Shown one piece after another: positions 1 to 64,000 of a stretch of DNA of 64,000 nt (within the stretch, counting starts at the first letter, position 1; the number at the start of each line of letters is the position of its first letter). The DNA is from an uncultured Actinomycetes bacterium. GTDB lineage: Bacteria; Actinomycetota; Thermoleophilia; Gaiellales; JAICJC01. The position numbers were made by a program, and so were the translations under genes. Below the pieces are notes generated by a model. That model was not told the DNA's origin. It searched no databases and saw only the letters and a list, made by a program, of their open reading frames with translations. The stretch spans positions 96,219 to 160,218 of the forward strand of contig CAWCPM010000008.1 in NCBI GenBank assembly GCA_963797565.1, read 5' to 3'.

Positions 1-7856: not shown

Positions 7857-9434
7857 ATGGCGGACGACGAGCAGCGGCGCACCGACTCCGGTATCCCCGT
7901 GCGTCCGTTCTACTCGGACGCCGACGGCGCCGACCGCCCCGACCCCGGCAGCTACCCGTACACGCGTGGCGTGCGCAGGGATGGCTACCGGCAGCGTGCC
8001 TGGACGATGCGCCAGTACGCCGGCTTCTCCTCTGCCGAGGAGACCAACACCCGCTTCCGGCTGCTGCTGGACCGGGGGCAGACCGGTCTGTCGGTGGCCT
8101 TCGACCTGCCCACCCAGCTGGGCCTCGACTCCGACCACCCGCTCGCTCGCGGCGAGGTCGGTCGCACCGGTGTCGCGATCGACTCGATCGAGGACATGCG
8201 GCTGCTGATGGCCGGGATCCCGCTCGGCGACGTCTCGACGTCGATGACCATCAACGCGCCCGGCTCGCTGCTTCTGCTGCTCTACGAGCTGGTGGCCGAG
8301 GAGCAGGGCGTCGCCTCGGAGCGGCTGTCCGGCACGATCCAGAACGACATCCTGAAGGAGTACATCGCCCGGGGCAACTACATCTTCCCGGCCCGGCCCA
8401 GCATGCGGCTGACCGTGGACACCTTCCGTTACTGCACTGAGCGGCTGCCGCGCTGGAACACGATCTCGATCTCGGGCTACCACATCCGGGAGGCGGGCTC
8501 GACGGCCGCCCAGGAGCTGGCCTTCACCATCGCCAACGGCATCGCCTACGTGCAGGCGGCGGTGGACGCGGGCCTCGAGGTGGATGCGTTCGCGCAGCGC
8601 CTGTCCTTCTTCTTCAACGCGCACAACGACTTCTTCCAGGAGGTCGCCAAGTTCCGCGCCGCCCGCATGCTGTGGGCCGAGCTGATGCGCGAGCGCTTCG
8701 GAGCCGGGGATGAGCGCAGCCTGATGCTGCGCTTCCACGCCCAGACCGGTGGCTCCACCCTGACCGCGCAGCAGCCCGAGAACAACATCGTACGGGTTGC
8801 GATCCAGGCCTTCTCGGCGGTCTGCGGAGGCGGCCAGAGCCTGCACACGAACGGGTTCGACGAGGCGCTGGCGCTGCCCACCGAGCGCAGCGCAACGATC
8901 GCGCTGCGCACGCAGCAGATCCTGGCAACCGAGGCCGGCGGCACGAGCACCGCCGATCCACTGGGCGGCAGCTACTACATCGAGGCGCTGACCACCGCGC
9001 TGGCCGATCAGGCGCGTGAGCTGATCGCGGAGATCGACCGGATGGGCGGCGCGGTCGCGGCCGTCGAGCAGGGCTGGGTGCAGGATCAGATCGAGCAGGC
9101 CGCGTTCGCCCACCACCGCCGCGTGCAGTCCGGCGAGGAGGTGATCGTCGGCGTCAACCGGTACACCGAGGGCAGCGGCGAGCAGATCGAGCTGCACACG
9201 ATCGACCCCGAGGCGGAGCGGCGGCAGGTCGAACGCACCCAGGCGTTGCGGGCGCGGCGTGACGCCGGTTCGGTCGAGCAGGCTCTGGCCGAGGTCGGCC
9301 GCGCAGCCGCCGGCGAGGACAACCTGCTGCCGCCGATGCGAGACGCGTTGCGCGTCGAGGCAACGGTGGGCGAGGTGTGCGAGGTGCTTCGCGGTTCCTG
9401 GGGCACGTACGACGCCCACGGGGCGCGCGGATGA
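7857..9434 (+). CDS. Methylmalonyl-CoA mutase family, catalytic (large, N-terminal) subunit without B12-binding domain
   Basis: 525 aa. YPYTRGV...WTMRQYAGFSSAEETNTRFR.LLDRGQTGLSVAFDLPTQLG.DSD and TINAPG motifs are present. The protein ends before the cobalamin-binding domain. Confidence 0.85.
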   Translation: MADDEQRRTDSGIPVRPFYSDADGADRPDPGSYPYTRGVRRDGYRQRAWTMRQYAGFSSAEETNTRFRLLLDRGQTGLSVAFDLPTQLGLDSDHPLARGEVGRTGVAIDSIEDMRLLMAGIPLGDVSTSMTINAPGSLLLLLYELVAEEQGVASERLSGTIQNDILKEYIARGNYIFPARPSMRLTVDTFRYCTERLPRWNTISISGYHIREAGSTAAQELAFTIANGIAYVQAAVDAGLEVDAFAQRLSFFFNAHNDFFQEVAKFRAARMLWAELMRERFGAGDERSLMLRFHAQTGGSTLTAQQPENNIVRVAIQAFSAVCGGGQSLHTNGFDEALALPTERSATIALRTQQILATEAGGTSTADPLGGSYYIEALTTALADQARELIAEIDRMGGAVAAVEQGWVQDQIEQAAFAHHRRVQSGEEVIVGVNRYTEGSGEQIELHTIDPEAERRQVERTQALRARRDAGSVEQALAEVGRAAAGEDNLLPPMRDALRVEATVGEVCEVLRGSWGTYDAHGARG

Positions 9435-9483
9435 GCGCTCCCCGCGGCGCCGCGGACGGCGCCTTCTTGGTACCTTGACCGCG

Positions 9484-10425
9484 ATGGACGACCAGCGCTT
9501 CGCCTTCATGCTCGGCACCGGCCGCTGCGGCTCGACGATCGTCGGCCAGGTGGTCGCGATGCACGATCAGGTCGGGTTCATCGCGAACGTGGACGACCGG
9601 TTCGCCGGCCTCAACCGCAAGGGCCGGATGAACAACCGAATCTACCGCGCCCTGCCGGCGCCGCTGCAGAAGCAGGGCGGCCGTCGCGGCGGCGCCTCCA
9701 GCGGCCGCCTGGCCTCCGGCGTGCGGAGCGTCGCCATGACGCCGTCCGAGGGCTACCGGCTGCTCGACCGGCACGTCTCGCCGATGCTGTCGGCGCCGGT
9801 GCGCGACCTGGTCGCCGAGGACGCATCGGAGTGGCTTTCGAGGCGGCTGCGGACGTTCTTCGAGCGCCGCGCGGCGGCGCAGGGACGGCCGCTGTTCCTG
9901 CACAAGTTCACCGGCTGGCCGCGCGCCGGCCTGCTGCATGCTGTGTTCCCCGAGGCACGGTTCGTTCACGTCGTCCGCGACGGCCGCGCGGTGGCCTGCT
10001 CGCTCGTCCAGCAGCCCTGGTGGGACGGGTTCAGAGGCCCCGGTGGCTGGAGCTTCGGCCCGCTATCGGACTCAGACGACGCGCTCTGGCATGAGTCGGG
10101 CCGGTCGTTCACGGTGCTGGCCGGCCTCGAGTGGAAGCTGCTTATGCAGGCGTTCGCCGAGGCCCAGGCGCTGATGCCGGCCGAGAGCTGGCTGGAGCTG
10201 CGCTACGAGGACGTCGTCGAGCGCCCCCGCGAGCAGGTGCAGCGGCTGCTCGAACACCTCGGCCTGGAGTGGACGCCGGGCTTCGAGCGGTCGTTTGCCG
10301 CCCTCGAGTTCGCTCCCGACCGGGCCGGCGCCTACCGGGACGAGCTCTCGGCGCGCGACGTCGAGATGCTCGACCGGGCGCTGGCGCCGGCGCTGCACGA
10401 TCACGGATACAGCGCCGGCGAGTGA
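9484..10425 (+). CDS. Sulfotransferase family protein
   Basis: Internal Met (residue 76) of track ORF 9259..10425. MDDQRFAFMLGTGRCGSTIV is a PAPS 5-prime-phosphosulfate-binding loop. The C-terminal RYEDVVERPREQVQRLLEHLGLEW is typical of this family. Confidence 0.75.
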   Translation: MDDQRFAFMLGTGRCGSTIVGQVVAMHDQVGFIANVDDRFAGLNRKGRMNNRIYRALPAPLQKQGGRRGGASSGRLASGVRSVAMTPSEGYRLLDRHVSPMLSAPVRDLVAEDASEWLSRRLRTFFERRAAAQGRPLFLHKFTGWPRAGLLHAVFPEARFVHVVRDGRAVACSLVQQPWWDGFRGPGGWSFGPLSDSDDALWHESGRSFTVLAGLEWKLLMQAFAEAQALMPAESWLELRYEDVVERPREQVQRLLEHLGLEWTPGFERSFAALEFAPDRAGAYRDELSARDVEMLDRALAPALHDHGYSAGE

Positions 10426-12377
10426 CCCAGGAGGCAGCGACCGGCCGGCTCCAGAACCTGTCCCTGGCCGGGCCGGCCGGCCTGCTGCTGGCGCTGGTGC
10501 CGGTGGCCGCGGCGCTGCGCCTGACCGCCAACGGCGGCGGATACACCATCGACGAGTGGGGGATCTGGGGCGCCGCCACGGTGATCGCGGCAGGTGTGGC
10601 GCTGGTCAGCCAGCCCGTCACCCGGCTCTCGGGCGTGCAGCGCGTGCTGCCGCTGTCGTTGCTCGGTCTGGCGCTCTGGAGCTACGCCTCGATCCACTGG
10701 GCGGCGTGGCCGCAGAGCGCCCTCGTCGAGGCCAACCGCTACCTGGTCTACGCGGCCGCCGTGACGCTGGTGCTGGTGGCGCTGCCGGGCCAGCGCTGGC
10801 GGCGGCTGCTCGTGGCCTTCGTCGCGGCCTGCACCGTGCTGCCCGCCTTGCAGGTGGCGTTACAGCTGTGGCACTCGCCGAACGCGCTGGCCCGCTTCGA
10901 GGGCGGCCGGCTGGTGGCCGGCGTCGGCTACGGCGGCGGCCTGGCGGCGGCGGTTGCGATCGGGTTCTGGCCGCTGGTCGCATTCGCCTCCGACCGCTCG
11001 ACGCCGCGGCCGATGCGCCCGTTCGCCGCGGCCGGCGCCGGCCTGGTGCTGGCCACCGTCGTCCCGACGGAGGCGCGTGCCTCGGTGTGGGCGCTGGTGC
11101 TGTCGGCGATCGTGTTCTTCGCGCTGTGCCCGTCTCCGATCCGCAGCGGGTCGATCGCCGCCGGGGCGCTGCTGCCGACGCTGGGGCTATGGCACCACCT
11201 GAACGGCGTGTTCGCGTCCTCCGGCGTCTCCCAGGCGCACACCGTGGGCGTGTCGATCATGCTGGTGGGCCTGGTCGCGGGCACCGTCGGCCTGGCACAG
11301 GTGGTGCTGGACGAGCTGGTGACGCTGCCGCCGGTGGCGCGCCGTGCGGTGGCCATCGCCGCGCTCGTGTGGCTGGTGCTGGTGCTCGCACTGGGCAGCG
11401 TGGCGGCCTTCGCCGTCACCGACGGGCACCCCGTCGCGTGGGCGCGGCACACGCTCCAGCGGACAGTCGACAGGGTGGGCACCGAGGGCGGGCAGGCTGC
11501 CGGCGCCGGCCAGGCCGGCAGCCGCTTCGGGTCGCTGGACACCGGTCGCTACGACCTCTGGAAGGTGGCCGCGCGAGGGTTCCGCGAGCGTCCGGCTGAG
11601 GGCTTCGGCGCGGGCAACTTCGGCTACCTGAACGTGCTGATCGGCCGGCCCTTCCTGTTCCCCTACCAGGCTCACAGCCAGCTGCTCGAGGTGGCGGCGA
11701 CGCTCGGATTCCCGGGGCTGGCGCTGTACCTGGCGGCGCTGCTTCTGCCGATCGGCGCCTGTATCTGGCTGCGCGCCTCGCGCACCCAACCGAAGACCGA
11801 CCAGCTGCTGGCCGCCGGCATCGGCGGTGCGCTCGGCTACTTCGCCGTGCATGCCCAGGTCGACTGGATCTGGCAGCTGTCCTCCTGCGCCCTGCCGGCG
11901 CTGCTGCTCGCCGCGACGGCTGTGGCGATGCTGCCTCCCGGCCGGGAGCGGCCGCGGTCGCTGGTGACCGGCGGCGCAGCCCTGCTGGCGTCGGTGCTGG
12001 CGGCCGCCGTCCTGATCGTTCCGGCCACCCTCGCTCAGACCTACCTGGACCGCTCCTACGACGAGCCGGCCGCAGCCGCCCTCAGCGACGCGCACCGTGC
12101 CGGGCGGCTCGACCGGCTCTCCGGCCGCCCCGACCTGGCCGCCGCCCGCGCGCTGCTTCGCACCGGCGACACCGCGGGCGCGCTGGCGGCCGCCCGCCGC
12201 GCGGCGGGCGCCGAGCCGAAGTTCTGGGTGGCCTGGCAGATGCTGGCCGAGACGGCGGCGCGTGAGGCGCAGCAGAGGTCGGCACTGGCGGCGCGTGCAC
12301 GGGTGCGGCTGCTCGCTCCGCGGCTGCCGCTCGAGCTCCGGGCCGAGGTGCCGGGGCCGAGCTTCGACCATTATTGA
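10422..12377 (+). CDS. O-antigen ligase/polymerase-family membrane protein with C-terminal TPR-like tail
   Basis: The GTG start overlaps the sulfotransferase stop (GTGA). The protein is multi-TM with a Wzy_C-like loop (GRYDLWKVAARGFRERPAEGFGAGNFGY...YQAHSQLLEVAATLGFPGLALYL). It has an Ala/Arg-rich helical repeat tail. Confidence 0.7.
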   Translation: MTQEAATGRLQNLSLAGPAGLLLALVPVAAALRLTANGGGYTIDEWGIWGAATVIAAGVALVSQPVTRLSGVQRVLPLSLLGLALWSYASIHWAAWPQSALVEANRYLVYAAAVTLVLVALPGQRWRRLLVAFVAACTVLPALQVALQLWHSPNALARFEGGRLVAGVGYGGGLAAAVAIGFWPLVAFASDRSTPRPMRPFAAAGAGLVLATVVPTEARASVWALVLSAIVFFALCPSPIRSGSIAAGALLPTLGLWHHLNGVFASSGVSQAHTVGVSIMLVGLVAGTVGLAQVVLDELVTLPPVARRAVAIAALVWLVLVLALGSVAAFAVTDGHPVAWARHTLQRTVDRVGTEGGQAAGAGQAGSRFGSLDTGRYDLWKVAARGFRERPAEGFGAGNFGYLNVLIGRPFLFPYQAHSQLLEVAATLGFPGLALYLAALLLPIGACIWLRASRTQPKTDQLLAAGIGGALGYFAVHAQVDWIWQLSSCALPALLLAATAVAMLPPGRERPRSLVTGGAALLASVLAAAVLIVPATLAQTYLDRSYDEPAAAALSDAHRAGRLDRLSGRPDLAAARALLRTGDTAGALAAARRAAGAEPKFWVAWQMLAETAAREAQQRSALAARARVRLLAPRLPLELRAEVPGPSFDHY

Positions 12378-12395
12378 CGCGTGTAGCCTTCATGG

Positions 12396-13612
12396 GTGGG
12401 CCGTTTGACGTGTCTTGTGCTGCTCGCAGCCGCGCTGCTGCTGACGTCGTGCAGCGGATCGTCCGGCGCCGGCTCCGGCTCGGTGCCCGCTTCGACCGTG
12501 ATCGACACGTCGCCTTTTGTGACAACATCGGGTGATCAGTTCGTCGGCCGGGACGGACAGCCCGTGCAGCTGCGCGGGTTCGACATCCACACCATCGACC
12601 CCGCCGTGTACCAGGAGGCTGTCACCCTCGGTGCCAACTTCATCCGCGTGACCACCCCCTGGAGCGACTACGAGACGGTGCCGCCAACCGGCGACGTGCA
12701 CCACTGGGATAGGCACGCCTGGCACAGCTGGACCAGCTGGTGTCGTTCTGCAACGAGCACCACATCAACCTTTTGCTCGACTTCCACCAGTACGGCTGGT
12801 CGCCGTACTTCGCAGCCGTGCAGCGCGGCGGCCGCGCCAACGGCATCCCGGCCTGGTTCTACGAGAACGGCCGCTACCCCGCGACCCTGCGCGGCCTGAA
12901 CCAGGCAAAGGAGCAGTTCTTCACCGACCCCGAGGGGGCTGCGCTCTACGGCGACTTCGCGGCCATGATGGCCGAGCGCTACCGGCACTCGCCCAGCGTG
13001 ATGGGCTACGAGATCATGAACGAGCCAGACACCGGCGCGCTGCCCCGCGACCATGCCACGACGCAGCTGGTGGTGCGCTGGGAGGCGCAGGTGCTGGGCC
13101 GGTTGCAGGCGGTTGACGACACCCGCACGACGGTCTTCATGCTGCGCGGCGGCCCCAGCATGGGCGCCCTGCACGCCAACCTGGCCGACTTCGGCCCGCT
13201 CGACCATCTTGCGCTCGACGTCCACGACTACTTCGCCGGCACCGGCGGCAGCGGCTACAAGCCGAACGGCGAGAACGTCAGCTCCCAGTACACCTCGACC
13301 CTGCAGGGAGCGCCGTACACCGGCACCGTCGCCAGCCAGGCCGCCTACCTGGACGTGGGCGTGCGGGCAGCCCGCCGCTTCGGGGTGCCGCTGATGGTGG
13401 GCGAGTGGGGCGCGTTCCGGACGATGCCCGGCATCGAGGTCTACCAGTCGCAGATGGTCAGATTGCTCGACTCGATGGGCATCAGCTGGGCGCGCTGGAG
13501 CCTCGACCGCGCCGAGGAGCTGAGCGTGTTCAACCGCGACGGCTCGCTGACCCCGGCGGCGACCCAGCTTCAGCAGCTGCTGCACTCCCCGCCGGTGACC
13601 ACGTCCCCCTGA
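12396..13612 (+). pseudogene. Glycoside hydrolase family 5 lipoprotein, needs one frame correction near 12711
   Basis: Lipobox LLLTSC. The N-terminal frame (12396..) runs to ...GDVHHWD. The sequence then continues in the frame of ORF 12740..13612 (ARLAQLDQLVSFCNEHHINLLLDFHQ). The catalytic IMNEP acid/base and GEWG nucleophile are present. Confidence 0.75.
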
Positions 13613-13613
13613 C

Positions 13614-15200
13614 CTAGCTGGCGCCGCGCGTGCGGCCCATCAGGGCCGGGATGGTGCGGGCGACCAGCTTGATGTCGCCCCAAAGCGTCCAGTTGGTGAC
13701 GTACAGGTAGTCCAGCACGAGCATCTCCGAGAACGGGATCTCGCTGCGCCCGAACACCTGCCAGAGGCCGGTCAGCCCCGGGGTCAGGTCGAGCCGGCGC
13801 AGGCCCCAGTCGTTCACGTACTGGTGCTCGTGCGGGATCAGCGGCCGCGGGCCGACCAGGCTCATCTGCCCGCGCAGCACGTTCCAGAGCTGCGGCAGCT
13901 CGTCCATCGAGTACCTGCGAAGCGCCTTGCCGACCGAGGTGATGCGCGGGTCGTCGGGGATCTTGAACATGCGCGCGTCCGTGGACAGGTGCGCGTTCAG
14001 GTGGGCCACCTCGGACTTGCGGTCCTCGGCGTCGGCCACCATCGTGCGGAACTTGAGGATCGTGAACGGCTGCTGGCCGCGGCCGATCCGCTCCTGGCGG
14101 AACAGCACCGGCCCCTTGCTGTTGAGCTTGATCGAGATCGCCACCACCGCCAGCAGCGGGGACAGCACGATCAGGCCGAACGTCGCTCCCAGGATGTCGA
14201 TCGCGCGCTTGGCGATGCGGTGGCTGGTCGAGAGCACGGGTGGGCTGAGGCCGAGCAGCGGCGTGCCCTGCAGCGAGTGGAACTGCGCCTTGCTTCCGAC
14301 CACCTCGAACAGGCGCGGGACGATGTCCAGCTCGACGTCGAGGTCGTTGCAGGCGCGCACCACGTCCAGCCCGGCGTCATGGCCGTCGCCGGTGAAGGCC
14401 AGCATCACGTGCTCGATGCCGTGGGCCCGCACGATCACGCTGAGATCGTCGGTCGTGCCCAGCACCGGTATGTCGGCCAGCTCCGGGTGCAGGGGCAGCG
14501 GGTCGTTGTCGACGAAGCCCGCCAGCTCGAGGCCGTAGCTGGGGTTGCGCTGGATCTTGCGCGCGATCTCCTGCCCGACAAGGCCCGCGCCCACGATCAG
14601 CGTGCGCTGCAGGAAGGCCACGCGCGAGCGGATGAAGACACGCATGATCACGCGGCCCAGGGGCAGGATCGCCAGGGCGAGGAACCAGAACAGGATCAGG
14701 CGCCGCTCGCTGGCGTGCACGTGGTTGGTCAGGCGGCTGGCCACGAACGTCAGCCACACGCCCACCGTGACCGCGTGGAACAGCGGCCAGAAGTCGTCGA
14801 GGGTGGTCGTGTCGGCCCGCAGCCGGTCGCCCTCGTAGAGGCCGTAGAGGCCGGCCAGGGCAAGCCAGCAGGGCACCGACAGCAGAAACAGAATCAACTC
14901 CTGGCCGGAGGTGAAGCCCTGCTTTGTCGAGGTGCCCAAGATCATGTGCACGATCGCGAACGTGAACCCGAGCGACCAGACATCCGCCACGATCAACGCG
15001 CGGCGTACCAGCGTGCGCCTCGCATGCCGGTCTGTGGTGCCTCTCACGTGTCCAGGTGCCCGTGCTTCGACGATGCTTTCGACCTCGCCCACCGGTTCTA
15101 CAGAGGTGTACTCTTCGGCCTCTGCGTCGACGGCTGTTCGGCGATCATCGCGCCTCTGTTCATTCACAGCCAGTGCCCTCTCCTTCCCACTGCCTCGCAT
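13614..15200 (-). CDS. Polyprenyl-phosphate hexose-1-phosphate transferase (WbaP/CpsE-type priming glycosyltransferase)
   Basis: Multi-TM N-terminus plus a bacterial sugar-transferase domain: ILKFRTM...MFKIPDDPRIT..G..LRRYSMDELPQLWNVLRGQMSLVGPRP. Confidence 0.85.
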   Translation of the reverse strand: MRGSGKERALAVNEQRRDDRRTAVDAEAEEYTSVEPVGEVESIVEARAPGHVRGTTDRHARRTLVRRALIVADVWSLGFTFAIVHMILGTSTKQGFTSGQELILFLLSVPCWLALAGLYGLYEGDRLRADTTTLDDFWPLFHAVTVGVWLTFVASRLTNHVHASERRLILFWFLALAILPLGRVIMRVFIRSRVAFLQRTLIVGAGLVGQEIARKIQRNPSYGLELAGFVDNDPLPLHPELADIPVLGTTDDLSVIVRAHGIEHVMLAFTGDGHDAGLDVVRACNDLDVELDIVPRLFEVVGSKAQFHSLQGTPLLGLSPPVLSTSHRIAKRAIDILGATFGLIVLSPLLAVVAISIKLNSKGPVLFRQERIGRGQQPFTILKFRTMVADAEDRKSEVAHLNAHLSTDARMFKIPDDPRITSVGKALRRYSMDELPQLWNVLRGQMSLVGPRPLIPHEHQYVNDWGLRRLDLTPGLTGLWQVFGRSEIPFSEMLVLDYLYVTNWTLWGDIKLVARTIPALMGRTRGAS

Positions 15201-15404
15201 CCACGACCGTACCCCCCGTTCGGGTAGGCGTCAAGGTGCGCGCGGAGGGGGCCGGCAGCCCGGACGGCGGCACCCCGCATGTGCCGCAGATTGGAGTCGG
15301 GACTTGTAAGACCGAGAGCCCCCGCGTACACTGGCCATAGGGCGTCCGTTCGAGGCGGGCGGGGCGTCTCTGTCCTTCCAAGGCACGAGGAGCGTGGGTA
15401 GAAC

Positions 15405-16839
15405 GTGAAGCCGGAACTGACGTTTCGCCGCTCTCTGCGGCTGATTTCCAAGCGCTGGTGGCTGCTGCTGCTGGGTGGGGTGCTGTTTGCGGCGTTGGCG
15501 TTCGTCGTGGCGGGCCAGAAGAAGGCCCACTACGTCGCCAGCGCCGACCTGGGGATCAACGATGTGACCGCGGTCCCGCGGGCTGACCGCCCTGGCTACG
15601 CGCTGGCGTCGAACAATCCGAAGTACTACGGCGACTGGTCACCGGACGACTTCGTGAGCCCGGCCGCTGCGGGCTGCTGCGTCGAAGAACCTCGGGGGCT
15701 CGCCAACCGGCGACCAGATCGTGGCGAACCTGACGATGACGCCGCTCACCACCAACAGCGTGCGCCTCGACTACGCCGGCGGCTCCAACCCCGACGAGAC
15801 CGTCGCTGTCCTCAAGGCCTACACCACGGCGCTCCTGAACCAGCGGGTGAAGCGAGAGGCAGGCTGCGATCCAGGCCGTGATCAACCAGCTTCAGCTGGT
15901 CACGCCGCAGACTCGCGCGTCTCATCGCCAATGAGGGGGCGTTGCCAAAGGGCCTGCAGCAGCTGCATGGCAACTTCACCAGCACCTTCGATTCGGGTGC
16001 AACGGCGGTTCAAGCTGCAGAAGATCGCCGCCGGCGGCCCGCCGACCATCCTCGCCGTGATCGGCGGGTTCCTTGCCGGAGTCGCGTTCTTCGCCCTGGT
16101 GGCGCTGATCATGGGCCGCCTGGACAGTCGCGTCCGCCGCCCCGAGGACATCGAGGTCGTGGGCGTCCCGGTCGTGGACATCCACTCCCAGGTCGATCAG
16201 GCCTCCGTCCAGCTGCTGCGCTCCGAGCTGGAGCTGTCCGGCATGGGTACGCGCCTGTCGGTGATCGCCGTCACCCGCGCCACGCGCAGCGAGGGCGCGA
16301 GCGGCCTGGCGCTGGCGCTGGCGCGCACGTTTGCCGGCGTTGGCACCGCCACGATCCTGGTCAGCGCCGACCTGCGCGGGCGCACGGTGCGCGAGCAGGA
16401 GGGCCTGTCCGCCCTGCTCGACGGAACCGCCACATCCATGCCGCTGATCGGGCTCGAGGAGAACCTGATGTGGCTGCCCGAGGGCACCAGCAACGCGCTG
16501 CCCGAGACGCTGTTCTCGGCGCCGCGGGTCGAGCGCATCGTCCGCGATCTGCGTGACGTCGCCGGGGTGGTCGTGATCGACACGCCGGCCGTGCTCGAGG
16601 ACTCCGAGGCGCTGCCGCTGATCGCGTGCTCGGACATCGTGCTGCTCACGGTGCGCCCGGGCGCGACCCGCTGGAACCCGCTGGGCTCGGCCGTGTCGCT
16701 GATCCAGCGCGTCGCCAAGCGGCCGCTGCACATCTGCTACGACCGCGCGCCGACCAGCAGCTCGGTGCCGGCGGCGGGCGAGCTCAAGCTCGAGCCGGCC
16801 GAGCGCGTGCACCAGGTCATCGAGGTACCGGCCAGCTGA
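15405..16839 (+). pseudogene. Wzz / BY-kinase-like polysaccharide co-polymerase, multiply frameshifted and with degenerate Walker A
   Basis: A sensible protein is only obtained by switching frame at about 15673, 15853, 15915 and 16005. The pieces are AASKNLGGSPTGDQIVANL, SERQAAIQAVINQLQLVTPQ, LIANEGALPKGLQQLHGNFTSTFDSG and FKLQKIAAGGPPTILAVIGG. The C-terminal P-loop-like domain has VTRATRSEGASG (no Lys) and VVVIDTPA. Confidence 0.6.
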
Positions 16840-18468
16840 TGACCCGGCTCCTGGTGGTCGGGCTCGACGGCGGGACCGACTCCGTCATCGGGCTTCCCGA
16901 CGCGGACCTACCGAACATCGCCGAGGTGCGCGAGCAGGGCGCCTCCGGCACGCTGATCTCGACCGTCCCGCCGATCACGGCCGCCGCCTGGCCGTCGATG
17001 ATGACCGGCTGGAACCCCGGCCGGCACGGCATGTTCGACTTCCGCACGCTCGGCATCGAGCGCTACAGCCGGCTGTGGGGCGCCGGCCACTCGTCATCGT
17101 TCGAGGAAGGCCGCGACTTCGTCACGTCGCGGCGGTGGTCGGGCGCCGCCTTCTGGGACCAGGCCGAGGCGCCGGTCGCGATCCTGTCGGTGCCCATGAC
17201 CTTTCCCGCCTGGGAGGTGGACGGCCGCATGGTGGCGGGCTTCCCGCTGCCCGACTACGACCGCAACCACACCCAGCCGCCGGAGCTGGCGGAGCGAGCT
17301 GCCGCCGCTGCTGGACTTCGCCGACCGCATCGGCAAGCTGTCAGACGGCGAGCTGGCCGACCGCTGCCTGGCCCTGATCGAGCAGCAGCGCGAGATCGTG
17401 ATGCGCTGGCTGCGCGAGGGCCGGCACGAGGTGATGGTGGTCGTGTTCCAGAGCACCGATTTCGCCCAGCACCGGCTCTGGAAGTACCTCGACCAGCCCG
17501 GCCACCCGCTGCGGGAGGCGCTGCTCGAGATGTACCGCTGGATCGACGCGATGGTGGGCGAGGCCCGTGAGCTGATGGGCGAGGAGGGCGCGGTCGCGGT
17601 CGTCTCCGATCACGGCTTCGGCCCGCACCCGCGCACGTTCGTGCGCACCGACCGGCTGCTGGCCGACGCGGGCCTCCTGTCCGCGGGCGGCGAGGCCGGA
17701 CGCGGAGAGCACGTGACCCGCGCGCTGCGCCGCGCGCCGGCTCTGCGGCGAGTGCTGCGGCGCACGCTGGGCCGCCTGCCGGCCGGCGCCCGCGACCGGG
17801 TGGCCGCCCGCGCGACCGGCGCCAGCCGGGTCGACTGGACGCGCAGCCAGGCCTATCGGATCCCGCTCTACCCGCCCGCCGAGGGCATCGTGGTCAACCT
17901 GCGCGGCCGCCAGGAGCAGGGCGCCGTCGAGCCCGGCGCCGAGTACGAGCAGGTGCGCGACCGCATCATCGCAGCGCTCGAGGGCCTGCGCGATCCCGCC
18001 ACCGGCGCGCCGGTGGTGCAGTGGGCGAAGCGGCGCGAGCAGCTGTACTCGGGTGCGCACCTGGACGAGGCACCGGACGTCGTGGCCCTGTTCCACCCCG
18101 CCTACAAGGGGGCCTCGGGGCTGGACGAGCTGTTCGAGCCGGTGCCCCAGCAGATCCTCGACGGCTACTCGGGCGTGCACGCCATGGAGGGGATCTTCGC
18201 CATCGCCGGGCACGGCGTTCCCGCCGGGGTCGACCTCGGCGAGCGCAGCATCGTTGACGTGGCGCCGACGCTGCTGGCGCTGCTCGGCCGGCCGGTGCCG
18301 TCCGACTCGGACGGTGCGGTGATGGCCGAGGCGCTGCGGGATGGGGTGGCCGTCCGTGAGGGCGCCGGCAGCTACCAGGAGCGCGCGGCCGACGACGAGG
18401 CCGCCCTGTCTGCCGAGGAGGAGGCGACCCTGGAGCGGTCGCTCCGCGCCCTCGGCTACCTGGAGTAG
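16839..18468 (+). pseudogene. Type I phosphodiesterase/nucleotide pyrophosphatase (alkaline-phosphatase superfamily), needs one frame correction near 17295
   Basis: MTRLLVVGLDGG...TVPPITAAAWPSMMTGWNPGRHG lies in the frame of ORF 16626... The sequence continues as SELPPLLDFADRIGKL...VVVFQSTDF..HR...VVSDHGFGP in the frame of ORF 17398..18468. The ATG shares its A with the upstream TGA. Confidence 0.7.
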
Positions 18469-18470
18469 CC

Positions 18471-19883
18471 GTGGGCATCTACGTCCCGTCGGTCGACCTG
18501 CGCAACCTGCGCCCGGCCAGGGAAGGGCCGCGGCCGGGGGGCGACTTCACCTGGGCGGCGACCGCGGCGGTCGGCGTGATGACCGTGGCGATGGCCCTGG
18601 TGCTCGGCGACGGCCGCGAGTTCATGGCGGCGGCCGCCTGCATCGTGTTCGGCGTGGTGTTCGCGATCCGCCCCGCCTACGGGGTGTACGCGATCGTGAT
18701 CGCCCGGCCGAGCATGGATCTGTGGGCCGACCGCTCGCTGGCGAACGTCGGATCGGTCAGCGTGAACCCGGCGTCGGCCCTGGCACTGGTCTTCATCGCG
18801 ATCGGCGGCGCCTACGTGCTCGAGAACTGGTCGCGCGCCAAGGAGGCGCCGAGTGTGGTGCCCTACATCGGGCTGGTCACCATGGCCATCCTCAGCATCG
18901 CCGTCGCGCCCTCCAAGGGCGGGGCCATCACCGAGACGCTGCGGCTGACCTCGGTGGCCGTGCTGTACCTGGCGGCCTACACGCTGATCCGCGACCGGCA
19001 GTCCCTGAAACGGATGACGATCGCGCTGCTGGCCTCGCTGATCGTGCCGACCCTGCTGGCGCTGTGGCAGTTCGACCACGGCGGTTCGACGGTGATCGGC
19101 CTGGTCGGCCGGTCGGCCGGGACGTTCCTGCAGCCCGACCCGTTCGGCATCTTCATGGGATTCATGCTGGCGTTCATGGTGCCGCTCGTACTCTGCAAGC
19201 AGCTGAAGGGCCGGTGGATCCTGTGGCTGGCGACGCCGCTGGTGCTGGTCGCGCTGGTCGCCTCCTACACGCGCACGGGCTGGGTGGGCTGCCTGTTCGG
19301 GCTGTTCGTGCTGGCCCTGATCCGGTACCGCGCGCTGCTGGTGATCGGCCCGCTGGTGCTGGTGCTGGTGGCCGCGGCCGTGCCCAGCACCGTGCACCGC
19401 TTCAGCGACCTCACCTCCGGCCGCACACACTACGGCCCGGGCAACTCGCTGCGCGCGCGCCTCGACCTGTGGCGCACCAATCTGCCCAGGGTCGAACACG
19501 ACCCGGTGCTGGGCAACGGCTTCAAGTCGATCGTCGAGGACACCACGGCCACGCGGTCGATCGGCGTCAACGTGCAGCAGGGGGCCCACTCCCACAGCGA
19601 CTTCGTGCGCGCCGTGGTGGAGCTGGGCGTGCCCGGGTTCGTATTCTTCTGCTGGCTCCTGTTCGGCATGTGGGGGGCGTGCCGACGCAGCTACAGGCGC
19701 GCCCGCAAGGCCCGCGACGGCGTGCTCGAGGCCGTTTCACTGGGATCGCTGGTGGCGGCCTCCGCGTACATCCTGATGAGCGCCGACTCGAACCTGATGA
19801 CCCAGGTGGCCGTGTCGGGCACGTTCTGGACGCTGGCCGCCATCGGCCACGCCGCGGGTCGCGTCGACCTGGCCGAGCAATAG
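18471..19883 (+). CDS. O-antigen ligase/polymerase (Wzy)-family membrane protein
   Basis: 470 aa with more than 10 predicted TM segments. It has a Wzy_C-like loop: RTNLPRVEHDPVLGNGFKS...GAHSHSDFVRAVVELGVPGFVFF. Confidence 0.75.
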   Translation: MGIYVPSVDLRNLRPAREGPRPGGDFTWAATAAVGVMTVAMALVLGDGREFMAAAACIVFGVVFAIRPAYGVYAIVIARPSMDLWADRSLANVGSVSVNPASALALVFIAIGGAYVLENWSRAKEAPSVVPYIGLVTMAILSIAVAPSKGGAITETLRLTSVAVLYLAAYTLIRDRQSLKRMTIALLASLIVPTLLALWQFDHGGSTVIGLVGRSAGTFLQPDPFGIFMGFMLAFMVPLVLCKQLKGRWILWLATPLVLVALVASYTRTGWVGCLFGLFVLALIRYRALLVIGPLVLVLVAAAVPSTVHRFSDLTSGRTHYGPGNSLRARLDLWRTNLPRVEHDPVLGNGFKSIVEDTTATRSIGVNVQQGAHSHSDFVRAVVELGVPGFVFFCWLLFGMWGACRRSYRRARKARDGVLEAVSLGSLVAASAYILMSADSNLMTQVAVSGTFWTLAAIGHAAGRVDLAEQ

Positions 19884-19884
19884 C

Positions 19885-21150
19885 GTGAACGGCGATCGGG
19901 CGGGCGGCGCCTTCCAGCGCGTGCTGATGGTGAACAAGTTCCACTACCCGCGCGGCGGTGCGGAGCACTACATGTTCAGGCTGGCCGGCCTGCTCGAGGG
20001 CCGCGGCGCGCACGTCGACTACTTCGCCATGCACGACTCCCGCAACCTGCCCTGCGACACCGATCGCTACTTCGTCTCGGAGGTCGACTTCGAGGACCCG
20101 CCGAAGGGCGTGCGTGGCCGCGCTCAGGTCGCCGGCCGGATGGTCTACTCGCTGGAGGCAAGGCGCAAGATGGGCGTGCTGCTGGCGCATCGCCCGGTCG
20201 ACCTGGCGCACGTGCACAACATCTACCACCAGCTGTCGCCCTCGCTGCTGGCGCCGCTGCACAAGCGCGGCATCCCGGTGGTGATGACCGTCCACGACTT
20301 CAAGCTCGTCTGCCCCGTCTACAGCCTGCTCTCGAACGGCCAGATCTGCGAGCGCTGCGTCGGCCACGGCTTCTCGCACGCCGTGCGGCAGCGCTGCAAC
20401 CGCGGATCGCTGTCGGGCAGCATGCTGGTGGCCGGCGAGACATGGCTGCACCGGCGGCTGCGGCTCTACCGCGACGGCATCGACCTGTTCATCACGCCCT
20501 CGGCGTTCGCCCGCGACCGGATGGTGACGAGCGGCTATCCGTCCGACCGCATCGTGGTGATCCCCAACTGCGTGGTGGCCGCGGACTACGAGCCGTTGCA
20601 CCGGCCCGGGGATCACTGCCTGTACGTGGGCCGGCTGTCGCGCGAAAAGGGCGTCGAGGTGCTCGTGCAGGCGGCGATCGAAACCGGTGCGCGCGTCAAG
20701 CTGGTCGGTGACGGGCCGATGCGCCCGCACCTGCAGGCCATGATCGAGCGCTCCGGCGCGGACGTCGAGCTGCTCGGCTTCCGCAGCGGCCACGAGCTGG
20801 CCGCCGCCGTGCAGGCCTCCGCGGCCGTGGTGATGCCGTCCATCTGCCACGACAACTGCCCACTGGCCGTGATCGAGGCGATGGCCTGGGGCAAGCCGGT
20901 GATCGGCAGCCGCGTGGGCGGCATCCCCGAGCTGGTCCGCGACGGCCACGAGGGCGTGCTCGTGCCGCACGGAGACGCGCGCGTCCTGGGCGAGGCGATG
21001 CTGGCCATGCAGAACGATCCGGAACGATCGCAGCGGATGGGCAGGGCCGGACGCGAGCGTGTGATGGAACGGTACGATGCGGGTCCGCACTACAGCGCCG
21101 TGGCCGAGGCATACGGGCGTGCGGCCGATATCCGCGAGGCGGCTCGATGA
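19885..21150 (+). CDS. Glycosyltransferase family 4
   Basis: The N-terminus VLMVNKFHYPRGGAEHY and the C-terminal EX7E region (NCPLAVIEAMAWGKPVIGSRVGGIPELV) match GT4. Confidence 0.85.
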   Translation: MNGDRAGGAFQRVLMVNKFHYPRGGAEHYMFRLAGLLEGRGAHVDYFAMHDSRNLPCDTDRYFVSEVDFEDPPKGVRGRAQVAGRMVYSLEARRKMGVLLAHRPVDLAHVHNIYHQLSPSLLAPLHKRGIPVVMTVHDFKLVCPVYSLLSNGQICERCVGHGFSHAVRQRCNRGSLSGSMLVAGETWLHRRLRLYRDGIDLFITPSAFARDRMVTSGYPSDRIVVIPNCVVAADYEPLHRPGDHCLYVGRLSREKGVEVLVQAAIETGARVKLVGDGPMRPHLQAMIERSGADVELLGFRSGHELAAAVQASAAVVMPSICHDNCPLAVIEAMAWGKPVIGSRVGGIPELVRDGHEGVLVPHGDARVLGEAMLAMQNDPERSQRMGRAGRERVMERYDAGPHYSAVAEAYGRAADIREAAR

Positions 21151-22253
21151 GGATCGCGATGGTGGGCCAGAAGACGAACGTGACCCGCTTTGGCGGGATC
21201 GAGCGGCACGTCGGCCTGCTGGCCGACCGGCTGGCCGAGCGCGGCCACGAGGTGACCGTGTTCACGCGCGGGCGCTACGGCGATCCCGTGCGTCCCGCCC
21301 AAGGTGTCACCGTCACCCGCCGCCCGTCCGTGCCCAGCAAGCACCTGGAGGCGATCACCCATTCGACCGTGTGCTCGCTGGAGGCGGGCCTGCGCGGCTA
21401 CGACGTCGTCCACTTCCACGGCGTCGGTCCGAGCCTGACCATCCCGTTTGCCAAGCTCGGCCGGCGCAGCGCCGTCTGCGCCACGGTCCACGACCAGGAC
21501 TACAACAAGGACAAGTGGTCGGGGTTCGCTCAGCGGATGCTGCGCGCGGGCGAGGCCAGCGCCTGCCGCCACGCTGCCGCGGTGATCACGGTCGCGCGCT
21601 ACCTCCAGCAGCACCTCTACGACGTCTACGGCCGCAGGGTCACCTACATCCCCAACGGCAACGACCCGCTGCCGGTGCAGCCACCCGGGCCGGCTCTCGC
21701 CGAACATGGCCTCGAGGCCGGCCGCTACCTGCTGTTCCTGGCACGGCTGGTGCCCGAGAAGGGCTGCGACGTGCTGATCCGGGCGCTGCGCGAGAGCGAG
21801 ACCCCCTACCAACTGGCGATCGTTGGCGGCGCCAGCTACTCCGACAAGTACGCCGCCTACCTGCGGCGCCTGGCCGGCGGCGACTCGCGCATCCGCTTCC
21901 TCGGCTTCCAGTCCGGCGTGGCGCTGGACGAGCTGCGGACGAACGCCGGCGCCTATGTGATGCCGTCGCGCCAGGAGGGGCTGCCGCTGTCGCTGCTGGA
22001 GATGCTCACGTACGGCATGCCTGTGATCGCCAGCGACATCCCCGCCGTCCACGAGGTTGACGGCGCGGTGGCCGAGGATCGGCTGACGCTCGTGCCGCCG
22101 GGAGACGTGGTGGCGCTGCGCGGTGCCATCGACCGGCTGCCCTGGCCGGGCCAGCCCGGAACGCCCGGCTGGCTGAACTGGCCCACCTGGGCCGACGTCG
22201 CCGAGCAGGTGGAGCGCGTCTACGAGTCGATCGCCGTCCGCCGCGCGGCCTAG
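21147..22253 (+). CDS. Glycosyltransferase family 4
   Basis: MRIAMVGQK..TRFGGIERHV and PSRQEGLPLSLLEMLTYGMPVIASDIPAVHEV match GT4. The start has a 4-nt ATGA overlap with the upstream GT4. Confidence 0.85.
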   Translation: MRIAMVGQKTNVTRFGGIERHVGLLADRLAERGHEVTVFTRGRYGDPVRPAQGVTVTRRPSVPSKHLEAITHSTVCSLEAGLRGYDVVHFHGVGPSLTIPFAKLGRRSAVCATVHDQDYNKDKWSGFAQRMLRAGEASACRHAAAVITVARYLQQHLYDVYGRRVTYIPNGNDPLPVQPPGPALAEHGLEAGRYLLFLARLVPEKGCDVLIRALRESETPYQLAIVGGASYSDKYAAYLRRLAGGDSRIRFLGFQSGVALDELRTNAGAYVMPSRQEGLPLSLLEMLTYGMPVIASDIPAVHEVDGAVAEDRLTLVPPGDVVALRGAIDRLPWPGQPGTPGWLNWPTWADVAEQVERVYESIAVRRAA

Positions 22254-22301
22254 CGTGACGATCGGAGGCGTCGTATACTCGAGCCCGGTCGTCGGGGCAG
22301 G

Positions 22302-24764
22302 ATGACCCGTTGGTTCACCTCGAGTGGGGAGCGCTCCAAATTGACTGAGAACACTGCGCGCCGCAGGTTCGTGCGCTGGCCGATGGCCGTCCTGGCCGTC
22401 GCGATGCTGGGGCTGATAACGGCGCCGAGCGCGCTCACGGCCACACTCAACAGCACCTTTACCAACTCGGTTTCGGTGACCGGCACCAAGTTCCGGACGC
22501 ACACGATCGCCGTGGTTGCGCCCGGCACCATCAACGTCTCGCTCGACTGGGACGACGCGTCGGCCAAGCTGACGCTGTTCCTGACCGACCCCAACGGCGT
22601 GCAGGTGAGTGCCGTGACCACCACCGCAAAGCCGAAGGTGATCGCCTACAACGCCACCGTCTCGGGCACGTACAAGATCGGCGTGAAGGCCGCCACCGGC
22701 GGCGCCAACTACACGGTCACCGCCAGCTACCCGGGAGCTGACTCCACGGGCACCGGCCTCGTCCAGTTCCAGAAGGCGATCGGGTTCAGCGGGCCGGCCG
22801 GGCTCTACGCCTACGGCATGGACTGGGACTCGACCGACAACACGATCCTGGTCGGCGACTACTGGAACTACCGGGTCTGGCGCTACACGACCGACGGCCA
22901 GCTGGTCGGCTCGGTCTCCCAGCACGCGCTGGGCGGCCTCAGCGGCGGCATCACGGCCCCCTACGACATCGAGGCCGATCCCACCGATCTCAACTCGAGC
23001 GGCAAGGCGGCGCTGTGGGTGGCCGACCAGGGCAGCTCCCGCTTCGTCGAGTTCGACCACAACGGCAAGTGGCTGCAGACGATCGGCAAGATGAACGCCG
23101 GCCAGCCCACCGGCAGCGATGCCCAGCATCCCGGCCACAGCTACGGCCAGGGCTGCGACAACGGGCAGATGCAGATCCCGACCCACATCGCGGTCGACAC
23201 GGTGTTCTCGACCCACTACATCTACGTGTCGGATCCCCGCTGCCGCAACGTCTACATCTTCGACCACCAGGGCGGCTTCCACGGCCAGCTCGACTGGACC
23301 GGCTCCGGCGTGGGCACGCCGATCCCGCGCGGCGTCGGCGAGGATGCGGCCGGCAACATCTGGGTGGCCGAGTTCAACAGCCGCAGGATCTTCGTGTTCG
23401 GTCCGACGACGAAGAAGATCATCGGCTCGATCGGCCCGCAGAGCGACGAGAACGACGTGCGCGGTCTGGACATCGATCCGGTGAACCACCTGATCTACAC
23501 CGTCGGCGCGTACTGGAACCGCACCTACGAGTTCTCCTACGACCCGGCCAAGGTGGCCGCGGGCACCGGCGCCTCCAGCATCGTCGGCAAGTTCGTGAAC
23601 GAGTGGCGCAACATGGACGGCACCAACTTCGCCTCCGGCCACCAGCAGATGGACTCGATCCGGTTCCCGGCGGTCGACGGCCAGGGCAACGTGTACGTGG
23701 GCGAGACCTGGGGTTGCGACGCGGGGTGTACGGGTACCCCGTACGGCTACGGCGTGGAGAAGTACGCGCCGGGCAGCATCTCCGCGTTCCCGTCGTGCAC
23801 CGCCACCAACGCGCAGACCACCTGTGCCGGTGCCACCAGGCTGCCGTGGGCGACCGGCCCGCAGCCGCCGCCGCGGGGCGGGTTCAACCAGCAGAACGGC
23901 ATCGCCATCGATCCATCGGACAACTCGTTGTTCGTGGTCGACACGTTCGAGCAGCGCGTGCAGAAGTTCGACTCCACGTCCACGTGCACATCGGAGGCCA
24001 GCTGCCCGGCCTGGGAGCTGCAGTGGGGCTCGCGGCAGCCGGCCAGCCCGGCGTCGGACGGGTTCGGCTATCCGCGCGCGCTCACGTTCGGCGACGGCAT
24101 GGTCTGGGTCGGTGACAACAACAACGCCGTGATCACGTTCAAGCCGGATGGCACCTTCGTGCACCGCTACGGATCGCAGGGCCCGCAGCCCGGCATGTTC
24201 AAGGGCGGGGTGCAGGGCATCCACGTCGAGAACGGCAGGGTCTACGCCACCGACGTGGCCGGCTGCCGGCTGCAGGTGTTCGACGAGGCGAAGCTGCTGA
24301 GCGCGTCCAGCATCGCCACCGCCCCGGCCGGGACGCTGCTGGAGAACCTGGGCAGCTGCGGATCGGGCGTCAACCAGATGACGGCTCCCCGCGGCGTCGC
24401 GGTGTCCCCGGACGGGAACACCGTGTACGTTGCCGAGACCGGCAACAACCGCATCAGCGTGTGGAACCTGAGCACCAACTCGGCCACGACCGTGAAGCCG
24501 AGCTGCGGCGGCAAGGGCCTGGCCCAGCCCTGGGGCATCACCTGGGATCCCGGCAAGACGTGGCTCTACATCGGCGACGTCAAGAACGCGCGGGTGGTTC
24601 GCTGGAACCCATCCACCAACGTCTGCCAGGTCGTGGTCACGAGCAACGACCTGCCGGCGCAGTACCAGATGCTGGGCTCGAACTTCATCGAGTTCGACTC
24701 CAACGGCCTGATGTACGTGAGCGATAACGCTCGCCACATCTACGTGTTCCAGCTCACCGGCTAG
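22302..24764 (+). CDS. Secreted PPC-domain + NHL-repeat beta-propeller protein (possible Tat signal)
   Basis: N-terminal ARRRFVRW followed by a hydrophobic stretch. A PPC-like domain is present (INVSLDWDDASAKLTLFLTDPNG...GTYKIGVKA). At least 8 NHL-like repeats follow (VADQGSSRFVEFD, VSDPRCRNVYIFD, VAEFNSRRIFVFG, VVDTFEQRVQKFD, ATDVAGCRLQVFD, VAETGNNRISVWN, IGDVKNARVVRWN, VSDNARHIYVFQ). Confidence 0.75.
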   Translation: MTRWFTSSGERSKLTENTARRRFVRWPMAVLAVAMLGLITAPSALTATLNSTFTNSVSVTGTKFRTHTIAVVAPGTINVSLDWDDASAKLTLFLTDPNGVQVSAVTTTAKPKVIAYNATVSGTYKIGVKAATGGANYTVTASYPGADSTGTGLVQFQKAIGFSGPAGLYAYGMDWDSTDNTILVGDYWNYRVWRYTTDGQLVGSVSQHALGGLSGGITAPYDIEADPTDLNSSGKAALWVADQGSSRFVEFDHNGKWLQTIGKMNAGQPTGSDAQHPGHSYGQGCDNGQMQIPTHIAVDTVFSTHYIYVSDPRCRNVYIFDHQGGFHGQLDWTGSGVGTPIPRGVGEDAAGNIWVAEFNSRRIFVFGPTTKKIIGSIGPQSDENDVRGLDIDPVNHLIYTVGAYWNRTYEFSYDPAKVAAGTGASSIVGKFVNEWRNMDGTNFASGHQQMDSIRFPAVDGQGNVYVGETWGCDAGCTGTPYGYGVEKYAPGSISAFPSCTATNAQTTCAGATRLPWATGPQPPPRGGFNQQNGIAIDPSDNSLFVVDTFEQRVQKFDSTSTCTSEASCPAWELQWGSRQPASPASDGFGYPRALTFGDGMVWVGDNNNAVITFKPDGTFVHRYGSQGPQPGMFKGGVQGIHVENGRVYATDVAGCRLQVFDEAKLLSASSIATAPAGTLLENLGSCGSGVNQMTAPRGVAVSPDGNTVYVAETGNNRISVWNLSTNSATTVKPSCGGKGLAQPWGITWDPGKTWLYIGDVKNARVVRWNPSTNVCQVVVTSNDLPAQYQMLGSNFIEFDSNGLMYVSDNARHIYVFQLTG

Positions 24765-24773
24765 CGATATCGG

Positions 24774-24798
24774 GGCGCCCGGCGGCCGGCCGGGCGCC
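24774..24798. terminator. GC-rich hairpin between convergent genes (bidirectional terminator candidate)
   Basis: GGCGCCCGGC-ggccg-GCCGGGCGCC is a perfect 10-bp stem with a 5-nt loop. It sits between the stops at 24764 (+) and 24810 (-). There is no U-tract. Confidence 0.4.
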
Positions 24799-24809
24799 TC
24801 GGCCTGCCG

Positions 24810-25964
24810 TCAGGCGGCTCGCCGACCGTGCTGGACGGCGTCGAAGTAGGCCACGCGGTCGGCATCGTCACCGGCCGATGCCAGGATTGCCCGGCGGCGT
24901 CCCAGCAGGTGCCCGACACGCGCCTTCACGTCACCGCCGAGGCGCGCCAGCAGCGCGGTGATGCTGGCGCCCAGCCCGCGCCGGGTGGCGCGCACCACCG
25001 TGCGTGAAAGCGACGGCCGGTTGGGCGGGCGATCGGGGGGCGACAGCCGCTCGCTGCCGCGCACGATCTGCTCCCAGACGCGGCTGCCCGAAAGCGCGTC
25101 CATCACCTGCGGCGGGATCGGCGCGTCAAGGAGCTGCGCGCTTCGCCGGAAGCTGACGGCCACCACTTCGGCAACGCGCCATGCGCGGGCGCGCGCCACC
25201 AGCTGCTCCCAGTCCAGACCCGGGTCGGCCGTGGCCCGCTCGATGTCCTTCAGCCAGGCCAGCTTTGCGCCGCCCGACAGGCCCGCGTGCACGGCGAGCT
25301 GCAGCAGCGTGTCCGCGGGGTCGAGTGTGAGCACATCTGGCCCGTCCAGCGACACGCGCCGGGCGCGCGCGAACAGCTCGTCCATGTCGATGGCGAAGCT
25401 GCCTCGCACCGAGGCGCGGTTGATCAGGTGCCAGTGCACGTCGGCGCAGGTGCCGAAGCGGGCCGTCATGTGCACCTGGCCCCGCATCTCGCGGCGGATC
25501 ACGCGCCAGTTGCGGTCGAGCATGTCGCAGCCGCTCTCCAGCAGCGCGGTGACGGCGTCGCCGAAGACCCGCCGGTCGATCACCAGGTCGAGGTCGCCGT
25601 ATGACCGCATGTCGTTGCGCGGGTAGATCACCTCCGCCAGCACCGGCCCTTTCACCACCATGAACGGGACGCCGGCGGCGTCCAGCGTGGCGGCCAGCGA
25701 GGTGAGCTCGCCGATCACCTTCATGTGGTGCGTCACGTTGAGGTGGTAGACGGTGGCCAGCAGCGAGCGCAGCTCGGGGTCGAGCGTCGGCAGCTCGCGC
25801 GCCGACAGGTAGAGCAGGTTCGCCACACCGTGCTCGGCGGCAGCCCTCCCCACCGTCCGCGGGTCGGCCCCCGCCAGCATCGCCTCGATGCCGTCCGGCG
25901 CGGCCGTCCAGTCGTGCTCGATGGTGCATCGGCGCAGCAGCTCGAACAGGTCGGGCGGCCTCAC
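24810..25964 (-). CDS. Nucleotidyltransferase-family protein (NTP_transf_5 / PF14907-like), lasso-cluster tailoring candidate
   Basis: The GTG at 25964 overlaps the B2 stop (GTGA). FMVVKGPVLAEVIYPRNDMRSYGDLDLVIDRRVFGDAVTALLESG is typical of this family. The 114-aa N-terminal extension in the track is Arg/Gly junk. Confidence 0.75.
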   Translation of the reverse strand: MRPPDLFELLRRCTIEHDWTAAPDGIEAMLAGADPRTVGRAAAEHGVANLLYLSARELPTLDPELRSLLATVYHLNVTHHMKVIGELTSLAATLDAAGVPFMVVKGPVLAEVIYPRNDMRSYGDLDLVIDRRVFGDAVTALLESGCDMLDRNWRVIRREMRGQVHMTARFGTCADVHWHLINRASVRGSFAIDMDELFARARRVSLDGPDVLTLDPADTLLQLAVHAGLSGGAKLAWLKDIERATADPGLDWEQLVARARAWRVAEVVAVSFRRSAQLLDAPIPPQVMDALSGSRVWEQIVRGSERLSPPDRPPNRPSLSRTVVRATRRGLGASITALLARLGGDVKARVGHLLGRRRAILASAGDDADRVAYFDAVQHGRRAA

Positions 25965-26368
25965 GTGAACCTCGCCATCGGCTCGTGCCCGGCCCGGCCC
26001 GGTGGCGGTCCCACGTCCATCCCGTTCAGCTCCACCCACGCGTGCGCGTCCTTGTTGATCGCGGCCTCCGGCAGGCCCACCACCAGCACCGCCGGGTCGC
26101 CCTGCTCCCTCAGCAGCCGGTACAGCACCAGCGCGTTGAAGATGCAGCGGGGGCGGCGCGAGCCGATCCGCAGCGTGCGGTCGATCGCCCAGCCCAGCTG
26201 CCGCGCCGGGATCGGCTCGCCGGAGCGCACCGGCACCGCGCCGAAGCTCGCGGCCAGCGCCGGCAGCGGCTCTCGCGACAGGCGCCCGCGCACCTGCGCG
26301 TAGCACGCGACGATGCGCACGGCCAGAGTGACGCGCCGCGTCAGGGGCAGGGGCGCCCGCGAGGTCAT
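25961..26368 (-). CDS. Lasso peptide biosynthesis B2 protein (transglutaminase-fold leader peptidase)
   Basis: 135 aa from the internal Met: ...RRPRCIFNALVLYRLLREQGDPAVLVVGL......DAHAWVELNG (Cys/His catalytic pattern). The ATGA overlaps the kinase stop. Confidence 0.85.
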   Translation of the reverse strand: MTSRAPLPLTRRVTLAVRIVACYAQVRGRLSREPLPALAASFGAVPVRSGEPIPARQLGWAIDRTLRIGSRRPRCIFNALVLYRLLREQGDPAVLVVGLPEAAINKDAHAWVELNGMDVGPPPGRAGHEPMARFT

Positions 26369-27267
26369 TCGTCGCACAGCGCCATCACCTGGGCCACCAC
26401 GTCGGGCAGCGTCTCGAACGTCATCGGCCTGTGGAACTGGTAGATGGGCACCGTGGTGGTGAGGTCGGCCAGCTGCTGAAACGCGCGGGTGCGGTCGGCC
26501 GTGTCTGGGACGCGGAATGCCAACGCCCACATGTCGCGGATGGCGGCGGCGCCGTCGATCCGCTCCATGCGCAGATCGGGGCCGTCGCCGACGTGTAGCA
26601 ACACGATCGCGGTCAGGGGCACGGGCCCGCCGTCGCCGCGGCGGTCCGGCTCGATCTCCAGGTAGGCCCGGCTGGCGCCCATCTCGACCAGCCGCATGCC
26701 GTCGGGGAGAACCGGGTTCGTCCGCATCCGCAGCAGCGCCGGGCCCGGCATCACGCACGGGTGCGGCTGCATCTGCACGCGAGCGATGTCCTCCGTGAGC
26801 AGCCGGCAGCCGGCGCCGTGCAGCGCCAGCGCCAGTGTGGTCTTGCCGTGCTTACCAGGCGCCGCCACGATCACGGCTCGGCCGTTTCGCTCGATGGCAG
26901 CGGCGTGCAGGGAGAGGTCGCCCTGGCGCGTGAACGTGACCATGGATGGCACCCCCCAGAGGTGCATCTCGCGCCGCCAGGGGTCGGTGCCGGCCGGCAC
27001 CTCGATCGTGCGGTCGAACGGCGCGATCCGGTACCAGCCGACGTTCTCGGCCCAGAAGTCGAAGATCTGGCCGCCGCCGTAGAGCCTTCCCGTCACGCCC
27101 GCCGACGTCGTCCAGTTCAGCAGAGGCGGCTCGTCGTGCTGCGGTTCGGCGCCGCGCATCTCGACCACCTCGATCTGGTCGGCGCTGACCCCTGGCCGCG
27201 TGAAGCGCAGGTCGATTGCGCTCCTGATGGAGAACCCGAAACACGTCTGCGGAGCGGAGGTGTTCAC
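26365..27267 (-). CDS. HPr-kinase-like serine kinase (lasso precursor C-terminal Ser kinase candidate)
   Basis: 300 aa from a GTG that overlaps the cyclase stop (GTGA). LHAAAIERNGRAVIVAAPGKHGKTTLALALHGAG is an HprK-type P-loop. The upstream part of the track ORF is low-complexity junk. Confidence 0.75.
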   Translation of the reverse strand: MNTSAPQTCFGFSIRSAIDLRFTRPGVSADQIEVVEMRGAEPQHDEPPLLNWTTSAGVTGRLYGGGQIFDFWAENVGWYRIAPFDRTIEVPAGTDPWRREMHLWGVPSMVTFTRQGDLSLHAAAIERNGRAVIVAAPGKHGKTTLALALHGAGCRLLTEDIARVQMQPHPCVMPGPALLRMRTNPVLPDGMRLVEMGASRAYLEIEPDRRGDGGPVPLTAIVLLHVGDGPDLRMERIDGAAAIRDMWALAFRVPDTADRTRAFQQLADLTTTVPIYQFHRPMTFETLPDVVAQVMALCDE

Positions 27268-29060
27268 CAGTTTGCGAGAAACGCGTGGGCGGAGGTCAGG
27301 TCGCGTGCCCAGCAATACTCCCAGAGCGTGAAGCCGCCCTGGTCGAGCCGCTCCGCCAGGCGCCGGTAGTCGACGCCGGCGATCCGGTGCGGCGGGTCGG
27401 CGATGTAGTGGCGCATGACGTCGTAATCGGCGTGCGTGAGCAGATGTTCGCCGAACACGGTCTTGTCCCTGCGGTCGAGGATCGCATCGGGCACGCGCCC
27501 GCGCAGGCAGCGTTTGACCAGTGTCTTCCTGCGCGTGTCGGGATACTTGACCTCGGCTCGCAGGCTCAGGAAGAACTCCCACAGGTCGACGTCCACGAAC
27601 GGACGGCGGACGTCCACGCCGTGGATCGCCGCCACCACCTCGTCGGCGGCCAGTGTTTCCGAGGAGCCGCCGAATGAGGAGGTCTGCAGGTTCACCCATC
27701 GCTGCCGCGCCGGCGTCAGCAGGTCGGGCCGCGGAGTCGTCGTCACGGCGCGGTGGGTGATCCAATCCGGCGGGGGGACGGCACGCTTGACACCGCGCCA
27801 GTTGAGGAAGCTGTTGGCCATCCGCCCGGGCACCAGCGACGGCACAAACTGCCTGGCGATGAACGGCCAGCCGGCTCCCCGGCGGCGCTGGGTGCGGACA
27901 AGCGACGCCACGGCCGAGAGCCGCCCGTGCATGAGCAGGTGCCCGGCGAGGTCCCCGCGGCTGTCGATCACGTACTCGGCGAGCTCGCCGGTCAGAAGCG
28001 AGCGATGACCGAGCCGGCGCGCCAGCGCGTAGTTCTCGTCCAGCTCCGGCACGGACACGATCGGCGTCGGGCAGTCCAGCAGGTCACCCCAGCGCTGCAC
28101 GTCGTCGAGGCCCTTGGCCTGCGGCCGGTAGGTGTGCAGCGGCATGCCCAGATGCTCCGCCACCAGCGCGATCCAGCCGCTCTCGTCCACGCTGGGCAGG
28201 TCGGGAAACACGGCCGACAACGCCCCGACCGGTGTGCCGAACCGCTGCTCGTGTCCGCGAGCGGCGAACGCGGCGACGGCCGGCGAATCGATGCCCCCCG
28301 AAAGCGACACCCCGTCGTTCCCGGTCAGGCAGCGCCCGACCGCCCGGTCGAACAGCTCGGTGAAACGCTCCTCGGCCTCGGCGGGGGTGAAGCGACCGGT
28401 CTCCACGAGCTGCTCCGGTTCCCAGTAGCGGTCGGCGCGCCGGCGACCTCCGCGATCGTGCGAAAGCACGGTGGCGGCCGCCATCCGCTTGACGCCCTTG
28501 ACGGCACAGTCGGCGTCGGCCCCGCCGCCCGTCCCGTAGAAGATGTGCTCGACGGCGTCCAGATCGGGCTCGCGAGGGATGCCTGCGCCCGCCAGAACCT
28601 GTTTCGCTTCGCTCGCGAGGTGAACCGCGAAGCCATCCTCGCGGTAGTGCACCGCGCGAAATCCGACCTGGTCTCGGAAGCTCCAGATCCGCTCGCCGTC
28701 GGTGACGGCGGCGGCGAACTGCCCGCGCAGACGGGCGGGGGCGCCCTCACCCCACACGCGAAACGCCTCCTCGACGACGTCGGCAGGCGTCTCGCCGGCG
28801 GCCGCTCGTCCGTGCGCCGCCAGCTGCTGACGCAGGTCGGCGGCGTTGTCGAGCCTGCCCGAGAACGCCGCAACCAGGCCGTTTCCGGTCGATATGGAGG
28901 CGTCGGCCACCTCGTCATCCTGGGACACGCCCAGCGCCACCGCACCGTGCTCGCGCACCTGCTGGTGGCCGCCACGATGCGGTGCGGCGTCAAGCATCTG
29001 GCGGACGCGATCCGGCTCAGCCGGTCCCGCCCTGCTGAGTCGTGCTGCCAGGGATCCCAT
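27264..29060 (-). CDS. Lasso peptide isopeptide-bond-forming cyclase (asparagine synthetase B-like, C protein)
   Basis: 598 aa. The N-terminal Ntn-like domain is followed by a PP-loop (CLTGNDGVSLSGGIDSPAVAAFAA). Context is with B1, B2 and a precursor. Confidence 0.9.
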   Translation of the reverse strand: MGSLAARLSRAGPAEPDRVRQMLDAAPHRGGHQQVREHGAVALGVSQDDEVADASISTGNGLVAAFSGRLDNAADLRQQLAAHGRAAAGETPADVVEEAFRVWGEGAPARLRGQFAAAVTDGERIWSFRDQVGFRAVHYREDGFAVHLASEAKQVLAGAGIPREPDLDAVEHIFYGTGGGADADCAVKGVKRMAAATVLSHDRGGRRRADRYWEPEQLVETGRFTPAEAEERFTELFDRAVGRCLTGNDGVSLSGGIDSPAVAAFAARGHEQRFGTPVGALSAVFPDLPSVDESGWIALVAEHLGMPLHTYRPQAKGLDDVQRWGDLLDCPTPIVSVPELDENYALARRLGHRSLLTGELAEYVIDSRGDLAGHLLMHGRLSAVASLVRTQRRRGAGWPFIARQFVPSLVPGRMANSFLNWRGVKRAVPPPDWITHRAVTTTPRPDLLTPARQRWVNLQTSSFGGSSETLAADEVVAAIHGVDVRRPFVDVDLWEFFLSLRAEVKYPDTRRKTLVKRCLRGRVPDAILDRRDKTVFGEHLLTHADYDVMRHYIADPPHRIAGVDYRRLAERLDQGGFTLWEYCWARDLTSAHAFLANW

Positions 29061-29132
29061 CCTCCCTCAGTGTAGTGATGGGCGTGCGTCTGTCCAGTCA
29101 ACCATGCGGCCGATAACCCGTCACCATGAGGG

Positions 29133-29160
29133 TTGACACGGCCGAGGTTAGGGGTATAGT
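29133..29160 (+). promoter_or_regulatory. Near-consensus sigma-70-type promoter for the precursor/exporter operon
   Basis: TTGACA (29133-38), a 16-nt spacer, then TATAGT (29155-60). The element ends 46 nt upstream of the precursor GTG. Confidence 0.45.
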
Positions 29161-29206
29161 TGCCCTGGCTTCCTAGTTGTCGTTCATCAGAAGAGGGGGG
29201 TACTCC

Positions 29207-29371
29207 GTGAAGTATGTAGCACCGGTGGTGGTGGATTTCGGTTCCATCGCTGACCACACGTTCATCCACACGAACAAGACGGGCCACCAGGTCCACAAGG
29301 ATCACATCGTGTGTGAGACCGACAAGTTCGGCGAGTATTCGTGCGGTAGCCACGGCGGCTCGACCAGCTAA
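29207..29371 (+). CDS. Lasso peptide precursor (54 aa)
   Basis: GTG at 29207 with GAGGGGGG ending 6 nt upstream (the track ORF begins at TTG 29177). The sequence is MKYVAPVVVDFGSIADHTFIHTNKTGHQVHKDHIVCETDKFGEYSCGSHGGSTS. The leader matches YxxPxLx3Gx5Tx. The gene is adjacent to the C/B2/B1 genes. Confidence 0.65.
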   Translation: MKYVAPVVVDFGSIADHTFIHTNKTGHQVHKDHIVCETDKFGEYSCGSHGGSTS

Positions 29372-29395
29372 CCGGCGCTCTTCGTTCTGACCGGA

Positions 29396-30382
29396 TTGAC
29401 GGGCAGTTCATCCGGGGGCGCAACACCCCTGAGCGCTGTCCTGGATGCTCGTGACGTTACCCGGTCGTTCGGCGATAAGCAGGTTCTGTCCGGCGTCGAC
29501 CTTCAGGTCGGCGCCGGACGTATTTCTGCGCTGCTTGGCCCCAACGGCGCCGGCAAGACGACCTTCCTGCGGATCCTGACCGGGCTGCTCCTGGCAGAAG
29601 GCGGGCACGTGTCGGTGGCCGGGATCGATGTGCGCGACGACCCGATGGCCGCTCGTCGCCACATCGGGTTCTTCCCGTCCGCCGACCGCACCTTCTACAA
29701 CCGCATCACCGGCCTCGAGAACCTGGCCTTCTTCGGGCGCATGTACGGGATAGGCCGTCAGGAGGCATTGACGCGCGCCCGCCGGCGACTGGCCGACGTC
29801 GGTCTCAGCGACGCCGTCGACCAGCGCGTCGGGTTATACAGTCACGGCATGCAGAAGCGACTCTCGATGGCCCGCGCCCTGTTGATGGATCCACCCGTGC
29901 TGGTGATCGACGAGGCCACCGACGGGCTCGACCCCGAGGGCGCCCGGCGGGTGCAGGACCTGACCCGCTCGATCGCCGCCGACGGCACCGCCGTGATCTG
30001 GACGACCCAGAGGCTGGACGAGATCCGTGGGTTCGCCGACGCGGTCACCGTGCTCGACCAGGGCCGCACCACCTTCCAGGGCACCGTCGAGGATCTGATG
30101 CTGAAGTCGAGCGCGCGCGGGTATCTGCTACGGCTGCGAACCGGCGACTCGACGCTCGACGACGACGCTCTGGGGCGGGCCGGAGCGGCGTTGGGTGATC
30201 GCGGAAAGCTTGCGCGGGTGGGTGTCGACCGCGAACACTTCCGCCTCGACCTGGCCGAGCACGCGGTGCTGGGCGAGGTGCTGGCCGATCTATCGGCAAC
30301 CGGTGTCGTCGTGCTCGACTGCGCCCAGCAGCGCTCCGAGCTGGAGGAGTCGTTCCTGCGGCTGACGACGGCAAGGACGTGA
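29396..30382 (+). CDS. ABC transporter ATP-binding protein (lasso exporter/immunity candidate)
   Basis: Walker A GPNGAGKTT, signature YSHGMQKRL, and Walker B VLVIDEATDGLD are present. Confidence 0.9.
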   Translation: MTGSSSGGATPLSAVLDARDVTRSFGDKQVLSGVDLQVGAGRISALLGPNGAGKTTFLRILTGLLLAEGGHVSVAGIDVRDDPMAARRHIGFFPSADRTFYNRITGLENLAFFGRMYGIGRQEALTRARRRLADVGLSDAVDQRVGLYSHGMQKRLSMARALLMDPPVLVIDEATDGLDPEGARRVQDLTRSIAADGTAVIWTTQRLDEIRGFADAVTVLDQGRTTFQGTVEDLMLKSSARGYLLRLRTGDSTLDDDALGRAGAALGDRGKLARVGVDREHFRLDLAEHAVLGEVLADLSATGVVVLDCAQQRSELEESFLRLTTART

Positions 30383-31209
30383 CCCCCGGGAGATCGGGCG
30401 CACTCGCCGAGGCGTACAAGCTGGGGGCGTTCCTGCGGCGCGACCTGTTGGTGCGGCTGAGCTACCGCGGGGCCATCATCAGCGACTGGATCAACCTGTT
30501 CGCCCAGGCGCTGGTGTTCTCGTTCGTGTCCAAGCTGGTGCATCCGATCCACATCAACGGCGGCGGTCGCACCTCCTACATCGCCTTCGTCACCGTCGGG
30601 ATCGCCGTTGCAGGCTTCATGGCCGTGGGGCTGGCGCGGCTGGTCAGCGCCATACAGCAGGAGCAGTCGCTGGGAACGCTGGAGTCGCTGATGGTCACCC
30701 CCACCACCGCCAGCGTGATCCTGCTGGGCTCGGTCGTCTACGACCTGATCTACGTCCCGTTCCGGACGGTCATATTCCTGATCATCGTGTCGATCGTGTT
30801 CAACGTCAGCTTCGCCGCCAGCGGGTACATCCCCGCGCTGCTGATCCTGGCCGCGTTCATCCCGTTCGTGTGGGGGCTCGGGTCGATCTCCTCGGCCGGC
30901 GTGCTCACCTTCCGGCGCGGCTCGGGGGCGATCGGGTTTCTGACCTTCGCGCTGACCTTCACGTCGGGGGCGTACTTCCCGCTGACGCTGTTCCCGGGGT
31001 GGGTCGCGCCCCTGGCCAGGATCAACCCGATCGGGATCGCCATCACGGGCATGCGGGCGCAGTTGATCGGCGGCGCGGGGTGGGACGATGCGCTTGTCAC
31101 GATCGCCAAGCTGGTGCCGTTGTCCGGGCTTACGCTGATGCTGGGGCTGTACGCCTTCCGGCTGGCGATGCGTCGCGAGCGGCGACTCGGTACGCTCGGC
31201 CTGTACTGA
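30379..31209 (+). CDS. ABC-2 type transporter permease
   Basis: 276 aa with about 6 TM segments. The start has a 4-nt GTGA overlap with the ATPase gene. Confidence 0.8.
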   Translation: MTPGRSGALAEAYKLGAFLRRDLLVRLSYRGAIISDWINLFAQALVFSFVSKLVHPIHINGGGRTSYIAFVTVGIAVAGFMAVGLARLVSAIQQEQSLGTLESLMVTPTTASVILLGSVVYDLIYVPFRTVIFLIIVSIVFNVSFAASGYIPALLILAAFIPFVWGLGSISSAGVLTFRRGSGAIGFLTFALTFTSGAYFPLTLFPGWVAPLARINPIGIAITGMRAQLIGGAGWDDALVTIAKLVPLSGLTLMLGLYAFRLAMRRERRLGTLGLY

Positions 31210-31225
31210 CAAGGAGCGACTACGC

Positions 31226-31510
31226 ATGATCGACCCGACCACTCGAATCCGCCGCAACCCGGACGTCGTCTTCCGCCCGCTGGAGGAGGAGCAGGGTGGC
31301 GTACTCCTGCACCTGCAGTCGGGCGCCTACCACGGCCTCAACCAGTTCGGCTCGCTGATCTGGGGCTTGATCGAGAATGAGACACGTTTTGCCGACCTGG
31401 TGGACGGAGTGCGGGCTGAGTCGGAGGATGCGCCGGCCTCGGTCGAGGAGGACGTGTCCGGCTTCGTCGAGGACCTCAGTGCGCGCGACCTCGTGCAACT
31501 GACGCCCTAG
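31226..31510 (+). CDS. PqqD-family protein = lasso peptide B1 / RiPP recognition element
   Basis: 94 aa. RRNPDVVFRPLEEEQGGVLLHLQSGAYHGLNQFGSLIWGLI is the PqqD/RRE fold pattern. Confidence 0.85.
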   Translation: MIDPTTRIRRNPDVVFRPLEEEQGGVLLHLQSGAYHGLNQFGSLIWGLIENETRFADLVDGVRAESEDAPASVEEDVSGFVEDLSARDLVQLTP

Positions 31511-31522
31511 AGGGAGCGATCT

Positions 31523-33052
31523 TCACGAACTGGGCCGCGTGCGCCCGGATGCGCGACCGATCCGGGCGAACCGGCCCAGTATCAGGTTGTCCTCGTCGTC
31601 GAACGACGAGGTGGCAAGCAGGGCCGTCGCGTAGGCCAGGGTTGCGCCGGCCGCGCCGCCGAGGATGGCGAGCGCGGCCGGCGCAGAGTCCAGCAGCACC
31701 CGCAGGCCGGCCGCGGTCAGCACGAACACCGTCAGCGCTAGCCCCACCGGCCGTGACCAGTCCCCGAACGGCTGCATGCCCAGCACGCGGTACACCTGCC
31801 ACAGCCTGATCAGGTTCCAGATCACGATCGATATTCCCCAGGCCAGGCCGGCGCCGACCATGCCGTAGGGCGGGATCAGCGCCACGTTCAGGAGCACGTT
31901 CAGCACCAGCGCGATCACGCTGTTCTTGAGCACCAGGTCGGCGCGCCCGATCATCGTAACCACGTGGCCGCAGGGGCCGGTGGCGGCGTTCACCGTCTGT
32001 CCGATCGCGAGCAGCGCCAGGGGCCACGCGCCGCGCGCGTAGGTGGGGCCGTACAGGAGCGTCACGATCGGAAGGGCGAACAGGGTCAGGAACAGCAGCG
32101 GCGGGCAGCCGGCGATGGTCGACCACTTGGTGGCGAACCCGTACATGCGGTCCAGCCCGGCGTGGTCGGAGAGCGCGTACAGTCGTCCGATCTGGGGCTG
32201 GAACGCGATCCCGATCGGCAGGATGAACATCATTCCGAACAGGACGGTGCGAGTCGCGATCGAGTAGACCGCGACGTCGGCGGGCGGGCGCCACAGCCCC
32301 AGCAGGAGCGTGTCCGCCCACAGCAGCCCCACGCCGGCCAGCGATGCGCCCCACTGGTTGGCGCTGAACCGGATCAGCGCGCCGGTCTCGACGGTGGCGG
32401 CCTGCCGCAGCGTGCCGGTCACGCCCCGCGCCGCCAAGGCGGCCGCGGCAAGCGTCAGGTAGGACGCGATCGTGAAGGCCACCGCCGTGCCGTCGAGGCC
32501 GTAGCCGAGCGCCAGCGCGACGGCCACCAGCGCCACTCGCAGCACGCCGTCGGTGACCTGGTCGACCACCACGAACGCCTTCATGCGGCCGGTGCCGCGG
32601 GTCGCGCCGATCAGCACCATCTGCAGCGTCACCGCCGGCAACGACAGCACCATCACCCGCAGCACGTACTGCAGCTGGTGTGCGCCGAACAGGTCGGACA
32701 GCTGCGGCGCCAGCACGAACACCAGCGCCGCGATCGCGATCGACGCCCCGCCGGCCAGCAGCACCGAGAGCGCCACCGCCGCGCGCGCGCGGTCGTGCTC
32801 CCCCCGCGCGCGATGCACCGCCACGTAGCGGATCGCGGTCACGTCGAGGCCGAGCACGGCCAGCACCGACAGCAGCCGTACGGCCGCGAACCCTTCGAAG
32901 AAGATGCCCGCCGCATCCTGGTTCAAGGAGCGGCCGATCATCAGCACCAGGGCGAACTGCATGGCGTTGGCCGCGGCCAGCCCCACGAAGTTCACTGCCG
33001 ATCGCTGGACGAGCGTGGTTGTCTCAGGCTTGGCTGCGTCGTCCAGGGTCAT
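31523..33052 (-). CDS. MOP-superfamily oligosaccharide/polysaccharide flippase (Wzx-like)
   Basis: 509 aa with about 14 TM segments. The N-terminus (SAVNFVGLAAANAMQFALVLMIGRSL) and overall architecture are typical of polysaccharide biosynthesis flippases. Confidence 0.8.
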   Translation of the reverse strand: MTLDDAAKPETTTLVQRSAVNFVGLAAANAMQFALVLMIGRSLNQDAAGIFFEGFAAVRLLSVLAVLGLDVTAIRYVAVHRARGEHDRARAAVALSVLLAGGASIAIAALVFVLAPQLSDLFGAHQLQYVLRVMVLSLPAVTLQMVLIGATRGTGRMKAFVVVDQVTDGVLRVALVAVALALGYGLDGTAVAFTIASYLTLAAAALAARGVTGTLRQAATVETGALIRFSANQWGASLAGVGLLWADTLLLGLWRPPADVAVYSIATRTVLFGMMFILPIGIAFQPQIGRLYALSDHAGLDRMYGFATKWSTIAGCPPLLFLTLFALPIVTLLYGPTYARGAWPLALLAIGQTVNAATGPCGHVVTMIGRADLVLKNSVIALVLNVLLNVALIPPYGMVGAGLAWGISIVIWNLIRLWQVYRVLGMQPFGDWSRPVGLALTVFVLTAAGLRVLLDSAPAALAILGGAAGATLAYATALLATSSFDDEDNLILGRFARIGRASGRTRPSS

Positions 33053-33108
33053 CTGCGTTTCCAGTCTACGTGCGCCCTCCTATCAGCGCGACGCCGTACG
33101 GCCGCCTC

Positions 33109-34035
33109 CTAGGAGGAGACGTCCAGCGCCTGTTCGAGCCGGACGGACAGGTCGTCGCAGTGCCGCCGGATCTCAGGATCGATGTCGAGCGGCCGCGGCT
33201 CGGGCGCTTCACGACGCTCGATATGCGCGGCCAGCGAGGCGTCGAACGGGAAGTCCAGAAACGCGCAGAGCGCGCTCATGTTCCGGTCGGGGTCGGCCAG
33301 GAACCGGTCGTAGCAGGCCAGCGTGACGTCGTCGCGCCGATCGAGCCCGCGCTCGAAGTAGAGCGAGTTGCGCACGTACCAGAACAGGGCGGCGGCCGAC
33401 TCGGGCGTCATCGTCGAGTAGTCGAAGCTCTCGACCAGCGCCCGGTTCTCGGCCGACATGCCGCGCGCCTGCCAGCGGTGGTCGCCGCGGCCGGCTGCGA
33501 TCTCGGTCAGCACATCGAGGTTGTTGGTGCCGAACTTGGCCAGCGCCGAGCGCACGCGGCCGTCGACGTCGCGGTATGCCCAGATCGCTCGGCCCGGGCT
33601 GGGGGTGCCGAGCCCGTCCAGGATCTCGTCCACCCGGTGCGAGTCGCAGAGCGGCTTGAACAGCACATAGCGGTGGCCTGAGCGCATCACCAGGTCTCGC
33701 ACCACCGGATCCGGGCGCAGCTGGAACCGCTCAAAGGCGTCGCCGTCGTTCTCGTTTCGCACCTCGAACTCGGGCGATCGCTCCAGCCCCCGCACCAGCA
33801 TGTTGGTGCCCGAGCGCTGCACGCCCACCAGATAGACCGGAACCGCGCCGGGGGCGACCGAGTGGGTGCGCCGCCACCGGCGCTTGCGCAGCGCCAGCGG
33901 CACCCGCTCCATGGGGTTCAGCTGATCCTCCTCGATCAGCCGCCGGAATCCGTGCGCGCGGCCCCACTCCCAGTGGCGTCGCACGCGCATCCCGATCCAG
34001 CGCATGCGCGACTCTCGTCCGCTCTCAGTCTGCAC
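33109..34035 (-). CDS. Sulfotransferase family protein
   Basis: VYLVGVQRSGTNMLVRGLERSP is a PAPS-binding loop. The later region YRDVDGRVRSALAKFG is also consistent. 308 aa. Confidence 0.75.
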   Translation of the reverse strand: MQTESGRESRMRWIGMRVRRHWEWGRAHGFRRLIEEDQLNPMERVPLALRKRRWRRTHSVAPGAVPVYLVGVQRSGTNMLVRGLERSPEFEVRNENDGDAFERFQLRPDPVVRDLVMRSGHRYVLFKPLCDSHRVDEILDGLGTPSPGRAIWAYRDVDGRVRSALAKFGTNNLDVLTEIAAGRGDHRWQARGMSAENRALVESFDYSTMTPESAAALFWYVRNSLYFERGLDRRDDVTLACYDRFLADPDRNMSALCAFLDFPFDASLAAHIERREAPEPRPLDIDPEIRRHCDDLSVRLEQALDVSS

Positions 34036-34195
34036 GATCCGCAGTGTCGCAGAACGGGTGCGGCGCCGGATGCGACAACGCGGCGCTCTCGAATCTTAAG
34101 CTTGCTGTAAATAATCAGTAAGACTAGCGTCCAGCATGTAACGCAAGTAGTGGGGATTGCCGATACAGCCCCCGTATCCAGGGGTGCGTGCGCGG

Positions 34196-35446
34196 ATGGG
34201 TGCCCGCGCAAGCAGCCACAACACCATACGGGGGGATTCGTTGAAACGGTTACTTGCGGCCGCCGTGGCTGCGATCGCGACGATGCTCGTGGTCACGAAC
34301 GCCAGCGGTACGAGCTCGATCAGCATGGCAAGCGTGGGGTTTGCCAGCAGTGAGAACGGCATCCATCTATGGGCTCCGATGCACACGGCTCCGCAGAGGT
34401 TCACAACGCAGGCGGCTGCGGAGGACGCCGCCAAGCGTTTCGACCTGATCACGTTCAATCCAGCTCAGCTGGGCGGCTATGCGTCGGCGATGAAGGCCGC
34501 CAATCCCAACCTCAAGCTGTACGTCTATCTGAACGGCACGTTCCTTTACAAGCGGCTTTATGGCACGGTCGACCCGTCGATGCTCTCGCACGACGCGCAG
34601 GGCCATGTGGTCACATCGCACGGTTACGGCAACTACCTGGCCGATCCGGGCGACCCCAACTGGGTCTCCTATGTACAGCATTCGTGCGCGAAGCTGCTGT
34701 CCGGGACGGTCTACGACGGCTGTTACCTCGACATGCTGGGCACGGCGCCGCTGTGGCCCGGCTACACCACCGGGCTGCCGATCAACCCGGCCACCGGGCA
34801 GGTCTGGACGCGGCTTGACTGGCTGAATGCGACCAGCGCGCTGGCCGCCAACGTGGCATCGTTCACCGGCAAGGCGGTGCTCGGCAACGGCATCGGCAAC
34901 GGGCCCCGGTACTTCGCACCAGGCGCGCCCAGCAAGCTGCTGCTGAACGGTGCGACCGGCGTCAGCGCCGAGGCCTGGACGCGTCTGGCGGGTGCTCCGC
35001 TGTCCCGCTTCGAGCCGACGAAGGCCTGGGTGCAGGACGTGAACATGCTGAGCGATGCGAGTTCCACCGGCGGTCTGGCCCTGACCATCACCAAGACCTG
35101 GACGGCCGGCACCACCGATCAGAAGGAGGATGCCCGCAGGTTCGCGCTGGCCAGCTTCCTGCTCGGCAACGACGGCAACTCGTACTTCTACTTCACGGCC
35201 AACAAGACCGATCCGGCCACGCTGGACGATCCGCTGTACCACCTGCAGATCGGCTCGCCGACCGGGCTCTACGTGGTGCAGAACGGCGTCTACATACGCA
35301 ACTTCACCAACGGGAAGGTCATGGTCAATACGACAGATTCGCCGGTCTCGGTCGATCTGGGCGGTGCGTACCGCCGCCCGGATGGGAGCTTCGCGCTGGG
35401 TGCCACGCTGCCGGCGCACGGCTCTCAGATCTTCACCAAGTCCTGA
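34196..35446 (+). CDS. Secreted hypothetical protein, putative glycoside-hydrolase-like TIM barrel (GHL15-type)
   Basis: Signal peptide LKRLLAAAVAAIATMLVVTNASG. ANPNLKLYVYLNG...YLADPGDPNWVSYVQ...YDGCYLDMLG resembles GHL-family patterns. The start is ambiguous (ATG 34196 or TTG 34241). Confidence 0.55.
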   Translation: MGARASSHNTIRGDSLKRLLAAAVAAIATMLVVTNASGTSSISMASVGFASSENGIHLWAPMHTAPQRFTTQAAAEDAAKRFDLITFNPAQLGGYASAMKAANPNLKLYVYLNGTFLYKRLYGTVDPSMLSHDAQGHVVTSHGYGNYLADPGDPNWVSYVQHSCAKLLSGTVYDGCYLDMLGTAPLWPGYTTGLPINPATGQVWTRLDWLNATSALAANVASFTGKAVLGNGIGNGPRYFAPGAPSKLLLNGATGVSAEAWTRLAGAPLSRFEPTKAWVQDVNMLSDASSTGGLALTITKTWTAGTTDQKEDARRFALASFLLGNDGNSYFYFTANKTDPATLDDPLYHLQIGSPTGLYVVQNGVYIRNFTNGKVMVNTTDSPVSVDLGGAYRRPDGSFALGATLPAHGSQIFTKS

Positions 35447-35469
35447 TCGGCGTCGGCCCCCAGTTCGCG

Positions 35470-35495
35470 GCCCCGGCGGGACTTCTCGCCGGGGC
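35470..35495 (+). terminator. Hairpin downstream of the GHL-type gene (terminator candidate)
   Basis: GCCCCGGCG-ggacttct-CGCCGGGGC is a 9-bp stem. A CTCTTTT tract follows about 15 nt downstream. Confidence 0.35.
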
Positions 35496-35518
35496 GGCGG
35501 GCTGGTACCCTCTTTTGG

Positions 35519-37675
35519 TTGACTACGCGCGCTGCCAGGTGGATCGCGCTGCTCCTTGCCGTGACGTTCGCCTTGTCGGCCTCAGCGGCTCGTGCGGCAA
35601 CGCTGTCGTTCAGCCCGGCCGGCCCCGGCGGCGGAGGCTTCCAGAACGTGGTGGCGGTCGATCCGGCCAGCCCCAACGTGCTGCTCTCCGGCGGCGACGT
35701 GTCCGGGATCGAGCGCTCGACCGACGGCGGCGCCAGCTGGCAGGCGGTCAACACCGGCCTGGTGGGGCGCCCCCAACTCGAGGTGGCGGCGTTCCTGTTC
35801 TCGCCGGCGGTGGCCGGGCGCGTGTACGCGGGGGTGGGCGATGCGGGCACAGGCGGCGGCCTGCTCGAGTCGGATGACTCCGGCGCGACCTGGAGGATGC
35901 TGTCGACCGTGCCCCAGTTCGCCGGCGGCAACGCCAAGACCGCCGGCCTGCCGGCCGAGCACCCCCGCTCGACGGGCAACCTGCTGGCCCAGGACCCGGT
36001 CAGCGGCTCGATCTACGCGGCCACCTTCAGCCAGGGTGTGATGCGCTCCGACGACGGCGGTGCGACCTGGACGACGCTGGGCCTGAGCGGCCTCCACCTA
36101 CGCTCGCTGGCGCTCGATCCGTCCGCCACCAGCGTGCTCTACGCCGGCAGCTACGGCCAGGGCCTCTACGAGACCACCGATGCCGGCGGGCTGGGCGGGT
36201 TCACGCAGCTGGCAACGGCCCCCGCCACGGTCGAGGAGCTGAGCATCGCGGGCGGCACCATCTACGCGGCCGCCGGCACCAGCGGCGTGTTCGCCTCCAA
36301 CGACGGCGGCGCGACCTGGTCGCAGCTGGGCGCCGGCCAGCTGCGGGCCGGCTCGATGTGGACGTCGATCGCGGCCTGGACCGGCTGTGACGGCGCCACC
36401 GAGGTCTACGCGGGGGCGGATCAGTCGTCACCGGATGCGATCGTCCGCTCGGGCGACGGTGGCGCCACCTGGCATTCGGTCACGGGCGATCCGACCAAGA
36501 TCCATCCCAACGTCGGCGGCCCCGGCGGGGCGCCGTGGTGGCTGTCGACCCGGCCCGGCTTCATGCTGGGCGGCAAGAGCTCCACCCCCGCCCAGATCGC
36601 GCTTGCGATCGATGCCACGCAGCCCTGTGCCGATCCGGCGGTGCTCGTGGCCGGCCGCTCCGGCATCTGGCGGTCGGGCAACGACGGCGGTGACTGGTAC
36701 CCGATGGTCGGCCACATGGGTGTCACGCTGATCCAGGACCTGGCCGTCGATCCGCACGCCCCGGCCTCGGTCGACATGGTTGCGACCGACTGGACGTTCC
36801 TGACCTCGAGCGACACCGGCGCCAGCGTCACGTCGCCGGTGATCAAGCTGGCCGCCTCCACGGGGTTCGACGTCGCGATCGATTCGACGGTCACGCCCTC
36901 ACGCGTGTACATCGCCACCGGCAACCGCGACGGCAACAAGCAGGGCAAGATCTACTCGTCGTCCACCCCGGCGGTCGCCAGCTCGTGGACGGACGAGGGG
37001 CTCTCTGCGCTGGCGGGCGTGAAGCGGCCGCTGGCGATCGCGGTCGGGAAGTCGGGTTCCAGCAGGGTGCTGCTGGCCGCCGTCGACGCGGCCGGTATCT
37101 ACCGCAAGGTCGGCACCAATAAGTGGACGAGGGCCGCCGCGGCGGCGATGACGACCAAGAACTGGGCGAAGCCGATCCAGATGGTGTGGCCGGCCGGCAC
37201 CTCGATCGTCTACCTGTACGACCACCGCAGCGGCATCTGGCGGTCGACCGACGCCGGTGCCACCTGGGCGAAGCTGTGGGCGAAGCCGTCCTCGGGCGAT
37301 CTCAAGGGCTTCATCGCCACCGACGCCACCGGCACCACCCTGTGGGTCTCCAACGGCACCGCCCTCTACCGGATCGCCAACGCCAACAAGGTCACGGCCG
37401 CGACGCTGGCGCCGGTGACGGTGCTGACCGTGCCGCAGCCGGGGCCGGTGGTGGTCGCACCCGGCGGCAGCGTCTACCTGGCCGTGCAGCCGACCGCCAC
37501 CACGCCGGCCCGGCTGCTCCGCTCCGACGACAACGGCGTCACCTGGACGGACGTGGCCGACGCCACCTACCGGGCCACGGCGCTCCTGCCCTACCGGCTG
37601 GTGGTCGACGGCTCGGGGGCCGTCTGGGTCTGCCTGGCCGGCAACGGCGTGCTGCGAGGCGTCCCCGCGCCGTAG
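35519..37675 (+). CDS. Secreted BNR/Asp-box repeat beta-propeller protein (sialidase/GH74/Ycf48-like fold)
   Basis: Signal peptide (IALLLAVTFALSASAARA). Eight SxDxGxTW-type boxes are present: STDGGASW, SDDSGATW, SDDGGATW, SNDGGATW, SGDGGATW, GNDGGDW, STDAGATW, SDDNGVTW. Confidence 0.75.
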   Translation: MTTRAARWIALLLAVTFALSASAARAATLSFSPAGPGGGGFQNVVAVDPASPNVLLSGGDVSGIERSTDGGASWQAVNTGLVGRPQLEVAAFLFSPAVAGRVYAGVGDAGTGGGLLESDDSGATWRMLSTVPQFAGGNAKTAGLPAEHPRSTGNLLAQDPVSGSIYAATFSQGVMRSDDGGATWTTLGLSGLHLRSLALDPSATSVLYAGSYGQGLYETTDAGGLGGFTQLATAPATVEELSIAGGTIYAAAGTSGVFASNDGGATWSQLGAGQLRAGSMWTSIAAWTGCDGATEVYAGADQSSPDAIVRSGDGGATWHSVTGDPTKIHPNVGGPGGAPWWLSTRPGFMLGGKSSTPAQIALAIDATQPCADPAVLVAGRSGIWRSGNDGGDWYPMVGHMGVTLIQDLAVDPHAPASVDMVATDWTFLTSSDTGASVTSPVIKLAASTGFDVAIDSTVTPSRVYIATGNRDGNKQGKIYSSSTPAVASSWTDEGLSALAGVKRPLAIAVGKSGSSRVLLAAVDAAGIYRKVGTNKWTRAAAAAMTTKNWAKPIQMVWPAGTSIVYLYDHRSGIWRSTDAGATWAKLWAKPSSGDLKGFIATDATGTTLWVSNGTALYRIANANKVTAATLAPVTVLTVPQPGPVVVAPGGSVYLAVQPTATTPARLLRSDDNGVTWTDVADATYRATALLPYRLVVDGSGAVWVCLAGNGVLRGVPAP

Positions 37676-37706
37676 CCCCGCCGGGCTCCGGTAGGCTCTC
37701 GGCCTG

Positions 37707-39266
<1,560 letters not shown>

Positions 39267-39350
39267 TCGAGGTGCGGCCACAGGCCTCGGCGGCCCAGCG
39301 CCGGGCGATTGAACAGGCGCTGGTGCGGCTTTCACTCGTAGAATCCGCCG

Positions 39351-41105
39351 ATGTTCAGCAAGGTGCTGGTGGCAAACCGCGGCGAGATCGCGATCCGGAT
39401 CTTCCGTACGCTGCGCGAAATGGGGATCGCCTCGGTGGCGGTCTACTCCGAGGCCGACCGTGAGTCGCCGTTCGTGGCCTACGCGGACGAGGCCTATCTG
39501 ATCGGCCCCGGGCCGGCCGTCCAGAGCTACCTGATGTCGGAGACGATCGTGCGCACCGCCCTGCGGAGCGGCGCCGAGGCCGTGCACCCGGGATTCGGGT
39601 TCCTGGCCGAGAACGCCGCGTTCGCCCGCGCCTGCGCGGCGGCCGGCCTGGTGTTCGTGGGGCCGCCGCCCGATGCGATCGAGGCGATGGGATCGAAGAC
39701 CAGGGCGCGCGAGCTGATGGAGCGGGCCGGCGTGCCGGTCATCCCCGGCACCAACTCCGCGGTGGACACGGTCGAGGAGGCGCTCGAGATCGCGGAGCGG
39801 ATCGGCTATCCGGTGGCGGTAAAGGCATCCGCCGGCGGAGGCGGCAAGGGCATCGAGGTGGCGGCCGACGCGGAGCAGCTGCGCCGCGGCTACGAGTCCG
39901 CGCGGCGGCAGGGCAAGGCGTACTTCGCCGACTCAAGCGTGTTCCTGGAGCGCTACCTGGAGCGGCCGCGGCACGTCGAGGTACAGGTGCTGGCCGACAG
40001 CCACGGGTCGATCGTGCATCTCGGCGAGCGTGACTGCTCGATCCAGCGGCGCCACCAGAAGATCGTGGAGGAGACGCCGTCGCCGGCGGTGTCCCCAGAG
40101 CTGCGCGAGCGGATCGGAGCGATCGGGGTGGAGGCGGCGCGAGCCGTCGGCTACACGAACGCCGGCACGGTCGAGGGGCTGCTCGACGCCGACGGCACCT
40201 ACTACTTCCTTGAGATGAACACGCGCCTGCAGGTGGAGCACACGATCACCGAGATGGTGACCGGCCTCGACCTGGTGCGCGAGCAGCTGCGGATCGCAAG
40301 CGGGCAGCCGTTGTCGATCGCGCAGTCGGACGTGACCCTGCGTGGGCATTCGATCCAGTGCCGGATCAACGCGGAGGATCCTGCCCGGGACTTCGTGCCG
40401 ACGCCGGGCCGGGTGACCCGCTACCGCGAGCCGTCGGGGCCGGGCGTGCGGGTCGACTCGGGGGTGGTCGAGGGTGCCTTCATCTCGGAGCTGTACGACC
40501 CGATGATCGCGAAGCTGATCGTCTGGGACGAGGACCGCGAGCTGGCGCGGCGCCGAATGCTGCGGGCGCTGTCGGAGTTCGAGGTGGAGGGCGTGCACTC
40601 GCTGATCCCGATCCACCGTGCGATCCTCGAGCATCCCGAGTTTGCGGCCGGCGGCACCATGCACGACTTCGTCGAGGGTGGCGGTTACGCCCGTTCGCTG
40701 GAGCCGGAGCCGTCGGCTGATGGAACCGCCGCCGGGCCCGAGCCGCCGAGGAACGAGGCGCGTACGCTGGTCACCGAGGTCGACGGCGAGCGGTTCGAGG
40801 TGACGGTGGTGGCGCCGGAGCATCCGGGGCGCACGCGGCTGCGCGGGCGGCGGGCGCAGCTGGCGCTGCGCTCTGCGGGTGGGGCTGGGGCCGCCGATGT
40901 GATCCGCAGCCCGATGCAGGGGACGGTGCTGAAGGTGGCGACGCAGGCCGGCGCCGAGGTGCAGGCGGGCGAGGTGCTGGCCGTGGTGGAGGCGATGAAG
41001 ATGGAGAACGAGATCGTGGCGCCGCGCGCCGGCACTGTGGACGCGGTGGCGGTGGGTGAGGGCGACCAGGTGACCAACGGCCAGGAGCTGGTCAGGCTGG
41101 TGTGA
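39351..41105 (+). CDS. Acetyl/propionyl-CoA carboxylase alpha subunit (biotin carboxylase + BCCP)
   Basis: MFSKVLVANRGEIAIRIFRT is followed by an ATP-grasp domain. The C-terminal biotinyl domain carries EAMKMENEI. Confidence 0.9.
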   Translation: MFSKVLVANRGEIAIRIFRTLREMGIASVAVYSEADRESPFVAYADEAYLIGPGPAVQSYLMSETIVRTALRSGAEAVHPGFGFLAENAAFARACAAAGLVFVGPPPDAIEAMGSKTRARELMERAGVPVIPGTNSAVDTVEEALEIAERIGYPVAVKASAGGGGKGIEVAADAEQLRRGYESARRQGKAYFADSSVFLERYLERPRHVEVQVLADSHGSIVHLGERDCSIQRRHQKIVEETPSPAVSPELRERIGAIGVEAARAVGYTNAGTVEGLLDADGTYYFLEMNTRLQVEHTITEMVTGLDLVREQLRIASGQPLSIAQSDVTLRGHSIQCRINAEDPARDFVPTPGRVTRYREPSGPGVRVDSGVVEGAFISELYDPMIAKLIVWDEDRELARRRMLRALSEFEVEGVHSLIPIHRAILEHPEFAAGGTMHDFVEGGGYARSLEPEPSADGTAAGPEPPRNEARTLVTEVDGERFEVTVVAPEHPGRTRLRGRRAQLALRSAGGAGAADVIRSPMQGTVLKVATQAGAEVQAGEVLAVVEAMKMENEIVAPRAGTVDAVAVGEGDQVTNGQELVRLV

Positions 41106-41117
41106 CCGCGGAGCAGG

Positions 41118-41591
41118 TCAGCTGCCGTGGCAGCGCTTGTACTTCTTGCCGGAGCCGCAGGGGCAGGGATCGTTGCGGCCGACCTTGCCGCCGCCGAAGC
41201 GGGCGTCGAGCGAGGGCATTCCCGCCGGCGTCTCGGCCATCGCACCCAGGTCGCGGGCGGAGCGGATCCGTTCCAGCTCGCGCACGTCGTCGTTGTCGAG
41301 CGTCAGCACCAGCTCGACCGGCTCCGGCTCGGCATCCAGCAGCCCCAGCTGGTCGAGCAGCGACTCGGCGTGCGCGGTGGTCAGCCCCCGGGCATCCGCG
41401 GGCAGGTCGATGCGGGAGGGGCAGACCAGGCGGAACCGCTCCCAGCGTTCCTCGTCGGCCTCGCTGGGCCCTCGCTCGAGCCGCTCGCGCAGCGCCCGGC
41501 GATCGGCCGAGCGGCCGGAGCGGGCCTCCAGCGCCTCGATCAGCTCGAACGGCAGCCAGGCGGCCCAGCCGGTGTCGATCAGGTTGCTCAT
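41118..41591 (-). CDS. SEC-C motif (SecA-type metal-binding) domain protein
   Basis: The C-terminus is [20 protein letters not shown]. The rest of the protein is acidic and has no recognised domain. Confidence 0.7.
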
Positions 41592-41633
41592 CCGGCCATG
41601 CAGTCTACGTGGCGCCCGCTGTATCGCCCGCGG

Positions 41634-43085
41634 CTACGGCCGCGGTGTCTCGGTCAGCTCGCTCATGCGCGCCGCCCACGCCTCCAGCGACAGCTCGACC
41701 CGGGTCTGGGGCAGGTCGAAATCGAGGCCGTGGCGAGCCGAGAGCACGGCCAGGCGGTCGTACAGGCGCTGGCGGGCGATGCCCAGCCGCTTGGCGGCCG
41801 ACGCCTTCGACCAGCCGGTTGCAACCAGCGCCTCGACCACGGCCAGCCCCGCCTCGTCGAACCGCGACTGCATGCGGCCGCCGGCCAGCACCTCCCGTGC
41901 CACCGGCGCGAGCGCGCCCAGATCCGACCCGAACCTGACCTGGGGGCCGGCCGCCGCCGCCACCAGGCAGGCCCGCTCGGCCGTCGCCAGCGCCTCCGTG
42001 ATGTGCCACGGCTCCGTCCCGCAGGCCTCCAGCCCGACCGCCGTCACCTGACCGCGCCGGATCAGGTCGCGCGCCACGGCGCGTGGATCGGCTCCGGGCG
42101 CGATCGCGATCAATCCACGCGGGCCGTCCACCAGCGCATCCATCCCCAATCGCTCGAGCCGCGCCAGCGATCCGCGGCCGTGGATCGCCCACAGCCTGCC
42201 GCGCGACAGGTCGACGCCGACCGACCGCGCCCGCCGCATGATCTCCTGGCGGCTGCCCGCCCGGCCCTCGGCCAGCCGCTGCAGCAATCGCGCCCGCTCC
42301 GCCGACGGCACCTCCTCGGCCGGCGGCTGCGCGGCCAGCGCCACCGACAGCAGGAACGCCGCCTCGTCCACCGCCAGCAGGTCGAGCTCGTCACCGCGCC
42401 GTGACAGCACGTGCAGCCGCGCTCCCGGCTGTACCGGCCGCGAGTGCAGGGCGGTCGGCAGGCGCTGGCGGTAGCGGTCGAGCGCCTCGAGGAAGGCGAC
42501 GTCCAGCCCGGCCTCCGGGGCGCTCGCGATCGGCGTGCGGTCGGCGCGCTCGAGCAGCACCTGCGCCTCCAGCACCTCACCCAGCGCCGCCACCAGGCCG
42601 GCCGGTCCCAGCCCCTCGCGCGCCGCCTCCCGCAGCTGAGCCTGCAGCGACACCGCCCGTCGCAGCGTGGCCAGCTCCCGGGATACCAGGCGCTCGTTCA
42701 GCACGTGGGTGATGTCGACGAACCGCACCGGGCTGCCGAACACGAGCAGCGGCAGGTCGTGCGAGCGGCAGGCGGCGGTCAGCGCGTCCGGCGAGACGTG
42801 GCTGGGCTCGAGCCCGATCCCGGCCGCGCCGGCCCGGGCCACCGACGCGACCAGGGCGTCCACCTCGGCCGGTGCCATCGCCCCCAGCGCGATGCCGGTC
42901 GTGAGCAGGAACTCCCCGCCGCGCAGCATCCCGGTCACGGCCGGCGTCTCGAACACGTGCACCCACTCCACCCGGTTCCCCAGCCGGTGACCGGCGGCGG
43001 CCACGCTCACGTCCGCGTTGCGAAGCAGCTCCAGCGCGAGCACGTCCGCGACGGTCAGGACAGAGTGTCCGGATTCTTCGGCCAT
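41634..43085 (-). CDS. PucR-family transcriptional regulator
   Basis: 483 aa from the internal Met (MAEESGHSVLTVADVLALELL). It has a PucR-type N-terminal domain and a C-terminal HTH (WSKASAAKRLGIARQRLYDRL). The upstream 408 aa of track ORF 41634..44309 lies antisense to mmsA. Confidence 0.8.
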   Translation of the reverse strand: MAEESGHSVLTVADVLALELLRNADVSVAAAGHRLGNRVEWVHVFETPAVTGMLRGGEFLLTTGIALGAMAPAEVDALVASVARAGAAGIGLEPSHVSPDALTAACRSHDLPLLVFGSPVRFVDITHVLNERLVSRELATLRRAVSLQAQLREAAREGLGPAGLVAALGEVLEAQVLLERADRTPIASAPEAGLDVAFLEALDRYRQRLPTALHSRPVQPGARLHVLSRRGDELDLLAVDEAAFLLSVALAAQPPAEEVPSAERARLLQRLAEGRAGSRQEIMRRARSVGVDLSRGRLWAIHGRGSLARLERLGMDALVDGPRGLIAIAPGADPRAVARDLIRRGQVTAVGLEACGTEPWHITEALATAERACLVAAAAGPQVRFGSDLGALAPVAREVLAGGRMQSRFDEAGLAVVEALVATGWSKASAAKRLGIARQRLYDRLAVLSARHGLDFDLPQTRVELSLEAWAARMSELTETPRP

Positions 43086-43163
43086 TTGAGACACAGTGTA
43101 CGCTGGTGCCGCGACGGCCGGGGTGCCAGCATTGGGGGCGACCCGATCCACGGAGGAACCCCG

Positions 43164-44676
43164 ATGTCCCAGGCCGCCATCCAGACGCGACTGCTCGGCA
43201 ACTACATCAACGGCGACTGGCGCCCGGCCGCGGCCGGAGACCAGCTCGACGTCACCAACCCGGCCACAGGCGAGGTGCTGGCGCGGGTGCCGCTGTCGGG
43301 TGCCGAGGACGTCGACGCCGCCGTCGCCGCGGCCCGCGCGGCCTTCCCCGCCTGGCGCAGCCGCTCCACGATCGAGCGCGCGCGCTGGCTGTTCGGCTTC
43401 CGACAGGTGCTGGAGGCCCACCAGGACGAGATCGCCCGCGCGGTGACACGCGAGATGGGCAAGACCTTCCCGGATGCGCGGGCCGAGGTCGGCCGCGCGA
43501 TCGAGATGGTGGAGGCCGCCACCGCCATCCCCCAGACCATGCAGGGCCGGGTGCTCGAGAACGTGGCCACCGCCGTCGACTGCGAGACCTTCCGGCAGCC
43601 GGTCGGCGTCTGCGCCGCCATCGCCCCGTTCAACTTCCCCGCGATGGTGCCGTTCTGGTTCCTGCCCTTCGCGATCGCCTGCGGCAACACGTTCATCCTC
43701 AAGCCCTCGGAGCAGGTGCCGCTGACGCAGGAGCTGGTCTTCAACCTGCTGCACGAGCACGGCGGGCTGCCGGACGGCGTCGTCAATCTGGTCAACGGCT
43801 CGGTCGACGTCGTCAACGGCATCCTCGACCACCCCGGCATCGACGCCGTCTCGTTCGTCGGCTCGGCCACCGTCGCCCGCTACGTCTACGAGCGTGCGGC
43901 GGCCAACGGCAAGCGGGTGCAGGCGCTGGGCGGCGCCAAGAACTTCATGGTGGTGATGCCCGACGCCGTGATGCCGAAGACCGTCGGCAACATCATCGGC
44001 AGCGCGTTTGGCGCCGCCGGCCAGCGCTGCATGGCCGGCTCGGTCGTGATCGCGGTGGGCGACGCCAAGGTGCCGCTGATGAACGAGCTCGTGCCCCGCA
44101 CCCAGGCGCTGGCCGTCGGCGACGGCCTCGACGAGGGCACCGACGTCGGACCGGTCGTCTCGTGCGCGTCGCGCGACCGCATCCTCGAGTGGATCGAGCG
44201 CGGCATCGGTGACGGCGCCACGCTGGCCGTCGACGGCCGCCGCCCGTCTGCCAACAGCGAGGGCGCGTTCGTCGGCCCCACCATCCTCGACGCGGTGACG
44301 CCTGGACATGGACGTGGCCCAGGAGGAGATCTTCGGGCCGGTGCTGTCGGTGATCGACGCGGCGTCGCTGGACGAGGCGATCGAGATCGTGAACGCCAGC
44401 CGCTACGGCAACGGCACGTCGATCTTCACCGAGTCGGGCGCGGCCGTCCGCCGCTATCGCCACGACGTCGAGGTGGGGATGATCGGCGTCAACGTCGGCG
44501 TCGCTGCGCCGGTCGCGTTCTTCCCGTTCTCCGGCTGGAAGGGCAGCTTCTTCGGCGACCTGCACGCCCACGGGCCCGACGCGGTCGAGTTCTACACGCG
44601 CAAGAAGACGGTCACATCGCGGTTCTTCTCGGGAGGCGAGACCGGCCGCTTCTTCACCGAGCAGGGAGATCGCTAG
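43164..44676 (+). pseudogene. mmsA: Methylmalonate-semialdehyde dehydrogenase (CoA-acylating), needs one frame correction at about 44304
   Basis: GGAGGA RBS, then MSQAAIQTRLLGNYINGDW...FNFPAMVPFWF...ILKPSE...GQRCMA. The frame changes at ILDAVTP|DMDVAQEEIFGPVLS (an extra G in CCTGGAC). The tail equals ORF 44308..44676. Confidence 0.85.
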
Positions 44677-44697
44677 CTCGTGGAGTCAACCATCCGA

Positions 44698-45141
44698 TCA
44701 CGCGCTGCCGCGGTAGCTCTCCTTGAGCACGGACAGGTACCCGAACGACTCGCTGTCCTGCACCCCCGGCACCTTCGGCAGCCTGCGGTGCAGGAAGTCG
44801 AGCAGGTGCTTGTTGTTGCGGCAGGTGATCTCGGCCAGGTAGTCGAAGCGGCCGGTGCTGGCGATCAGGTAGGTGACCTCGTCCAGCGCGGTCAGCGCGT
44901 CGGCGGCGGCCGTCAGCTGGGCCTTGTCGACGCGCAGGCCCAGCATGCACATCGCGTCGTAACCGATCAGCAGCGGGTTGGTGACGGCGGTGATCTGCAT
45001 GACGCCGTCGGCGGTCAGCCGGGCGACGCGCTGGCGCACGGTCGCCTCGGAGACGTCCAGCTCCTCCGCGATCTTGACGAACGACTTGCGGCCGTCCTCG
45101 ACGAGCGAGTCGACGATGCGGTGGTCGAGATCGTCAGTCAT
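44698..45141 (-). CDS. Lrp/AsnC-family transcriptional regulator
   Basis: 147 aa from the internal Met: MTDDLDHRIVDSLVEDGRKSFVKIAEELDVSEATVRQRVARL (HTH) plus a RAM/AsnC_trans_reg domain. Confidence 0.85.
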   Translation of the reverse strand: MTDDLDHRIVDSLVEDGRKSFVKIAEELDVSEATVRQRVARLTADGVMQITAVTNPLLIGYDAMCMLGLRVDKAQLTAAADALTALDEVTYLIASTGRFDYLAEITCRNNKHLLDFLHRRLPKVPGVQDSESFGYLSVLKESYRGSA

Positions 45142-45149
45142 GTCACGAA

Positions 45150-45194
45150 CTACGATATTCGTAGAAACCAGCGCAGTCAATACGAATTGCGTAG
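45150..45194. promoter_or_regulatory. Candidate Lrp/AsnC operator sites in the divergent promoter
   Basis: CTACGA-TAT-TCGTAG is a perfect inverted repeat (45150-64). A related TACGAATTGCGTAG lies at 45181-94. Both sit in the AT-richest stretch between the Lrp gene and the acyl-CoA synthetase operon. Confidence 0.3.
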
Positions 45195-45242
45195 ACTTGT
45201 GCCGGTGCCCGCAGAGACCTCCCACACTGGGCCAAAGACCGC

Positions 45243-47294
45243 ATGAGTTCTACCATCTCGCCCCTGCTACGGACCGACCTGGACGGAGTCTTCCGGCCGC
45301 GCTCGGTTGCGATTTACGGCATCTCGGAGCGCACGTCGCAGCGGATCGCCGAGAACATGACGGTGCCCGGCGTGCCCTTCTACGGGATCAATCCGACCAA
45401 GACCGAGGCCTGCGGAGTGCGCTGCTACCCGACGATCGCCGACTGCCCCGAGGTGCCCGAGATGGTCGTGATGGGCGTCGGGCACGGCCGCATCGAGACG
45501 GCCATCGACGACGTCCTGTCGGTGCCCGGCGTGCGGGCGATCATCACGCCGGGACTGGGCAACGAGGCCGGCCCCGTCGAAGGGCCGCGCATGAGCGCCC
45601 TGGTCAGCGACCGGGTGCGCGAGGCAGGCATCGCGATGATCGGCCCCAACTGCATGGGCGTGGCCACACCCGGATACCCGTCGCCCTGGATCGGCAGCCT
45701 GCATCCCACCTTTGTGCCGGGACCGGTGGCGACCATCGCCCACTCGGGGTCGATCGGCGAGATCCTGGTGTCGCTGGGCCCGCGCATCGGCTTCCGCACC
45801 GTCGTCTCGGCAGGCAACGAGACCGTCACCGACGTGGCCGACATGGTGGCCTTCTTTGCCGATGACCCGGACACACGCGTGATCGGCCTGTTCCTCGAGG
45901 CGGTGCGCCGCCCGGCCGCCTTCGAGCAGGCGCTGCAGCGGGTGGCCGAGGCCGGCAAGGTCGCGATCGTGCTGAAGGTGGGCACGTCGGAGATGGGCGC
46001 CAGGGCCGCGCTCACGCACACCGGAGCGATGGTCGGCAGCGACGAGGTGTTCTCCGGGATGCTGCGGTACTACAACGCGATCCGGGTCGACGACTTCGGC
46101 AACTGGCTGGAGCACCTGGAGGTGTTCTCCCGGGCGACGCCGCCGCGCGGCCGCAGGATCGGCGCGGTCACGAACTCGGGCGGCGAGGGCGAGTACTTCG
46201 CCGACAAGGCCGAGCAGGCGGGCATCCCGCTGCAGGAGTTCTCGCCCGAGTTGAAGGCGCGGATCGTGGCCGAGTTCCCGAACTTCAGCGGCGTCGGAAA
46301 CCCGATCGACTGCTGGGCCATCGACGACGACCGGATCGTGTTCCCGCGCGTGTTCGAGCTGATGGCCGAGTCCGGTGAGTTCGACGTGCTGGTGTCGGAC
46401 ATCGACCACAGCCAGTGGCTGCACGCGGGTGAGCGCGAGCTGGCCACGAACATCGCCAACGACCTGCGCGCGGCCTGCCACCAGACCGATCTGTTCCCGT
46501 GCGTGATCACGGTCACCACCGCCGACCCGCCGATCGAGGACATCGAGTGGGCGCGGCAGCACGACATCCCGCTGCTGAAGGGCTCGCTGCCGGGCCTGCG
46601 GGCGCTGGCGGCACGGCTCGCGCACCGGCAGCGCGTGCCGGCGTCGCGTCTGCTGCCGGCCGCCGCGCCGCTGCCCGGCGCCGGCGACCTGCCGGAGCTC
46701 GAGTCGGCCCGGATCGCTGCGTCATACGGCCTCCCGTACGTGCGAGCCGAGCGCTGCGCGTCGGCTGACGAGGCCGCAGCGGCAGCCGAGCAGATCGGCT
46801 ATCCGGTCGTCGTCAAGATCGACAACGTCGCCCACAAGGCAAGGGTCGGGGGCGTGGCGCTGGGCCTGGCCGACGCCGCCGGAGTGCGTGAGGCGGCCCG
46901 GCGGATGGGCGGCCGCGTGATCGTGGCCGAGCAGGTGATGGGCGGCGTCGAGCTGCTGATCGGCGTCACCCGCGACCCCGACTTCGGCGCCACCGTATCG
47001 GTCGGTGTCGGCGGCGGCCTGGCGGAGGCGCTGGAGCTGATCACGCACAGCCTGGCCCCGCTGGATGCCGACGGCGCCCGCGAGCTGGTTGCGTCTCTGC
47101 CCGTGATCGAGCGGCTGCTGGGCGGCGAGGTGCCCGATCACCTGATCGAGGCGATCGTGGCCGTCTCGCGCCTGGCCGCGGAGCACCCCGAGATCTCAGA
47201 GATCGACGTCAACCCCCTGCTGGTCTCGCCCGAGCGCGCCGTCGCGCTCGACTGCCTGATCGTGCTGGACAATCCCGAGGAGCGAGCCGCATGA
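45243..47294 (+). CDS. ADP-forming (NDP-forming) acyl-CoA synthetase, fused alpha/beta (CoA-binding + ATP-grasp)
   Basis: 683 aa. VFRPRSVAIYGISERT is the CoA-binding part. It also has a succinyl-CoA-ligase-like flavodoxin domain and a C-terminal ATP-grasp (GYPVVVKIDNVAHKARVGGV). Confidence 0.85.
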   Translation: MSSTISPLLRTDLDGVFRPRSVAIYGISERTSQRIAENMTVPGVPFYGINPTKTEACGVRCYPTIADCPEVPEMVVMGVGHGRIETAIDDVLSVPGVRAIITPGLGNEAGPVEGPRMSALVSDRVREAGIAMIGPNCMGVATPGYPSPWIGSLHPTFVPGPVATIAHSGSIGEILVSLGPRIGFRTVVSAGNETVTDVADMVAFFADDPDTRVIGLFLEAVRRPAAFEQALQRVAEAGKVAIVLKVGTSEMGARAALTHTGAMVGSDEVFSGMLRYYNAIRVDDFGNWLEHLEVFSRATPPRGRRIGAVTNSGGEGEYFADKAEQAGIPLQEFSPELKARIVAEFPNFSGVGNPIDCWAIDDDRIVFPRVFELMAESGEFDVLVSDIDHSQWLHAGERELATNIANDLRAACHQTDLFPCVITVTTADPPIEDIEWARQHDIPLLKGSLPGLRALAARLAHRQRVPASRLLPAAAPLPGAGDLPELESARIAASYGLPYVRAERCASADEAAAAAEQIGYPVVVKIDNVAHKARVGGVALGLADAAGVREAARRMGGRVIVAEQVMGGVELLIGVTRDPDFGATVSVGVGGGLAEALELITHSLAPLDADGARELVASLPVIERLLGGEVPDHLIEAIVAVSRLAAEHPEISEIDVNPLLVSPERAVALDCLIVLDNPEERAA

Positions 47295-48121
47295 GCGAAG
47301 CCGTTCTATATGAGACCCGTGGCCCCGCGGCCTGGGTGACGCTGAACCGCCCCGAGAAGCTGAATGCCCTGAACGGGGCGGTGCTGGAAGGGCTGCACGC
47401 CGCGCTCGACCGGGCGGTGGCTGACGACGAGGTGAAGGTGGTGGTGGTTACAGGGTCCGGCGAGCGCGCGTTCTCGGCCGGGTACGACCTGTCTGCCGAA
47501 GCCGCCCACTCCGACATCCCGGCCCATGAGTGGCACGCGGTGCTGGCCACCGACATCGACGCAACCATGAAGCTGTGGGCGCTGCCGAAGCCCACCATCG
47601 CCGCCGTGCGCGGCTACTGCCTGGCCGGCGGCTGTGAGCTGGCGATGGCCTGCGACATGATCATCAGCACCGAGAGCGGCCGCTTCGGGGAGCCGGAGAT
47701 CCGGTACGGATCGGGGCCGGTGACGCTGTTGATGCCGTTCCTGCTGGGCCAGAAGAAGACCAACGAGCTGCTGTTCACCGGCGACATGATCGACGCCCAG
47801 ACGGCGGAGCGAGCCGGGATGATCAACCGCGTCGTGGCCGAGGAGGAGCTGGACGCGGAGGTCGAGGCACTGGTGCGCAAGATCGCGCCGACGCCGCTGC
47901 CGGTACTGCGCCTGACCAAGATCGCGCTGGTGCGGGCGTACGAGGCGATGGGGCTGCGGGAGGCGGTCAACACGAATCTCGATCTATCGTCCATGCTGAA
48001 CGCGGCCGACGCGCCGGAGCAGCGAGAGTTCATGCAGATCGTCCAGTCGAGTGGGCTGAAGGCCGCGCTCGCCTGGCGTGACAACCGCTATGGAGAGGTA
48101 CTAGGGGGTGTGAAGTCGTGA
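47291..48121 (+). CDS. Enoyl-CoA hydratase/isomerase (crotonase) family
   Basis: WVTLNRPEKLNAL...VVVVTGSGERAFSAGYDL...GYCLAGGCELAMACD. The start has an ATGA overlap with the upstream gene. Confidence 0.9.
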   Translation: MSEAVLYETRGPAAWVTLNRPEKLNALNGAVLEGLHAALDRAVADDEVKVVVVTGSGERAFSAGYDLSAEAAHSDIPAHEWHAVLATDIDATMKLWALPKPTIAAVRGYCLAGGCELAMACDMIISTESGRFGEPEIRYGSGPVTLLMPFLLGQKKTNELLFTGDMIDAQTAERAGMINRVVAEEELDAEVEALVRKIAPTPLPVLRLTKIALVRAYEAMGLREAVNTNLDLSSMLNAADAPEQREFMQIVQSSGLKAALAWRDNRYGEVLGGVKS

Positions 48122-49488
48122 GCGCAACAAGCACTATTGATCCCGCCCGGCTGGCCAGCGTGATCGAGGCCGAGGAGGCCACGTTCAACGAGCGGCACAA
48201 GCATTCGCGTGAGATGACCGAGCGGGCCCGCCGGTCGCTGGCCGGGGGCGTCGCCTCCAGCTGGCAGGACACCGAGCCGCATCCGATCTACCTGGCCGAG
48301 GGGCACGGGTCGAAGGTGATCGACGTCGACGGCAACGAGTACGTCGACTTCCACAACGGCTACGGCGCGATGGCCGTCGGCCATGCACATCCGCGCATCG
48401 CCGAGGTCGTCTCCGAGCGCGTCCGCCTGGGCACGCACTTCGCGCAGCCGACCGAGGACTCGATCGCCGTCGCGGAGCACCTGCAGAAGCGCTTCGGCCT
48501 GCCGTTGTGGCGGTTCGGCAACTCCGGCACCGAGTCGACGCTCGACGCCGTGCGGCTGGCGCGTGCCTACACCGGACGCGACATCCTGTTCAAGATCGAG
48601 GGCTCCTACCACGGGCACCACGACGCGCTGATGGTGTCGGTGGCGCCGCCGGCCGACAAGATCGGCCCCTACGACGATCCCGTGTCGGTGCCGCAGACCC
48701 TGGGCCTGCCGGCCGACTACGTGAAGCTGACCAGGGTGGTGCCGTTCAACGACCTGGAGGCGCTCGAGCGCACGCTCAACCGCTACAAGGGCCAGGTGGC
48801 CGGCATGATCGTGGAGCCGGCGATGATGAACGCCGGGTTCGTGCTGCCCGAGGAGGGTTACCTGCAGGGGGTAAAGGACCTGCTGCACGAGCACGGCGCG
48901 CTGCTGGTGTTCGACGAGGTCAAGACCGGTGCCACGCTCTCCTACGGCGGCGCCGTCGAGGCCTTCGGCGTCACGCCCGACCTGCTGTGCCTGGCCAAGT
49001 CGGTCGGCGGCGGGCTGCCCTGTGGGGCGATCGGCGGCACCGACGAGGTGATGGGCTGGATCGCGGACGGCAAGATCGACCAGGTCGGCACGTTCAACGG
49101 GAACCCGCTGACCATGGCCGCGATGAACGCGACGCTGACCGAGATCCTGGTGCCGGACGCCTACACCGAGTTCTCGCGTCTGAGCGAGATCCTGCGCGAG
49201 GGGTGCGACGGCGTGATCGCGAGCAACGGGCTGGCCGGCTACACGACCGTGCTGGGTGCCCGCGGCGCCGTCACCTACCGGGCCGAGCGCGTCCGCAACT
49301 ACCGTGACTACCTCGAGGTGTCCGACCAGCTCGCGTACGTGAACTGGCTGGCGCAGTTCAACCGCGGCGTGTTCATGGCGCCGTGGGGCAAGTCCGAGAA
49401 CTGGACGCTGACGGTGCAGCACAGCGAGGAAGACGTGCGGCGCTACGTCGACAACTTCGAGTATCTCGGGAAGGCGCTGTCCGCATGA
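48118..49488 (+). CDS. Class-III PLP aminotransferase (glutamate-1-semialdehyde aminomutase-like subgroup)
   Basis: DFHNGYGAMAVGHAHP, FGNSGTEST, LVFDEVKTG and LAKSVGGGLP (PLP-Lys) are present. The start has a GTGA overlap with the upstream gene. Confidence 0.85.
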   Translation: MSATSTIDPARLASVIEAEEATFNERHKHSREMTERARRSLAGGVASSWQDTEPHPIYLAEGHGSKVIDVDGNEYVDFHNGYGAMAVGHAHPRIAEVVSERVRLGTHFAQPTEDSIAVAEHLQKRFGLPLWRFGNSGTESTLDAVRLARAYTGRDILFKIEGSYHGHHDALMVSVAPPADKIGPYDDPVSVPQTLGLPADYVKLTRVVPFNDLEALERTLNRYKGQVAGMIVEPAMMNAGFVLPEEGYLQGVKDLLHEHGALLVFDEVKTGATLSYGGAVEAFGVTPDLLCLAKSVGGGLPCGAIGGTDEVMGWIADGKIDQVGTFNGNPLTMAAMNATLTEILVPDAYTEFSRLSEILREGCDGVIASNGLAGYTTVLGARGAVTYRAERVRNYRDYLEVSDQLAYVNWLAQFNRGVFMAPWGKSENWTLTVQHSEEDVRRYVDNFEYLGKALSA

Positions 49489-50543
49489 AGGCGGTCGTCT
49501 TCGAGGAGCACGGCGGCACCGAGGTGCTGAGCTACACCGACATCCCCGAGCCGGAGCCCGGGCCCTACGAGGTGTTGATCGAGGTGAAGGCGGCCGGCGC
49601 CAACTTCAACGACATCTGGGCCCGGCGGGGGATGCCGGGGATGAAGGTGATCTTCCCGCACGTCTCCGGATCGGACGTGTCGGGTGTGGTGGCCGCGCTC
49701 GGCTCGGAGGTCACGGGCACCGGCTTCGGCTCCTCGTCGCTGCAGGTCGGCGACGAGGTGGTCGTGCACCCCGGCCTCTCCTGCCGCACCTGTGACTTCT
49801 GCGTCACCGGGCAGGAGTTCTTCTGCCGCCAGTTCCGCATCTGGGGCTTCCAGAGCGGGCCCAACGACGGCGGTCACTCCGAGTACGTGACGATGCCGGC
49901 GGTGAACGTGCTGCCCAAGCCCGCCAACCTCAGCCACGAGGAGGCGGCATCGATGCCGCTGGTGCTGGAGACGGCCTGGCGGATGCTGGTCAGCCGGGCC
50001 AAGGTGCAGCCCGGCGAGCACGTGCTGATCTGGGGCGGCGTGGGCGGCCTCGGCACCATGGCCATCCAGATCTGCCGGATGTTCGGCGCCAACCCGATCC
50101 CGGTGGTGGGCGGCCCGCAGAAGGTGGCCAAGGCCGAGCAGCTGGGTGCGGTCAACGTGATCGACCGCTCCAGCCAGGACGTGCTGGCCGAGGTCAAGGC
50201 GATCACCGGCAAGGCCGGGGTGGACATCGTGTTCGAGCACTCGGGCCAGGAGACCTGGCCGACCTCGGTGGCCGCGCTGCGCTGGGGCGGGCGCGTGGTC
50301 GTGTGCGGCGCGTCGACCGGTTTCGAGGCCGTCACCGATCTGCGCTTCCTGTGGAACAAGCAGCAGAACCTGCTCGGCTCGCACCTGTCCAACAAGGCCG
50401 AGCTGTCGGCGGCGCTGCGGGCGGTCGAGGCGGGCGCGATCAAGCCGGTGATCGATCGTGTACTGCCGCTGTCCGACGTGGCCTCGGGGCAGCAGCTGAT
50501 GGAGGACCTGCAGGTGCAGGGGAAGGTTGTCTATGTGCCGTAG
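49485..50543 (+). CDS. Zinc-type MDR oxidoreductase (enoyl/acryloyl-CoA-reductase or quinone-oxidoreductase-like)
   Basis: Internal Met of track ORF 49383..: MKAVVFEEHGGTEVLSYTDIPEPEPGPYEVLIEVKAAGANFND. The Rossmann motif is IWGGVGGLG. The start has an ATGA overlap with the upstream gene. Confidence 0.8.
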   Translation: MKAVVFEEHGGTEVLSYTDIPEPEPGPYEVLIEVKAAGANFNDIWARRGMPGMKVIFPHVSGSDVSGVVAALGSEVTGTGFGSSSLQVGDEVVVHPGLSCRTCDFCVTGQEFFCRQFRIWGFQSGPNDGGHSEYVTMPAVNVLPKPANLSHEEAASMPLVLETAWRMLVSRAKVQPGEHVLIWGGVGGLGTMAIQICRMFGANPIPVVGGPQKVAKAEQLGAVNVIDRSSQDVLAEVKAITGKAGVDIVFEHSGQETWPTSVAALRWGGRVVVCGASTGFEAVTDLRFLWNKQQNLLGSHLSNKAELSAALRAVEAGAIKPVIDRVLPLSDVASGQQLMEDLQVQGKVVYVP

Positions 50544-50597
50544 GCGCAAGGCGCGATAGCCGCCGGCGGCGGCGAACGCGAAGCATCTGAGGACGCG

Positions 50598-51404
50598 ATG
50601 ACGAACAACCTGAACCTCGCCGTCGTGGGACACGTCGAGTGGGTCACCCACACCGACGCGCCGTTCATCCCGCCGGCCGGCGAGATCGTGCACCTGACCG
50701 ACCCGCTCATCCAGCCGGCCGGCGGCGGAGCGGTGACGGCGGCTGCGCTCGTCCGGATGGGCGCGGGCGTGCAGTTCTTTACGGCCGCCGGCGGCGACGT
50801 GCCGGTGGCCGAGGCGATGGAGGAGCTGGGGGTGCGGACGTACGCGGCGCCGCGGCCCGGCCGGCACACGCGTACGCTGGTGATGCGGGACCCGAGCGGC
50901 GAGCGCACGATCTGCGTGATCGGCGCGAACCTGCATCCCGCCGCCGCGGATCCGCTGCCCTGGGCCTCGCTGGCGGACTGCGACGGCGTCTACTTCACGG
51001 GCTCCGATCCGGCCACTCTGCGCCTGGCCAGGCAGGCCCGGGTGCTGGTGGTGACGGCGCGCCGGTTCGACGTGCTGGCCTCAAGCGGGGTGCAGGCCGA
51101 CGTGCTGGTCGGCAGCGCCAACGACCGCGGGGAACAGTACGACCTGGGGCTCCTGGACGTTCAGCCGCGCCACGTGATCGTGACCGACGGCGAGCGCGGA
51201 GGCACCGGCTATCGGGCCGTGCCGCCGCCGGCTCCGCGGGTCGACAGCTACGGCGCCGGTGACACGTTCGTGGCCGGGCTGCTGTTCGGATTGGCGGACG
51301 GCCGGCCGCTCGCGGAGGCGCTGGCGCTGGCGGCCGAGCAAGCCGCCGAGGCGGTCACCTGGCGTGGTGCATATCCCTCGCAGGGCCACCGAGTGAGTTG
51401 GTAG
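50598..51404 (+). CDS. PfkB-family (ribokinase-like) sugar/nucleoside kinase
   Basis: 268 aa. AGGGAVTAAA is near the N-terminus. The C-terminal DSYGAGDTFVAGLL is PfkB signature 2. Confidence 0.7.
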   Translation: MTNNLNLAVVGHVEWVTHTDAPFIPPAGEIVHLTDPLIQPAGGGAVTAAALVRMGAGVQFFTAAGGDVPVAEAMEELGVRTYAAPRPGRHTRTLVMRDPSGERTICVIGANLHPAAADPLPWASLADCDGVYFTGSDPATLRLARQARVLVVTARRFDVLASSGVQADVLVGSANDRGEQYDLGLLDVQPRHVIVTDGERGGTGYRAVPPPAPRVDSYGAGDTFVAGLLFGLADGRPLAEALALAAEQAAEAVTWRGAYPSQGHRVSW

Positions 51405-51829
51405 GCTTCGCCTCCGTGAGACGCCCTCTGGCAATGCTGGTAACCGCCGCCGTGCTGGGCGCCGCGGGACTCACCGCGTCCGGCTGTGGCGTCCAGAGCG
51501 GCGTCGCCGGGTCAGGGGAAGCCGATCTGGCGAACGGCAAGAAGCTGTTCATCACCACCTGCGGCGGCTGCCACACGCTGGCCGACGCCGGCACCAAGGG
51601 CACGATCGGCCCCAACCTGGACCAGGCATACATGGAGCCGCGCGCCGAGGGCTTCGAGGACTCGTCGTTCGAGGCGCTGGTGCGCGAGCAGATCATGCTG
51701 GGCTTTCCCTTCGCGCACCCCACACCGATGCCCGCGAACCTGCTCAAGGGCCAGGACGCCCAGGACGTCGCCGCCTACGTGGCCTCGGTGGCAGCGGTTC
51801 CCCTGCCGCCGGGCGCGAGCACCCAGTAG
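51398..51829 (+). CDS. Class-I c-type cytochrome lipoprotein
   Basis: Lipobox LTASGC, and a heme-binding CGGCH within ANGKKLFITTCGGCHTL. Confidence 0.75.
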   Translation: MVGFASVRRPLAMLVTAAVLGAAGLTASGCGVQSGVAGSGEADLANGKKLFITTCGGCHTLADAGTKGTIGPNLDQAYMEPRAEGFEDSSFEALVREQIMLGFPFAHPTPMPANLLKGQDAQDVAAYVASVAAVPLPPGASTQ

Positions 51830-51833
51830 CGTC

Positions 51834-52043
51834 ATGGTCACCGAGACGATCGCGGTGGCGGGCATGAGCTGCGGCGGCTGCGAGCAACGCGTGCACGACG
51901 CCGTGATGGCGCTGCCCGGGGTGGTATCGGTGACGGCCGAGCACATCGGCGACGAGGTCGAGGTCATGTTCGACCCGGCCCGTCTAGATGTGAAGGCGAT
52001 CCGCGGCGCGATCGCCGCCGCCGGCTATCGCCCGTCGCCGTGA
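51834..52043 (+). CDS. Heavy-metal-associated (CopZ-like) metallochaperone
   Basis: 69 aa, the C-terminal part of track ORF 51486..52043. MVTETIAVAGMSCGGCEQRV carries the MxCxxC motif in a ferredoxin-like pattern. Confidence 0.8.
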   Translation: MVTETIAVAGMSCGGCEQRVHDAVMALPGVVSVTAEHIGDEVEVMFDPARLDVKAIRGAIAAAGYRPSP

Positions 52044-52196
52044 CCGGGGCAACCATGGGAGCGAGGCGCAGGCGGTATGTACTGCCTTTACAAATACCTA
52101 ACCGAAACGGCGATCTTTCCTGACAACACGCATGGAGAATCGCCTCCGGACGCTGCGATCGAACGTGCCCACACCTCGCAGCTACCTGCCTCCTCC

Positions 52197-52227
52197 GACG
52201 GCCCGCTCTGCGGGTCGTCGGTCTTTT
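52197..52227 (+). terminator. Intrinsic-terminator-like hairpin with U-tract in the copZ-sucC spacer
   Basis: GACGGCCCGC-tct-GCGGGTCGTC (10 bp including one G-U pair) is followed by GGTCTTTT. It lies 154 nt after the copZ-like stop and about 70 nt before the sucC GTG. Confidence 0.45.
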
Positions 52228-52298
52228 AGGTGGTAGGGCGCCGAGCGGACGCTGGATAGACTCAAAGCTCTTCGTGACATCGACCGAGGCGGGGGCGC

Positions 52299-53465
52299 GT
52301 GGATCTACTCGAGTACCAGGGCAAGCAGCTGTTCGCGCGGTTCGGGCTGCCCGTCTCCGAGGGTGCGCCGGCGGCGACCGCCGACGAGGCGCGGGCCGTG
52401 GCCGAGCAGCTCGGCGGACCGGTCGTGGTGAAGGCCCAGGTGCTGGTGGGTGGGCGCGGCAAGGCCGGCGGCATCAAGCTGGCGGCCGACCCGGCCGAGG
52501 CCGAGCAGCACGCCGCCGCGATCCTGGGAATGGACATCCGCGGCCACACCGTGCGGCAGCTCTGGATCGAGCGCGCCTCCGACATCGCCAGCGAGTACTA
52601 CTTCTCGATCACCTTCGACCGCGGCGCCAAGCAGCCGTTGCTGATGCTGACAACAGAGGGCGGTGTCGAGATCGAGACGGTGGCTGAGGAGTCGCCCGAG
52701 AAGCTTGCGCGCCTGCACGTCGACCCGCTCATGGGCCTGCAGCCGTTCCACGTTCGCCGCCTCTGCTTCGCCGCCGCCATCCCCGCCGCCGAGGTGAAGC
52801 AGGTGGGCGCGATCATCGAGGGCGCCTATCGCGCCTTCATCGAGACCGACGCCATGCTGGTCGAGATCAACCCGCTGATCGTCACCCCGGATGGGGTGGT
52901 GCGCGCACTCGACTCGAAGTACACGGTCGACGACAACGCGCTCTACCGCCATCCCGACATCGCCGGCATGCGCGACGTCGAGGAGGGCGACCCGCAGGAG
53001 CGGCTGGCCCGCGAGCGCGGCGTCAACTTCGTGAAGCTCGACGGCGGCGACATCGGCACGCTCGCCAACGGCGCCGGGCTGGCCATGTCCACGCTGGACG
53101 TGGTGGCCGCCGCGGGCGAGGCCGCCGGCCATCGCCCCGCCAACTTCCTGGACGTGGGCGGCGGCGCCGATGCGGAGGCGATCGCCACCGCGATGGAGGT
53201 GCTGCTGTCCGACCCCAACGTGCGGGCGGTGCTGTTCAACGTGTTCGGCGGCATCACCCGCGGCGACGAGGTCGCCCACGGCATCCTGACCGCGCTCGAG
53301 CGGCTGGGCGCCACGCTGCCGATCGTGGTGCGGCTGGACGGCACCAACGCCGACGAGGGCCGCCGCATCCTGGCCGACGCCGCGCCGCCCAACCTCCACG
53401 TGGAGGCGACGATGCTGGGGGCGGCCGCACGCGTGGTCGAGCTGGTCGAGGGGAGCGCCGCCTGA
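52299..53465 (+). CDS. sucC: Succinyl-CoA synthetase beta subunit
   Basis: MDLLEYQGKQLFARFGLPV is followed by an ATP-grasp domain. 388 aa. Confidence 0.95.
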   Translation: MDLLEYQGKQLFARFGLPVSEGAPAATADEARAVAEQLGGPVVVKAQVLVGGRGKAGGIKLAADPAEAEQHAAAILGMDIRGHTVRQLWIERASDIASEYYFSITFDRGAKQPLLMLTTEGGVEIETVAEESPEKLARLHVDPLMGLQPFHVRRLCFAAAIPAAEVKQVGAIIEGAYRAFIETDAMLVEINPLIVTPDGVVRALDSKYTVDDNALYRHPDIAGMRDVEEGDPQERLARERGVNFVKLDGGDIGTLANGAGLAMSTLDVVAAAGEAAGHRPANFLDVGGGADAEAIATAMEVLLSDPNVRAVLFNVFGGITRGDEVAHGILTALERLGATLPIVVRLDGTNADEGRRILADAAPPNLHVEATMLGAAARVVELVEGSAA

Positions 53466-54334
53466 TGCCGATCATCGTGACAGCCGAGACGCGTCTGGTG
53501 GTGCAGGGCATCACCGGCCGTGAGGGCAGCTTCCACGCGCTGCGAAACCGCGATTACGGCACCGCCGTGGTGGCCGGCGTGACGCCGGGCAAGGGCGGCC
53601 AGGACGTGGACGGCGTGCCCGTCTACGACACCGTCGCCGAGGCGGTCGCCGAGCGGGATGCGAACACCGCGATGGTGTTCGTGCCGCCGCGGTTCGCGGC
53701 CGACGCGATCTACGAGGCCGTGGATGCGGGCTGCGGCACCATCATCTGCATCACCGAGGGCATCCCCGCCCACGACATGCTGCGGGTCTACAACTACATC
53801 CGCCCGCGCGGGGTGACCATGCTCGGGCCCAACTGCCCCGGTGCGCTGTCGCCCGGGATCGCCAACGTCGGGATCATCCCGGCTCAGGTGTTTGCGGCCG
53901 GCCGAGTGGGGTTGGTGTCACGGTCAGGCACGCTCACGTACCAGATCGGCAAGGAGCTGGCCGACCTGGGCCTGGGCAACTCGACCATCGTCGGGATCGG
54001 CGGCGACCCGATCGTGGGCAGCTCCTTCATCGACATCCTGGAGCGGTTCGAGGCCGACCCCGGCACCGACCTGATCGTGATGGTGGGCGAGATCGGCGGC
54101 GACGAGGAGGAGAAGGCCGGCGCCTACATCGACCAGCATGTCAGCAAGCCCGTGGTGGCATACATCGCCGGTTTCCAGGCGCCCGCCGGCAAGACCATGG
54201 GCCACGCCGGCGCCATCATCTCGGGCTCGTCCGGCACGGCCGCCGGCAAGCAGGAGGCGCTGCAGGCGCGCGGCATCCCGGTCGGCGACAGCCCCACCGC
54301 GGCCGCCCGGCTGGCGGCGGAGCGGCTGGGCTGA
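53465..54334 (+). CDS. sucD: Succinyl-CoA synthetase alpha subunit
   Basis: [22 protein letters not shown] and the GHAGAIISG phospho-His loop are present. Confidence 0.95.
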
Positions 54335-54365
54335 GAGTGCCCGACATGGACGATACGATGCAGCC

Positions 54366-55460
54366 ATGACCGCCATCCCCTTCACCCGCGGCGTCCCGTC
54401 GGCCGACATGCTGCCGGTGTCCGACCTGGAGCAGGCGGCGGTCACGGCGCTGCGCGAGGACGGAGCGCGCGCACTGGCCTACTCGCCCGGTGGATACATG
54501 CCGCTGCGCGAGTGGATCGGCGAGCGCCACCGCGTCGATCCGGCGCGGGTGCTGCTGGTGAACGGCTCGCTGCAGGGAGTCGCCTTCCTGGCGCAGCACC
54601 TGTTCCTGGGCCGCGGCGGCGTCGCGATCACCGAGGACCCCACCTACGACCGCACCCTGATCTCGCTGCGCACGTTCGGCGCCGAGCTGGTCGCCGTCCC
54701 TGTGACTCCGGCCGGCGTCGACGTGGACGCGCTCGAGCAGACGCTGGCGCAGCGGCAGGCGCGGATGCTGTACCTGATCCCCACCTTCCAGAACCCCTCC
54801 GGCGTGTCGCTGCCGGAAGAGGGCCGGCGCCGTGTGGTCGAGCTGGCCCGCCGGCACGAGGTGCTGGTGGTCGAGGACGATCCCTACGGCCTGCTGCGGT
54901 TCGAGGGTGAGCCGGCGCCGACCCTCCACGAGCTGGACGGCGGCGACAACGTCGTCTACTCCTGCTCGTTCACCAAGACGGTGGCGCCGGGGATCCGCAC
55001 CGGCTACCTGGTGCTGCCCGAGCAGATGGCGGGAGCGATGGCGCGTCTGTCGGAGAACACCCTGATCGCGCCCAACACGTTCGCAGAGGCGGCGCTGGCG
55101 GCGTACTGCCGGGCCGGCAAGTTCGAGCCCAACGTCGAACGGGCGACGGCCACCCTCAAGCAGCGGCGGGACGCGATGGAGGCGGCGCTACGTGAGCACT
55201 TCCCCGCGGGCGCCCGCTGGACGACGCCCGAGGGCGGCTACTTCTACTGGGTCGACCTGCCCGAGCAGATCGACACCGCCGAGCTGCTGCCGCAGGCCAC
55301 CGAGCGCGGCGTGCCCTACATCAGCGGGAAGGAGTTCAGCCCCCGCGGCCGCTCCTCGCTACGCCTGGCCTTCAGCGCCGTCACGCCCGAGCAGATCAGC
55401 GAGGGCGTTGCCCGGCTGGGCGCGCTCTTCAGCGAAGCTCTGACGCCCGCGGGCGTCTAG
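54366..55460 (+). CDS. PLP-dependent aminotransferase, class I/II (2-aminoadipate/aromatic aminotransferase-like)
   Basis: 364 aa from the internal Met of track ORF 54138..: MTAIPFTRGVPSADMLP...YLIPTFQNPSG...SFTKTVAPGIRTGYLV (PLP-Lys region). Confidence 0.8.
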   Translation: MTAIPFTRGVPSADMLPVSDLEQAAVTALREDGARALAYSPGGYMPLREWIGERHRVDPARVLLVNGSLQGVAFLAQHLFLGRGGVAITEDPTYDRTLISLRTFGAELVAVPVTPAGVDVDALEQTLAQRQARMLYLIPTFQNPSGVSLPEEGRRRVVELARRHEVLVVEDDPYGLLRFEGEPAPTLHELDGGDNVVYSCSFTKTVAPGIRTGYLVLPEQMAGAMARLSENTLIAPNTFAEAALAAYCRAGKFEPNVERATATLKQRRDAMEAALREHFPAGARWTTPEGGYFYWVDLPEQIDTAELLPQATERGVPYISGKEFSPRGRSSLRLAFSAVTPEQISEGVARLGALFSEALTPAGV

Positions 55461-55474
55461 CACCTCGAGATCGG

Positions 55475-55693
55475 TCAGGCGGCGCCGGCTGCGGCGACGC
55501 GCGGTCCCGCCATCCAGACGGGTGCCTGCAGCGCGGGGAGTGGCTCGACCAGGCGCGCCTGTGGAGGCGCCACCATCTCGCCTCTGACGGCCGGCCGGAA
55601 GGTCGGACACGGTTCGCTCAGATCCAGTGCGCACAGGCTTGTCTTGCGAAAAAAGCAATCGTTGCAGGTGACGCGTCGCGCCTTCTGTACCAC
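55475..55693 (-). CDS. Small hypothetical 4-Cys protein
   Basis: 72 aa. The N-terminal RRVTCNDCFFRKTSLCALDLSEPCPTFRP has the spacing C-x2-C-x7-C-x7-C. The C-terminal half is Pro/Ala-rich. Coding status rests on ORF and motif only. Confidence 0.4.
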   Translation of the reverse strand: MVQKARRVTCNDCFFRKTSLCALDLSEPCPTFRPAVRGEMVAPPQARLVEPLPALQAPVWMAGPRVAAAGAA

Positions 55694-55820
55694 GTGGAGA
55701 CCTTCCTGTTTGATGAGACCGACCGTGCCGAGGGCGCAGTGTACGCAATCGCCCCCCTTCCGATCCAGCGTTGTCTAGCGAGAAATGGCGCTGTTTGCGG
55801 CAGATCGGTTCACCGGTTCG

Positions 55821-56842
55821 TCACCGTGGCGGCAACCCGCGGATGACCGACAGCGCCTGGTCGAAACTGGTCACGGCGATCACGTGGATTCGGCCGTGCG
55901 AGGTGCGCCGCGCATCCTTGAAATTATCGCCGGCCGGGACCAGGAAGGTGTCGGCGCCGGCGTTGATGGCGCCGATCGTCTTCTGGTTGACGCCGCCGAT
56001 CTCGTGCACGCCGCCGGCCAGGTCGAGCTCGCCGGTGACCGCGATCTTGTGGCCGCGCAGCAGGTGGCGGCCGCTCAGCGAGTCGTAGATCTCGAGCGCG
56101 AACGCCAGCCCGGCCGACGGCCCGCCGATCGAGCCGGTCGAGAAGCTGACCGGTATCGGGATGTGGCCGACGTGCACGGCGTCGCCGATCGAAACGCCGA
56201 TCAGCGCGCGGGGCGGGTGGTCATTGCTGGCGATGGTGGTGAGCGTGACGTTCCCGGCCTGCTTCAGCGTCAGATGCACGGACTGCCCCGGCTTGACCGG
56301 ATGCATGGCCGTGATCAGATCCCCCGCCGTGTGCACCGGGCGACCGTTGGCTGCGGTCACGATGTCGCCCGGCTTGAGGCCGCCCTTGGCGGCCGGAGAA
56401 CCCGCCTCGACGGCCAGCAGCTGCGCGCCCAGCTTCTCGATCGGGACGTGTTTGCCCAGCGCGCGCTCCGCCACCACCTGCGCGGTCTGCTGTGAGTTGG
56501 TCATCGCCCGCGCGTCCTCGGTGATGTGCTGCTGGTCGGACTGCCCGGCGCCAGCACCTCGTTGTCGGGCACCAGCTGGGCGCCCTCGACGAGGTGCTCC
56601 GCCCACAGCTTCTGGATCAGGTTGGCCTGCAGCTCGTTGACGTCGACGAAGTAGAAGCCCGATCCGTCGGCCGGCGGCTTGCCGCCCGGTGCGTGGACGA
56701 CGTTTGCGGCCGGGTGGGCGTTGTCGGGCAGGAGCGCGAAGTAGCCGGACTGGGTCGTCCAGCCGTAGACACCCACCGCCAGCACGATGAAGAAGGCCGC
56801 CGCGCCAACCAGCGACCAGCGCACACGACGCAGCAGCTTCAT
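55821..56842 (-). pseudogene. PDZ + Lon-like (S16) serine protease, YlbL/SdrC-type, needs one frame correction near 56543
   Basis: The N-terminal TM part (MKLLRRVRWSLVGAAAFFIVLAV...VPDNEVLAPG) lies in the frame of ORF 56501..57376. The sequence continues QSDQQHITEDARAM... in ORF 55821..56606. A PDZ domain (GLKPGDIVTAANG) and the Lon catalytic motifs GGPSAGLAF and GGVNQK are present. Confidence 0.75.

Positions 56843-64000: not shown

What the first reader, a model, noticed from the sequence alone, without database searches (positions are those of the whole stretch)
29207..29371. Precursor has a textbook lasso leader but a core that breaks the ring rules
Translation from GTG 29207 gives MKYVAPVVVDFGSIADHTFIHTNKTGHQVHKDHIVCETDKFGEYSCGSHGGSTS. 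Y3-x2-P6-x-V8-x3-G12-x5-T18-x19 matches the YxxPxLx3Gx5Tx leader recognition motif position for position, which predicts cleavage after F19. That core (IHTNKTGHQ...) begins with Ile and has no Asp/Glu at positions 7-9, so no canonical macrolactam is possible. The Thr-containing dipeptide is reiterated (DHTF-IHTN-KTGH), which offers two other sites. Cleavage after N23 (Thr at -2) gives Lys1...Asp9. Cleavage after T25 gives Gly1...Asp7, a ring size I know only from huascopeptin, but with Lys rather than Thr at -2. Cys36 and Cys46 could form one disulfide. The peptide has six His. The C-terminal Ser54 fits kinase tailoring. Either the cleavage/ring rule is unusual here or the leader is processed twice.
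Basis: partly seen in the sequence, partly recalled or inferred. Interest (0 to 1): 0.75.

Follow-up and report, generated by a model that had tools for sequence, protein, structure and literature searches.

The report
Lasso-type precursor with non-canonical core
This small gene is a real, conserved precursor of an uncharacterised and widespread family of lasso-like peptides from uncultured soil bacteria. Its leader is textbook, but the whole family lacks the usual ring-forming acid and instead carries a conserved C-terminal box that goes with the ring-forming enzyme.

Summary
GTG 29207 opens a 54-codon gene with a canonical lasso leader (Y3, P6, G12, T18). It has no Asp/Glu at core positions 7-9.

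- **Gene and cluster.** The gene is under purifying selection and has a conserved promoter. It sits among a lasso cyclase, split B1/B2, an HprK-like kinase, a PsmN-like nucleotidyltransferase and an ABC-2 exporter.
- **Family.** I found 174 distinct cores with the same leader, nearly all from uncultured Actinomycetota and Chloroflexota. HTF is invariant, and one relative has a canonical G1-D8 core directly after it, so cleavage after F19 is the best call.
T22 varies with Val. Position 24 includes Pro and Asp. D32 is replaced in relatives that still have a cyclase.
- **Double processing is disfavoured.** Cys counts are even only for the full post-HTF peptide.
- **The rule break is family-wide.** D/E at positions 7-9 occurs at chance frequency. 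The universal residues are K31, D39, E43 and S45 in a C-terminal box, and this box is absent where the cyclase is absent.

The ring is therefore probably closed onto D39. The amine partner is unresolved. No product has been seen.

The parts
29133..29160 (+). Sigma-70-type promoter TTGACA-16-TATAGT for the precursor gene
   Evidence: 11 of 12 matches, versus 0.1 expected in shuffles. Both hexamers are conserved in 14 close relatives while the spacer varies.
29190..29200 (+). Ribosome-binding site GAAGAGGGGGG
   Evidence: Read directly. A GAGGGGG core is conserved in relatives.
29207..29371 (+). Precursor gene (A), 54 codons plus stop
   Evidence: Translation. 26 homologous clusters. dN/dS 0.18. 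Same position between the cyclase and the ABC genes in relatives.
29207..29263 (+). Leader, residues 1-19 (MKYVAPVVVDFGSIADHTF). Y(-17), P(-14) and T(-2) give the inferred B2 cleavage site after F19.
   Evidence: G12, T18 and F19 are invariant, and Y3, P6, D10, I14 and H17 are at least 90% conserved, across 43 divergent members. The spacing rule is taken from PMC10368454. L078 has canonical G1-D8 cores directly after HTF.
29264..29368 (+). Inferred core, residues 20-54 (35 aa): IHTNKTGHQVHKDHIVCETDKFGEYSCGSHGGSTS
   Evidence: Cys parity is even for the full post-HTF peptide in 149 of 152 cores. C3-C44 covariation is 19/1/1/111.
29297..29344 (+). Conserved C-terminal box K31-C46 (KDHIVCETDKFGEYSC). 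Universal residues are K31, D39, E43 and S45. C36-C46 is the disulfide pair.
   Evidence: D39 is invariant and S45 at least 90% conserved. By definition of the anchoring motif, the acid four residues after the box Asp is Glu in 122 and Asp in 10 of 132 cores. A Lys lies 5-11 residues upstream of the box Asp in 131 of 132. dN/dS is 0.10. The box is absent from peptides in cyclase-less operons.
27264..29060 (-). Lasso-cyclase-type asparagine synthetase homologue (C), divergent from A
   Evidence: Asn_synthase 2.1e-27 and GATase_7. lass_lactam_cya scores 112 bits, below its cutoff. The SGGIDS PP-loop is present and there is no N-terminal Cys.
26365..27267 (-). HprK-related kinase (K), start overlapping the stop of C
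   Evidence: TIGR04352 HprK_rel_A, partial match, 3.2e-13, far below its cutoff. P-loop GKHGKTT is present. No Pfam hit and no PDB hit.
25961..26368 (-). Leader peptidase B2 (transglutaminase-like)
   Evidence: Transglut_core3 3.4e-12. NF033537 lasso_biosyn_B2 scores 41.2 bits, above its cutoff of 33.
24810..25970 (-). NTP_transf_5 nucleotidyltransferase (PsmN-like); start approximate
   Evidence: PF14907 5.3e-40.
29396..30382 (+). ABC transporter ATPase
   Evidence: ABC_tran 3.3e-27; drrA-like.
30379..31209 (+). ABC-2 permease
   Evidence: ABC2_membrane 2.2e-15.
31226..31510 (+). PqqD-like leader-binding protein B1 (RRE)
   Evidence: Best NCBIfam hits are lasso_PqqD_Bac (6.1e-10) and lasso_PqqD_Strm, both below cutoff. 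The 97%-identical orthologue in L001 carries PF05402 PqqD.

Best explanation
**What it is.** The ORF is the genuine precursor of an uncharacterised, widespread clade of kinase-associated lasso-type RiPPs.

**Steps shown or strongly supported**
- B1 binds the YxxP leader.
- B2 cuts at the canonical site after T18-F19.
- The entire 35-residue remainder (I20-S54) is the core and stays in one piece.
- The core carries a C36-C46 disulfide.

**Inferred steps**
- The cyclase does not use an acid at positions 7-9. It acts on the conserved C-terminal box K31-C46 and most likely adenylates the invariant Asp39 (less likely Glu43).
- The amine partner is unresolved. If it is the new N-terminal amine of I20, the result is a 20-residue head-to-side-chain ring with C36 in the ring tied to C46 in the tail. 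If it is the near-invariant Lys31 side chain, the result is a 9-residue side-chain ring.
- The HprK-like kinase phosphorylates a Ser, most probably the C-terminal S54, as in paeninodin.
- The NTP_transf_5 enzyme elaborates the phosphate, as PsmN does in pseudomycoidin.
- The ABC-2 pump exports the product.
For: **Cluster composition.**

**Cleavage site**
- HTF is invariant in 43 divergent members.
- Y(-17)/P(-14) spacing follows PMC10368454.
- L078 encodes two canonical cores, GQPGHRYDHGIFPASA and GKPGHRYDHGVFPASVP, directly after HTF, with a cyclase present.

**Whole post-HTF peptide retained**
- Cys count is even in 149 of 152 full cores. It is odd in 40 of 152 if the N-terminus were 8 residues before D39, and odd in 53 of 152 if it were at C36.
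- Cys at core position 3 co-occurs with Cys at box position 44 (19/1/1/111).

**No canonical acceptor**
- D/E at positions 7-9 is seen in 21.7% of cores, against 26.8% expected from composition.

**The box is the cyclase-linked element**
- D39 is invariant.
- Six loci (L021, L022, L036, L046, L072, L081) have a cyclase but no acid between core position 7 and the box Asp.
- Among loci with at least 3 accessory genes in view, 46 have both the cyclase and a box or canonical acceptor, 7 have neither, 1 has a box but no cyclase, and 4 have a cyclase but only a variant box. Fisher p = 8e-6, not corrected for phylogeny.
- The cyclase-less state was checked with Pfam in L033, L056 and L062.

**Lys31.** A Lys lies 5-11 residues upstream of the box Asp in 131 of 132 cores.

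**Selection.** dN/dS is 0.10 for the leader and the box, and 0.35 for residues 20-30.
Against: - No product has been observed. Everything rests on comparative sequence analysis.
- No lasso cyclase is known to close rings larger than 9 residues or to use a Lys side chain (my knowledge, and the reviews read).
- Residue 1 is extremely variable (17 residue types; I/V/L/Q/H/M among close relatives). That is unusual for a ring-forming residue.
- The cyclase-versus-box correlation rests on only about 3 independent cyclase-less lineages and on 8-kb sequence blocks.
- In this subfamily there are only two Cys, so the parity argument applies to it by homology only.
- The C-terminal Ser is not conserved among close relatives (15 of 30), so the phosphorylation site is uncertain.
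- D32 is invariant within the close subfamily, so a subfamily-specific I20-D32 13-residue ring cannot be excluded.
Confidence: 0.5

Rival explanations
1. Shifted cleavage gives a canonical small ring onto Asp32. B2 cuts after N23 (Lys1-Asp9) or after T25 (Gly1-Asp7), perhaps because the cleavage-site codons were duplicated.
For: - The spacings fit.
- Position 22 is only Thr or Val in 30 close relatives. Those are isosteric residues of the kind tolerated at -2 in other lasso leaders (my knowledge; Ile/Val(-2) in PMC10368454).
- N23, G26 and D32 are nearly invariant in the subfamily.
- The DNA reads CACACGTTCATC/CACACGAACAAG at 29255-29278, which looks like a 12-nt tandem duplication.
Against: - Position 24 is K/S/N/R/P/D. 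Pro and Asp are implausible as the ring-forming residue 1.
- For the G26 site, positions -2 and -1 are variable and are not Thr/Ile/Val. G26 is Asn in two members.
- The leader spacing Y(-17)/P(-14) points to F19.
- The HTN and KTGH motifs are absent outside this subfamily. The spacing from HTF to D32 ranges from 9 to about 30 residues.
- The D32 equivalent is G/S/N in relatives that keep the cyclase.
Confidence: 0.1
2. Cleavage is canonical after F19, and the ring is closed from the I20 amine onto Asp32. This gives an expanded 13-residue ring, with both Cys in the tail.
For: - D32 is invariant in the close subfamily.
- In the nearest outgroup (P0025, P0026, L020, L043, L057) the same Lys-Asp sits at core positions 8-9, which is a canonical 9-residue ring.
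- The window peptide differs from that outgroup by four extra residues inside the segment.
Against: - The D32 equivalent is not conserved in the wider family: it is Asp in only 75 of 132 cores.
- Six cyclase-containing loci have no acid upstream of the box Asp.
- The ring would range from 9 to about 30 residues across the family.
- D39, not D32, is the invariant acid.
Confidence: 0.12
3. There are two proteolytic steps. After canonical cleavage, the variable segment I20-H30 is trimmed. A class-III-like lasso then forms from the box alone: ring K31-D39 with a C36-C46 disulfide. An alternative ring would be C36-E43.
For: - The box alone has the size and layout of a complete lasso core: a 9-residue ring, Cys three residues before the acceptor, and a 15-residue tail with bulky F41 and Y44.
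- This resembles BI-32169 (G1-D9, C6-C19; my knowledge).
- The residue 8 positions before D39 is K, G or S in 131 of 149 cores.
Against: - Removing the segment would leave an unpaired Cys in 40 of 152 family members, or 53 of 152 for the C36 start.
- There is no consensus protease site before the box: PP|K, VH|K, TK|G and KQ|G are all seen.
- No extra protease gene is in the cluster.
- Residues 20-30 are under purifying selection (dN/dS 0.35; H21, N23, G26, H27 and H30 nearly invariant).
- For the C36-E43 ring, some members would have a tail of only 4 residues.
Confidence: 0.08
4. No macrolactam forms. The peptide is matured only by leader removal, disulfide formation and Ser phosphorylation with phospho-linked glycosylation. 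It may serve the surrounding polysaccharide locus. The cyclase homologue does something else or nothing.
For: - Operons with the same leader, B1, B2, kinase, nucleotidyltransferase and ABC genes but no cyclase exist (L014, L033, L047, L056, L062). The kinase/B1/B2 module therefore works without a cyclase.
- The cluster is nested in an EPS-type locus with two sulfotransferases, Wzy-like proteins, a flippase and glycosyltransferases.
Against: - The cyclase is conserved at 38-99% identity next to nearly every box-type precursor.
- It keeps the SGGxDS ATP-binding loop.
- The box and the cyclase are gained and lost together.
Confidence: 0.12

Closest known systems
Paeninodin / pseudomycoidin-type phosphorylated lasso peptide clusters (PadeK, ThcoK, PsmK kinases; PsmN nucleotidyltransferase)
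   Same: - Split B1/B2.
- Asn-synthetase-type cyclase.
- HprK-like kinase and PF14907 nucleotidyltransferase.
- Precursors that mostly end in Ser.
   Different: - The known members have a 7-9 residue ring from residue 1, and the conserved C-terminal Ser is the only kinase site.
- Here there is no acid at positions 7-9.
- The core is 35 aa and carries a conserved internal box (K31, D39, E43, S45).
- It has an ABC-2 two-component exporter.
- The C-terminal Ser is not conserved among close relatives.
BsfA/BsfK system of Bradymonas sediminis (PMC10368454)
   Same: - Kinase-type lasso cluster with the Y(-17)xxP(-14) leader rule.
- It shows that kinase-type clusters can depart from textbook rules: Ile at -2, and phosphorylation of an internal Ser with help from B1.
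   Different: - BsfA has a canonical Gly1-Asp8 core.
- Here the -2 Thr is canonical and it is the core that departs from the rules.
Class III (BI-32169) and class I lasso peptides with ring-to-tail disulfides
   Same: - A Cys three residues before the putative acceptor Asp (C36 before D39) is paired with a tail Cys (C46).
- BI-32169 has the same layout, C6 before D9 paired with C19 (my knowledge).
- In other family members this pair is replaced by C3-C44, which lies on the other side of the same junction.
   Different: - In the known classes the ring is 9 residues from residue 1.
- Here D39 is core residue 20, and its position ranges from 14 to 55 in the family.
HPr-rel-A system of NCBIfam (TIGR04352 HprK-related kinase A plus TIGR04353 PqqD family chaperone)
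   Same: - The kinase's best family hit is TIGR04352.
- B1 weakly hits TIGR04353.
- The cyclase-less operons found here resemble such a kinase-plus-PqqD cassette.
   Different: - Both scores are far below the curated cutoffs: 49 versus 200 bits, and 17 versus 35 bits.
- This is therefore a relative, not a member.

Membership tests
Lasso peptide precursor / biosynthetic cluster (canonical definition) | Leader with YxxPxLx3Gx5Tx, Thr at -2 | tested here: met
   Y3, P6, V8, G12 and T18 are present. G12, T18 and F19 are invariant across the family. The curated leader model NF033521 gives only 12.1 bits against a cutoff of 19.
Lasso peptide precursor / biosynthetic cluster (canonical definition) | Adjacent Asn-synthetase-type cyclase, PqqD-like B1 and transglutaminase-like B2 | tested here: met
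   Asn_synthase and Transglut_core3. B2 passes the NF033537 cutoff. B1's best hits are lasso PqqD models, below cutoff, and its orthologue carries PF05402. The cyclase-specific model NF033535 gives only 112 bits against a cutoff of 525.
Lasso peptide precursor / biosynthetic cluster (canonical definition) | Asp or Glu at core position 7, 8 or 9 as macrolactam acceptor | tested here: not met
   Core positions 7-9 are G, H, Q. In the family, D/E at 7-9 is seen in 21.7% of cores, against 26.8% expected by composition.
Lasso peptide precursor / biosynthetic cluster (canonical definition) | Conserved small ring-forming residue 1 (Gly, Ala, Ser or Cys; rarely others) | tested here: not met
   Residue 1 is Ile here. 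It is I/V/L/Q/H/M in close relatives and takes 17 residue types in the family.
Lasso peptide precursor / biosynthetic cluster (canonical definition) | Threaded lariat topology of the product | not testable with these tools
   Needs MS/MS, NMR, or carboxypeptidase and heat assays on the product.
Paeninodin-type phosphorylated lasso peptides | HprK-like kinase gene in the cluster | tested here: inconclusive
   Partial TIGR04352 match, 49 bits against a cutoff of 200. The P-loop is present. No Pfam or PDB match. Homologues sit beside most family precursors.
Paeninodin-type phosphorylated lasso peptides | Strictly conserved C-terminal Ser as phosphorylation site | tested here: inconclusive
   The window peptide ends in Ser. 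The C-terminal residue is Ser in 105 of 174 cores and [ST]-Pro in 29 more. It is Ser in only 15 of 30 close relatives.
Pseudomycoidin-type (PsmN) tailoring | PF14907 nucleotidyltransferase in the cluster | tested here: met
   NTP_transf_5 5.3e-40.
Class III lasso peptides | One disulfide between a ring Cys and a tail Cys | tested here: inconclusive
   C36 and C46 co-vary (71/10/1/50). Whether C36 lies in a ring depends on the unresolved cross-link.

The most novel reading that the evidence does not exclude
The cyclase homologue of this clade makes a macrolactam of a kind not known for lasso enzymes, closed onto the invariant box Asp39. It is either a very large head-to-side-chain ring (20 residues here, 14-55 across the family) locked to the tail by a disulfide, or a Lys31-Asp39 side-chain ring that leaves both termini free. 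This would define a new structural class of lasso-derived RiPPs. The class would be widespread in uncultured Thermoleophilia, Acidimicrobiia and Chloroflexota. It would be tailored by phosphorylation and phospho-linked glycosylation, and in this lineage it is embedded in a sulfated-polysaccharide locus.
Probability: 0.4. Interest if true: 0.85.

Novelty: new variant of a known kind. Interest (0 to 1): 0.62.

Why it matters
- **Genome-mining rules.** Lasso peptide mining relies on Thr at -2, a small residue 1 and an acid at positions 7-9. Here at least 174 distinct precursors sit beside bona fide lasso machinery and fail the core half of that rule as a family, so current tools will mis-score or mis-cut them.
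- **Enzymology.** If the cyclase closes onto the box Asp, the ring-size limit of lasso cyclases, or their restriction to the N-terminal amine, is not general.
- **A natural experiment.** The family contains canonical members, box-type members and cyclase-less members, all with one leader. That makes cyclase substrate recognition directly testable.
- **Access.** All members come from uncultured lineages, so heterologous expression is the only route to the product.

Tried and rejected
- **Locus search with the divergent alignment.** I replaced it with a degenerate DNA pattern scan.
- **Literature.** Full-text searches found nothing for the peptide motifs, for HprK-related kinase or PF14907, or for lasso peptides in Gaiellales/Thermoleophilia. 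Zhu et al. 2016 (PMC4919450) is not held.
- **Metanodin (PMC12670498).** I followed this up because one family locus is from a Steroidobacteraceae MAG. It is unrelated: a proteobacterial ABC-type cluster making a canonical Asn1-Asp9 ring.
- **PDB sequence searches.** The peptide profile gave no hit and the kinase gave no meaningful hit. The cyclase hit only the hydroxyamidotransferase 7ylz.
- **RNA genes.** Rfam and tRNA scans of the window were empty.
- **Ring hypotheses rejected:**
  - C36-E43 ring: Cys parity is odd in 53 of 152, and some tails would be only 4 residues.
  - E37 as acceptor: it is Ala in P0005 and P0006.
  - The box as a removable follower peptide, with the variable segment as the product: Cys in the variable segment pair with box Cys.
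- **Alternative start.** The upstream TTG at 29177 is only 17 nt after the -10 element, and the RBS lies inside that extension.
- **Structure prediction.** I did not attempt it. AlphaFold cannot model isopeptides, and fusion constructs are not accepted.

Full report
**Observation**

A purine-rich ribosome-binding site, GAAGAGGGGGG, ends 6 nt before the GTG. A TTGACA-16-TATAGT promoter lies at 29133-29160. In 14 close relatives the start codon is GTG or ATG at the same position, and both promoter hexamers are conserved while the spacer drifts. Pairwise dN/dS over the 14 coding sequences is 0.18 overall: 0.10 in the leader, 0.35 in residues 20-30, 0.10 in residues 31-47 and 0.31 in residues 48-52. 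This is an expressed, selected gene.

**Surroundings**

Divergently upstream lie four genes on the minus strand:
- an Asn-synthetase-type cyclase, 27264-29060, with an SGGIDS loop and no N-terminal Cys;
- an HprK-related kinase, 26365-27267;
- a B2 peptidase, 25961-26368, which passes the NCBIfam lasso B2 cutoff;
- a PF14907 nucleotidyltransferase, 24810 to about 25970.

Downstream on the plus strand lie an ABC ATPase, an ABC-2 permease and a 94-aa PqqD-like B1 at 31226-31510. The B1 orthologue in L001 carries PF05402. The cluster is therefore of the paeninodin/pseudomycoidin kind: cyclase, B1, B2, kinase and nucleotidyltransferase. It is nested in an EPS-type locus with two sulfotransferases, two Wzy-like proteins, a priming sugar transferase, GH5, GT4 enzymes, a flippase and GHL15. 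The closest relatives are Gaiellales/Thermoleophilia MAGs.

**Homologues of the peptide**

A word-indexed search found 26 clusters at 63-96% identity. A profile search of 1.8 billion representatives found 74 hits, nearly all peptides of 45-70 aa. A degenerate DNA pattern for Y..P...D.GSI..HTF found 92 genomic stretches, against about 3 expected by my own estimate. All but one are labelled MAGs. They come from Actinomycetota (Gaiellales, Thermoleophilia, Acidimicrobiia), Chloroflexota, Gemmatimonadota and a few other groups. tblastn with the window's proteins shows cyclase, kinase, B2, B1 and ABC-2 homologues at 38-99% identity beside nearly all of them. Together this gives 174 distinct post-leader sequences.

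**Where the leader ends**

Across 43 divergent members, G12, T18 and F19 are invariant, and Y3, P6, D10, I14 and H17 are at least 90% conserved. Similarity collapses immediately after F19. The published spacing rule for split-B lasso systems, Tyr(-17)/Pro(-14)/Leu(-12), places -1 at F19 (PMC10368454). Locus L078 carries two precursors in which HTF is followed directly by textbook cores, GQPGHRYDHGIFPASA and GKPGHRYDHGVFPASVP (Gly1-Asp8), with a cyclase present. Cleavage after F19 is therefore the best-supported site.

In 30 close relatives the relevant positions vary as follows:

| Position | Residues seen |
|---|---|
| 22 | Thr, or Val in 9 of 30 |
| 24 | K/S/N/R/P/D |
| 25 | T/Q/N/H |
| 26 | Gly, or Asn in 2 |

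Thr/Val at position 22 would be compatible with a -2 role. Pro or Asp as ring residue 1 is not plausible, and the Gly26 site has no conserved -2 residue. Outside this subfamily the HTN and KTGH motifs do not exist. The DNA does suggest that HTFI/HTNK arose by a 12-nt tandem duplication (29255-29278, 8 of 12 identical). This may be how the extra residues arose, but it does not show that the second copy is cut.

**Is the segment after F19 removed later?**

Cys counts say no. Among box-containing cores the full post-HTF peptide has an even number of Cys in 149 of 152. If the mature N-terminus lay 8 residues before D39, 40 of 152 would be odd. If it lay at C36, 53 of 152 would be odd. Three covariations support this:
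- A Cys at core position 3 (the xRC families) occurs together with a Cys at box position 44 (ECS). The counts are 19 both, 111 neither, 2 discordant.
- Cys in the middle of the variable segment co-occur with an extra Cys at box position 40 or 42.
- C36 and C46 co-vary (71/10/1/50).

The variable segment is therefore disulfide-bonded to the box in the mature molecule. This argues against double processing, against a follower-peptide model, and against a lasso built from the box alone. In the window's own subfamily there are only two Cys, so the argument reaches it by homology.

**The ring rule fails family-wide**

D/E at core positions 7-9 occurs in 21.7% of box-type cores, and composition alone predicts 26.8%. 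After the variable segment, which places the box Asp at core position 14 to 55, the cores share a box: K-[DG]-x3-C-x2-D-K-F-G-E-Y-S-C.
- D39 is invariant.
- Cores were anchored on the motif D-x3-[E/D]-x-S. Within that set the acid four residues after the Asp is Glu in 122 and Asp in 10 of 132. Ser45 is at least 90% conserved in the independent 43-member alignment.
- A Lys lies 5-11 residues upstream of D39 in 131 of 132.

It is G, S, C or N in subfamilies that keep the cyclase. Six loci with a cyclase (L021, L022, L036, L046, L072, L081) have no acidic residue between core position 7 and the box Asp. If the enzyme makes an isopeptide there, it must use the box.

**Cyclase and box go together**

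Among loci where at least three accessory genes were in view:

| Cyclase | Box or canonical acceptor | Count |
|---|---|---|
| present | present | 46 |
| absent | absent | 7 |
| absent | present | 1 |
| present | variant box only (CRIETTNCELSHP) | 4 |

- The single box-without-cyclase locus is L028, where the cyclase probably lies off the 8-kb block.
- Fisher p = 8e-6, not corrected for phylogeny.
- The cyclase-less operons (A, ABC, B1, kinase, B2, nucleotidyltransferase in L014, L033, L047, L056, L062) encode the same leader but unrelated cores.
- Pfam found no Asn synthetase in L033, L056 or L062.
- These represent perhaps three independent lineages, so the support is moderate.

**Mechanism**

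Shown or strongly supported:
- the gene is a genuine precursor;
- the leader is canonical and the cleavage site is after F19;
- the 35-aa core stays in one piece;
- C36 and C46 form a disulfide;
- there is no selection for an acceptor at positions 7-9.

Inferred:
- The cyclase adenylates D39, or less likely E43.
- The amine partner is unresolved. If it is the I20 alpha-amine, C36 lies 3 residues before the junction and C3 (in the xRC families) lies 2 residues after it. Both pair with tail positions 44-46. That interchangeability mirrors class I and III lasso peptides and mildly favours this option. If it is the Lys31 side chain, the ring is local and independent of the variable segment's length, which would explain the invariant Lys.
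- The kinase most likely targets the C-terminal Ser. The cyclase-less peptides keep only a C-terminal S-x-P-S or Ser, and 77% of the family end in Ser or [ST]-Pro. Only half of the close relatives end in Ser, so S52 or S45 remain candidates.
- By analogy with PsmN, the PF14907 enzyme would elaborate the phosphate.

**Comparison with the known**

It works like a kinase-type lasso system and shares all of that system's enzymes. It fails two defining features of a canonical lasso core: the acceptor at positions 7-9 and a conserved small residue 1. Curated models for the leader, cyclase, B1 and kinase all score below cutoff, and only B2 passes. No paper in the searchable library mentions the motifs or these clusters. 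Reviews up to 2026 list only C-terminal Ser phosphorylation and small changes of ring size. I file it as a new variant of a known kind.

**Verdict**

The rule is unusual rather than the leader being cut twice, and the unusual rule belongs to a large family whose common denominator is a C-terminal box linked to the cyclase.
- Interest is 0.62. The finding is solid and gives a testable handle on cyclase specificity. It remains purely in silico, and the key cross-link is unresolved.

Noticed in passing
window 9259-35446: The lasso-type cluster is nested in an EPS-type locus. The locus has sulfotransferases at 9259-10425 and 33109-34035(-), Wzy_C proteins at 10131-12377 and 18471-19883, GH5 at 12740-13612, and a priming sugar transferase at 13614-15200(-). 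It also has a phosphodiesterase at 17398-18468, two GT4 genes at 19885-22253, an NHL-repeat protein at 22302-24764, a flippase at 31523-33052(-) and GHL15 at 34157-35446. The flippase keeps its place next to B1 in relatives down to about 60% identity; the sulfotransferase was seen only in L001 and L038 within the blocks held. A link between the phospho-peptide and a sulfated polysaccharide is conceivable.
   Followed up: partly
L014, L033, L047, L056, L062 (whole loci): These operons have the same leader, ABC-2, B1, kinase, B2 and nucleotidyltransferase genes but no cyclase. Their cores have neither the box nor a 7-9 acceptor, for example APKSWPPGNSGSTGNFPLAEFPGGSSPS and GGADRPVVGGAAPRKFSLDVDRR. 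They look like a lasso-derived pathway that makes linear phosphopeptides.
   Followed up: partly
L078 606-859 (+): Two tandem precursors have the family leader and fully canonical Gly1-Asp8 cores (GQPGHRYDHGIFPASA and GKPGHRYDHGVFPASVP). They sit beside cyclase, B1, B2, kinase and nucleotidyltransferase genes. This is a useful positive control for the family's cleavage site.
   Followed up: partly
window 29100-29180: Besides the -35 and -10 hexamers, two short blocks are conserved in 14 relatives. One is ATAAnnCGTCA, about 10 nt upstream of the -35. The other is GCCTTGGCTTCGTAG, just after the -10. They may be a regulator site and the start of the 5' UTR.
   Followed up: no
window 29487-29520 (+): A terminator-like hairpin with a 15-bp stem and a T-rich tail lies about 115 nt after the precursor stop codon, inside the 5' end of the ABC ATPase gene. 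It could set the ratio of precursor to transporter transcript.
   Followed up: no
window 29255-29278 (+): CACACGTTCATC followed by CACACGAACAAG (HTFI/HTNK) matches at 8 of 12 positions. It looks like a 12-nt tandem duplication of the cleavage-site codons. This may be the origin of the four extra residues relative to the ITPGGHTKD-type outgroup.
   Followed up: partly
L001 10001-10165 and neighbours (P0014): In this 96-99% identical contig the precursor reads RSTRITSY where the window has QVHKDHIV, a frameshift-like patch. The cyclase is called at only 457 aa and the kinase is not called. This is either assembly error or a decaying copy.
   Followed up: no
window 3217-6159 (+): A 980-aa protein fuses an APH-type phosphotransferase domain to a class-III aminotransferase.
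   Followed up: no
window 21090-24737 (-): A 1215-codon ORF lies antisense to the GT4 and NHL-repeat genes. The window is 70% G+C, and this is a shadow ORF of the kind such DNA produces, not a gene.
   Followed up: partly
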